DNA from: Narcine bancroftii
Lineage: Eukaryota
Assembly (NCBI RefSeq): GCF_036971445.1
Contig: NC_091477.1
Coordinates: forward strand, 122,698,001 to 122,762,000
DNA: 64,000 nucleotides
Reading direction: 5' to 3'
Shown: positions 1-64,000 of the stretch, piece after piece
Position numbering within the stretch: the stretch's first letter is position 1
Layout of the letters: each line of letters begins with the position of its first letter
Position numbers and translations under genes: made by a program
Notes under the pieces: model-generated
What the model saw: only the letters and a program-made list of their open reading frames with translations
What the model was told of the DNA's origin: nothing
Databases searched by the model: none

Positions 1-38
1 GTCACCATGCCGCCATATTTCGATATTTCACAAATTAC

Positions 39-359
39 CTGAGCAAGTAACTCCGGCAGCTTCGATTTCCTTGGAGCAGTTCGAATGAGCCAGGGATCTC
101 CTTTCGCATTTCCACGGGTCATTCTCGGTGCCATTGCAGTGAAGTTCAGCGTGCAACATGGGCCATTTTCCAGTTCCAAACTCCGAATTTCCTGATGCAG
201 ATACAGCGTCACCGCAGCCAAGGTAATTGCACAAGACTTGAGCCTCATTCATATCCCATCCCCGACCACAAACAATGAGTAAGTAAGAATGGGAATTGCT
301 GGCCTCCACTCTTCCTGCACAAGGGCTGCCCCCGTCAGACAGTTCCACGCGCTGTTTTA
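39..359 (-). CDS. SRCR (group B) domain exon of a CD5/CD6/CD163/DMBT1-like scavenger receptor; gene continues beyond the left edge
   Basis: Translates KQRVELSDGGSPCAGRVE...IVCGRGWDMNEAQVLCNYLGCG...LHCNGTENDPWKC...NC...AAGVTCS, with the 8 Cys of a group-B SRCR. Acceptor CCTTACACATAG| before 359 and donor |GTAATT after 39. Length 321 nt, phase 1-1. Confidence 0.9.
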
Positions 360-904
360 CTATGTGTAAGGAAAAAAAAGTAGTTCGTTATTTCTATTTA
401 AAAAAACGGCAATGATGAAAAAGAAATCGGGGACCTCGTGCATGTGGTGTTTCTACAAAACACGAACCAGTGGCGCTGTAAACAGAAAATAATGTTCTTC
501 ATCCGCCATCAATCTATACGACGGGGCATCAGTGACGGGTTAAATTAGCATTCGGAGCTGTCAATACCAACAACGTCCATGCAAACAGCTTTTGGAGTTT
601 CATGAACATGGAAATGGATTTTTTTTTACAAGAAATCGGAAGAGCTCAGGAACTTCGTGTCCAAGTGACCCAAATGTTACCCTAATATTCAGCATCTGCA
701 GCTCCGTGCGGTTTCGCGCCCTCAGTATCCTGTCCCTTTGCCTTTTTCCGAATATCAACAGGATCGATTAATTTCCTTGGATAAAAACAGTATCATTCGG
801 TGCAGCAGGACTGGCTTCCTTTTCTGAGGTACAAGGTTTGTTTTCAAGGCATTATCGTCAAGACGTTGGGGTTCATGGGCATAGTGGGAGCCCGTTGGGA
901 TACA

Positions 905-1260
905 TGGAACAGTACAGAAGAGTACAGAACCTTCGGCCCACCATGTGGTGCCGACCCATGTAAACCAACTCCATAACAATCCCTCCCTCAAACCCACAAC
1001 CCTCTGGGGTTTTTTTTCTAACAACCATGTGCCTGTCTGAGAGTCTTTTGAATCTTCCTATTATACCAGGCTCCACCAGCACCGCCGGCAACGCATGCCA
1101 GACCCCCAAACCTTTCTCCACTCACCTAAAACAAATGTTCTCTTTCAATCCCATCTAAGTCTCTCATGATCTTATACACCTCTCATCTTCGTCGCTCTAA
1201 AGAGAAATTCCTCAGCTCTGTTTGCCTCGCATCATAGGAGATCTTCTCCAATCCACTACA
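905..1260 (-). mobile_element. CR1 LINE 3' fragment
   Basis: Typical CR1 3'-end sequence (GRRFCTLLYCSM-type tail, QRVVG motif) on the minus strand. Confidence 0.65.
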
Positions 1261-1469
1261 TCCTCTCTAAAGCATAGATCCATAGAGCTTAGAACATTAC
1301 AGTACAGAAGCAGGCACTTTGGCCCTTCTAATCTGTGTCGAACTATTAATTACCACTACGTTGTCTCGTGGGCCTTCCTCGTTTTCTGTTTACTCTCTTT
1401 GGAATTTTCCATTATTTAACACACGGTAATGATTCGTGCTGAATCGTTAGTCTTCTGATCTATTTTAGG

Positions 1470-2500
1470 TAGAGAACACAGAACATTACAGCCAAGTACA
1501 ATTCACCCCCACCCCGACAATCTTTGTAATCCTACTCCACAGAATCTCACTTCGCACCCTTACGTGTCCATTTTCTTCTTACAACCATGTGATTAACATA
1601 TCTCATTGATTGTCGTTCTTGCACCAGCTTCCATCTACATCCCAGTAGCATTCCAGTCACCCACTACTCTCCGACTCAAGAACGCACCGCTGACATCTCC
1701 CCTAAACTTTCTGCTACTTAACTGAAACTCGCGCTAGTATTTACCATTGTCAACCCAGGAAAATATTGCTGGCTATCTACTCTGTCGAAGTCTCTCATTG
1801 TGTATATACGTTCACCTCTCATTCTTCATTGCTCCAAAGATAAAGGCCCTAGCTCTAGGCTGTGCAATCCATGAAGCATCCGGGAAAATCGCTACTGCAC
1901 CTTCTCCATTTCTTCCATAACTTCCCTGTACCAAGTGCCCAGAACTGGCAAAATACTCCAAGTCTGGTTTAACCAGAGCTCGTCGCTCTTAAACTCAATC
2001 CTCCGAGTGATGAAGGTGAAGACACCATAACCATCCTGTTCAACCATGCGGCAACTTTGAGGAATGTATAGACCTGGACCTCAACAACTTTATCAAGGAT
2101 CCTGCCATTAACCACATCTACAGGTTCACTATCCGAAGTGCATAACTTCACATTTATCCAGGTTGAACTCCATCTGCCACCTCTCTGCCCAATTCCGCAT
2201 CCTGCAATAAACTGTTGTAATCTTCGACAACGTTCTATACTATCCACAACTCTTGCAACTATTGTATTATCTGCAAATATATGGTGCCACACCTCCATTT
2301 CTTCATCCAAATCATTCATAAAAATCATAAATGTAGGGATCCCAGAACATATCCCAGAAGAACACCACTATTCACTGAACAGCATATGTTCCGATTTCTA
2401 CTACCCTCTATTTTCTGCAGGCAAGCTAATTACGAATTCAAGCTGCCAAGGTCCATATATCTCCTGTCTCATAAGTTTTTGAATGGGTCAACCATGGGGG
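1470..2500 (-). mobile_element. CR1 LINE, degenerate RT and 3' end
   Basis: ORF 1969-2328 IFMNDLDEEM...FADNTIVARVVDS...RRLQQ matches the CR1 RT pattern IYINDLD...FADDTK. Confidence 0.8.
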
Positions 2501-3477
2501 ATATACAGGTATACCTGTTTTTTACATACATTATTTAAAATTTAAAACCACATGTTTGCACATGTGATATGTGTGTAATATATAACCCCCTACAAACTCA
2601 AGGAAAGAGAAAAAGAACAGGACAAGAGAACCACAGCAGGAGTACTTCACTTTTATGAGAGAGAGAGCGAGAGAGAGAGAGAGAGATTCATTTTAAAGGT
2701 TTACCTGATTCAGTTGAACAACGCGAAACCTTTCCCTGCTGCTTATATTAAATATTCCACAAAGAAAGACGAGTAATTTAGATTCCATTTAATTACCATA
2801 TTAGGAATTAGTTTGACAGTGAATAAATCATTTTTAATTTTATATTTATTCACCAACATTATATTCCTCGAAAGGAAGGAAACATGAAAGCCGTGAAAAA
2901 TAGAGGAAATGTGAAAAAGGAACAAATTCGAAAAACGTTTCTCAGCCTGAAAACCAATAGGTTGAACATTGAAAACAAGGAGATGAATTATGTTTATTTA
3001 AAATAATTTAATTGAATGAACAGGGTTCTCCCAACAGATTCACAGGGACTTCCTCTCCTTGCTGAACTTTCCATTGAACCGTAGACATGAAAAGCAAAGT
3101 AAGAGTCCTGACTTCCTGTTAGACCCCACTGGACACCGCAGAGATTGGTCACTCTGTCCAGCAGCGGGACCCTGACCTGACGCAGCCAAGGGGAAGAGGA
3201 CTTACACACTTGGAAACCAGCTCCTCATTCTGTTGCCGACCAGACCAAATAACGGTACACGGACCAGGTTATTGGGCTACGGGCGAGAGCAACTCGGACA
3301 GCGAATCCGAGAGGACAGAGCCGAAAACTTCCCCCTGAAATATTGCCGACATCGGCGCGCAACCAGGGTCTCATTGGTGGAAAATACATCTAAGATAACA
3401 ACATTCTAATTAAAACTCGTAATGATCTATTTCCAAGAGCCTTGCGCTAAAGTATTTTTTTAAAGTAAGACAAATTA

Positions 3478-3735
3478 GGGGCGACGCGGTTAGCGTAGCG
3501 GTTGGTGCAACGACTTTCCAGCGCCTGCGATCGGGACTTGAGTTCGAATCCCACCTTATCTGTAAGGAGTTTGTACGTTCTCCCCGTCTTTGCGTGGGTT
3601 TTCCCCGGAGGCTTCGGTTTTTTCCACCCTTCAAAAACGTACCGGGGATTGTATGTTATTTGGGTGTAATTGGACGGCACGGGCGCGAGTGCCGAAATGG
3701 ACTTACCGCCATGTATAACTCAAGATAAAGAAACT
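3478..3735 (+). mobile_element. HE1-like tRNA-derived V-SINE (elasmobranch)
   Basis: A-box-like TAGCGTAGCGG, B box GTTCGAATCC (3542-3551), V-domain GGAGTTTGTACGTTCTCCCCGT...GCGTGGGTTTTCC, and a CR1-like tail. Confidence 0.85.
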
Positions 3736-3828
3736 CTACGCTAAAGGCAGCTCGTGACAGGATTTTAGACAAAAATAATGCATCCAAGTGAGTGAATAAG
3801 AATGTTCCACAGCGCATGGCGCAAATAC

Positions 3829-4140
3829 CTTTACAATAGATGTTCACCATCGCCCCAGATTGGCACTGCTCCTGGTTCGAGACGGTGAAAGAACATTCCG
3901 TAAATGAAGTCTCGGTTCCATTGCATTGAAATGTGTTCAGTAAAAGCGGCCCGTACTCGGCTGAGACAGGTTTGAATTGTAAGATGTCATACAACCCGCA
4001 TCCAGTCTCTCGACACACTATTTCTCCATACCGTGCAGTCCATTGAGTACTACAGACGGGCATCCACTGATCCCTGTACTTAACCAATAAATCTCCGACA
4101 CACGGTTCAAGCGGACCCACCATCCTCAATTCTCCGAAAC
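3829..4140 (-). CDS. Upstream, more divergent SRCR (group B) domain exon of the same gene
   Basis: FGELRMVGPLEPCVGDLLVKYRDQWMPVC...EIVCRETGCG...FQCNGTETSFTEC...QC...VNIYCK, 8 Cys. Acceptor TTTGTTTCAG| and donor |GTATTT. Length 312 nt, phase 1-1. Confidence 0.88.
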
Positions 4141-4282
4141 CTGAAACAAATCCAAATGAAAAAAAAACTAATTGTGGAAAATGAAGCCAAATAATATCCC
4201 CAGTCGTTAAAAAAAAAGCAGAATAGACGAAAATTTGAGGAAAAAATATGGATTAAATATATGTTCTACGCTCCCGTGTTAC

Positions 4283-4354
4283 CTTCTGCTGTTTCAGAGT
4301 TTTCGATCTTCTCTTCATCTCCGAATGATCTAAGATAAAGTGTCACAGACAAAA
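4283..4354 (-). CDS. Candidate short N-terminal spacer exon of the SRCR gene
   Basis: Strong donor AAG|GTAACA after 4283. The frame (LSVTLYLR)SFGDEEKIENSETAE(G) joins in phase 1 to the 4140 exon. The acceptor is ambiguous (4354 or 4329). Confidence 0.45.
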
Positions 4355-4984
4355 CTGCGGAATCTCTAATTTGCCTGCTGCTTTTCCATATTTCGCGGCA
4401 GCTCTTAATTTGAGATCTATATTCCTTCTTTCAACTCTTCATAGTTATGAATGGGCCGGAGACGCACTAACTGTCGATTTGACAAGGCTCCCATAAGTTC
4501 CATCAAGCATGTCAGTTCGTCTGCACGGAGCGTCCCATTTCCAATAAATACATATGGAAGGACAGAATCCAGTTGGAGTCCTGTAGCCAAGCATCAATCA
4601 AAGAGGATGTGCGCTGGGTGCTCAGGTTAAAGCCCACACGAACAGTGGTCAAAGTGGACAAAATCGCATCATCTATCAACTCCAACCTGACCGATTGCCT
4701 CCATTTACGCATGGCGATCTGATTAAGCAGGTCAACTTCCCGACACTTTATTATTTCGAAATAATATTTGTTTTACTGTATGTACATAGGTACAATGTAT
4801 GCGTATCATTTATTTGTATGTGTGTTATATCTGTAAGTGTGTTTGTACTGTTTAACACCGGGAATTGGAGAACAATGCTTCATTGGGTTCTACTGGTACA
4901 AACGGATGATCATTAAAACTTGGACGAACTTGAAACGTTTAGAAACTTATAACAATTTACAATGGGGCAACACGAAGACTCTTT

Positions 4985-5120
4985 TGAGTTAGGGGCTGAA
5001 TACATAATAGAATATACGGTTTGTATATGAAACAAGGTAAATGAGGTTGAAGCGCAGTTAGTAATGGGCAGACACGACATTTTGGGCATAGCGGAGATGT
5101 GGCTGAAGAGGGGTCGCCAG
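4985..5120 (+). mobile_element. CR1 ORF2 endonuclease N-terminal fragment
   Basis: NKVNEVEAQLVMGRHDILGIAEMWL resembles the APE-type EN start NKVDEL...YDIVGITETWL. Confidence 0.6.
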
Positions 5121-5184
5121 CGCTCTATCCTATTTCATTTATTCAGGAGACTTCAATATCCAGCACCTTTGTTTTATACACTCT

Positions 5185-5640
5185 TTTCCAATTGTTTCCA
5201 CCAACCCCCTCCGAGTCCGTGTAAATCCTTAACCACAGCCCCAGTTCCCCTGGTCCCAGCACGCTTCAGCTCGGCTCATCGGAACACCTCCCGCCTTCCT
5301 ATCCAATCATGGTGCAAATGTCCCAGGAATTGAAACCGACTTCTTCCACACCAGTGTTTCAGCCACTCGTGCAGCCGTTCACTGACCTCATAACCCTGCG
5401 CCAGTTTGCACGTTCGTAATCCTGTTTTTAGGTTTTGCTTTTTCATTTCATCTAACAACTGCTCCGATTCCTTTCGCAGATGTTCTATATGTGCCACGAC
5501 AACGAGATCATCCCACTTCTAATCTCCTCCGTCCTCAGATGAGGTGTCGCGAACCTGGCATCGCGCAGGCAACTCAGCTTTCGGGACTCTCGATGCTCGC
5601 TACACAGAACAGTGTACATTCCCCTCGTTGAACTCCGTCT
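5185..5640 (-). mobile_element. CR1 ORF1 SGNH-esterase fragment
   Basis: ORF 5276-5497 LHEWLKHWCGRSRFQFLGH..DWIGRREVFR matches the esterase region of fish CR1 ORF1. Confidence 0.65.
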
Positions 5641-7974
5641 TCTCTGACCGAGTCCATTTTGATCCCATTTACCAACGCGCCCCGGGTCTTATGTGATATC
5701 TTTTATGGAGAACATATTAAACAAAGTTATTTGAGAAATAGGTCAGGGCATTTGGTCAAAGGAGAGGCTGGTTGAGTGTATGGAAACGGCAGCAATTAGA
5801 CCGAGCGCAGATGGTAAACAGGGAAAGTATGCAAATTGATGGGAGTCCTGCAACAAGAGGAAATGCGTTGAAATGCCCAATACCCCTTAATTTTACTACT
5901 TCCTCAATTTTAACTCCACAAGTCATCGGGTAAAACCTGGCAGAAACTCGCAACCAAATAAATGATCCTCGAAGAATCGGGGCCCACTTTGTTAAAATCA
6001 TGTCTCTTTACAGAGCCGATGTCGACAATCGGTTCAAGGACAAGAACGAGGAAGAACTAACTTCCAACCCTCGGTACATGGACGTCATATTCGATTCTCA
6101 GGGAGCACTTCGAGGGAATTCAAGCGTCCTGTCCTTGGAGCTCCGAATAAAATCGGTAAAACAACCCGCATTTCCAATTGGGGATTCGGTGACCCGTCGA
6201 GAGCCTGAAAATAGATCTCGTTTGCCAGGGAAACAGTTACACTGATATTTGTCTATGTTCTCATTACGCGCTTTGCTTAATTTAATTCAAACGTGTCCTT
6301 CTTGAATTTCAAAATCGGATTTAACTCCTCCATTATAGAAACTGCACTATTTTACATTGAAATGAGGGCCAATCCATGAGGAACATTACTGGAAACCAAC
6401 CTAGAATATACCACTTACCTCTTTGAGTCTATTATAAATAATGTCCCCATGTATAAGATTCAACAAACTTGGGATTTGGTATTGTCAAAGCCCTTGTTAC
6501 ATTTTAGTCAGATGTTACTAGTGGTTCTTCACAGTCAACAGATCTATGGCGCATTGTTCCGGATCAGTGAGCAGAATGAGAAACGGCTGAAAACTTCTTC
6601 CCATGAAAATCCCCTGAAGATCAAATCTTCTGTTTATGAGCAATGCGGGCCTGTAAATTCGTCTACACTTGAAAACCCGGCTCAAATAAGAACGACTAAT
6701 CAATGCCGATGAAATGTACGATTGATCCCTGGAGTTGTAGCGGCATAGAACGTTGCACGGCACCTCAGCCCATCTTGTCACTGCGAACCATCTCTATCCA
6801 TTCAATTTCCCATAACTCAGGTATCCTTCTATGTTATCTCATTTCGAGTTCTCATGTAAAGGTTTCCTGGGCTCTGATTTCCTGGTTTCAATTAAATTCT
6901 GTGTAAATTAATACTTCCATGAATTCCAGTTTTAACTACTGTCCCTAATAATAAACCAATTTTATTTGTCTTAGATATTTGTTTAAGGCAGACTTTCTTA
7001 TATCAAGTATAAACCTCGTAATTTGTACACCTGTTAGGTCAGTCCTCCGCCTCCTGTATTCCACAGGTACCGGACCGAGAATGGCCAAACTCTCCTCACA
7101 ACTGAACACGCTCCAGGCTAGTCATTCTAATCTGCATCCTTTCCATTTTCCTCTTGTGATGGCCACAAATTCCCACGAACAGCAAGCGTGGGCTAACTAA
7201 CTTATTTAGGAAAGTTCCAGAAAGGCATCATACTGAGAACTCAAATTTCCGAATTGTGTTCACTTCGAGGAAAATCGAAGACAGAGGAACTTACACCTTG
7301 GGATTTGGAGGACCAACACGAGTATCCACAGCTCCTGCATCATTTGACATTGGAGGATTGGCATGCAGGAAAATGTGCTCAGTAGATATTCGGAGACCGT
7401 GCAGCTCAGCGTTGTGATGATGAACCAGACAGCGGCTCCATTCAAACGCTAGAAGAATTTCAACAATTGCTAATCTGCAATTAGCTCTGAAACTTTTATT
7501 GCATGTAACGGGAATCGGTACACCAATAGCAAGCATCGTTGCCATTTTAGGCAAAGTGTTTGAGGGGGTGGGTGGGTGTTGGCTCTAGTGACCGGAGACG
7601 TCAAAATGTTCCGAGTTCATGTTTAAACTCAACAATCACGTCAGAGTTGAGCACAAAACGATCGAATCGTGAACAGTTCCAGAGAAGTCCTTCTGGAAAT
7701 ATAATCAAATGTGCAATAGAATTTCTCAGCCCAGCAGAACGTAGCAAATCGCTGAATAACCTAGTGCCCAAATGAAATTCTCTTTGCTGCAGGAATCCCA
7801 ATGAAAACCCAGTTTAATAAAATTATGAGCATTTGATAGCCATTCAGTTTCGTTGTTTAAATTTGCCTCCGTCTACCTTGGCCATGTATTTGTTGCATTT
7901 TCGTTTAGGAATTGAGATATTTCTCTGTGCTTCACGGCTGATGTTCAACCTGAAATCTTTTTATTTCAGATATT

Positions 7975-10380
7975 TCTTTCTTTTTTAATCTTTTTTTATT
8001 AAGTTTTCACAATATAGTCAACATAAGAAGAATTAAAATTCTATATGTAAATTCCAATATAAAATGTGACATATTGGAAATAATTCTCCTAACAAAGTAA
8101 TATTATATTTAAAATCCCAACTAATCTACTAAAACATCATATATATATATTTTTTTAAAACAACAATGGCCTATCCGGATGATCTGTCAAATAGTTTAAA
8201 ACATCGCTCAGGTCCACATCTACAGGTCACAAAAACGGCAAGAATTCTATTTCATCTGGAAAGGAAGAGTAAATTTCTAGGATAACGCCAGTTTTATAGC
8301 CCATGAAAATAATCTATAAATGGTTTCCATGTTCTTCAAATTTAGTAGTTGTAAGAATAAAGAAAAACATGACACAAGAAAGCCATTGAAATAATATCGG
8401 AGAATCCGGATCCTTCTAAGTGAAATGGCTCTTCTAGCCAAAGATGTAGAAAAAGTTCTAACTCAATATGCAAACAAACTACATCTGTAATTCCAAAAAG
8501 AGCAGTTAAGGGGTTATAGGTTGTAATTGAACAACTGGTATAATTGACAGAGTTTTAAAAATATCTTTCCAAATTTTTTCCAACACTGGACATAACCAAA
8601 ACAGATGAGTCAATGAAGCCACATCAGCATCGCATCTATCACAAGTAGAGCTCCTATCACGAAAGATACAAATTAGTTTATCTTTAGACATTAAAGTTCT
8701 ATGAAGGATTTTAAATGGTATTAAAGAATGACGTGGAGAAAGTGAAGAAGTATTAATTAGTCTAGTAATTCTTCTCCACGTTTAGTTGAAATTCCAAATC
8801 CCAAGTTTGTTGAATCTTATACATGGGGACTGATCTCAAATTTGATATCAGTGTATAAATATTACCAAATAAACCCTTCTGAAAGAGGTTTAACCAGAAC
8901 AAAGTGTCAAGTAAATCTGCTTGTTGTAATGTTAGATAATTAGACATTACTGTATTCAGGAAATTTCTAATCTGTAGATGTCTAAAAAAAGCATATATGG
9001 CAAATTATATTTGGTAGAAAGTTGTTCAAAAGGCATCAAATAAATCAACAAAATAGATAATTCCTTTGATCTTCCAAATAAGGACCATTTGGTCAAGAGT
9101 AGATGGTGGAAAAATAATTAAGATATATAATATTAGCCAAGGCACAAAAAAAATTAGGCAAAAAAAACTTAGAAAATGAAACCAAATAAGTAATGAATAT
9201 GTAATAATTGGATTGGAAATATACCTACTGATCTTAGGTAGTCCAAAAGGTCGTGCTGGTCCTAAAAAAAAGAAGCTAAGGAAGAATTCTGGACACAATT
9301 CCATCCAAATCTACCCAGAGTAGATGATCAAATGTATCAAAGTGACAAATCCAAAAATTCATATAGTGAATATTAACTGCCCAATAGTAAAATCCTAAAT
9401 TTGCTAAGGCCAGACCATCATCCTTCTTAGGTTTCTGTAAGTGAAGCTTATTCAATTTGGAACCTGACCATTCCAAATATAAGCTGAAATCTTAGAATCA
9501 ATATTATCAAAATAAGATTTTAGAATAAAAATAGGACAGCTTGAAAAATGTATAGCATTTATGTAATATTGTCAACTTAAAAGCATTAATACGACCAACC
9601 AAAGACCAAATAAATTGGGACTATCTAGTAAAAGATTGTTTCACAAAATCTAATAAAGTTAAAAAAAAATCAATTTAAACCAATCTTTAAATTTCCTACT
9701 GATTTAGTAAAATACTCTTTAACAATCTTAAATGGCATATTATCATAAATAAGATAATGTGAGTTTATTGGGAATAATTTGCTTTTAGGGAAATTTCATT
9801 TATTTCCAGAAAATCTCCCAAAATCCAATCACAGGGATAGAACGAGCAGACTAAAAGATCATTTGCTAATAGAGAGATTTTATGGAGTTCATCTCCTCCT
9901 TTACTAATACCTTCAACCTCATTTGAATTACGAAGTCCAATTGCAAGGGGTTCTAACACCAAATGAAAAAGTAAAGGTCTGAGGGGACAGCCTTATCTAG
10001 TTCCTCGAAACAATACGAGTGGGAAAGATTATTAGTAATAATTACTGCAGTTGGTTTAAAATAAAGTAACTTGATCCAGAATTAAATCCAAAAACAAAAT
10101 TGAACCTTTCTAAAATTTCAAACAAGTATCTCCATTCAATTCCATCAAACGCTTTCTCTGCATCTAATGATACCACACATTCTGAAATCTTAGATGAAGC
10201 AGAATATTTGATATTCATTAGTCTTCAAACATTAAAATCCAATTTGATCTTTTGCGATAACCTGAGGAAGAATGTTTTCTGATCTATTCGCTAAAATTTT
10301 AGAAACAATGAAAGAGTCAACATTCAAAAATGATATAGGTCTATAATTGGACAGTCAGATGAATCTTTAACTTTTTTACC
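7975..10380 (-). mobile_element. 5'-truncated, decayed L1-clade LINE (RT to CCHC to 3' tail)
   Basis: Motifs in order on the minus strand: YRPISFLNVD, SLDAEKAFD, RGTR*GCPL, LEPLAIGLR..HKISLLAND, LQKPKKDDGLAL..YYWA, CDRC..HLFWLC. T-rich tract at about 7975-8000 is the A-rich tail. Confidence 0.9.
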
Positions 10381-11490
10381 CATTGGGCCTGTTCCTACAA
10401 TCACCGTGGGTTGTCATTGCCAACAATTCAGAGCCTGCCATCATTGCATTTTAATTTCTTAACTTTTCTGTCTTTCCCAAACATCTTGTCAAATAATTGC
10501 TGAATTATTTCACCAGATGAAGGATTTTCGGCCCGAAATGTCGACAGTCTATCACTTTCCATGGATGCTCCACGGCTTGCTGTGTTTCTCTGGCACTTTG
10601 TGCATTATACCAGTGGTCCCATGCGGTCAAGAGTTCTGGTCTCCCCTCTTCCCCCTCAAAAGTGTTGGAACCTTATGAGTTGTGCCCTTCTCCTTAACTT
10701 CAGACAAACAAAGTTTACACATTATGTGAGTTGGAAGCAAGCAAATAATCGATTCCCCAAAATTCTCTACCTTCATTATTTGGAACCCTCTTTGTGAATG
10801 GTTGCCCTTCATTTGTATGACCATGTGATCGGAGAGTAATCCCTCTATTACATGAATATGCCCAAGACATCATCGAGGCATTTGAAAACACAGGAGAGTA
10901 GAGATGCTGGACTATGGAACAAAACCAGACCTGCTGGGGGAACTCTGCAGCATTTGTGAAGGAAAAGCACTGATTCAGGATAACGACCCTAAATGGAGAC
11001 CATCCCCTTCCTCCACAGCTGCCGTTTGGCCCGCTGAGTTCCTCCAGCAGGGTGCTTTTTGTTTACTTTGGCGGTTTTTCACCGCAGGCACCTGCAAGAG
11101 ATTGCAATGTTGCCAGAAAGCCTACAGCGCCTGCTTCTGTTTACCTCGCTGACAGAGTATCTGTGCAACATTCTGCTGAATCCCCCCCCCCCCACCCCAC
11201 CAGTTTCCAGATGACACAGGCATGCGCTCCAGGATAGCCTGACTCCAGGGGTTAGAAACAATGAAAGAATCAACATTCAAAAGTGATATAGGTCAATAAT
11301 TGGACAGTCAGATGAATCTTTAACTTTTTTACCCATTGGGCCAGTTCCTGCAATCACCGAGTCATTGCCAACAATTCAGAGCCTGCCATCATTGCATTTT
11401 AATTTCTTAACTTTTCTGTCTTTCCCAAACATCTTGTCAAATAATTGCTGAATTATTTAACCAGATGAAGGTTTTTCGGCACGAAATGTC
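10299..11490 (+). repeat. About 240-bp direct duplication (10299-10541 and 11252-11490)
   Basis: TTAGAAACAATGAAAGA...GGACAGTCAGATGAATCTTTAAC...CCAGATGAAGG..TTCGG..CGAAATGTC occurs twice, nearly identical. Confidence 0.9.
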
Positions 11491-13086
11491 TTGAGGGGGC
11501 TTGAGCTCAGAAAACCCGTGCTCAAGAATGTGCAGATTGCGCCCCTTGTAGAGTCGCACCCGTGTTATACCGGAGTGGCCACAAAGCTCAGAAGGTGGAG
11601 GGAGCTGCACTGAAGGACATCTTTATTTCGCTTATTTTGTCACAAGAACGATTTTTGCTTCCTCCCCAAGCCTGCCTTTCACACAGCAGCATGGGCTCGG
11701 TCTCATACACCCTGAGTGATTATCTCACGGATTCATCTGAACTTACTGTGCAACCGTTGCCAGCAGGCACTGGTTATCTGTAAATCAAGTTGGGCAGCAT
11801 CTGTGGAAAGAAAGTTGCAGGGCATACTCTTTTAGTTTTATTTCTCGGTCTCATGCTGGGAACGATGAGACATTTCTTCCGCGAGACGTGTAAAGGAGAT
11901 GCTTGAAGTCACCGTGACACGGTTGCAAACCTGTGGATTGGATTAAAGTTGGTAGCTTTATCTGAGTTCTGACAGAGGTTTCATGCCACGCAAATACACG
12001 TTCTGATGCTAATCACTGAAGAGCTGTTTCTTTTCGACCATGGGAAGTGAAGTCTCCTGCCCTTTTATCTTGTATTGAACGATGGCCACGTTCATGCAAC
12101 AACACCTCTTATTTGTCCTCTGTCTTACACCTGGTAAAAACATGACAAGGTGCTCCACAGATTCGCTTTCCACACGATGGGGGTGGGATTTACACAAGGA
12201 TGTTTTGGCTGGGTTCTAACGATGCAAGGGGCAGGATAGAATCACTGAAAGTTTGGCGGGTGGAATCTCGGTCATTCGGCCCGCATCGTGGATCTAGCAT
12301 TGGTGGCCGTCGGCGGTCACTCTTTGCTGGGGACAGCAAATGGCAGATGGCGAAAACTAGTGTCCAACCCACGCGTCCTCAGAATTTGCAATGACCATCG
12401 AGTTGACAGATCATGGGGTCCAGAGCACAATTACAGTCCTCAAATCCAATGGGTCTCTGCTGACCAAGTTGTCCACCTAGTTTAGACCCGCTCGCCCGAT
12501 TTTGACCCATATCCTGAAAGCCTTTCCCATCCATTTAACTGTCCTTTCAACGTTATAATTGTATACGCCTCTGCCATTCCTCTAGCAGTCTGTTCTATTC
12601 ATCTCTCCCCTCTGTGTGAAAAAAATGCCCTTCAAGTCCATTTCAAATCTTTCTCCTGGCAACTTAAACCTCCGCCCTCCTGTTTTGGAGTCTCCCACTC
12701 TATGGGAAAGTCTATGACAGTTTACCTCAGCGATGCACCTTGCGGTTTGATAAACCTGAATAAGACGACCTGCTGCACCGGAAGAAAATTCCCAACCTCT
12801 CCTTGCCGCTCAAGCCCTCCAGCCCTCAGACCATCCTTACGAAAAGAGCATTAGGGAGGAAGGAGAAACGCCGATTTCCCCTTCATTGCTTCTGCTGCCA
12901 TTTGTCTGAGAGGCTCAAGACAGCATTCTCTCTACTTGGGCATAGAGCGCTAATTCTGTTGCTCTCTCTCTCCGAATGCTATGTAGCCTGCTGGTATTCA
13001 CAAATCACTTGACATCGTGTAAGAAGCCACACCCAGCCCACTTAACCTCGAAAATCGCTCACCAATCTTGGATTAGTGGGATTGGG

Positions 13087-13420
13087 TTTGATAAAATATA
13101 TAGAGTGTATAGGTATGTTTTTGGGAGATAAATTGGGAAAGGTTTGTTAGAGTAGGTCACATACAAAGACTTTAAAGCAGATCTTATTTGAAATACTGGA
13201 GCTTCGACAGCTTTTACAGGAGCTTCAAAGAGTGGTCAAGAAATTTCACTAATGGATTGTTGTTTACAAAAGGTAACAGTTGAATCATAATCGTCAAAAT
13301 GCGAAGAAAGTACTAGACTCCTTCCATATTCAAGTCATGTAACAAAGGACATGTTGAGGGGTTTTCCTTACTTTACAGAGCTTTGTGGCATCTGGAAAAC
13401 ATGCTATGTGTTTTCTGGAA
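13087..13420 (+). mobile_element. LTR fragment, same family as 21959-22879 in the opposite orientation
   Basis: TTTGGGAGATAAATTGGGAAAG.TTTGTTAGAG.AGG.CACA and ATGGA.TGTTGTTT.CAAAAGG.AACA match the reverse complement of about 22720-22860. Confidence 0.7.
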
Positions 13421-13597
13421 GCGCCATTATTTTTGTCTCTTTCTTGTTCAAACTGGTGGCGTCACACCTTCAAGATGATTCTGCCATTAATGGCCGATGT
13501 ATGGCCACATATTGTAAGAATATTTTCTGAAGCATGTCAACGCAATTCAGGCATCTAATTATGTATATGTGATCAGAATCTAGATTTCAAAGTAAGA

Positions 13598-14012
13598 TTG
13601 AGCAGATTAGGTCTTTATTCCTGGGAGCGTAGAAGGTCGAGGGGGGATTTGATAGAGGTATTTAGGATTATGAGGTGGATAGATAAAGTTGACATGGATA
13701 GGCTTTTTCCCTTGAGGGTTGGAGAGATTGAAATGAGAGGTCATGAGTTAAGAGTTAAGGGGAAAAAGTTTAGAAGTAACATGAGGGGGAACTTCTTCAC
13801 TCAGAGAGTGGTGGCTGTATGGAATGAACTTCTGGGAGAAGTAGTGATGACAGGGTCCATTTTGTCATTTAAAGAAAAATTGTCTAGGTATATGGATGGG
13901 AGGGGAATGGAGGGTTATGGGTAGGGTGCAGGTAGGTGTGACTAGAGGAGAGTACTTGCTTCGGTGGAGACTAGAAGGGCCAAGATGGCCTATTTCCGTG
14001 CTATTTCCATGT
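13598..14012 (+). mobile_element. CR1 LINE 3' end, relatively well preserved
   Basis: ORF RLGLYSWERRRSRGDLIEVFRIMR...NFFTQRVVAVWNEL...FKEKLSRYM is the CR1 ORF2 C-terminus, followed by a tail ending TTCCATGTTCTAT. Confidence 0.9.
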
Positions 14013-14219
14013 TCTATATATACATATATATATAGGGAATAATGGGGCACTATCATGACCCCACCTGAAGGGAACAATGTGGAAGGGCTACTTCCATTGG
14101 GAGAGGTGGTCCCAAATTTATATACAGATTGTACTTTAAAGAGTGAGCCCAAATTGAGGCCTGAAAAGATCAAGGGAGAGGTGGGAGTCAATGAAGAATG
14201 TTGATCAGATTTCTATAGG

Positions 14220-15035
14220 GAAAGTGATCTGTGATGAACACCGGACTAAGAATGGTACAATATAATTTCATTCACCAATTATATTTCACACCACAAAAAT
14301 TACATAAGGAAAATCAGAGATATCAGAAATGTGCTTCAGGTGAGGGTTAGAAATTGGAACCTTTATACATTCCACATGGACCTGCGTGAAGGTGAGACAC
14401 ATTTGGTTGGAATGATCTTGTATATTAACTAGGATTACGGGTACTGACTTCCCACTGGATCTGGGGCTGTATTTATGGATGTGGGCAGAACATTAACTAA
14501 ATTCCAAATTAAATTTGTAGATATTCCCCTGTCAGTAACATAAAAATGCATTGCGATCGCGTGGAAGTCTGACTTCCCCTGCTTATTGCTTGATGGAACA
14601 TGGAGATGCATAACTGTGAGCCCAGAGAGAAAATTACATATAATTTAAGAAATAAATATGATAATTTTGCCAAAATATGGCAACCTTATCTAGAACCTTA
14701 TCTACAACTACAACTACAGCTCACAGTTCTAAAAAGCTAACAAAATACATAAAGACAACAGCAGGTGAAGAACCTGAAAGAGTGGAAGGTGATTAGAGAG
14801 ACCGGTGGGACATTGAATTTCTCTTTTTCTTTTAACCATTTTTCTTTTTGTTACTTTAATTGTTTTCATTGTTATTTAATTTTCAAAGTTCCAGAGTGGA
14901 GGGAAGGAAATTACATCGTGTTTGGATCTGAGAAGTGAATTATACTAAAAGAAAGTGTAAATATGTTAAAAAGGTTGTTTTTTTTTTCAGATGTGATACC
15001 ATGTTTGTTTTGTAAAATTGAAAAATAAAATTTAC
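14220..15035 (+). mobile_element. L1-clade LINE 3' fragment
   Basis: GTFIHSTWTC, KCIAIAWKS and EKITYNLRNKYDNFAKIWQPYL, followed by an AATAAA/A-rich end. Confidence 0.75.
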
Positions 15036-15074
15036 AGAAGTAACTGACCATTAACTCTATACTCAGCCTTTAGG

Positions 15075-15622
15075 CTTGACCTTCCAGAAATGCATCACCT
15101 CACACTTACAGGTATCTGGATTGAACTGCATCTGACTCTTCTTCACTCAACCCTGTATCCTATCTATATGCTGTTGTTACCACAAACCTCAACACTATCC
15201 TCAACTCCTCCAACCTTCATATCATCTGTAAATTTACTGACTCGTACTTTCACTTCTTCAGCTCAGGGTCCAGAGAGCAGGGTCCAGAACAGGTTCTTGC
15301 AGAAGTCCATTCATCACTGACCTCCAGGCAGAACAATTTCCACTCACTACTACATTTTGCTTTCTATGTGCAAGCCAATTCTGAATCCACAAAGTCCTCT
15401 CTTGGGGGACCTTGTCAAATGCCTCACTAAAATCTATATAGTCTATACCTACTGCCCTGCCTTCATTAATTTCTTTTATTTTAACTCTCAAAAAAACTCA
15501 ATCAGTATAGTGAGGCACAACCTTCTGCTCATAAAGCCACGCTGACTATCCTGTAGACTAAATCTCTCCAACTGCTCATAAATTCTATCCTTAAGAATCC
15601 TCTCCAATAGTTTTCACACCAC
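15075..15622 (-). mobile_element. CR1 RT fragment
   Basis: EGRAVGIDYIDFSEAFDKVP...WIQNWL..RKQNVVV.G. Confidence 0.8.
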
Positions 15623-15944
15623 TGGTGGTAAGGTTGAGGGTGAGATCCCTGACAATAAACAATCCAACCAAGTCCTCAACGGTGGAACAGGCAGATGGTT
15701 ACTTCAAACTCAACTGTTGTGAAGACAGACAAAAACTGCAACAAATCTATCAGCTCAAATTGTCGTGGAATCCACACCATGGAACTAATTGGTTGATTAT
15801 GAAGTATCTTATGCTTCTTGGGGTGCAACATCAAGTAGACGTTAAACAAATACACACACAGGGATCTTCACTTGGTGGGCTACTTTCCAAGATTGGACTC
15901 ATAACCCACTTGAGAGCCCCTAGGAAGGAAGACTATCATCATAT

Positions 15945-16615
15945 AACCATTTACAGCACAGAAACAGGCCAATTTGGCCCCACTAGTCCATGCCAAACAT
16001 CTTCTCCCACCTCATCCCACTGACCCGTATTTGGCCCATAACTCTCCATGAGCTTTTCCCATTCATATACCTATCCAAACTTACCTTGAATATTAACATC
16101 GATCTCGCTTCTACTGCCATTGCTGGAAGATCATTCCATACCCCCACCACCCTCTGCATGGAGAAATTCCCCCTTTTACTCTCAATCCATGCCCTCTTGT
16201 TTGAATCTCCCTCCCCCCCCCCCCTCAGTGGAAAATGCCTGCCCACAATGACTCTATCTTTCCCCCTTATCCTCAACCTTTTACGCTCCAGGGAATAAAG
16301 TCCTAGCCTTGCTGAACCATTCCCTGTAACTCAAACCATGTCAACATTCTCATAAATCTGCTCTGCCCTCTCTCTATATTGTTTATATCCTTCCTGTAAT
16401 TTGGTGACCAAAACTGCACACAATATTCCAAATTTGGCCTCATCAATACCTTATACAATTTCAACATTACATCCCAACTCCTGTGTTCTATATTCTGATT
16501 TATGAAAGCCAACGTACTAAATGCCTTCTTCACCACCCTATCCACATGTGATTCAACTTTCAGAGAATTATGTACTGAGTCTTAAATCCCTTTGTTCCAC
16601 TGCTCTTCTCAGTAC
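15945..16615 (-). mobile_element. CR1 LINE 3' fragment
   Basis: DRVVKKAFSTLAFI...LYKVLMRPNLEYCVQFWSPNYRKD and QRVVGVWNDLP. Confidence 0.85.
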
Positions 16616-16649
16616 TCTCATCCTTGACCTCGAGGGTCACGACGATGAG

Positions 16650-17560
16650 CATCTAATTCACATGACCCTTGCTGTTTCCTGCTTCCTAGATCCATTTATG
16701 CTTCCTTCTTCCTCTTAACCAGCTGCCTCGCCAGTTTTGTCAACCACTGTTCCATTTCCCTACCATCTTTTTACTGTCTCAGTGGCACAAATCTATCCAG
16801 AACCCCTGGACAAGTGGCCCCTAAATACCTTGAAAATGTCTTGTTCAGTTCTTCATCTGGACTTGTGATACTAAAACCCGTCAAAATGGAATGGAATGTA
16901 AACAATTAATGTTTGGACAATGTGAAAGAGACCAGGTGAATATGCAAATGTAGGCTTGAGTTTAATATTAATAATAGGCAATTCATGGCCAGAGGCAGGT
17001 TGGACAATGGCGATCTTTGTCAGTGTTTGGGCACTTCCCAATTTAATTCTTCTCATCTTGCACTTCCTGCCTTGTTTGCCAATTTAGATTGGAGTTGACC
17101 TTGAAAATGAACACTAAGTAATGAAGTGAACCAACAGCAAAGTAATACAGACATTGGCGAGATGCTGGTGGATATCTGAGGTAATGTGAGGTACATAATA
17201 ACAAACCAAACTGACTGTTTCAGTCCAAACAGGACATTCTGTATTGCGATAATGATTCAGCAAGGTTATCCCCCAAAAAGAAAAGAAACCGGCTGTATTA
17301 ATGTGCAACATTTAAAATCCAAGTTGTTGACATTGTTTCAGTATTGCAGAACGCTCCTTTGTTAATTGTTTCTGGCAAGTCAGTGGAAACTTTGGAAGAA
17401 TTTAACATGATCCATTGATCAGCAATAACTAAATCCCAGGAACGTTCGTAAACTGTGGCCAAAATAGTGAAGAAAATGTGGAAGATTCTTCAACAGTGCC
17501 AAGCAAATCATTTAGGAGGAAAATATGGTCAAGTTAGTTTTTTAAAGAACATGGGATTAA
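16650..17560 (-). mobile_element. Old non-LTR retrotransposon fragment (RTE-like)
   Basis: Heavily decayed coding-like sequence resembling the C-terminal region of RTE-clade ORFs. Clade assignment is tentative. Confidence 0.4.
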
Positions 17561-17639
17561 AATCAATCATAGAAACTCTCAGAAAAATTGGTTATTTTAT
17601 ATTTTAAAAAGAACCAAAAGATTTCCCCTCAGTCTTTGA

Positions 17640-18395
17640 CTCTCCAAGGAATAAAGTCTTATCCTCTTCAACCTTTTCCTATAACGCTGATCTTTGTCCC
17701 AGGAGCATCCTTGGAAATCATCTCCACATATTTTTCAATCATATTGATATCTTTTGTGTAGATAGTTGACCAGAACTGCACACCATACTCCAAATTTACA
17801 CTCACCAATGGTATACTTCACCATGACATCTCTACTCAATATTTACGAAGGCCAACCTGCCAAAAGCTTTCTTTTCAACACAATCTACTTTTGCTGTCAT
17901 TTACAAAGAATGGTGTATCTGTATTAACTACAGGAAAAACGTAAATGCTTTGGAGAATGTGGAGAGAAGAATTACCAGGACATTCCCTGGATTGCAGAGC
18001 ATGTCATCTGAAGCAAGGCATTTTTTCTGCAGCATTGAAGGATGACGACCTACATATGAGAGGCTTAGATAGGTGGACAGCTAGCACCTATTACCTGGGG
18101 TGACAATAGCAAATACCAGAGGGCATCTATACGAGATGAAGGGAGGAAGGATGGGGGGGGGGGGTAATGTTTTCTAACAGAGAGCGGTGGGTGCTTGGAA
18201 TCCATTGAGGGCGGTGGTGGGGGAGGCTGGTATAATAGGGATATTTCAAAGGCTCTGAGACAGGCAGATGGATGTAAGAAAAATAGAGGGTTATGGGTGT
18301 GAGGTGGGGAAAATTTTGGATTCGGTTTACAGGGATTGGCACAACATCGTGGGCTGAAAGGCCTGTACTGTGCTGTAATGTTTTATGTTTTATGT
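17640..18395. mobile_element. Two CR1 fragments head-to-head (17640-17920 minus; 17945-18395 plus)
   Basis: Minus part contains GACCAGAACTGCACA (CVQFWS reversed). Plus part contains the RVVGAWN motif and a CTGTACTGTGCTGTAATGTT tail. Confidence 0.7.
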
Positions 18396-18707
18396 AATTC
18401 AAGATCCTTATGCTCTGCCACACTCCGCAGTTACCTCAGGTTTACTGCACAAGTCCTGCCTTGGTTCGGCCTCCCAAGGTTCAACACCTCACACTTTCCT
18501 ACATTAAATTCCTTCTGGATTTTTTGGCCTATTTTCCCAGGTGGTCCAAATTCCTCTGATTTTTTAAAATTCCAAAATACATATTTCTTATCCAGGTGTA
18601 GGAGGTTCAATAAAATTAGATTTTACTCCATTTGTTCCTGGGTGCATCCCCCATGGAGGCCACGCACAATTTCAAGATAATCTGCTCAATTGCGAATAAC
18701 ATGGAAT

Positions 18708-19004
18708 TGTGGTGGCACGCCATTAGACAGGTGAACCAGCCCCGCATGTCACGCACGTGGTGGGGCAGCCGGCCAAAATGGCGCTGCCAGGGGTTTCTCC
18801 CCGACCTTGGCACCAGGCTCAGAAGCCCGCGCTCTGCGGCCCACGTGACACCCCGGCGACATCAGGGCCCCGGCGCGGTTCTCAGCCAGGTCCAGGCTTG
18901 GAGCATAAGACCAGCCAGGCACACCTCAATAAATGAGTTTTTGCTCACTGAACTCAACCCTTTGGCCATGAGATCATTCAGCAACCAGAGTAGCTGCTGC
19001 TATA
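18708..19004 (+). mobile_element. Solo LTR (Gypsy-like), 297 bp, 4-bp TSD GAAT
   Basis: Begins TGTGGTGG and ends GCTGCTATA (likely CA>TA). GAAT at 18704-18707 and 19005-19008. AATAAA at 18928. CpG-rich interior. Confidence 0.75.
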
Positions 19005-19689
19005 GAATTGCAATTTTCCTTTGTCCTTGTGTTAGTTTTCTTTCATTTCGCTTATATTTTTTTGGGGTGTTAAAGCTGCCAAGGTCAACGTGTACCCCAC
19101 CCCCACCCCCACCCCACCCCCCACCCCCACCCCCCCCCCCCCCCGCTTCCAAATGTGTGTATTATCCATTCTCGAGTTTACCTGTGTCAAAATGCTCCTG
19201 GTTCCTTGGTTGCTGGAGCTCGAGGCTTAACCCTTGACTCGTTTTTGCTGTGTTCCAGCAGATCTCTCAATCTTAATACAAACTGGCGTTAGTTTGGAAG
19301 GCGAGTTTCTCACCCACGAGCATGTTGCAATCCAATGGTAAAGATGTTTTCACCCAATGTGCAATGAAGCCCACGGACACTTCATGTTAGCCAACCTTGG
19401 AATGGCTACCAATGAAGCATTTCCAACGCAACGCACTGCAAGAGGTCGGTGATGTCCCCAAATTATTACAATGTTCCAAGTATTACAGTTGTCCCAACCA
19501 AGCGTTCGGCGGAATTAGCGGTCTTTGGTTAACAGGGTCGAGCAGGAAGAAGCCACTCCGTCGTCCGTTCAATGATTTATCAACCAGAGACCTGAAGATT
19601 CATGAACAGCAGATCTCTCAATGAAGAGGCGAGGCGTGGCGACAGGACTCGGTTCAACCGGCCCATTCATTACTTGGGTGAGTGTTGTG

Positions 19690-20350
19690 TGACACAGCTC
19701 AAGTGCAAGGGGAAAGTGCACGTTAAATGGCAGGATTTACGATGTGCAGAGGGATTGGGAATCCAAGTCCATGGTTCCTTGAAAGTGGCCACGGAAGTAG
19801 ATGGGATGGCGACGAAGGCGTCTGGTTTGCTTGGCTTCATGAGACAGGGCACTGCGGATAATAAGGTCACAGCTATTGAACGCTTCGGTTGGAAGACTAT
19901 TGTGTGAAATTCTGGTCGCTTCGTTGCAGGAAGGGCGTGGGGGTGGGGGGGGGGGGTTGGAAAGGGCACAGAATGATTTAGCAGGATATTTGCTTGGATT
20001 AAAAGGCATGAGCTTCAAAGAGAGGTTGGATTTTTTCTCAATCCTGTGAGGCTGAGGGAGGCGTCGTTGGCATTGATCAAATTATGGGAGGCGTTGTTGG
20101 AGTAGACGGTCAGGATCGTCCTCCAGGGCAAACGTGTTACCTGAGGGAATGCATTTAAAATGGGGGGGGGGGAGTTAAAGGAGATGTGCGGGGCGAGCGG
20201 TGGGTGCCTCGAACAGGGTAGTGGTGGAAGCAGATACAAGAAAGGCGCAGGTAGATTCAGGGAATGGAGGATATTTGCCAGATGCAAGCAGCAGAGTTTT
20301 AGATCAGGTTGGGCACAGACATCGGGGCCTGAGGCCGTTCCTCCGCCGTA
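19690..20350 (+). mobile_element. CR1 fragment with unusually many CpGs
   Basis: LGIQVHGSLKVATEVDGMATKASGLLGFM followed by CR1 3'-end motifs. Confidence 0.75.
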
Positions 20351-20947
20351 CCGTATTCTATCTCACAAACGTTCATCACTGGTGACGAACTCGCAACCTG
20401 CGCTGAACTGCTGCGGTTTTATGGAGGCCAGATCACCTGCATCCCTGGTTGACAGAGGACGCTCACGATGGCGCTTGTGTCACACACCACTGGGCAAGTT
20501 GGAAATCGATGCCTCGAGTAGCGCGATTTTTTCCAAACCAGGATCAAGTCGGGAATGTTTTGAAATGTTATTTTAAATTTATTTACTACACTGTAGAAGC
20601 CGATCCCTGCATTGAACCCGGTGCAGCCCAATTACACACAATTAACCTACCGAGCTGATAGATCTGATAAGTTCAATATGAGACGAATTCCACCCATTAG
20701 GAACTCTCTCTCTCTCTCTCGATTCAAATGCTTCTCGCGGCGTCCAACGATTACGGGAAACCTGCAGACGTTGTGGTGATAGTGCAATGTCCAAAGTGCT
20801 GGAGAAACTCAGCAGGTCAATGGGAAGTCAAGAGCGGTCAACGTGTCGGGCCGAAGTCCAGACCGTGTCGGGTTGGAATGATCTGGAGTCTCTTTAATTT
20901 ACATGCAACTTTCATTTTGCAGAGTCGAGTGTAGCTGAAGATGCTGA

Positions 20948-21400
20948 ATGTCCCAACGCAATGACCAGCCAGATCATTTCCCCGACCCTTTTATCTCCTC
21001 CCCACTGATGGCAGCTTCTGTTAACAAGCAGCAAGTCAACGATGCAGATTCACCTGCCCTTGCAAATACGCCAAAGGTTGCACTGGGGGAGTCAGTCGAC
21101 AGAAATGGTCGCGGGGAGTTGGTGATAAAGGAACGGGGCTCAGCGATTCAGCGGCAGGATCGGGAAGCGACCCCGCATTTCGCTGAACATGCAAGGGCTC
21201 CGAGGTCGGAGCCACCGCCTTCCGCGGAATATCTGTGCCACGTCGAAGCCGCGGAGGCCACTCTCTTGCGCGTCGCCGAGAAGATGGGTGAATGGGAGGA
21301 GAAAATTGCCTGCATCTCGAATATATTACAGCAAGTTTGCTGCCACTTGAAGCCCACAGAGACCAACGAGATATCCGAACACACCGGGGACAACATCTGA
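20948..21400 (+). CDS. Orphan 150-aa ORF with a predicted C-terminal helix/coiled coil, possible exon of an unannotated gene
   Basis: Non-repetitive, CpG-retaining ORF preceded by acceptor TTTCATTTTGCAG| (exon start 20923, with an in-frame TGA before the ATG). No family recognised. Confidence 0.4.
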   Translation: MSQRNDQPDHFPDPFISSPLMAASVNKQQVNDADSPALANTPKVALGESVDRNGRGELVIKERGSAIQRQDREATPHFAEHARAPRSEPPPSAEYLCHVEAAEATLLRVAEKMGEWEEKIACISNILQQVCCHLKPTETNEISEHTGDNI

Positions 21401-21444
21401 AGACGTGCAGTTCCTCAACCAGTCTCGACACTACAGACATCCTT

Positions 21445-21718
21445 TTTTTTTTTATTTTTCAAACCATAAACCACATTGACCATGATACATACATTTTCCT
21501 TTTCAAATATATACAGTGCCATTTTCTCCCCCCTCCCTCCTCCCATCCCACCCTCCCTACCTCCCCCCCCCCATCCATTTAAAGTACAAAATCTAAGATA
21601 CATTAAACCAGACAAACAATGTTGTCATTCAATAAAAATAAACAAGAAATTCCACTGAGTCAATTCTTTTCATTTCCTTCTCCTTTCGTTAATTTAGGTG
21701 GTGAATGTCCCCGGTAGG
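21445..21718 (-). mobile_element. 5'-truncated LINE (L1-type) 3' end with about 12-bp TSD
   Basis: Poly-T with TTTATT at the left end. ACAGACATCCTT is duplicated at 21433-21444 and 21719-21730. Confidence 0.8.
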
Positions 21719-21958
21719 ACAGACATCCTTGAGAGGGGGGTAGCAATACTTGCATGTTAATCCTTTGGACTCCGTGTCCCGCTTTTCAGGAACTACCAAC
21801 AAGTGTTCCCGTTTTCGGGGATTGGTTCTGTACCCAACCTTCGAACTATGGACCCAGTCCGGAGTACATATTATGAACGGTTAAAATGGCCTGAGTTCAA
21901 AGGGTTAAGGAACTTTGATAACTTACACTACAAGTACTTCATACAGTGGAATCATAAG

Positions 21959-22553
21959 TAAAATAATGTCCAGAGGACCCCACAACCCAGAAGCAACAGA
22001 CATGCACCACGACAAAGGGTTACTTAAACAAACGTTGCTTTTAATGATCTTTGAACGTGAAAATAGAATCAAACTTTATCTTATCTCCATTGACTCACTT
22101 AAACCACTCATTTAACCCCCTTCTAATTCTAAGCGCACTTGTGTGTAATGTGTCTTGTCAGTTCAGCAAAGTTCTTTGGTTCACAGTCCAATCTCACTGT
22201 TTGCAGGCAATTCTTGTACTGTGCACAGAAGTTAACATTAATAAAATTCACCAGGCTTTGGTGCTTAACAGGTAATGGTTACCTCTCAGAAGGGTTCTTG
22301 TTGGTTTTTAGAGAGTTTTCTTGTTCCAGGACATCCACAACTGATTCCTTTTTAGTCAGCCGTTCCAGTGTCTGACTGATGAAACTTGTCCCCTTCAGGG
22401 TTCTCCAGATGATAACCTCTTTCTTTCAGGTCACCAGTGAGTTCCTTTCTGCTTCTTCAAATCCAAGGAAAACACCAGACAGCCGGTCCTCTCCTTTGAC
22501 CAGGCCGTCTTCAAAAACTTTCCAGTTTGTCCCTCTGGATCTGATGTCTGTGA

Positions 22554-22610
<57 letters not shown>

Positions 22611-22879
22611 AACTCTGAGAGCAAAGTCTCTTTTTTCTCTGCTCTCTACCTGCAAAGATCACATGACCCTCCAGACAGCAAGTTCTGGTTTCCAGAAAAA
22701 TTTGCCTCTGCATGTTCTTACATTTGTTGCCTTTTGCAAACAACAGTCCATCATAAGTCTCTGAGCACTCTTGCAAAAGCTCCTGCAAAAAAAATCTGTG
22801 TTTAAAGTGTTTATGTGTGGCCTGCTCTAACAAAACTTTCCCAATTTATCTCCCAAACACCAATATATACTCTGTCACA
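21959..22879. mobile_element. Solo LTR (about 920 bp) with internal (CT)n, 4-bp TSD TAAG
   Basis: Ends CTGTCACA. TAAG at 21955-21958 and 22880-22883. Homologous fragment at 13087-13420. (CT)n at about 22558-22604. Confidence 0.65.
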
Positions 22880-23126
22880 TAAGGCACAAAATTGGAGCTT
22901 TCATTTATGGTGGAAATAAATGGGATGCTGTTTTATCCAAAGGGCAAAACATTCTTTGGGTCCCAGAACTATTTTGACGTGTGGAACAAATCAATTCTTG
23001 TAGAGTGAGTTCTGTGTATTTCTATCCAGCCTGGGCATAAATGACTACAGAGAAGAAGGTTAAATGAAGTTGAAGTGTGTGAGAACCACAACTGTATGGA
23101 ATGACAGGAGTGTTCGAGGCGGTGGC

Positions 23127-23240
23127 CAGTGGTTCTCAACCTTTTACTTTAAGTAATCCCTATGGCATCGGTGCTCTGTGATTAGTAAGGGATTGGTTAA
23201 GGTGGTATGTGGGTTGAAAGAAAAAGGTTGAGAACCACTG
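23127..23240. mobile_element. hAT (Charlie-like) MITE, 114 bp
   Basis: 19-bp perfect TIRs CAGTGGTTCTCAACCTTTT ... AAAAGGTTGAGAACCACTG. Related copies at 35528-35891, about 55900-55975 and about 56835-56910. Confidence 0.8.
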
Positions 23241-24149
23241 TTTTAAATCAATAATAAAGCAGAGAGACATTCCTCATCATTGTTTAAATCAAAGCATCAT
23301 TGGGATATCCATGAGATCCGTTGTCCAATGAGACAGAATTGAGTTGACGTGGCTATTCCAGTCAATCACCACTCTGCGTACCTGATCTCACAGAGGAACT
23401 CAAAGAATAATAGCTTTTAGGTACAATTAAAACTAAATTGGATAGTAGAAAAGTCCTGCACTGTATTTGTCAGTAGTCTTGGAAAGAAGTGCTGAGACCT
23501 TTATAATGTGGCCTCTTTCTCTTTGGAGCCTATTAATTCCTCTTCTCAATGGAAGAGATAACTTCGGCAACTCAAATGACATGCATACTGTGAGAACCTT
23601 TTAATCCTGGCATTCTGCATTTCGGAACCGCTCCAGTATATATATTAATCAATTTGCTGCCTTAAGGAAGTAAATTTATAAGACAATTTGCTCTGTCAAA
23701 TTCACAATAGGATTGGTTTCCTGAAACATATATCTGTAAATATTTTTCTCTTTCATTATTTAAATGCTATAGGAAGGGAAGGTAACAGCTGAAGATGAAT
23801 TCTCTGTTGCAATTGTCAAATTTAAATCAGCGGTATCTCAGATTCATGCTGGAAAGTCCAACTCAAGACAGTTAATCTTTGCTATTGTTAATTTCAAAAG
23901 TGCCTGTTGGGTTGAAACAAGTAAGAATTCGGATGTGCCTGTACAGTGAACGCGTGTGTACACATTGCCTAAACTTCCATCTCTTGCTGTTCTTCTACCT
24001 GTATTTCAATTGGTCGGCAGGGGGCGCTGGGATCTCTACAAACGGAGAAATGTTCAGTACGGCTGGCCGTTCGGCCCTCCATGTCCATGCTGACCATGAT
24101 GCCCTATGGGAAGGGCAGTACTGAGGAAACATCCACTGTGGGGGGGGGC

Positions 24150-25200
24150 AGTATTGAGGGGGGGGGGTTCACCAAGTACCCTCCATGGTGGGACGTGCTA
24201 GCCCTATTCTTCCTTCACTGGGGTTGCTTCCTACAAGAAGGGGCATGGCTCCCAGTGGTGAATATCAGTGATGGTGGAGCTGCCCGTGTTTTACCGGGAG
24301 CTATGTGGATCTGGGGCTTGGTGTCTACCGGAGAGGGTGGGCTCTGTCCCGCAGCTATGGGCATCAAGAGGGCTCGGGGGGAGGGTGCGGGTCAAGTAGA
24401 CGCGGCTGTGCTGAGCCTCGATCAGCCGGGGGTGCTCGTCGGACCCAAAGCCCGACAGGTTTTGTGGGGGACGGTCCGGGACAACATGAACCACCTCCTG
24501 GCGTCTTGCGCTGCGCCATTCCGGGATGAGCCAAAGCTGTTCCTCTCACTTTTCCCTTCCTCGCCCTCGCCAGTCGTCCAGGCGCACTGTGGCAGTCTGC
24601 TTTACTGGCCGGCATTAAGGCAATCCCCAGTGGAGGCTCCTGTGGGCAGGAGTCCTCCCCTTTCCATCGGTGACCTGTGCTGCACCGAGCAGCGCCACGG
24701 AACCGCTTCATGAATCAGTTCATCGACACCCCGCTCCTGATCCACGGCCGCCCGGTGAGGAAGGGGGCTGGGTGTTCAGTGGATCTCCTTGTGGCCTTAC
24801 TGTGGGGGTTGGTGAAACTAGCCATTCACGGCTCGAGGATGCGGGCAGTTGAGGGGGTCTCCCCACCCCAGTCAACTCTCCCCAGCTGACTGCCTGCCTG
24901 TCTTTCGGGGTTTTGTCCGGGCGCTGCGGTGCTGGAGCCCGAAGGGATGGTGGCTGAGTTCTGGGAACGATCTCCCCCCCACCACCCCCCCTCCCACCCA
25001 GGGGATCATGTGTGTGATATAAGATGAAAATTAATTTGATGTGTAATACCGTGTAATGGAGAAGGTGGCCATGATTACTGCTTCTCACGGATTTGTTGCT
25101 ACATCTTATGGTGGTTTTTGGTTTTAGTTGGAGCTCCGTGTGTGTTTTGTGTTTGTAATGTTGTAGGTTGAATACAGTTTGTGAGTTTATTTTAAAAAAG
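24150..25200 (+). mobile_element. Tx1-like non-LTR retrotransposon 3' fragment
   Basis: GC-rich. LHRA..RNRF..F.DTPLLIHG...DLLVALLWGLVKLAIHGSR resembles Tx1-type ORF2 C-termini; the zinc knuckle appears deleted. GT-rich 3' UTR. Confidence 0.65.
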
Positions 25201-25296
25201 GGGCAATTCTAGGGGAACTTTACACAGTGGGAGGGGCAGTAGTGAGGGAGCTCCCTCGAGAAAGTGTGCCCCCTCTCCAAATACTTAGGATCCCAC

Positions 25297-25333
<37 letters not shown>

Positions 25334-27009
25334 GAGCGTTACTGTCAGTCACACCATTGCAAAATAGACGGGAGCAGCTGCAGTTTCAGACTGTGGCCGC
25401 TTCATGCAGTTTCAAACTGCTCTACTATCACAGTCCACCTCCCTCCACTCCACCCCCTGCTTCATTCTAAAGGACTCCGAAGCTTGACCCAGCCCCTGTC
25501 CTGGCCTGAGGGCCTCTGAACCTCTCCCATGGCCTCCTGGAATCAGGGAAACATAGGGTGAGCTCACAGTTCCAATGGTGACTCACTGCCCCCGGGAGCT
25601 GGCTCCACTCACCCACCTCCCTCTGTGTCAGACTTGCCCCTCAGGTCCAAAACATTCCCTTCACTTCCCATGAATGGTGCATGACCTGCTGAGTTTCTCC
25701 AGCACCTGCCCACTTTCCTGCTTCACCTCAGGTCTCTTTCTCCTCAAACCCGTGCCCTCCTGCTTCAGACTTCCTTCCACAGGGAGAAAACTGACCGTCC
25801 TATTTTATCTCTCCTGGTTCTAGAAACTTCTATAAGGTTCCCCTTCCGCCTCCTGCTCTCCCTCATTGTGTCAGCCACGGGGGATGATGAGCAAACTGCC
25901 CCTCCTGCCGACTCCGCGGTTCCGCCGGTATTTCAGACACTCTCTGCGGATATCTGCTGGGAGGATTCACTGATGAAAGAAGTCGAGGAGGGCCCACACT
26001 CTTCCTGCTGCATTGCCCCTTTAACTCCTGCTCTCTGGCACCACTAGTGGCATCAGGAGAGAGGCGGAATCAGAGACTGCGGGCGGGGGATGGGCTTTCA
26101 TCTGTGCCTGCGAGCAGGGAGAGTAACCCCATTGCATCCAAGAGAAGCCCGGTCGTGGATCGACAGCGGGGACTTGGCATAAGGTAAGGAGCAGAGCTGT
26201 AGAAGTTCCATCCCGATCCTCCCGCTCAAACCAACGCCGGGCACACTGACCCTGGAGACCCCAACCTCCAGCTGCTCCTTGCTACGAGGAGGAGAGGGGA
26301 AAGGGTATATTCTCGTCCTTCAGCACTGCAGGAGACTGAACCCCCCCTCCCCCCCGCGGATCACCTACCGAAGTGACTCACCCAGTCCCGCCCCACCTCT
26401 TCATGGTTCTGGGAGCAGAGATCAAGCGGCAGAGGCCACACTGGCAGAGACCACCAGCAATTCTGAGATCTCCTGCTTCTGGCTCATTTTGCTTCTTCCT
26501 TGAAGATAGGCTCAGGGCGGAAACCTCAGGAACATCTCTGCTTTTTCTGGGCGCTGAAAGACTGGTTGAATTCCTCTAACACAGAAGTTTGAAAAACAGG
26601 CTGGTAGGTAGAGCTGATCCCATGGCCAGATCACCTAGGATCTAATTCAATAGGGGAGCAGGCTCGACGGGCCGGATGGCCGGCTCCTGCCCCTGTTTCT
26701 GATGTTCTCATGGAGCCCAGAGAGGGTGTTAGATGTGGAGGTGAAGGAAAGTTGCGTACAGTAGTTTTTTACACTAGCTCTGCCTGGCCCACAGGAAAAG
26801 GGATCTCCAGTTGTATATGATGTCATGTATGTACTCTGGCCATAAATCTGAGGTTGGGGAGTTGGGAAGGGAATGGGGGAGGGAGGGAGGAGATTGTAGA
26901 GGAAGACATGCTCTGCTGTCTCTAAGGCGGGGGGGGGGGGGGGGGGGTGGGGGGGCGAAGCCACACTCACCCCAAGCAAGGATGATTTTAAAGAATCACC
27001 ATCGATTAA

Positions 27010-27245
27010 ATTTTAAATGTAGACACACAGCAGGGTAACAGGCCCATTCCGGCCCACGAGTCCATGCTGCCCAATTAACCTACCCCTCTGGTACACTTTG
27101 AAGAGTAGGAGGAAACTGGAGCCCCCAGGAGAAAGCCACACAGGGAGAATGTACAAACTCCTTACAGACGGCGTGGGACTCAAACCCCGGTCTCGCTCAC
27201 TAGCAATGTAAAGGCGTTTCAGTAACCGCAACGTGAACCATCCCA
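27010..27245 (-). mobile_element. HE1-like V-SINE
   Basis: Reverse complement of the 3478-3735 SINE pattern (GGGAGAATGTACAAACTCCTTACAGAC). Confidence 0.8.
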
Positions 27246-27816
27246 TTTTGGGAACAGCTTTCCTTCTGTTGGTCCATGTTTGGAAGAGGCTTTAAACAAA
27301 ACTCAGCCACAGGTCAGTGTGGCATCTATTTATAAACCAGCGAGAGTCAGAATCTTGCCATTTCTCACTGGCCTGGTGGCTTGTGGGTTACTGTTCACAC
27401 AGCACCATGTTGGTTCTGATTCACCTCTCTCTATTTCACAGGCAACTTCCTCAGCAAGTCAGTGCAGACATTCATCAACCTCAATAAATTTGGCCAGGCC
27501 AACAGTGGGAACAATTATCCCACAGAGTGCACCTTCAGGGGGGCTCAGGCCTGGGCCTGGGCAGATGGAGGGGGGGGGCAGACCATTCTGGAAGATGGGG
27601 CAAAAGACCCAGCTAACAACCAAGCCCCTACTTGCACCATGTTCTGGCTGGATAGGCTGTGGGGATAAATTGACAGGGGAAATACAGACCCTCACCCCAA
27701 GCCTACAGTTCCTTGATCATAGAATGATCACAGTACAAAGGCCATTCAGCCCATTGTGTCTGTGCTGGCTCTCAATACCAATCAGGAGCAGGCTGTAGAC
27801 TCTGGAGAGAAGTGCG

Positions 27817-28270
27817 ATCATATATAGGTGAGGGTGGTCTGGGGTGTGATCATAGAGGTGAGGGTGGTCTAGGGTGTGATCATAGAGGTGAGGGTGGTCT
27901 GGGGTGTGATCATAGAGGTGAAGGTGGTCTGGGGTGTGATCATAGAGGTGAGGGTGGTCTGGGGTGTGATCATATAGGTGAGGGTGGTCTGGGGTGTGAT
28001 TATAGAGGTGAGGGTGGTCTGGGGTGTGATCATAGAGGTGAGGGTGGTCTGGGGTGTGATCATAGAGGTGAGGGTGGTCTGGGGTGTGATCATATAGGTG
28101 AGGGTAGTCTGGGGTGTGATCATAGAGGTGAGGGTGGTCTGGGGTGTGATCATAGAGATGAGGGTGGTCTGGGGTGTGATCATAGAGGTGAGGGTGGTCT
28201 GGGGTGTGATCATAGAGGTGAGGGTGGTCTGGGGTGTGATCATAGAGGTGAGGGTGGTCTGGGGTGTGAT
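27817..28270. repeat. 30-bp minisatellite, about 15 copies
   Basis: Unit GGTGAGGGTGGTCTGGGGTGTGATCATAGA with few substitutions. Confidence 0.97.
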
Positions 28271-28354
28271 TGAGTTTGACAAGGCAGCTGAGAAGGCTTA
28301 AATAAACATGGGTTATTTATAAATAGGCTTTGGATAGAGAAATATGATTCCTAA

Positions 28355-30960
28355 CACAGAACATTACAGCACAATACAGGCCCTTCTTCCCATGATGTTG
28401 TACCAAACTATATAAACCTGCTCAACAATTGAACCCTTCCCTTCCTCACACACAACCCTCTATTTCTCCCACATCCACATGTCTAAGAGTCATTTAAATG
28501 CCCCCATTTGTACTAGGCTCCACCACCATCGCTGGCGATGCATTTCAGCCACCCACCACTCTCTGTGTTAAAACAAAACTTACCCCTGATGTCTCCCGTA
28601 AACTTCCTCCTCTCTCCTTGTACAGATCTCCTCTGCTGCTCTCGCCCCGGGATAAAGGAGATGGCTGTCCTCCCTATCTAAGCCTCTCAATCTTGTAGAC
28701 CTCCATTAATTCTCCTCTCCTCCTCCTTCACTCCATAGAGAAAAGTCCTCACTCTGCTAACCTTGCCTCATAAGGTTCCCAATCCTGGCAACATCCTGGT
28801 CATTCTCTTCTGCACCCTCTCCATAGCTTCCACCTACTTTCTGTAATGAGGTGACCAAAACAGAACATAGTACTCTATTTGTGGTCCAATCAGAGTTTTA
28901 TGGAGCTGGAACATTATCTTGTAACAAACATTGGTTAAGCCCAAGCTAGGAGCATTGTGTCCATCTCTGGGCCCACACAATATAGACAGAACACAGAAAT
29001 AGTCCAGAGATTTATTAAAGTGATCCCAGGGATAAGAGACTTCTGTTAACAAGGAGACAGGAGCTGCAGGGATTGTACCCCTCAGGCCAGAGAGAGTGAG
29101 GGAAGATTCAACAGGGCCTGTAAATCTGGAAGGGTTTGAAGAGTTGTGTCAGGAGGTGTTTCCAAGGGGCTGAAGGGTTGGTGTGAGGGATATGGAATGA
29201 GGGCAATCAGCAAAAGGTACCATCAGCAAGAGGATCTAGGATTCCCACTTAGGGGAGCATAGGTTCAGGGAGGAGTTCAAAAGAAGAGTTAGAGCAAACA
29301 TACAACATTACAGCACAGTACAGGCTCTTCAGCCCATGATGTTGTGCTGACTCAGGGTAACCTATTCCACAACAATCTAATTTTTCCCCACCTCACACCC
29401 ATTGTCCTGATTCTTTTCCCCACCTGTCTGTCAAAGAGTCTTTTGTCTTCCTCTACTGTACCAGCCTCAACCACCACCTCCAACAATGCATTACAGGCAC
29501 CTGCCACTCTTGGGGGGGGGGGGGGGGTGGGGGTGGGGGAGTATATCTGAAATCTCCCACTAAACTTTTCTCTACTCACTTTAAAATGATGCCCCCTGGT
29601 ATTTGCTACTGTCGCCCCAAGAAGCAGGCAATGGCTGTTCACCCTATCTCAGCCCTTCATAATCTTATATACCTTCACCTCTCATCCTTGTCACTTCAAA
29701 GAGAAACACCCTAGCTCTGTTAACCTTGCAGCCTTAAGAGGAAGGATTGTTTTTTTTTCCACAGAGAGTGGTTGACAGAGGATGTGGTCAAGTCATATTC
29801 AATCACCGCCTGATAGGATTTTACACAGACAAGGCACGGGATAGAAGAGTACTGTTGTAGTGTGGGCAAATCAGATTAGTGTTGATGGGCAAGGGGTCAG
29901 CATGGGTGTGGGCTGAATGGCCTGTGTCTCTGCTGTATGACTTGATGACTTATGAGCAGTGGTGATATGAAATGAGAGACTGCTGGAAGCAGGTTCGTCA
30001 GTGAATCAGCTCAGCTTCACACAACATCCTGTTCACTTTGACTGACTCCAGCCTTTTATTTTCCACCCATTCCCTTTTAGTTTCCACCCATTGGGTCTGA
30101 CGGCTAAACAAAAATGCTGCAGATGTGGCAACTCTGAAACCAAAAGAGAAAAAGCTGGAAGGTTTCAGCATGTCAGGTGGAAGCGATGTTTGGAACGTTC
30201 TGTAAGCTGGGGCTTTCACTGTAGTTCACGGACAATGGGAGAACACAGAACGTAGAACTCTACAGCACAGTACAAGCCATTTCACCCTCCATGTTGTGCC
30301 GATCTCCATATTCCTACCAAAAAATAATTAAACCCTCCCCACCTCATAACCCTCTATTTTTCTTTCATCTATGTCCCTGTCTAATGTTTCAGCCTCTACC
30401 ACCACCCCCACCCCCAACCCCCGACCAGGTATTCCAGGTATCCACAACTCTCTGCGTTTAAAAAAAAATCTTGTCCCTGATGTCTCCCCTGAACTTCCCT
30501 CCCTTCACAGTGTACACATTTCCTTTGCTATCCCTGCCCTGGGAAACAGGTCCACCCTATCTATGCCTCTCAGAATCTTGTAGACCTCTCATCCTCCTAT
30601 GCTCCACAAAGTCCCAGCTCTGCCAACCTTGCCTCATAATGAGAGGTAAGTTAATAGAAATGCACATGATTGTGAGAGGCATAGGTAGAGTGAACAGCCA
30701 GCACTAGTTTTCCTGGGGCAAATACCAGAGGACACCTGTTTAAGGTGAGGGGAGAGAAGTTCAGGGGAGACGTCAGGGGTAAGTTTTACAGAGTTGTGGG
30801 TGCCTGAAATTCCTTGCCAGGGGATGGTGGTGGAAGTGCAATGGGGACATTTAAAAGACTCTTAGACAGGCACATGGATTTAAGAAAAATAGAGGGTTAT
30901 GGGCCAGCACAACATCATGGGCTGAAGGGCCTTACTGTGCTGGAAGGTGCTGTGTATTGA
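28355..30960. mobile_element. Cluster of CR1 3' fragments in alternating minus/plus orientation
   Basis: Tail motifs ACATTACAGCAC...GGCCC and CATAACCCTCTATTTT on minus pieces; AAAATAGAGGGTTATG and GGGCTGAA.GGCC on plus pieces; EYYVLFWSPHYRK. Confidence 0.75.
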
Positions 30961-31479
30961 TGTTAAATTGTTCCTCCCTACATCTTGGGCCCAAACCCTG
31001 CAAAGTTTCCAGCACTTGCGGTTTTGAATTTCCAGGCCTATAGCTTAACGTCCAGTAAAATCCTCACTAGCAGATGGCAGTACTGGGCCTCCCCGTCACA
31101 GCCACAATGCCAAGATCATGAGATGGTCTGAGGAAAAGCCTCAGCAGGGCCGTGGCCACAGGATTGGCGTGGTCCACCACTGACTGCAGACATGGTGCTG
31201 GCCCACTATCCCACCTCTGTTCTTGGGTGACTGCCAGTAGAGTCAGAGACCCATGTCAAATCCTGACCTCTCCTGCTGCTTACATAGAGTTGGCACGTTC
31301 CTCCTTATTGTATAGCAGGAAGCAGGCCCTTCAGGCCCATTCATCCATGCCAACTGTGTTGTGGTCTTGAACCAGGCCCATTTCCCATCAGGACAGGCAT
31401 GGTCATCTGAACAGAACGGTGGCAATGCAGAGAAGGACCAGGCCGAAAGGTTTGTGTCAGTGTTGTCTCTGTTGGTGTA

Positions 31480-31745
31480 ACAGTTAGTGTAACGCTGTAA
31501 CAGCGCCAGCAAATGGGGTTCGAATCCCGCGCGATCTGTAAGGTGTTTGTATATTCTCCCCGTGTCTGTGTGGGTGTCCATGGAAGTTCCAGTTTCTTTC
31601 CACAACTTAAAATGCACCAGGGGTGAAGATTAATTGGGGCAGGAGAGGGGTAGTAACTGGGAGAGATGGTAGAAATGTGAGGAACTGGGTGTCAGGATAA
31701 AGCAGTGGGCCAATATAGACTGGATAGGCTGAATAGCCTTGCATA
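31480..31745 (+). mobile_element. HE1-like V-SINE
   Basis: GGTTCGAATCCC B box and V-domain TTTGTATATTCTCCCCGTGTCTGTGTGGGT. Confidence 0.75.
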
Positions 31746-32149
31746 TTGTAAGTAAATCTGGAACATACAGAGGTAAGGCCATGAGGCTTTGAAGCAGAAA
31801 TAGGCCACTCAGCCCATCAAGTCTGCCCCACCATTTAATCATGAGCTGATCCATTTTCACACTCAGCCCCATTGCCCTGCCTTCTCCCCCTAACCTTTAG
31901 CTAATCACGAACCAATCCCTCACAACCTATGACCTACAAATGCTAAAATTAAAGGTGACAGAAACTTCCTGGGCTCTGACAATACTGGGCCTTGGTGCCA
32001 GTGGCGGATCCCATACTCCCAAGCTGCCTTCTGTTTGGACGCTGCTACATTTCAGTTCTCTCCTTGCTGGTTTGGCCTACTCTCGCGGCGGTACCAGATT
32101 ACCGTTCTAATTGATCTTTCTGTTGACAGAAGTTTGGACAGTGTTCCAA

Positions 32150-33232
32150 ATGGCGGAAGAGCCTTCAAATAACCGGAGGAAGATGGGAGGTGACGTGACC
32201 CTGCCGGCACCTCGGGAAGGAGCACTACCTCCGGTTAAAGAAGCCACTGGCACATTGTCCTCCGCGGGATCCAGGACCCAGGCAGCGGGCTCAAGATCTA
32301 GGTGTGGCAGTGCCTCCAAGCCACCACAAGTGGGCCACCCCAGAGACCCCGCAGGGGGGAAATCTGCCAGCCAGACCGGCCAGGAAACAAGGATTCAGAA
32401 CAAAGGCATCCCATCGCTCCCTAGAAGAACTGACTCTGACACCAGGACAGAGGGCAAAACTTCGAGCTCTGCAAACCAGCATGGCCAAGGGGGGTACCCC
32501 AACCTGGAGAAGATTGGCCAAGCGAGGATAGCAGAGATTGAAAGGGAGACCCGGGGGCAGAGGGACAACCCAGAATGGTTTAACCAGCGCAGATACCGGA
32601 TCACAGCGACCGCGGCCCACAAAATCTCCCGCTGCAAGTTTGTCAATGGGAGAAGTGATGAGGTCCCCCAGTCCTACCTGAAGCCCATTGTGGGCCAGGG
32701 TTCCAACGTGATGACTCCTGCTATGAAATGGGGCATTGATCATGAACCACATGCCATCACAGAGTACCAGAAGATCAAGTCTAAGCAGGAAGGACAAGAG
32801 ATTGAAGTCCAACCCTGTGGCTTGTTCATTGACCCAGCCAAGAACTGGCTGGCAGCGAGTCCTGATGGGCTAGTGGTTGACAAGGCCACAAAGAGACCCC
32901 TGGGCCTGTTGGAGGTGAAGTGTCCGTACAAGCACCGGAATCACAGCATCGCCAAGGCTTGCGAAGACAAAGACTTCTGCTTGGAGAGCAAGAACGAGCT
33001 CCATCTGAAGAAGCAACACCCCTACTTCACCCAGATGCAGTGCCAGATGGCAGTCACTGGGATGAGAAAGGCCGACTTGGTGGTTTACACCAGCTGCGAC
33101 ACTGCCGTAGTCCCCGTGGACTATGATGAACACTTTTGGCTTGATGCTGTGGACAAGCTGGAAGATTTCTACATCCGAGCTGTCTTGCCGGAAAAACAGA
33201 AAGGCAACACAGTGTGGGCAAGGGAAAAGTAG
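32150..33232 (+). CDS. YqaJ viral-recombinase / lambda-exonuclease-family PD-(D/E)XK nuclease, 360 aa, one uninterrupted coding exon
   Basis: TRGQRDNPEWFNQRRYRITAT, AMKWGIDHE, CGLFIDPAKNWLAASPDGLV, LLEVKCPY, HPYFTQMQCQMAVT, FW...KLEDFY...VLPE. About 125-aa low-complexity N-terminus. Acceptor TTGATCTTTCTGTTGACAG| at 32129/32130; ATGG at 32150. No stops or frameshifts. Confidence 0.9.
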   Translation: MAEEPSNNRRKMGGDVTLPAPREGALPPVKEATGTLSSAGSRTQAAGSRSRCGSASKPPQVGHPRDPAGGKSASQTGQETRIQNKGIPSLPRRTDSDTRTEGKTSSSANQHGQGGYPNLEKIGQARIAEIERETRGQRDNPEWFNQRRYRITATAAHKISRCKFVNGRSDEVPQSYLKPIVGQGSNVMTPAMKWGIDHEPHAITEYQKIKSKQEGQEIEVQPCGLFIDPAKNWLAASPDGLVVDKATKRPLGLLEVKCPYKHRNHSIAKACEDKDFCLESKNELHLKKQHPYFTQMQCQMAVTGMRKADLVVYTSCDTAVVPVDYDEHFWLDAVDKLEDFYIRAVLPEKQKGNTVWAREK

Positions 33233-33294
33233 GCTGGGAAAGCTCCCTGGTATCACATCACACAATATCCCTGCCATTCAGATAGTTGCAGTGA

Positions 33295-33870
33295 TTAGAG
33301 CCACACAGCATGGAAACAGGTCCTTTGGCCCATCTTCCCCATGCCAACCAGAATGTCCCACCCACACTAGTCCCACCTGCCTGTGTTTGGCCCTTATCCC
33401 TCTCAACCATTTTTACCCAAGGATCTGTCAAATCTGTTCTCAAATATTGCAATTGTCCTTGTCTCAACCACCTCTGAACACCCACTGCCCTCTAAAACCA
33501 AGCTACCCCTCAACTTCCTGTTAAATCCTCCTCCCACCCTGTCACCTTAAACCCATGCCCTCTGGTTACCAATTCCCCTTCTCTGGGTAACAGACTCTCT
33601 GTGTTCACCCGATTTATTCCTCACATGATTTTCTGTACCTCTGTGTGATCACCCCTCATCCTTCTGGGCTCTAAGTAATAAAGCCCCAGCCTGTTCAACC
33701 TCTCCCTGTAGCTCGGGCCCCCGAATCCTGGCCGCATCCTCGTAAATCTTCTCTGTTCCCTCTTCAGCTTGACGACATCTTTCCTGCAGCACGGTGACCA
33801 GAACTGAACACTGTGCTCCAAACGGGATCTCACCAACCTCTTGTACAACAGCAACATCACCTCCCAGCTA
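33295..33870 (-). mobile_element. CR1 LINE 3' fragment
   Basis: LYKRLVRSRLEHSVQFWSPCCRKDVVKLKREQRRFTRM...RERLNRLGLY. Confidence 0.85.
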
Positions 33871-33969
33871 CTTTCAAAATCTCCTGGAGGTAAAAGTAAC
33901 CTCTGTAACAAACAGGCATGTACTTCCTTAACTGCTGGGTGATCCGCTGAATATTTCCAGTTATCATGG

Positions 33970-34185
33970 ACGGCAAGGTTAGCAGAGTGGCTCGTGTAAT
34001 GCTTTTACAGCACCGGGAACAGGGTTCAAATCCAGCCCTGTCTGTAAAGAGTTTGTATGTGTTCCCTGTGTCGATGTGGGCTACGTCCCACCATTCAAAA
34101 CCTAGTGGAGTTGTTTGGGAGACACAGGCTTGTGGGCCAGAAGGTGCTGGTACCATCCTGTATGCTTAAAATTAAATTAAAAATT
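33970..34185 (+). mobile_element. HE1-like V-SINE (degenerate)
   Basis: GGGTTCAAATCC B box and CTGTAAAGAGTTTGTATGT core. Confidence 0.65.
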
Positions 34186-34639
34186 AAATATATTTTAAAT
34201 AGTCTATCCTGTAAGGTGCCCAGTAACACTGCAGGAGTTATATTTCCCTGATCTACAGTGAAATTTATCGTGGAGCAGGCTTCTAACGGATGCAGAGGCC
34301 AGCACAGGATAGCTGGTGTGTCAACTATCAGATTGTAGGATGCTGCAGTCTTGTCTGGCAAAGGGCATGGCTGACCGGGTGAAATCATTTCAAATTAAGG
34401 AGGTCACCTGTCTAGAATGAAAGAATTGTAATGTTTCTACCTTCTACTAATGGAGGTGGTTGCCTGAAGATGGACAATAATCAGTTCCTCACTCTCTGGG
34501 TTGGGAGAACTGACAAATCCTTGGCTTGCTCTGACAGCCAGAGGGGAACTTTGGTCATCATGTTACCTTCAACAGCAGCTCTAGTGCCAATAGATCTTGA
34601 ATGAGTCAGTTTGGAACTCCATCATTTAACCTCTCTGTA

Positions 34640-34885
34640 AATTTAGACATACAGCATGGTTACCAGCCATTCCAGCCCATGAATCTGTGCTGCCCAATAT
34701 TCACCCAATTAACCTACATCGCCGGTATATTTTGAAGGGTGGGAGGAAATCAGAGCCCCCAGGGAAAACCCACGCAGACATGGGGAGAAAGTACAAACAC
34801 ATTGCAGCACGGGATTTGAACCCCAGTCCCGATCGCTGGTGCTGTAATGGCATTGCACTAACTGCTACGCCAACCGTGCCCGCTA
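34640..34885 (-). mobile_element. HE1-like V-SINE
   Basis: GGGTGGGAGGAAA...GGAAAACCCACGCAGACA.GGGGAGAA.GTACAAAC and GGATTTGAACCC. Confidence 0.8.
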
Positions 34886-35527
34886 ATTGAAGGGAGAAAT
34901 CATTGCAACTGTGTTATTGTGATTTTCTGTATTGTGTTTCTTGCCTTAAATAAATCCACACTTAGCCTGAGGGTAATAGGGCTGCAGCTTGTGTTCCTCT
35001 GCTCTAGACATTCCTGTTCACACACCAACCAGGGTTCAGATCCAGATCAACATCGACAGAGGTGAGATTTCATTTGAGCCAGACTGCACGGAAGAGACCC
35101 TTCAGCCCAACTTGTCCATGCCGGCCATTGGCATTCTGGGTTAGTCTGATCTGCTTGCATTTAATCTCCCCGTGTCACCGTGGGTTTCCTCCCGCCCTTC
35201 AACATTTATGGGGGTTGGGAGTAAATGGAATGTATTTGGACGGCATGGGTTTAATGGGTCGGAAAGGCTTTCTGCATTAAAATTAACATTAAACACATCA
35301 GGTTCAGACGTGATACTGGGCAATTCTTGCAGACAGTGTAGATTTCCTCTTTTCTTTCTATTGCATGCCGTTGCTCTCCTGAGAGTGCTTCATGGGACGA
35401 TAGAGAGGAGTTCTACCCTCTGGAGGGAGAGCAAGGGGTTAACAGATCCTTCAAACATGAGCAGTAATCTTTCACTGTCCACGCTTTGCTGAGACAAAAG
35501 TTCTATCATAATGTGACACTGTAAACC

Positions 35528-35891
35528 AGTGTTTTTCAACCTTTTTCTTTCCACTCACAGGCCACTTTAAGTATTCCCTATGCCGTAAGTGCTCTGTGAT
35601 TAATAAGGGATTGCTTAAGGTGCGTGGAAAGCTAAAGTTTGAAAACTACTGTTTTAATCGTCGCTCATTGACTCGTTATGTGCACGGTTTCAGAACTCCA
35701 AAGTAAATGGGCCAATGACAATTTTTCTCAAGCAAAATATTTCAGTAATAATTGGGTCTAGAGCCGTGATTCTCAACCTTCCCTTCCCACTCACATCCCA
35801 CCTTAAGCAATCCCTTACTAATCACAAAGCCCCGATGGCCCAGGGATTACTTAAAGTGGGATGTGAGTGGAAAGAAAAAGGCTGAAAACTG
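35528..35891. mobile_element. hAT (Charlie-like) MITE, longer version
   Basis: CAGTGTTTTTCAACCTTTTTCTTTCCACTCAC ... GTGAGTGGAAAGAAAAAGGCTGAAAACTG with internal inverted segments. Confidence 0.75.
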
Positions 35892-37969
35892 GGGTAGGCC
35901 AACATTGGCTTCTCAAGAGGCACCAGTCATACCTACCAGTGCTGACCCCATCTTTCCTCAATTCCACTCCCCTGAGATTGTGATTGGCAGTCAGTAGCTA
36001 AACAAATTTTTTAAAAATTCTTGCAGCTACTTTGAATCAGTTTTCCAGTACAGAGGCAAACCCGACGGCCCAACCTGTCCATTCCAGACGAATTGTTCAC
36101 TCATCCTCGTCCCATTGTCTTGCGCTTGGCCCATGACCCCCCCCCCCAAAGTTTTCCATGTACCTGTTTAAAAATGGTGTTTTTAAACTAAAATCCTGCA
36201 ACATGAGGTCTCTGCCCAAAATGGTGGCACCCACGCTCGGCAATGGTCACGTGACTCCAGGGGTCATGGACCTGTGTGAGGCACCAGAAATGGGGAGAAC
36301 AGCCCCGTTAATAAGGAGAAGCAGAGGACATGACCCGACAGCATGGTGGTGGACAAGCGAGGGGCTCAACAGCTGAGGGACCCACGTAGTGCGGGCTGCT
36401 GGAGACTGGCTCATGGCCACCAGGTAATGTAGCTGGCGTTCGAGAGGTGTTGAGGGAAAGAGGGGCTCCTGATGGGCCTCAGACGACTTTCTGATCGCGT
36501 TGGAGGTTTGGAGCATCTGGTGGCCGATGAATCGAACGACGTGCGGCTGCAGAGGCTGTGAGACCACTGGAGGTAAATCCACAGACACTCTGTGACTGAA
36601 CAGACTCTTTTGTTCTTTCTTCATCTGTAACGGTAGTGGGCAATGCTCATGGTGACTCTTTGCCTTGCAGCAGGCAAAAGGCAATTTCATGTAATATTAC
36701 ATGTTCTGTACTGTTACATGACAAAGAAATCGTGAAATCTCTGCACCCTCTCCATAGCTTCCACATCCTTCCTGTAATGAGGCAATCAGAACTGAACACG
36801 ATATTCTAAGTGTGGTCTCACCAGAGATTTAACGAGCTGCAACATTACCTCACGACTCCAAGTCAATCCCCTGAAACCTGTGCAGCTCCCTTGAGAATCT
36901 ATGGATTTTATTCTATCTATCCCCTCAACCTCTCTGAGGTCACCCCTTAATCTCCTATGTGCCAGGGAAATAAATCCCAACCTTCTCCTGATAACTTAAG
37001 CCATTCAGTCCCAAGAACATCCCTTGTGACTTTTTTCCGCAAAGGCAGAGGTTAGTACTTACAGAAATTAAGTAATTCCAGGAATTGGGAGAAGTCCAAT
37101 TGCACTTTGGTAAGACAGGAGCTGGTAAAATTGATTGGGTGGCGGGTTCTGTGGATTGGTTGACATCATACACAGGAGTCATTTAAAAATGTTCGCTGCT
37201 AAAAAAGAGGATAGAAAATCATAAATAATTTTTAGAAGCTGATAAACAATACTACTGGTTGTCGATCAGGTGGAATATGGGGAGGGAAATGACAGATGGA
37301 GTTTCATCCAGACAAGAGTGAGGTGCTACACTTTGAGAGGTTAAATGAAATTGGAAAGTAGACAGTAAATCACAGGACTTTTGATGTAGCCAGGGAAAGT
37401 GATAACAAATAGTCTGGGTGGTGAAGGAGGTGCACGTGTTTAAGTCGGGCGTCTGTCAGGGTACAAGAAGTTACAGTAACAAATCACAAAGTCCAAAACA
37501 CAGTCTTTATTGAGTCACACCAACTGGAATGAAGGGTACCAGAGGTGGGGAGACAGTCACCTCACTAGTACTGATTGAACCTTGTTCAAAGAACACAGTC
37601 ACAGGGTACAATTTTTAAGGCATTTTCTGCATAACTAGATATTCTTTTGCTAATATTCCACAGGTTTCAACTTCCAGAGACTGCAGAGTTGTGACTCTCC
37701 AGGGAAGCTGTGGAGTCTATGGAGAGGGTACAGAAGAGGTTCACCAGGATGTTGCCTGAATTCGAGAGTTTTGGTGAAGTTGGATTGTTTTCTTTGATTG
37801 CAGCATCAAATCCCAGGGACATGTCTGTTTGGCAATTGCCAAGACTGAATATAGAATCAGAATTTATTGCCATGTATCACCAGATTGGTATCCATGAAGG
37901 TATTTCCCCATCAACCATTTTGATATTTTGTGGCAGCAAATTGCTATAGATTACATTTCCTACAATAGA

Positions 37970-38215
37970 TCAGTGTAGCGGTTAGTGAAACGCCTTTATA
38001 GGGACAGTGATCTGGACTGGGGTTCCAATCCGCCCAGTCTGCAAGAAGTTTGTTCGTTCTCATGATGTCTGTGTGGGTTTCCTTGGGGAAATCCAGTTTC
38101 CTCCCACCCTTCAAAACATACCGGGGGTTGTAGGTTAATGGGGTGTAAATTGGGCGGCACGGACTCGTTGGGCTGAAGTGGCCTGTTACCGTGCTGTATG
38201 TGTACATTTAAGACT
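37970..38215 (+). mobile_element. HE1-like V-SINE
   Basis: GTGTAGCGGTTAG head, TTTCCTCCCACCCTTCAAAA core and GGCCTGTTACCGTGCTGTATG tail. Confidence 0.8.
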
Positions 38216-38269
38216 ATTTAAAAAATAATTAGTGCAGAAATAGAGCAAAACAAAAGTGAGGCTGCGTCT

Positions 38270-38700
38270 GTGGTTCATTGTTCATTCGGGAATCTGATGG
38301 GGGAAGGGAAGAAGCCATCCTTGCGCCGCTGAGTGTTCATTTTCAGGCTCTTCCTCTCCTTCCCGCTGCTAGCAGTGAGAAGAGGGCACGGCCTGGGTGG
38401 TGGGGGGCCTTGATGATAGAGGCTGCTTCTTTGAGACACCTCCTCTTGTAGTAGGAGTGAAGACAGATGCCCGTGATGGCGCTGGCTGAGTTCACAACCC
38501 TCTGTGGCCTTTTCCCGTCCCGTGAATTGGCACCTCCACGCCAGGCAGTGATGCGAGCAGTCACAATGCTCCACACAGTTTGCAAGTCTAGCTGCTGGTG
38601 AGCCTTCTTCATGATTGCATGGACACGAAGGCCCAGGATAGATCTTCAGAGGTGTTGACATCCAGGAATTTGAATGCAAGGTGTTTTTCCTCCAATTTAT
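38270..38700 (-). mobile_element. Rex1/Babar-clade LINE 3' fragment
   Basis: ITAWRGG...QRVVNSASAITG...RCLKEAASIIKAPHHPGRALFSLL..GRR and FFPSPIR. Confidence 0.75.
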
Positions 38701-40614
38701 GCGTGGCCTCAACCTGGCAATGCAAGGCCATGGACAGACATGTTAGTGGCGCAGTGAGGTTTAGAATTAAAGCAGCTGATAGAAGCTGATAAAATTATCA
38801 GGGGATAGACAAAGTCCTGTCATCCAAGATAGGAAGCAATTACTGCTTTTACGTTTAGGAGTTTAAACCTTCTGTCCGTTAACCCCTCTCCTGCCATATG
38901 GAGAAGAGCTTGAAGGTTAGCGGGGTAAGTTTAAAGGAGATTTGAAAGGCAGGGGTGATAGGTGCCTGGAACCAGGCTCCCGGTGATAGTGTAGAAGCAG
39001 AAATGCCAGCAACATTGAAGAGGCACCTGATCAGGCAGGGAATGGAGGGAGAGCCACCACAGAGGACAAGTTTAATTTGGCATAGTGGTTAGCAGAGACC
39101 TGATGGGAAGAAGAGCCTTCTACTGTGCTGTCTTTTATCAGGGGTTGCCAAAGGGGAGACCAAAGGGGGATCCTGTGCATGGAGCCAGAATTTCCTTTCA
39201 TATTCAGAGAGTATTATAGCTGGAGAACTCAAGGTGATCATAACATTCTAGGTTATTTTTCCCCACACCCTCCAGCAGCACATTCCAAAAACCAGCCACA
39301 CTAAAAACAACTTACCGGTCAGATCCCCTTTAACTTCTGCCACAAACCAGTACCCCCTTGTTTCAACACCCTACAATAGGAAAACATCCTGGGGAATCTC
39401 TCCAGCACAATTATATTCCCATTGCAGAGTGGTGACCAGAACGACACACAATACTTCTCCAGGCTCAGTCTCACCTCCCATCTCTTACATCCTATGTAAC
39501 TCGGATGGAGTCCCCAAGCACGAGTTGTTCCAGAGATGTGCAGAGACATTATCTAACCACCAATCTCACCCTTGAAGAATCTCCATTAGGGCCTCACCAA
39601 CCTTGTTCCTTGCTGCCTAATCCCAGAGGAGGATTTGCTCAAGCCCTTCAGGTAGATCCACCTGATTGTGTAGCACCCACCCTAGCACTGGTCCTGACCT
39701 TACACACATGTTCCAGACACATCAGCAAACCGCTCACCAACTCTCTCTCCATCCTTCGCCCTAAAAACCCATCCCTCCAGGACACCACATAACCCGGAGA
39801 CCAAAAAAAATCTTCCCTTGTGGTCCCTGAGGGACCACAGTCTCCCTCGATTCCCTCTTCTTCTAATATATTTACAAAAGGTTTTGTAATTCCCCTTATT
39901 CTGTTAACAAGGACCACTTTTTTTGCCCTTTTAACTCCTTTCAGATCCCTCCTGTATCAACCTTAAGGCCTCACTTCCACAGTTCTTATACATGACGTAC
40001 ATTTCCTTAGTTTTCTCTGATCAGATCTGCTCTAAATTCCTCATTAACCAGTGTTCCCTAAACATGCAACATTACAGTACAAGCCCTTTGGCCCACGATA
40101 ATGTGCTGACTTGTATCTCCCCAACCTCACCTACCTCATAACCCTCTATTTTTCTTCCATCCATGTGTCAGTCTCAGAGTCTCTTAAATCCCCCTAATGT
40201 TCCAACCTTCCACCACCACCCCGTCAATGCATCCACCCACAGTTCTGTGTAAAAAAAATGTGCTCCTGATGTCTCCCCTAAACTTTCCTCCCTTCACTTT
40301 CACGTGTCTTCTTGTGTTTGCTACTCCTGCCCCGGGAAAAGGTGTTGATTATCTACACCTCTCACCCAACCACCTTTGCTTCTTCCCGTGACAGAACCCT
40401 ACTGATTCTGAACGCCCACATCTCCTGTTGAAACCTCTTCCTTATATCAGATGTTCTCTTCAGCTCCTAATCCACTGCACCAGTTTCTTTCTTCATGCTC
40501 TTGATGTCAGCTGCCCAACATCTAAAGAATACCTCAACTCTGTAACCACCCTATCCTCTTTCATGAGGACCTTAAAGCTTACTAAATTGTTGTCATTGAG
40601 CACAAAGGATTCCT

Positions 40615-40985
40615 CCAGAGGATGTTGCCAGGACTTGGCGGCCTGAGCTGCAGGGAAAGGTTGAGCAGGCTCGAGTTTTATTCCTTGGAGCACAGGAGGA
40701 TGAGGGGTGACCTCACAGAGGTGGACAACATCAGGAGAGGATTAGATCAGGTGAATGCAGAGTCTTTTACCCAGAGTAGGGGAATTGGTAACCAGAGGTT
40801 TAAGGTGCGGCGGGAGATTTAACAGGAACCTGAGGAGTAAATTTTCTTTTACAGAGGGTGGTGAGTGTGTGGAACAGGCTGCTGCAGGAGATGTTGAGTC
40901 AGGGACTACTGCAATGTTTCAGAAACAATTGGACAGATATATGGCTAGGATGGGTTAGAGGGATATGGGCCAAACACAGGCAGGA
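40615..40985 (+). mobile_element. CR1 LINE 3' fragment
   Basis: RMLPGLGGLSCRERLSRLEFYSLEHRRMRGDLTEV and VSVWNRL. Confidence 0.85.
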
Positions 40986-43409
40986 GGGATATTCTGGACT
41001 GCATACACAAGTTGGGCCGATTTATATGTGGCTTCATCCTGGCGGTGTGAGGACATATTAGTGGGGCGATAGGGTGTGGAATTAAAGCAGCTGTTCCTTC
41101 CAGCCCATGAGCCCAGTTAACCTACAAGCCCTTTACGTCTCCACACTGTATGGCTCAATATACTCCTCCAATAGGAGTAGTTTTCAACTGCTTTCAAACC
41201 CCTCACTGGATGTGTGAACATCAACTTCATCTTAGCCCTTTACTCTCAGTCAATTTTAATTGTCAACATTTGTTCTTTCAAATGACCCCAACTGTTGGAG
41301 GCTTATATAATATCAAAGTACCAGCTTATTTCAAAGTTCTATCTCTAAGCCAGTAGTATATTTATACTATTTTTAATTTTTTTTAAAATTTAGACATACA
41401 GCACGGTAACAGGCCCACAAGCATGTGTCGCCCAATTCACCTTCAACCCCTGTGCGTTCTGAAGGGTGGGAGGAAACCCATGCAGACGTGGGGAGAACAG
41501 ACAAACTTCTTACAGCTGGTGCTGTAACAGCCTTGTGCCAACCGCTAGGTTAACTGTGCCATCCAGTATTGCAGGGATCTATCTCATGTACCTGTGTGGC
41601 TGCAGCAGTTAAGAATCTCCATGCATGTGTACAATGTACTTGTGTATGTGATGTGCTCTTGTACTCTTTTCTCAGGCTGTGGTGGACATATCCTTTCTCT
41701 TCATGGCCTTGAAAGATCAAACTGACAGTGGGGAGTTGGAGGAGTGTCCCCTTCTGATTCCAGGCCTGCACAGCAGGCTTCCAAACTTCCCTTCCCAGCA
41801 GTGAACGGCAGTCAGAAGCTTCTCTCTTCTGAGCTTCAACGTGGAGCACCAGGGTTCCAGCGTTCACAGTCCCTCTGTCTCCATCTCAGTTTCCGAACTT
41901 TACTGTGGACTTTGGAGAGGTTGAGGACCACATTCCTGTCTTCATTGACACCACAGTGACAGAGAGGGTTTGTACCTTCAAGTTCCTATGTGTCCACGTA
42001 CTGGAGTCAGCATAGACAACAATGAAGAACCAACACCTCTACTCTCCAAGACAAAAGATTCTGCATTTCATCACATACTCTCAATGGTGCACCGACCGAC
42101 CGGCTTGTCACAGTATTGTATGCAAACTCAAGTGGTCAGAAATGAAGGTGGCCAACTTGGCCAAGTGCATGACTTCCCTTCCACAGCAGACATCTGGGTG
42201 ACACTCTGCCAACCTCCTCTCACTTCAGCCTTTAGGCCGCAAGACCAGCAAACTCTAGGATTGAGAACAGTTTCTTACCAACAGCTGTCAGGGTCTTCAA
42301 CTTCCCCATTCCTACCCCGAACTACTCTGGAACCACAGGGCCTCCTGCACCTACTAAAACATCACCGTTTTCTGCACTAACCGCTATTGTGAATATTTAT
42401 ACATCTTTTATTTGGATCTATTTTACAATATGACATGCTGTGGTAATTTAGAACAGCACAGTACAGGCCCTTTAGCCCATGATGTGCCAACCTATTTAAT
42501 CCTATCCCCTATCATTCAAACCCTTAATTCTTTAGTATTTTTACATCTGTGTGCCTGTCCAAGTCTCTGTACCAGCCTCCATCACTGCCCCCAGCAGTGC
42601 ATTCCTGGCACCTACCACTCGGTTTAAAAAAAACAGCCCTGACATTACCCCTACACTTTACTCCCCTTACCTTAAACAGCTGTGCCGGATGTTGGCTAAT
42701 GTCTCCCTGGGAAAAAGGTACTGGCTGTCCACCCTATCAATGCCCCTCAAGCTTATATACCTCTATTAAGTTGCCTCTCATCCTCCATTGCTCCAAAGAG
42801 AAAACCCCTAGTTTAATTGATACTTTTGAAGCTGGTGCATCTTACATACTTGTGTGGCTGCAGCAGGTACGAATTTCAGTCCATCTTCTGGAATGACAAT
42901 GGACTTGTCTTTTCGCTGAGCAGAAAGATAGCAGACCTTGGCTCAGAGCTGCCTTCATGTGGTGGAATGGGGTCATTACATGCAAGGTGGCTGGAGCAAA
43001 ATGAAACAGCTCTCCCTCCTCCCATAACCTTCCCTCTCCAAGGTAGGGAGGGTCAGACTGGAGACAGTGAGGCAGGAAATTTAAGACTGGCAAATCCAGA
43101 GGGCTAGACATCTATTGTTGATGCATCTTAAGTGTGATTGCAGCAACCATTTTGGTGCATCTTTACATTACTCTTCTGTATCCTCCCTGCCCAACGAGAT
43201 GTGTGTCAGGCTGAGGCGGGGAGATCCAAAGCCTGCCCCACCAGTGAGTTGACCTTGTCAAGTGGGTGCTGAAAATGACAGAGAATGCCCCTGAATTCCA
43301 CATCCCCACAACACACTGCACTTACATTCAATGACACCCAGTACCACCACAAGGGAATGCCCTGACTCCAACCTGTAAACACATCCTGTACACTGACAAA
43401 CACCAGCAG

Positions 43410-45577
43410 TTAGATTCCATGTAGATTTATTTTGCCTCCCAAGAGTAGAAAAAAAAACAGTAACCAATGTGATCAAGGGAAGCGGGTAAGAGAATGGAGG
43501 ATAGGGAGCAAGTCAGAGACCTTTGAATTTTTTTTTCTTCTTTTCATCTCCTTCATCCAAACCTTACAACAATACAAATCATTTCCACAGAAACAGGCCT
43601 TGCAGAATGAAACAGGAACATCTGAAGCAGCCTACACTTTACACCTGGAGGCTTCACCGATGTTACATCTGTACAACATAACCCAGTCTGAACAAAGTCC
43701 CGTCCGCGGATATCATGGTTAAAGATTTAGTGCAATTTAAGCCATGATCCCAAAACTTCACTGTCCACCCCGTAACTGCTTCTGGTCCTTTTCAGAACAT
43801 TATTTACAAAAGAATTTCAAGGCTATTTACAAATGGACCGTAACACTGAACTAGACAAGACCCAGGTGCATCTTTATTGAGCAGGTACCTGAGGGAGAAT
43901 TCCATCCCACTCCACTCTCTAGATTCATCATCACATCTTCCATCCCCCCACCCCCGCCACCCCCAGTCTCCTCTTGGGTGATCCTGGTCCCCATCGAGCC
44001 ACTAGAGGAACCCTTGTACTCTTCTCCCAGGGATCATTGGTTGGCTGTTCATCCGCAGAGTGGAGGACTGATGTAGATTTATGGAGTTACCGGGAGCGCT
44101 CGGTGACGAGGAAACAGCCAATCTCAGAACAATTAACCCCCTGGAATGAATCACAACCTCTACACAATACCAATTTGCTCTGTGTTCGGGGTCAGTTCTT
44201 CAAACAACAGCTCTGCTCCAAACACAAGCTCCTCAAAACAGGAACTTTAAATAACAAAAATATCTACCCTCCTTTTTAAAAACCCTGTCAGTGCAGAATT
44301 CCTCATCTGATCTTCCCAAAAGTATCAGGAGTTCCCGTAACACTGCTGTGGAAAGTCCACGAGGATAAAGCTGGGTAGGTATAACCTTGATTGGGTGAAC
44401 TTCCAGTTGTGCACTTGTGCTATGGAACTCACTACGAATTAAGCTGATACTCCAGAACAAAGCTTCAACTAAACAAAGTATCGCAAGTTAGAAGGCCCTG
44501 TGGAACAGTCCCAGTGGGTTAACATGCTTGAACTCACTGCTCAGTGACAGTTCAAACCCCTTGACAACTCTAGCAGGTGAAAGGGTGTGGCTGGAGCATT
44601 GGGTCAGACCTGCCCCCTCTGGGTTGCACTGGTTTCTCCCGGGCCAGTCCCCATTGTTAGCAACACCCCCAGAAAGGGCACAACTCACAAACAGGCAACA
44701 TTTCCCCCCACCCTCCTCCCGTTACCCAGGAACAGAGCGAGTCAGTAGAGTGCCTTCAGCCAAGGGGCAGGGAGGAAGTCGTGGAGGGGTAGAGGAGCAA
44801 CTTGGTGCGCAGGTTATTGACTGGTTGAAGGATTGATTAAGCACGCACCTGAAGGCCCCGACCACATGGTCACCATTTAACAATGGGCAACAGATCTCAA
44901 GCTTTAATTGCACTTTTCTTGCCAATATATTGACAGGCTAAGAACCAAAGTTTGGCTTGTGGACCAGTTTAGCTAAGCTCCAGTGTTGAATGTGGTGTAG
45001 GAAACCATGGCCTTGCTAAACTCAGGGTCTAGGGTGGGTCATATGACTGTGTGTGTTGGGTGGGCAGTGGGCCGTTACCGTGGCCCAGGAGAGGTTTCAC
45101 GTTAGGCTCTGAACGAAATGTTCCAATGTCTCCCTCTCTCCCCCAACCCCACCAGTACAAAGCTCCCAAGCCCCTCCTCCTCAACCCCTCCCCAACACCC
45201 TATCATTTCGAAAATGTTCCACTGACAGAAGGCAGGGTCCACACATACAGTAACAAACAATCCATGGCATCGCTTAACACAGAAGTCCTGCTTCGTCAGT
45301 GAAACCACAGAACTGAGTTAAATAGGGCAGAGCGGAAGAGATCGCCAGCATGGACCAGTCTTCACGTCCTTGATTTAATGGGAACTCCATTACTGAGACA
45401 AGGTGTTATGGAACAGTGGATCTGACTGCAGCACCGAGTCCCTGGCCTGTGATTATATACACATTCAACTCATGGTGAATCCTGCACCATTGTGTCCTGT
45501 CAGAAAGGCATGTCTTCTGGGAGTGTTCTTCTGCTTCCAGAGTTGCTGATTGTCTGTACCACCAGGCCTGTGCCTGC
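43410..45577 (-). other. Probable PHF23 3' UTR
   Basis: About 2.2 kb with no recognisable repeats downstream of the stop. Minus-strand AATAAA at 43873-43878 and 43426-43431. Two TGTAAATA motifs. Confidence 0.55.
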
Positions 45578-45804
45578 CTACTCGCTGAATCGTTTCTTGG
45601 GTCCAGTCCGGGCCCGGTTTGACCTCCTGATGTCATGCTTGGAGTCTTTACACTTCTGGCAGATGAAGACCTCGGGAACGTTCGACTTCCTGATTTTGGC
45701 ACAGGAGAGGTGGATCCACGTCCCACACTCATTGCACTCGATCATCGGTCTCCCTGCAAATGGCTTCATGCAGAAACACGTGATCAGATCCCAGGAATCA
45801 TCTT
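45578..45804 (-). CDS. PHF23: PHD finger protein 23, exon 5 (PHD finger and stop)
   Basis: (E)[51 protein letters not shown]...*, a C4HC3 PHD finger. Acceptor TCTTTCCTTTCAG|. Length 227 nt. Confidence 0.9.
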
Positions 45805-48029
45805 CTGAAAGGAAAGAGACAGTGAATACCCTCGTGTCCAAGTTCAACCTCTCTCCCCCCCTCCCACTAACCCAGAACATCGCCAAGGACAAGAAGAGGT
45901 GAACTCCACTGATTGAACCACCCATGCCTCACAGATGGGACTGATGAAGGGCTCATGCCCTAGACATTAGTTCTGTATCTTTATCTTTGCTAATATATAG
46001 GACATTGTTTGACCTGCTTTGCTTCTTCAGCATTTTGTGTTTTTACTTCAACCACGGAGTCTGCAAACTTTCGTGTTTTACTTTTGGCCTTGAGGGAAGG
46101 TCATTTGTGATCCTTTCCCAGTCTGCCACCCCAATCCCACACCAACTCACTAACTACTCCCTGGTGGTTCACAGGTGGTTCAAAAGGAAGGTCAACAACA
46201 AGTTCTCAGGGAAACAAGTGCCAACAAAAGTGAAGATTACAGCAGGAACAGGCGGGACAGAAAAAAGCCTTTGGCTCACAGGCCAATCACTGGCCCAATA
46301 TCCCACAGCATCTGATGCCAGCAGAGCAGTAAAGCTCACGTTCAAGGCCGCTGGACAACACGGAGGAAATGGGCAGAAAGAGAACAGGTGCTATCTTACA
46401 ACTGGGACGCTGAGTGCAAGGGCCTGGGGATAACCCAGGACAGAGTGTTGACCACCGGCCTCCAGATGAACAGTAGGATAGATCGGAGTTCCTTCAGGAG
46501 CTTGGCTGTTCCTCAATGGACTAGGGGCAAGACAGCACCCGTCCTGATGGTCACTACTTGTATCAATGATGAAAACTTCTGGTTTCCAGCAACTCCATGA
46601 AAACCAATCCCATTAGAGGATGTGCTTCCACCCAGAGGGAACAAGGGGGAGAGGAGTTCCCCTTTTGGGTAGGGGGGGGGGGGGAGAGAGAAGAATGGAG
46701 GAACATCCCACTGGGGGGGAATGGAGGGGGGAACAGAGGGGAGGAGCGCCCCACTTTGGTGGGCAGGGGAGTCCAGATGGAGAGTGATCATGAGCTGATT
46801 TGAACACAGGGACAAGCAGTTTTAAGTGGTAGCTTTGCTCCAAGGATCCGTGTAGTCAGTGAACACCAGGGAGAACAGTGGATGAGTCAAAGGTCAGATA
46901 TGGGGCAGGGGAATATCGAACAAGAATCTGTTAAAGGTGAAAGCTGCGACTCACCACTGGGATTATGTAGGGAACACAGAATGAGACAGATGTTGGACCA
47001 GTGACTTCCCCCAGGAAACACCAGCCACAATGAACTGGATGTGGAGGAGATGGCTATCAGTCTGACAAACAGGCTTCCCTGCACCTTAACCTGGCCTGGG
47101 GTGCAATCCTTACACTCTTGGCCATGCACACCCAGTTATCAATCACTGTGTCAGTGGGTTGCAGAATGCATGAGCTGTTCCCTCCTCCTTGTTGAATTAG
47201 CCAGGAGATCAAAGGAAACAAAGATGACAAACTGCAACCTTGAGGAAGGCCTCAGACTGGAAACATCAGTAATACATCTTTCCCTCCTATGGACGCTGCG
47301 AGACCGGCTGAGCTCCTCCAGCATTTCCATGTTTTTATTATGATGGACTGTCAAGCTCAGCTCCCAAAAGCAAAGGTCTGAGGGCAGTGTTGACCGGAGG
47401 CGGCAGGCAGGAACGTACTGACAGTGCTCTCACAGCTCAGACAGAATGGGAGGAATGGACAACAGGAACGAGGCAGTTCACCAGAAACTTGCCTTCAATC
47501 TTGAGGTTTTCTGTTGGAGCAGCATCAGGGGAGTCTGCAAGATAACGAGCACATGTTAGCCATCCCTCTCCCCTGAAAAGAGAATGGTGTTTAAAGGAGG
47601 CCATTCACCACCCCAAGCATTTTCATACAAATTGACCTCTCTTTAGAGAAAGGACCTTGTCTTCAAACTGCTTGAAATGAACCTGGTGTAACACCAGGCT
47701 CCGAATTTTTAGTTTGTTCTGTAGTCATTGCCCTGATTAACCTGAATAGCACAGACATTCGTCATTGCATCTGGAATCTTGCCCAATCTGGCCTTCAATC
47801 CTCAACACTTCTCTGTGTCACCTTCAGACTAGCATCAGGTCCACAATGTAAACAGGCAGAGTCTGGTCTGAAGATCGTGCTTTCCTGCTTCAGGCAGACA
47901 CCAAACTCAGTTATCCCTCTACTTCCTCTGTCAATTTACATCCAATACACAGCAGTTTTCCCCTTTACCCAATCCTATTCTGAAAACGACCATTGAAATT
48001 TCTTCACCTGCTTTTCAGCTACAGATCAC

Positions 48030-48600
48030 AGAACAATCCCATGAACAAATGCTCAACTTTCCACATCATTCCCCATTCTCCTGCCAGAATCCCTACTCCC
48101 TTGTCGACATGTCTGTCCATGGTCTCATGGACTGTCAGACTGAGACCACCCATATATTGGAGGAACAACAGCTCATCTTCCATCTGGGAACCCTCTGGCC
48201 AGATGGAGTTATCCACGACCTCCAATTCCCATTAACCCCTTCAATTAATCCCTATGTCTCCTTGTCTCAAGCTCTGTCCCTCCCTTTCCTTTTCTGTTTC
48301 CTTTCCCCCAGCTCTGCATTAACAGAGCCAAACCTCCTCTCCACCAATCAATTCTCTCTGTCCTCCCATCCTTATCCAATTAACACCTCTTGCCTGGTGG
48401 TCTGGGCTCCTCCCCCTGGCCTTTCTTTTCATCTCCCCAGCCTTTTAATTCAGACACCTGATTTTTAACTCATTACTTGAAGAAGGGGTCAGGCCCGAAA
48501 CGCAAGTAATATCTTTCCCTCCTACGATTGCTGCGAGACTGGCCGAGTTCCTCCAGCATCTCTGTTTTTACTACAATCACAGTGTCTGCAGACTTTGGTG
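48030..48600 (+). mobile_element. Penelope-like element 3' fragment
   Basis: LEEQQLIFHLGTLWPDG followed by the GAAGGG..CAGGCCCGAAACG / GAGTTCCTCCAGCAT terminal motif, which recurs in the window (about 10900-11060, 45940-46085, 47225-47345, 59990-60200). Confidence 0.7.
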
Positions 48601-48908
48601 TTTCACAGAATAAAAATTTCTAATCCAACATTACAATGTGTAATCTCATCCCTGAGTGACTCTTTTGCCCAGAAACCCAGTTTCAAGTTTACGAAGGGTA
48701 TTGAGATCCTTCCTCCCTGTTGCTCAGAATACCTCAAACACATCATCCTTGAAGTTGCATCAATAATTCACGGTACTACTTCAGATGTCTAAACTCAATA
48801 GACTAATGTGCCCTCGTATGACTGGTGATGCCAGGTCCCACTGTTGTACACCGCAGCCCATCAGTGCTCGGTATTCAGCAGATATTTTGGTTTGGACAAG
48901 GTCCTCAC

Positions 48909-49593
48909 CTGAATTGACTGTAGTCCCATCCACCACTCCAGCCTCCAGATCTCTGTATTTTTCCTTCTCCTCCATTTCCTTCTGATCCTCCACCTCCTTC
49001 TCGGCTTCCAGTTCGCTCGGTTTCTCCTCATCTCCATGGACCTCGTTCACTTGCACGCTCCCCGAGCTTCTCCCAGGGTCTGCCACCTCCTCCAGCATTG
49101 GGATAGGCTTGAAGATTTCCTCAGACTCCTGCGCGATCTTCAGCGTCTCCTCCTCAGACTCCGTTTCGCACTGGGCTGCCTTCTCGACAGCCTGGAGGAT
49201 CTCCGCTGGGCTGGGGAGATCAGCCGGAGGTTGGGACACTTCCATCACCTTCCTGACATTTTCCAGGGTGATCCTCTTCCCGCCTTCGGGAGCCTTCCTC
49301 CTCCTGGCTCCATCCAGGCTCACCTTCTTCAAGGAGACCTTCTTCTTCTTCACCTTCTCAGACTTCAGTTTCTCAGAGCCGTCGAAGAGAGAACTTGCAA
49401 AACTTGGCCGCTCCAGCAACAAGCCATCCGACCTGCCTCGCTTCACCCCCTCTTTAGCTCCAGCACTCTTTAACCTTTTGCCACAGTGCAGAATGTGGGA
49501 GTCAGAGGATCTTGAGGACTCCCAGCTATCACTGTCCAGCGTGCTGCCTGTGCTGTTTCGAGGACTCAGGCTGGCATGAGCCCAAGGGTCGTG
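48909..49593 (-). CDS. PHF23: PHD finger protein 23, exon 4
   Basis: HDPWAHASLSPRNSTGSTLDSDSWE...SSLFDG..KVKKKK...ETESEEE...VNS(G). Acceptor TTCTCCATTCCCAG| and donor |GTGAGG. Length 685 nt, phase 0-1. Confidence 0.88.
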
Positions 49594-50224
49594 CTGGGAA
49601 TGGAGAAAGAAAGGAAGTCAAGATTCAGAAGGGAAAGAAAGCTAAACAGAAAACTTTTCAATTCAATGCATTTCCAGCTCTCTACCAGTGTGATCAGAGC
49701 ACCTAATTACAGGAGGTCAAAAGACATTAATCAATCTTTGTATCGAGATACACCAGGATGTTGCCTGGACTGGGGCACTTCTCTAATGGGAGAGGTTGGA
49801 AAGGATGAACTTGTTTACCCTGGCCAAGGGGTGACTGGATATTGTCCAAGAGGCTACAGATATGGCAAATGTCCAGAATCTCTTTCCCCCATGTAAGAAG
49901 TCTCAAAAAGAAGAGTGCAGAGGGTTAAGGTAAGAGGAAGGAAGGAATTCGAACAAGGATCTGAGGGAAAGATTCTTTTAAAAAAGACACGGTTGGTATC
50001 TGGGACAGACTGTCAAGGAGATGGTGGAGCCAGATAAAAAGGTTTTTCTAAAGATATTTCCCGGGATCTTGTAACAGGAAGGATGTAGCTGCTTTAGAGA
50101 GGGTCTAAAGGAGATTTGCCAGGATGTTACCCAGATCGGGAAACATGTTTGATGAAGCAAGGTTGAGCAAACTAGTTAAACAGGAAGGGGTAAAACACAG
50201 GGTTCTATTGACACCAGTGGTTAA

Positions 50225-51480
50225 GTGAAAAAACACAAACGCTGGAGAAACTCAGCAGGTCAAACAGTGCCTTTATGTAGCAAATGTGAAGATACATCAC
50301 CAACGTTTTGGGCTTGAGCCCTTCATCAAGGTGTGGGGGAACACAGATGTCCGAACAAAAAGGGGAGAAGGGTGGTGAAGGTGGGAGATGATAAGTGGAG
50401 GGGGGGGGGGGGGGGGGGCAGGTGGAAAACTGCAGGAAGGGGGAGGAGTCTAGGCTTGGTGGAGAGAGAAAGGAAGCAAGAACTGGAATTAATTAAGTGA
50501 GTGGGGGGGAGGGAAAGGGAAGCTGATTAGTGAAATTCAGTGAACTCAATGTTCATGCCCTGGGGTTGGAGGGTACCCAGACAAAAAATGAGGTGTTGTT
50601 CCTCCAATCTGTGGGTGGTCAGAGTGGGGTCGTGTGAAAGGCCAAGGAGACGTACGAGCCGGAGAGTGTGACTCAGAATTGAAATGGTTGGCTACGAGGA
50701 GGTCGCTTTTGTTGTGGACGGAGAGGAGGTGCTGGGCGAAGCAATCTCCTAAACTGCAACTGGTCTCTCCGATGTAGAGAAGACCACAGAGGGTGCACCG
50801 GATGCAGTAAATGAGTTCTTTGGAGGTACAGGTGAAGGGTAACTTCACCTGAATAGTCTGTTTGGGACCTCAGACTGTGGTGAGGGAGGAGGTGCGGGTG
50901 CAGGTATTACAACTCCTATGACCACAGTGGAAGGTGCCGGGGGGGGCAATGGGTGGGGAGGGAAGAGTGCACAAGGGAGTCACGGAAGGAGTGGTCCCTA
51001 TGGAAGGCTGAGAGGGGAGGAGAAGGAAAAATGTGTCTGGTGGTAGAGTCCTGTAGTAAGTGCCGGAAATTCTGTCGGATGATGTGTTGGATGTAGAGGC
51101 TGCGGGGTGGTAGGTGAGGACGAGGAGGATTCTGTGTTTATTGTTTCTGGGGGCTGGGGGGTGGCTAGGGCAGATGAGCGGTGAATGGAGGAGATGCGGG
51201 TGAGGACCGAGTTAATAGTGGTGGAGGGGAAGCCACGTTTGTGGAAGAAGGCAGACATTTCAGAGGCGCATCTTGGGAGCAGATCCGGCGGAGATGTTGA
51301 AATTGAGAGAAGGGGATGGAGTCCTTGCAGGGGACGGGGTGTGAGGACATGTAGTCAAAGTAGCTGTGGGAGTTAGAAGGTTTGTAATGAATGTCAGTGG
51401 AGAGTCCGTCTCCTGAGATGTAGACAGAGAGATCCAGTAAAGGGAGAGTGGTATCAGAGATGGACTAGGAAAGTCTGCAG
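50225..51480 (-). mobile_element. Penelope-like element (RT C-terminus and GIY-YIG endonuclease)
   Basis: SSHPVPCKDSIPFSQF..LRRICS and LIYCIRCTLCGLLYIGET...VANHFNS. Confidence 0.9.
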
Positions 51481-51484
51481 ACAT

Positions 51485-51915
51485 TGTGATTGCTCCTCTT
51501 GCACCCACCTCCTCCTTCACCATTATTTGGGGCTCCAAACAGTCCACCCAAGTGAATCCGCAGGGGTTATCTACTGCATCCGATGCTTCCCGCTCTGGTC
51601 TCCTCATCATTGGAGCTTGGTTGAGTACCTGTGCACTGTCTGCTGCCACATCAGGGACCTCCCAGTGGCCAACTGTTTCAATTCCACACTGACATACCTG
51701 TCCGTGCCCTCAGGCACTGCCACAAATTAGAGGAACTACACCTAATTTTCCGCCTGGGCACTCTCCAACCAGATGGTATTAACATTGACGATCACTCTCT
51801 CTCTCTTTCCCCATCTCTTTTCCACCAGCTCCCCTGCCTCATCCCTCTCCATTCAGAGAGCTCTCCCCCATCACCTCAGCTTCTCTCTCTTCTGCCCTCC
51901 CATCCATATCCACAC
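51485..51915 (+). mobile_element. Inverted Penelope GIY-YIG fragment
   Basis: VIYCIRC..., DLPVANCFNS and LEELHLIFRLGTLQPDGINID. Confidence 0.8.
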
Positions 51916-52924
51916 AGGTGGTGGGAATCTGGCTCATGGGAACCAGGATTCGAGAGGGTGCTGAGAGCCAGAAGGGCTCCAGGTGCTAAAGATTTCCTGA
52001 TCGTGTCAGAGGTTTGGATCTAGAGCTCGGGTTGCCGATGGATCGAACAGGAATCTGAATCCACACTCTGAAGGGACTCTTGTTTGCTTACTGAAAGGGG
52101 TGCCGGGCATTACTAATGACAACTGTTAGTCAGAAGGCAATTTCATGTAATATTACATTTTCTGTTTTATTACACGACGATAAAAGAACCTTAAATCTTC
52201 AATCAGCACCATCCCCATTCAAACGTTTAAGTATTTATTTCGCTCCTGGTCTATGTGGAAACACCCCCTAATTGGAGAAAGGTGATGCCCTGCAGTATAC
52301 CTCTGGAACACAACACCTGCCCTCTGTGACTTACAGTGACATTGTATCCTGAACTACAGACTACACTGAAGTAAGTTCATTGCCCTTTCACTGTATCTTG
52401 GTAGGAGGCTAAACAACAAGTTCAACTTTTGGAAGCAGCTCAACAATTCACTGCGTAAAACGATTCTTCATCAGCCTCTGCTTCTCCTTGGATGCTTCCT
52501 TCAATCTGTATCTATTGGCTCTGATCGTCCTGCTACTGAGACACTTCCCCTATTGAAGCTCCTCAGTTCTGAACCATCTGAAACCCTAAACTCCTCTGCT
52601 CTAGTGAGAGCCATCCTCCTTCTCTAGTCTCCAACTGTGAGATCTTTCATTCCCAGGACACTCGGCTAAATCTCCTCTGCATCCTCAATGTTTTAAGAAC
52701 CTTCCAAACATGGAGCCTAATCCTTCAGCTGGGGTCTAACCAGTGATATATAAAAGTTTAGCATGTTGGGTTTCCCTTGGATAGACTGTCCCATCGAACC
52801 CCCTGTTGCTATTCACCTTATTGAGGAACCACCAGTGTGCTATTTGAGACCATGCAGAAACAGACTGGCTACAAACAGGAGAACCGAGAGTTAAGCCGAG
52901 CTGAAACAGAGGGAACAATCTTAC

Positions 52925-53017
52925 CTCCTTGGGATAGGGGATGTATCCAGCGTAAGCCAACACAAATGTACAGAACTGGTTGAAGTCCTCCACGGTTCTT
53001 TGCCTCTTCTTTGGTGG
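52925..53017 (-). CDS. PHF23: PHD finger protein 23, exon 3
   Basis: [31 protein letters not shown], the PHF13/PHF23 N-terminal conserved block. Acceptor TTATTTTTAG| and donor |GTAAGA. Length 93 nt, phase 0-0. Confidence 0.93.
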
Positions 53018-53219
53018 CTAAAAATAAGAGTGATGTTTCAGAGGCGAGACAAACCCATTTGGTCAACTGACCCAACTGTAAAGGTCGATCTCAATGATCG
53101 CAGAGTCCTGCTTATGCCCCCATCTCTATGTTAGTGTGCCCACATGTTCAACAAGCTCCTGTCACCCTCCATTTTCTAACTTCCCCATTTTCTCCAGCCC
53201 TGTCTGTTAAGTTCCTAAG

Positions 53220-53760
53220 ACATAAGAGCAGAAATGGGCCATTCAGCCCATCAAGTCTGACCCACCATTTAATCATGAGCCGATCCATTTCCCCACTTAG
53301 CCCCAATGCCCAGCCTTCCCTTAACCTTTGATGCCCTGGTTAATCAAGAACCATCAATCTTTGCCTTAAACACCCCCAATGACCCGGCCTCCACAAGCAC
53401 CTATGGCAACAAATTCCACAGATTCACCCCCCTCTGGCTGAAGAAGTTCCTCCACATCTCTGTTCTAATTGGTGCCCTTCAATCCTGAAGTTGTGTCCTC
53501 TTGTCCTAGATTCTCCCACCAAGGGAAACAACCTTTTTACATCTACTCCACCCACGTCTTTTAACATTCAAAATGTTTCAACGAGATCCCCCCATATTCT
53601 CATAAATTCCAGGACAAGAGCTCTCAAAAACTCCTCATATGATAATCCTTTCATTCCCAGTATCATCCAAATGAACCTCCTCTGAAACCTCTCCAATGTC
53701 AGCTCATCACTTCTTAAATAAAGAGCCCAAAACTGCTCACAACTCTCCAAGGTTTCACCA
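53220..53760 (-). mobile_element. CR1 LINE 3' fragment
   Basis: LESCEQFWALYLR...LERFQRRFIWMILGMKGLSYEE. Confidence 0.8.
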
Positions 53761-55559
53761 GTGTATAAAGCTTCAACATCACATCTGACCGTGCACAGGG
53801 ATCCTGGTTTAGATGCCATCTATGCACAGAAAGTAAAGATTATCGAGGGGAATACATGGGGTGAGAGAAGAGAGAATCCAAAGCCAGATGCTCAACATGG
53901 AGATGGTCGCTGTGAATCTTCGGAATGCTCTATCAAGAAAACCATAGCTGGGTGTGTTCAAGATGGCGATCAACAGATCAGTGGGTGTGAGGGCTGCAGT
54001 AATAGAATAGGGAGAGGAGTGATGGACCATCACATCCACTGACGATTGAAGACCCCAGGACACTCACAGCCAACTTCTGCTATCCTCAGCCACCCTGCAT
54101 TTCAACAACCAGCTACAAGGGGAATGGGGAGGGACCAAAGACCAATGACATTTGTAGAACAGGTCTGGGGAGTCCATTCAGCCACTCAAAACCATAATAG
54201 AGGCCCTGCACAATTCAGCTTTACCTTTAATAGCACAGTAACAGGCCCTTCTAGCCTACGAGCTCGTGCCACCCAAATACACCCATGGAACCAATTAACC
54301 TACTGACCGCCTTACATCTTTGAAATGTGGAAGGAAACCCATGCAGACATGGGGAAGAACGTACTGAATATCAGCCTTACAGACAGTAGCAGCTAACTGC
54401 TACACTAACCATGCCATCCCAAATATCTTTAACCTCTCACTGCCAGGGCTAAGGAACGCAGCCCTGGCACCTCCTTGTCACCGTTTTTGGTGAGGTCCTG
54501 CACGTGAAAAATTAGCTTAGTACCCCTGCTCGCTTCAACGGATTGCAGTGTCCACTGGGGCTGTACAAACATTAGAGTGGATGAGCCCTCTCACTGCACC
54601 AAGAATAACATGACACAGAACTTGAAATCCCACAACTGAACTGTACTTCAACTTAATTTTCCCCCTGCTCAAGGTAAGAAGAGGGATATAGTAACAGAAA
54701 GCAATGTTGGATGGGCAGGTTTCCTCAGACACTGCACACTTTATTCAGTTAACTTCCCCAATTCCAGGAAGTGGCACCTTGTTTTGGGCAATCACACCTA
54801 AGGTCAACATACCGATGTGGCAAATCTGCCCAAAGCCATCTCCAAATGCCAATGCCATGAGATCCCACATCAACCCACAATACATCAGATGTGGACTGAC
54901 TAGACCTTATGGAGTCTTATTCAGGGAAACATCAGCCATGATGAGGGGACTCCATCTAAAATGCCCACCACCACCTCTTCCCTTCCACAGACTGAGTTCC
55001 TCCAATCCCAGATTCCAGCATCTGCAGTCTCATGCTTCTCCAATCCTATGATAACAATTTGCTGACATGAAGCAGAACTGAGATCACATAACATCCACAA
55101 GCAGGAACTCATCCAAGATCAATGCACGTGGGATAAAACTGAGGGTAGAGTAGGGTGGTAGATATCATAGCCATCTGGTCCCATTGAAAGCGGTGCCAAG
55201 GAGTCAAATAGCCTTGTGATCCCATGTCACAACCTTGCCTGTACCCCCCAAACATCATCTCTGGATGTTTGCTTAACATTTAGCTAAGTCAGTTATACAA
55301 CACAAGAACAGGTCCTTCAGCCCATCTACATATTAATCCCATATACTGTCTGCCTCCATCACCACCCGCTACACCCATGTGACAAGATTATCCCTCAAAA
55401 ATTATGCCTTCTGGTTTTGAGATCGCTACCCCTCGAATCACACCACCATCTTTCAGCCCTCTTTGATCCTCCTAAAAACTCAAGCCTCCATTCCAAACAT
55501 TGTGGTCAGTGAACCATGCACAATACTCCCAGGGTTGAGGACAACTGCAGTGGATTGTT

Positions 55560-56450
55560 ACAGGCCTCTAAGAAACCCATGGAGTCTCAGTGACAAAACG
55601 TTGAGATGGTCTTCCTGGAAGATGATGGAGACTGGCCAGTATAGTTCCTTTGTTTCAGAAGACAAAGCACTCAATCTGATGTGAGCTGAAGGGAAATTAT
55701 GGAAGAACATTTTTCGGGGCATGGGATGATAAGCAGGTTTGCAGACAAGGCAAACATCGGTGGAGTTGTGGACAGCAGGGAAGGTTATCAAAGAAAACAA
55801 GAAATGTCTATCGTTGGAAATTTGGGGGAAGAATCAGGAGAAGGAGCTCAACCTGGATAAGTTTGAGGTTTTTCCTTTTTTGAAGGTCATATACATAGGT
55901 GCTCTGTGATTAGCAATGGATTACTTAAGGTGGTATGTGAATGGGAGAGCGGGGGAAGGTTGAGAACTACTGCAGTAGATGGGAGGATCTATAGGAGTAT
56001 TCAGGTACAGAGAGAACTTGGCAATCAAGTACATAGTTCCCTAAAAGTAGACAGATTGATGAAGATGATGGATAGCATGTCTGCGATCAAGGCATCAGGT
56101 AATCACATTGCAGCTGTGTTAGGGCCACATTTGGAATATTGTGTTCAGCTCTGGTTGCCTCACAGACAAAATGTGGATGCTTAGGAGAGGGAGAAGAATG
56201 TGGCCTGGATTGGAGGGAATCAGGATGAAGGATAGGATGGACAAATATAGGCTGTTTTCTTTGGAAAATCAGAGGTGAGGAACTGAAACAAGTTTATAAA
56301 GTTATGAGAGGTATCACAAGGTGGAAATGATAAACTTTAAGTGCATAGGTTTAGAAGAGGTGAGGTAGGTTTAAAGAAGATCTGGTTTGTTGACACAAAA
56401 TGTGGTATGTACTTGGTACAGGAGAACAGGTAGAAGCAGACACAACAGCT
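55560..56450 (+). mobile_element. Decayed CR1 RT fragment interrupted by a MITE piece
   Basis: FADKANIGGVVDS, LGNQVHSSLKV and GPHLEYCVQLWLPH. Confidence 0.7.
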
Positions 56451-57415
56451 CAAGTGTTGCAGATATGGCTCAACAAATTGCCCCTGTCCAATGTGGAATT
56501 ATTGATTTGAGGACTTTAGAAACAAACCCATCATCCAGTCACTGCAACAAATCACTAGCCATCAATATACAATTAAACCCTCCATTCTGAGAATGGTCAG
56601 AGCATCTGCTGGAAGTTAATTATTGGTGTTATACAGGCATTGTACAATCTTAATTAACCATGAGAGAATTGAAATGTCAGGCATTCAGACAAATAGAAAT
56701 ACTGGGCCAAGTACAGAAGACTTTGGTGGGATGTTGGATAAACAGACAAGATGCCAGTTCGCTATTCCACTCAACCTGATGTTCACAACCTTTCTCTTTA
56801 CATTCAGTAAGGATCCCTCATTAATCACAGGGCATCTCTGGCATCGATGCTCTGTGGTTCATCAGAGATTAGTTAAGGTAGTATGAGAGTGAAAAAAAGG
56901 TTGAGAACCACCATTCAAAACCCACCAATGAATCTACTGCAATATTATCCTGAAGCCATTGGGTAGGGAACGCACAAGGTGCAGAGGAAAATAAAGATCT
57001 TTGATCACATTTCTACAGCCTGAAAGGAGAAAACTGACGAGCAGTGGTGTAGGCAGATGGAGGGCACATGTCCTTGTGGGATGACAGCACAGTTTTGGTC
57101 ACCACATGAATTCGAAGTGCAGTAACTCTTGGTTAGGAATTTACTGGCATGATGGCAGAGCGGGAGACCTCAGTTCTGAGAAGAGGATCACGAGTAAAAC
57201 AGAAAACTACAAACAGGAGAATAAGACACCCAGTCATGGCTGCCGTGGGCACATGGGACTGAAGCCATTGTTTTACAGATGTCTGAACGTCCGATGCCAA
57301 TCACACTGCTCCTTCCATAATATCTCAGGCCAAAACAATCCTCAGTTTAATTTGTTCTTCACAAAGTAGGAACACGCCCTTAATTTATCCACCTGAATTA
57401 ACACAGATCCAATTC

Positions 57416-57884
57416 CATCACTGTACCTCAGCATAATAGTGACAGACCCGTCCCCACCAGTACTGTACCCCAGCATTATACAGTGACAGACCCATCCCCA
57501 CCAGTACTGTACCCCGGCATTATACAGTGACAGACGTGTCCCCACCAGTACTGTACCCCAGTGTTACACAGTGACAGACCCATTTCCACCAGTAATGTAC
57601 CCCAGTGTTACACAGTGACAGACCCGTTTCCACCAGTAATGTACCCCAGTGTTACACAGTGACAGACCCGTTTCCACCAATAATGTACCCCAGTGTTACA
57701 CAGTGACAGACCCGTCCCCACCAGCAGTGTACCCCGGTATTACACAGTACCGGACATGTCCCCACCAGTACTGTACCCCAGTGTTACACAGTGACAAGAC
57801 ACATCCCCACCAATAGAGTGACAGACCCGTCCCCACCAGTTCTCTACCTCAGTGTTATACAGCGATAGACCCGTCCCCACCAGC
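57416..57884. repeat. 44-bp minisatellite, about 10 copies
   Basis: Unit CAGTGACAGACCCGTCCCCACCAGTACTGTACCCCAGTGTTACA. Confidence 0.93.
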
Positions 57885-59896
57885 ATTTGGACATTGAGAA
57901 GATGTTTCTTCAATAGCTGAGTCTTTAGGAATAAATTACTAATTTTATTTAATCTTCCATATATGTAGTTTGATCATCTGTGGATTTCAAGTTTGCACTG
58001 GGTTCAACTCTGAGACTCATCACTGGTTTTTATGGATTTGGGGAATGCTTGAGGTGAATTAAGTATCTTCCCAGTTTCTGGTGAACGAGGGAATGCCACG
58101 ATGCTGGAAGGACTGAGTGGACTTAGAACAGGTCTGTGACACATTGATTAATATGATCTTATCACTGTGGAATCTGGCTGGCAATGTCTGCATTTTTTAA
58201 ACAGATGATGATGAAACCCAGATAGGCCAAGATTATGAATGAACCAAGCTTTTCAATTCTGTTCTGAACTAGCCACTGTGTGGAAAAGCACAAACTGCAA
58301 ATGCTGGAACCCTGAGTGACAAAGGGTCATGGATAAAGAAGGGTCCCAACCCGAAACCTTGACGGACCCTCCCTCTCCGTGGATGCTGTCTGACAAATGT
58401 GCATCCACCCCACACTGTCCCCAACAATATTGGAAACAATGACAACTTGTTCCTAGGTGGTACTTTCTACAGTAGGACGCCCCAAAGTATTTCCCGACCC
58501 CACTGTGGCCCCCAGGAGACATGGTGACAGTTGGAAGCCATATGGGCTCAGCAGCAGATGAAGCCAAGGGTGCAGACCCGGGCTGGGCCAGCGAGCGATC
58601 GCAACCCAACACATTGCAGCCAAACGCTGGAACCACCGACCAATGCGGGGCATGGAAAATGCAGAACGTCCGTCCCAAATCACTGGCAGTGCCCGCCTCA
58701 CCCACCGCCTCAGGGGGACCCTCCGCACCCAGCAGCCGCTGGACCACCCCCGCAAGACCATGGCGAGCCTGTCCCAATTGCAACACGGTCGTTGCTGTAC
58801 CTACAGCCCTGCAACCGGCGGGGGGGGGGGCGAATTCTTCGCAACAAGCGAGGCGGCGGCGGGGAGGGAGGCTGAGGAAACCGGGAGTCCCAGGCACAGG
58901 GAGGCGGGGAAACAAAAGAGGGAGACGGCAGCGAGCAATGGCGAAGCGAGCCCGCTCTCGCTATCCGCCGACAGGGGAGGGGAGGGGAAAGCGACGTCCG
59001 CGGGCGCCGACGGCTTGGAGCCAGCGCCCGCTCCCCAGCGACCCGCTGCAGACTGGCAGCAGCGACGCAGCTCCCCGGGCGCCGGGCCGGCCACATGAAC
59101 CCGTCTCCCCCGGCGGTGCACCCTCTGCATTGGCCGCCTTCCGGGAGTTTCCGCACCCCCGATTTACTGAGAGATCAGCCCCAAAACACCGTTCCAACTT
59201 CGGACTTTAGCCCGAGCTGTGAGAGCGAACGCTCAAGGGGAGGATTTGCAGCATCAGGGCCGGAATGACAGAGTGGCCGCCCAGCCCGGGACAGACAAGC
59301 ACACGGACCCTGCCGTAGGTCGGGGGAAGGTTCCATCCCAGGCCTGGGGCAGGGCAATCCGGAGACACAATGGGATCATGCGGGCGAGCGATGCCGGAAT
59401 GCAGGGCAGAGGGGTCCTGCTTCCTCCGGGGAGGTGGGTACGGGACACCCAACGGGCCCTCCCCCCTCCACCCCGCTCAGGGCAAGGGCGGGCTGACCAA
59501 GCCTCGCCGCCGGACTTCGGCCACTCTTTTGTCTGAATTCCCACTCACTTTTTTTTTCTTGACACCCACCAGCAAGATGGCGACGCCAGAGCTTGTACTC
59601 GCCCCCCCCCCCTCACCCACCCCACCCAGTCCTTCAGCAGCCCGCTCCCGCAACAGGACAAGACGAGGGGCTCTGCTGAAGAGCAGGGCGTAGGACCACG
59701 GACCAGCCCCCACCCGACCTGTCACCCATTTGCCCACCTGCACTCACCCCCCCCCCCTTCTCCAGGAAACATCCCTAGTCTGGAGAACCCGTGCGGCCAC
59801 CCCACCGGGCTGCTTCTCTCGAACTCAAGGGCTACCGCAAGACAGCAGTATCACAGCAAGGGAGAGGTGAACGATCCTGCAGTTCCAGCAACTCAC

Positions 59897-59928
59897 CTCC
59901 GACATCACCGCTGCTCCCGAGGCTGGCT
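59897..59928 (-). CDS. PHF23: PHD finger protein 23, exon 2 (32 nt)
   Basis: CCTCTCTTACAG|AGCCAGCCTCGGGAGCAGCGGTGATGTCGGAG|GTGAGT, encoding (E)PASGAAVMSE. Phase 1-0 links exons 1 and 3. Confidence 0.8.
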
Positions 59929-60550
59929 CTGTAAGAGAGGAATTGGAGCAGATGAATTCAATCGAAGGGCACACACCGTCTCCCCCCATGCGAGTTGCGG
60001 AAGGACAGCGTCGAAGAGTAGTAAAAACAACACAACGTTGGAGAAAGTCGGGTCAAACAGTGACCGAGATAAAGAGACACGAGCAACGTTTTGGGGAGAC
60101 CTTTTTCCATCCCTTGAAGCCCGAAACGTTGGTTCGGTGTCTTTGATCTATCAAGTGCCCGAGTTTCTGCAGCATTTTGTTTGGACTTCAGCCACGGTGT
60201 CTGCAGACTTGGTCCGAGAGGTGCAGACTGGGCTTTACCACCTCGAAGTAGAAACACAATACTGGGGAAACTCAGCAAGTCCAACAGCCTCTTTGTCGGA
60301 GCAAAGATACTTTAACCCACAATCCAGAACTTGAGAGCCTCAAAAGTCCTGCTGGAGTCTCAAAGTCAGCCTGGCCCCGCTCACCACGCGTTCCTGCCAT
60401 GAAACGGTGCCAGCAGCGGGGCGGGGGGGGAGAGAGGGGAGGGGGGAAGAGAGGAGGGGGGGGGGGGGAGAGAGAGGGGGGCGGCCGGGACGCGCCCAGT
60501 CCCGCACTCGCTCCATTCCCCTGCGACCAAGAGTCAGCGCCGCCGCTCAC

Positions 60551-60584
60551 CTGCACTGACGCGGCGGCCGATCGGAGATGTCAT
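60551..60584 (-). CDS. PHF23: PHD finger protein 23, exon 1 coding part (34 nt)
   Basis: GGC ATG ACA TCT CCG ATC GGC CGC CGC GTC AGT GCA G|GTGAGC. Total CDS 34+32+93+685+227=1071 nt, 356 aa. Confidence 0.8.
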
Positions 60585-60744
60585 GCCTGCGCGGCCGGGC
60601 CGAGAGTGACGGTGACCAAGGGCGGGCGAGGGGTGGGGGGTGGGGAGAGGGTGGGAGGGGGGGTGGGGGTGGGGAGGGGGAACAGCCCTGCACGCTCCGG
60701 ACCAGCAGCAACACCCGGATCCGAGCCTCCGCCAAACTCACCAG

Positions 60745-60835
60745 CCAGTTCCGCCCCTCAACGACGTCACCCGCCCCATGACGTCATCCGGCCCCGCCAC
60801 CGCCCACGAAGGAGGGTGGTCAATGACCAATAGAG
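60745..60835 (-). promoter_or_regulatory. PHF23 proximal promoter: CRE/ATF sites, GC boxes, CCAAT
   Basis: Perfect TGACGTCA at 60779-60786, CGACGTCA at about 60762-60769, several CCGCCC boxes, CCAAT at 60827-60831; about 200 bp upstream of the ATG. Confidence 0.7.
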
Positions 60836-61373
60836 GGGGAAACAGCCCTAGAAATAGCTCCAAACCACAACATTTCACTAAAAAGTAATTGTCAACAATT
60901 AATATTTAGGTTTGGAGGGAAAGAGAATGTTAGAACTGATTTAAAATGAAATACATTTTCTGAGTCTTCGAGGCTCCCCCTGTCGGTGGTGGATGGGTCA
61001 GTGGGAGTTGGTACAATCCATGCTGACGTACGCAGCCTCGTTTCCAGCTGCCACCTATAAGTAGTCGGTGCCACAGCGCACCCCTCAGTCCGAACCGGGC
61101 CCTCGGCAGCTGAGCGACGTCGCTGGCTGTGTTCCATTGGATCTCTGCGGAGTCGGAAGAGCGGGGGCTTCTGCGACGAGTCGGGAGGAGGCGCGAGCCC
61201 GGCCTCGGTCTGACGGAGTGAGGGACGTGCGATGGCGGGAAATGGGCGCGGGCGGCCCCGGCAGAAGCGGCGGCGTAGTTCTGGCCTCCGCACCGTGATT
61301 GGGCAGTGGGATCCTCCTGTGCCCCGGGCCCGCGCCGAAGGGCGTTGATGGCTCTGTTGCCACCTTCCGGGAA

Positions 61374-61612
61374 GGCCGTTCTGCCCTTCCACCCTGTGCT
61401 CGCTCCTCGCAAAGCGCCGAGCGGGCCGTTCTGCCCTTCCACCCTGTGCTCGCTCCTCGCAAAGCTCCAAGTAGGCCGTTCTGCCCTTCCACCCTGTGCT
61501 CGCTCCTCGCAAAGCGCCGAGCGGGCCGTTCTGCCCTTCCACCCCGTGCTCGCTCCTCGCAAAGCGCCGAGCGGGCCGTTCTGCCCTTCCGCCCTGTGCT
61601 TGCTCTTTGCAA
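61374..61612. repeat. 50-bp GC-rich minisatellite, about 4.7 copies
   Basis: Unit GGCCGTTCTGCCCTTCCACCCTGTGCTCGCTCCTCGCAAAGCGCCGAGCG starting at 61374, 61424, 61474, 61524 and 61574. Confidence 0.95.
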
Positions 61613-63329
61613 CGCCACCCAAATGTCCATTGGCCAGCGCTATCCAGATGTTCCAAGAATATGTGAAGTTGAAAGGACAGTCCCCGGTTTTAATCAAGAA
61701 CAAAATAACCATTGTAGGAACTCAGCGTTTCGAGAAGCATATGAGGATGGACAGCATTTCTGCTCGAGACCGGATTTAAATGGTTCTCCTATTGACCTTT
61801 TTCAGTCTTTTAATTGAATTCATCAGCATGCTTTTAGTTGCTTCTGGTGTGAGCTGTATTATTTAGCAGCTGTAGCCACTTCCTTGTTCCCCTGCAAAGC
61901 TGCTTCTGGAACTCATTGTGTTTTTGCTGCTCCCAGGTGATCCTTGCTGGAAATGACCTTCTCTCCCAATGGAACACTTGAATTTTTGTACTATATGCTG
62001 CTTTTATCCATTTTTTTAAGCTATAGGGTGTAGCCATAACAAAATGGGACCTGAAGTCTGCTATCCAGCCTGCTCTGCCATACTTCCATGAGATAGATGG
62101 TGGCTGATCTGGCCTCTACTCTGCTCCACTTCCCCTTCCATTAACTTGCAAGAAGTTAACTTGTACAAAACTCGTGCTGTCGATTCATTCAAGACCTAGC
62201 ACACAGGGTTTCTTTTAGTGAGATAAATAAGAGCAGGTGTCGGCCAGTCTCCGTCCTGCTCTGCCATTTGTTTATCCAAAGACGTGCATTCCCTCGGTCC
62301 AGAAATCCTTGGATATAGAATTCCAAAGTGTGTGCTTTACCAGATGCAAGTACTATCCCTTAAGAATCCCCTCCAATAGGTTCCCTGCTACTGATACAAG
62401 TCACTGGCATGTAATTTGCTGGGTTACCCCTTGTGCTCTTTTTAAATGGAGCAACAATAACTTTTCTGGGTTTTTTGTCACCTCTGGTTAGAGAGGATAC
62501 AAAGATCCTGTGATCTTAATGAACTACCTGCCTTAGCCTCATCTTGAAATGCTTGTTGGAAACCGAGAATGGCATGTTCAACCCATTACAAATGTCTCCT
62601 CTGACCCACTCCCCCTTTGTTCTTGTGGATTGGTTCTGTGTCCCTAGGGAGCAGAATTTGTGTGACCAGTGTATCAGTAAGGGTTGCAACGACCCATTAA
62701 TACAATTGGAGTTAGTTTTTCTGTGGACTTGTTTGAAGGATAAATTGCCAGGCCACACAGACTGGACTGTCTGTTTTAATCACTAGATTTTATTTTGCCT
62801 GCTCCCGTTTCCTTTGGCAGTGGCTTTACAAATGGTAACATGATGACTTTCCAACGCAAAATGAAGTACTGGTGGTTTACATTTATCATGATGGGTCACA
62901 GTTTCTAGCTTGCCTTTTAAATGAACACAGATTTATAATACTAGGAGGGTGCACAAATGGCTATGGATCTGTTTGAGTCATGAGAACAGAATGGTGTGGA
63001 TTGAAATGCTATTTGCCATTTACAAAGGTTTCTTATGAGCTGTGGTGAAACACTATTAAATATCAAAGGACTTCAATGTATTTAAGTCCTAAACACGACG
63101 TAATTTGGGGTATAGAATCACAACACAGTACACCACTTGAATGATTGTCTGCTGATCATTTAAAAATGATTTCCCAGCTCAATTACAGGTTCCACCTCCA
63201 CTGTTCTACAGTTCACTGGTTTTCAAACTGAAGATCTAAGTACTTTTTAAATGTGAGTAGGGTTTCTGCTTCCCTTGTACATTCATGTTGCAAGTTCTTG
63301 GCCCTGCCACTCTGAGTAATTTTACTTTT

Positions 63330-63510
63330 TTAAAAATTTAGACATGCACCACAGTAGCCAGCCATTTCGGCCCCTGGGCCTGTGACGCCTAATAAACCTT
63401 CGACCCCGGTACGTTTTGAACTGTGGGGGCAGAGACGCGTGTAGAATGTACAAACTCCTACAGTCAGCGTAGGATTTGAACCTCGGTCTCCAGTGCTGGC
63501 ACTGTTTTTA
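63330..63510 (-). mobile_element. HE1-like V-SINE (degenerate); similar copies at about 41385-41550 and 54230-54420
   Basis: AAAAATTTAGACAT tail, AGAATGTACAAACTCC core and GGATTTGAACC B box. Confidence 0.7.
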
Positions 63511-64000
63511 AAGACTTTGTTAATTTCCCTACTCTATGCCCCCCTCCCCACCCCACCCCATGTTATTCTGCACTTTAATCCAGTTTTAGCCATACCAGCA
63601 TTGAGGACTCTGAGGTGGACATCAGCAGTATGATGTAATGCTCCACCATCTAAAGAACATTGTCCCTCACTCACTTGTGCACGGTGGCTATGGATGTCAA
63701 GCATCAGAGTAGCACTTTCTTGTGACCTCAGTTTTGCTTTTCTGAAATTCGTCGAGTTACTGTACGGTTGAACAGTGGTTTAAGGCGTAGAACATTCCTT
63801 CAGCCCCTGATGTTCTGTTGACCTAGGAATACGACTCTGCAACAACCTAATTTTTCAGCCTTGTGTACAATAGCTGAAGTGTGGTCTCACTGAAGCCTTG
63901 TTTTCACACATGCAATAAAAGTCAATGTGCTTCTTGGCTGTTGCTTTCAGTGATTTGTACAAGGCACTCATCAACATTTCAGAATCTTCGACCGTTTAAA

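Follow-up and report, generated by a model that had tools for sequence, protein, structure and literature searches.

The stretch of DNA considered here, termed the window, comprises 64,000 nucleotides of the genome of the ray Narcine bancroftii. Between SRCR-domain exons on one side and a gene resembling PHF13 on the other, it holds a stop-free reading frame for a protein of 360 amino acids, set within an open frame of 373 codons (Table 1). A preliminary description, made from the letters alone, had claimed an uninterrupted frame of 360 codons, and this is confirmed; when the whole window is shuffled 30 times with local base composition preserved, the longest of the six-frame open frames spans 152-319 codons and none of the 30 reaches 373. 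The protein is a member of the lambda-exonuclease/YqaJ family, to which it had been assigned. Its residues 142-305 match Pfam YqaJ (PF09588) with an E value of 1.7e-20 and 74.3 bits, against a curated cut-off of 22, and the 360-residue protein also matches Viral_alk_exo (E 1.5e-8). The family motifs W143/R147/R150/T152-A-T154, W194-G-x-x-H-E199, S237-P-D239-G, E255-V-K257-C-P and Q295-x-Q297-x-Q299 all lie at the positions where they had been described as intact, with the one qualification that the second T of 'TAT', at 154, is atypical, being S in 130 of 132 orthologues.

Table 1. Features of the window, numbered from its first letter
Feature	Position	Strand	Basis
SRCR-domain exons, upstream	28-387 and 3656-4252	-	Pfam
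Likely 5' non-coding exon, possibly beginning further upstream	26047..26183	+	X5 contig geometry, donor sequence
Likely GT-AG intron, 5946 nt	26184..32129	+	Splice-site sequences, X5 depth drop
Second exon: 20-nt leader, whole coding sequence, 3' UTR	32130..34700	+	X5-X7 contigs; 34700 is a minimum end
Coding sequence, 360 aa, lambda-exonuclease/YqaJ	32150..33232	+	Open frame, Pfam, AlphaFold2 model, Foldseek
Disordered basic N-terminal tail, aa 1-123, pI 10.2	32150..32518	+	pLDDT mostly <50
5'-phosphate pocket W143-R147-T152-T154, aligned to lambda W24, R28, T33, S35	32576..32611	+	Profile alignment
Wedge region M192-x-W194-G-x-x-x-E199, aligned to lambda L78, W80, G81, E85	32723..32746	+	Profile alignment
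Catalytic S237-P-D239-G ... E255-V-K257-C-P ... R263, aligned to lambda S117-P-D119-G, E129, K131, R137	32858..32940	+	Profile alignment
Q295-x-Q297-x-Q299 motif	33032..33046	+	Conservation
C-terminal tail WAREK	33215..33229	+	Orthologue comparison
PHF13-like gene exons, downstream	45578-49617	-	Pfam, record match

How is this frame expressed? A pyrimidine run and CAG, ending at 32129, form the canonical splice acceptor that had been noted 20 nt 5' of the ATG. Four sequencing runs, all from one study, contain 73-79% of the sampled words and have been guessed to derive from RNA, no listed run being recorded as such. Contigs from X5, X6 and X7, which are three of these RNA-like runs, and from one DNA run were placed on 15500-34700. 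The X6 and X7 contigs over the reading frame begin exactly at 32130, the first base past the acceptor. Contig 6 of X5 (1389 nt, depth 452.8) maps to 32128-33381 only from its base 136, and its first 137 bases fit 26047-26183, with a consensus donor, AAG/GTAAG, at 26183/26184. X5 contig 4 ends at 26076, giving a 30-nt overlap with the start at 26047, and a variant at 26132, bearing on the X5 exon assignment, shows equal depth in one contig. The contig geometry, variant depth, overlap and donor therefore lead us to infer a likely non-coding first exon followed by a 5946-nt GT-AG intron, the joint being derived from contig geometry in one run. A contig inside this intron has a depth of 5.9, against 452.8 for the exon contig. 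The putative first exon also contains a short ORF (26090-26182) that ends in a stop in frame with the main ORF; since this stop closes the ATG at 26090 before the donor, translation is likely to start at 32150. Downstream, X7 contigs extend over 33364-34700, and X5 and X6 cover nearly all of that stretch. Junctions into 32130 had been proposed as a check on transcription, and the contigs of all three RNA-like runs start at or splice into the acceptor, which argues, subject to the guessed RNA status of the runs, that the gene is transcribed as a host gene.

Two smaller observations concern the same region. The X6 and X7 contigs start at 32130 and not at 32128, which may reflect a second upstream exon in those samples. 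Within the inferred intron a tandem repeat of about 27 nt, at 27717-28316, gives rise to long repetitive open frames on both strands.

Could this be no more than the reading frame of a young transposon, or a contaminant? The coding sequence does lie in a single exon, as in mobile elements, and it had been proposed that many near-identical copies flanked by terminal inverted repeats or a transposase would reveal such an origin. The ray genome (3.3 Gb) gives one match with the protein as query and one with the Pfam model, and with a transposon-type relative as query this locus is the sole nuclease match, the three other matches falling in the PHD part; all these counts are lower bounds. No Pfam family is found at E<=0.001 in 105 of the 118 listed flanking frames of at least 68 aa at 21.9-45.9 kb. 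The protein and these 105 frames reveal no DDE transposase linked or fused to the nuclease, and the Pfam search of the same frames reveals no annealase gene beside it. As for inverted repeats at 25-40 kb, the best 25 of 159 by length are 71-91% complementary and resemble scattered repeat copies, and no near-perfect pair among these 25 brackets the gene. The view that transposase, partner domains and terminal repeats are missing from the surroundings is thus borne out. Given the one genome match, the lack of a nearby transposase, the linkage to a PHF13-like gene on the same chromosome from rays to lungfish and a tree largely congruent with the species (both described below), a young transposon ORF or contaminant is rejected as having almost no likelihood.

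The PHD finger 12 kb downstream, considered as a possible part of the nuclease gene, was also rejected, as it lies on the opposite strand in an ordinary PHF13-like gene. A PHF13-like record of Narcine bancroftii matches it with 100% identity across 83% of the query exon frame. The neighbour earlier named PHF23 is called PHF13-like (or PHF23A-like) in the records.

Beyond the ray, a search returned 281 homologues, the best 120 of which are all vertebrate-like, with 42-63% identity. These 120 span rays, sharks, chimaera, sturgeon, paddlefish, a teleost, caecilians, salamanders, frogs, lizards, snakes, turtles, alligator and birds, and further orthologues come from lungfish, bichir, reedfish, bowfin, tarpon, pike, pompano, coelacanth, Xenopus and the lamprey Lethenteron reissneri, so that the orthologues sought in the preliminary description exist across jawed vertebrates from chimaera to birds. 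When 1.84 billion representatives of 50% clusters were searched with a profile, full-length vertebrate members scored 312-440 bits, partial members filled the scores beneath, and the best non-member reached 204; among these representatives we found no invertebrate protein that combines the vertebrate layout with such a score. No mammal is present among the 92 species-assigned matches within the best 120 of 281, and the remaining 27 listed matches besides the query have a core 83-100% identical to non-mammal proteins of known species. We know of no annotated YqaJ protein in human or mouse. These observations suggest that the gene may be absent from, or lost in, mammals.

Most species have one copy, with two each in Amblyraja, Pristiophorus, Pelusios and Carettochelys among the matches listed. 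The orthologue and a PHF13-like gene share a chromosome, as judged from contigs of identical length, in all eight testable species (Pristis, Amblyraja, Rhinoraja, Carcharodon, Mustelus, Heptranchias, Rhincodon and Protopterus), so the proposed synteny with the PHF neighbour extends from rays to lungfish at chromosome level, gene-level order being known from this window alone. The single genome match, the orthologues, the shared chromosome, the transcript-like contigs and the lack of a nearby transposase together support the earlier proposal of a spliced, host-kept lambda-exonuclease gene, and that this is a host gene is close to certain.

Two copies depart from the general pattern. The second Amblyraja copy (P0017), on the same chromosome as the intact one, is without the catalytic lysine, and that of the clingfish Gouania (P0164) is a short, fast-evolving, degenerate copy without SPDG.

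In a tree of 127 rows, cartilaginous fish, neopterygians, sarcopterygians and sauropsids group largely as expected. A mixture-model tree of 50 rows places all vertebrate rows in one clade (99/84), with cartilaginous fish and sauropsids well supported, amphibians split and ray-finned fish not forming one group. Lamprey branches as the sister of jawed vertebrates in the 127-row tree (89) and in a smaller rerun (95), and inside teleosts in the mixture-model tree (83/86). From the trees and the spread of orthologues, the gene would be at least as old as the jawed vertebrates and possibly as old as all vertebrates. The jawed vertebrates themselves are some 450 million years old. The lamprey protein (P0151, from Lethenteron reissneri) has two small insertions in common with teleost orthologues and an acidic N-terminus that looks mis-predicted; this gene may have been obtained from fish by transfer.

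A further branch comprises twelve representatives of 417-874 aa (P0170, P0175, P0179, P0185, P0202, P0206, P0207, P0212, P0215, P0224, P0246 and P0284) that keep the vertebrate-type domain but in which the PD motif and the glutamate of EVK are missing. Seven of them were included in the mixture-model tree, where they form one clade (100/100) on a long branch within the vertebrate gene, beside frogs (94/77). On sequence grounds these twelve are likely to be a nuclease-dead family.

Constraint was assessed at the protein level in 132 vertebrate sequences. Identity to the ray protein is 56-72% in the core and 13-40% in the tail, and in tetrapods 56% versus 13%. In 131/132 all eight residues of the active site and the 5'-phosphate pocket are intact, the exception being the second Amblyraja copy. 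Individually, R147, T152, S or T at 154, W194, D239, E255, Q295 and Q297 are found in 132/132, E199 and K257 in 131/132 and M192 in 127/132. The AlphaFold2 model has 178 residues with pLDDT of at least 90; the core is mostly >90 and residues 1-123 mostly <50, in line with the disordered N-terminus claimed beforehand. The best Foldseek matches of this model are 3syy, 3sz4, 6m9k and 3sm4 (for LHK-Exo, E 2.6e-10 and TM by target 0.72), and matches to LHK-Exo and lambda Exo have E values of 1e-10 to 1e-8. Structure prediction, which had been suggested as a check, thus returns a PD-(D/E)XK fold like that of lambda Exo. It had also been asked if the protein forms a trimeric toroid; a three-copy complex prediction of residues 120-360 scored 0.00, giving no verdict either way. 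Oligomers of the family vary, and it is reported that not all are trimers and that viral relatives in eukaryotes are mostly monomers (PMC3118119).

Outside the nuclease core, the N-terminal tail carries a net positive charge in 112 of the 114 orthologues measured (median +15), and 79/132 sequences have a MGRPRK-type start, which we take to resemble an AT-hook. An EE ending is kept in 125/132 orthologues and is a possible docking motif. Similarly, C258, H262, C271 and C277, kept in 131, 129, 131 and 131 of 132 sequences, are a possible metal site.

What would such a protein do? Fundamental to this question is the comparison with the phage enzymes lambda exonuclease and LHK-Exo (1avq, 3sm4, 6m9k, 3syy), with which the ray protein shares the fold, the PD-EXK centre, the pocket arginine, the wedge position and an equivalent of E85. 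By profile alignment, lambda Exo R28, T33, S35, L78, E85, D119, E129, K131 and R137 correspond to R147, T152, T154, M192, E199, D239, E255, K257 and R263, respectively. In lambda Exo, R28 is reported to bind the 5'-phosphate and L78 to act as a strand-separating wedge (PMC11611040, PMC3118119). By analogy, R147, T152 and S(T)154 would seat the terminal 5'-phosphate of a DNA end, M192 would wedge the strands apart, and E199, D239, E255 and K257 would hold two metals and cut the strand 5' to 3', leaving a 3' single-stranded overhang as product. The basic disordered tail may, more speculatively, carry the protein to nuclear DNA. There are also differences from the phage enzymes, in that the ray gene is a chromosomal host gene with a likely intron, and its protein has a basic disordered tail, an EE tail and four conserved C/H residues after EVK; in addition, the groove-tracking R45 of lambda Exo aligns with F164 and is not kept, and no annealase gene was found adjacent. 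On this homology to lambda Exo, an active 5'-3' nuclease is a confident prediction.

The substrate might instead be RNA, with 5'-monophosphate RNA decayed in the manner of the herpesvirus shut-off nucleases or the distant DXO/Rai1. Viral alkaline nucleases of the wider family are reported also to cut RNA (PMC3424549), and the fold matches include KSHV SOX and the EBV nuclease (E about 5e-4 to 9e-4) and DXO (about 1e-2). LHK-Exo and lambda Exo, however, match with much better E values, and the ray protein is without the extra length of the herpes enzymes, which leaves RNA as a very improbable substrate. The baculovirus and herpesvirus alkaline nucleases and mimivirus R354 belong to the same superfamily, as the Viral_alk_exo match indicates, but they have 11-26% identity to the ray protein over aligned parts, and the viral enzymes are larger and reportedly mostly monomeric (PMC3118119).

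A related question is where vertebrates acquired this gene. Over the domain, identity to the nearest non-members is about 28-42%, mostly 30-40%, and outside relatives of known species are eukaryotic (ticks, a weevil, a periwinkle and a sea urchin). An Atlas search gives arthropod, cnidarian and mollusc clusters with SAP, SWIM, PHD or Mutator domains; a Mutator-like transposase is fused in 7/18 long relatives, and a SWIM-like pattern occurs in 22/128 outside rows versus 0/132 vertebrate rows. The outside relatives are in part multi-copy, with one cluster of 14 variants on many contigs and a Littorina periwinkle protein at three loci; their transposon status is judged from domain make-up and copy number. 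The closest outgroup proteins include P0285, P0168, P0174 and P0162; P0285, the sister row to the vertebrate clade, sits on a long branch, and the group placed as sister is unstable between trees. Also among the long relatives, environmental and other, are P0121, P0123, P0124 and P0125, in which the nuclease is joined to an OTU protease domain.

A YqaJ ORF is reported in ISL2EU transposons (PMC4482050, PMC9179366, PMC4122938), and a lambda-exonuclease-like domain is encoded by KolobokE (PMC9587614), the lineage that takes the place of the KolobokP named in the preliminary description. To judge by their domain make-up (SWIM, SAP, PHD and Mutator-like transposase), the nearest sequence relatives are of the type of the ISL2EU accessory nuclease and the KolobokE nuclease domain. 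Unlike these elements, the ray gene has no transposase, terminal repeats or accessory domains, and is present as one copy in a fixed chromosomal neighbourhood. ISL2EU elements are reportedly missing from elephant shark, gar, coelacanth and tetrapods (PMC9179366); the nuclease gene is found in these lineages, gar itself not being among the rows.

The preliminary description had proposed a domesticated gene of phage or virus type. The family member does appear domesticated, and the donor is more likely to have been an animal DNA transposon, as the best viral contigs have 24-33% identity (best 80 of 107), GenBank phages 25-28% (among 10 of 60 matches listed) and predicted viral structures 12-24%, against the approximately 28-42% of eukaryotic transposon-type proteins. 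A direct viral or phage origin, with at most 33% and, for the phages listed, at most 28%, is accordingly set aside as less likely. It could also be argued that no domestication took place, the gene being either an old, vertically inherited eukaryotic host gene or a direct capture from a DNA virus; one tabulation of the family lists bacteria, eukaryotes and phages and observes no transfer (PMC3424549). The same identity values speak against this, as does the failure of the profile search to turn up an invertebrate protein of vertebrate layout and score, and it is given little weight. An origin from a DNA transposon is, by comparison, likely. After capture, the SAP, SWIM and PHD domains may have been lost, and the basic tail gained together with a C-terminal A-x-E-E motif that might dock on a partner. 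The reading as a whole, in which a domesticated transposon accessory nuclease has become a likely spliced, single-copy host gene for a 5'-phosphate-dependent 5'-3' DNA exonuclease, is on balance probable.

What is the advantage to the host of keeping such an enzyme? One answer is defence or clearance, the nuclease destroying linear DNA that is foreign or out of place, such as excised transposons, retro-cDNA or viral genomes, as a 5'-3' counterpart of TREX1 and fish Plex9. Fish exonucleases that restrict LINE-1 provide a precedent (PMC10123124), some lineages have duplicates, and the nuclease-dead family is fast-evolving. The depth of the nuclease contig differs among runs (452.8, 28.1 and 21.5), depth being a poor measure of expression, and a gene named 'YQAJ' is reported to correlate with parasite load in cyprinid head kidney, although it failed in qPCR and may be a transposon transcript (PMC10525477). 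Fish Plex9, gar PML and TREX1 resemble the present gene in being vertebrate host exonucleases, lineage-restricted and tied to genome defence (PMC10123124), but they have the DEDDh fold, unrelated to PD-(D/E)XK, and the TREX type is reported to work 3' to 5'. Moreover, a gene in an arms race would hardly be expected to be so steadily conserved or to have a single copy in most species, and the basic tail would point to nuclear DNA. Defence is therefore a rather unlikely role. Because the core is steadily conserved and the gene mostly single-copy, processing of nuclear linear DNA ends for genome maintenance, probably tissue-restricted, is favoured over it, and is itself put forward tentatively.

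A literature search outside the subscription journals found no published description of such a vertebrate host gene, and no mention of six orthologue LOC identifiers was found in the searchable literature. Database records of the orthologues give no function, the entries being uncharacterized, hypothetical, domain-only or under plainly unrelated automatic names. This is, then, a real and old vertebrate gene that is apparently undescribed, and if the loss in mammals holds, the gene would for that reason have been overlooked. Domestication of transposons in vertebrates has, to our knowledge, mostly concerned transposases; in the present case it seems to be the accessory nuclease that was captured, and the catalytic residues have stayed intact from chimaera to birds. 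For fish, amphibians, reptiles and birds, the set of enzymes acting on DNA ends is thus enlarged by one candidate 5'-3' nuclease, and as Xenopus has the gene, in vitro and Xenopus tests are possible at once. It also offers a handle on the extra ORFs of ISL2EU-type elements, whose function is stated to be unknown (PMC4482050).

A bolder, and rather doubtful, extension is that non-mammalian vertebrates have throughout their history kept a transposon-derived, lambda-Red-like end-resection enzyme that makes 3' overhangs at DNA breaks. Its C-terminal A-x-E-E motif might dock on a host annealing or repair partner, to which these overhangs would be passed; mammals would have lost the pathway, and frogs would probably have made the nuclease-dead, DNA-binding family from copies. 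If true, there would be a DNA-end pathway invisible to mouse and human cell work.

Finally, the window contains a separate spliced transcript on the forward strand, consisting of 19180-19676 and 20923-21400 with a GT-AG joint at 19676/20922. It includes a 150-aa ORF (20948-21400) that has one genome match and no Pfam match. The transcript reaches a depth of 10806 only in X5, the same run in which the nuclease contig is deepest.
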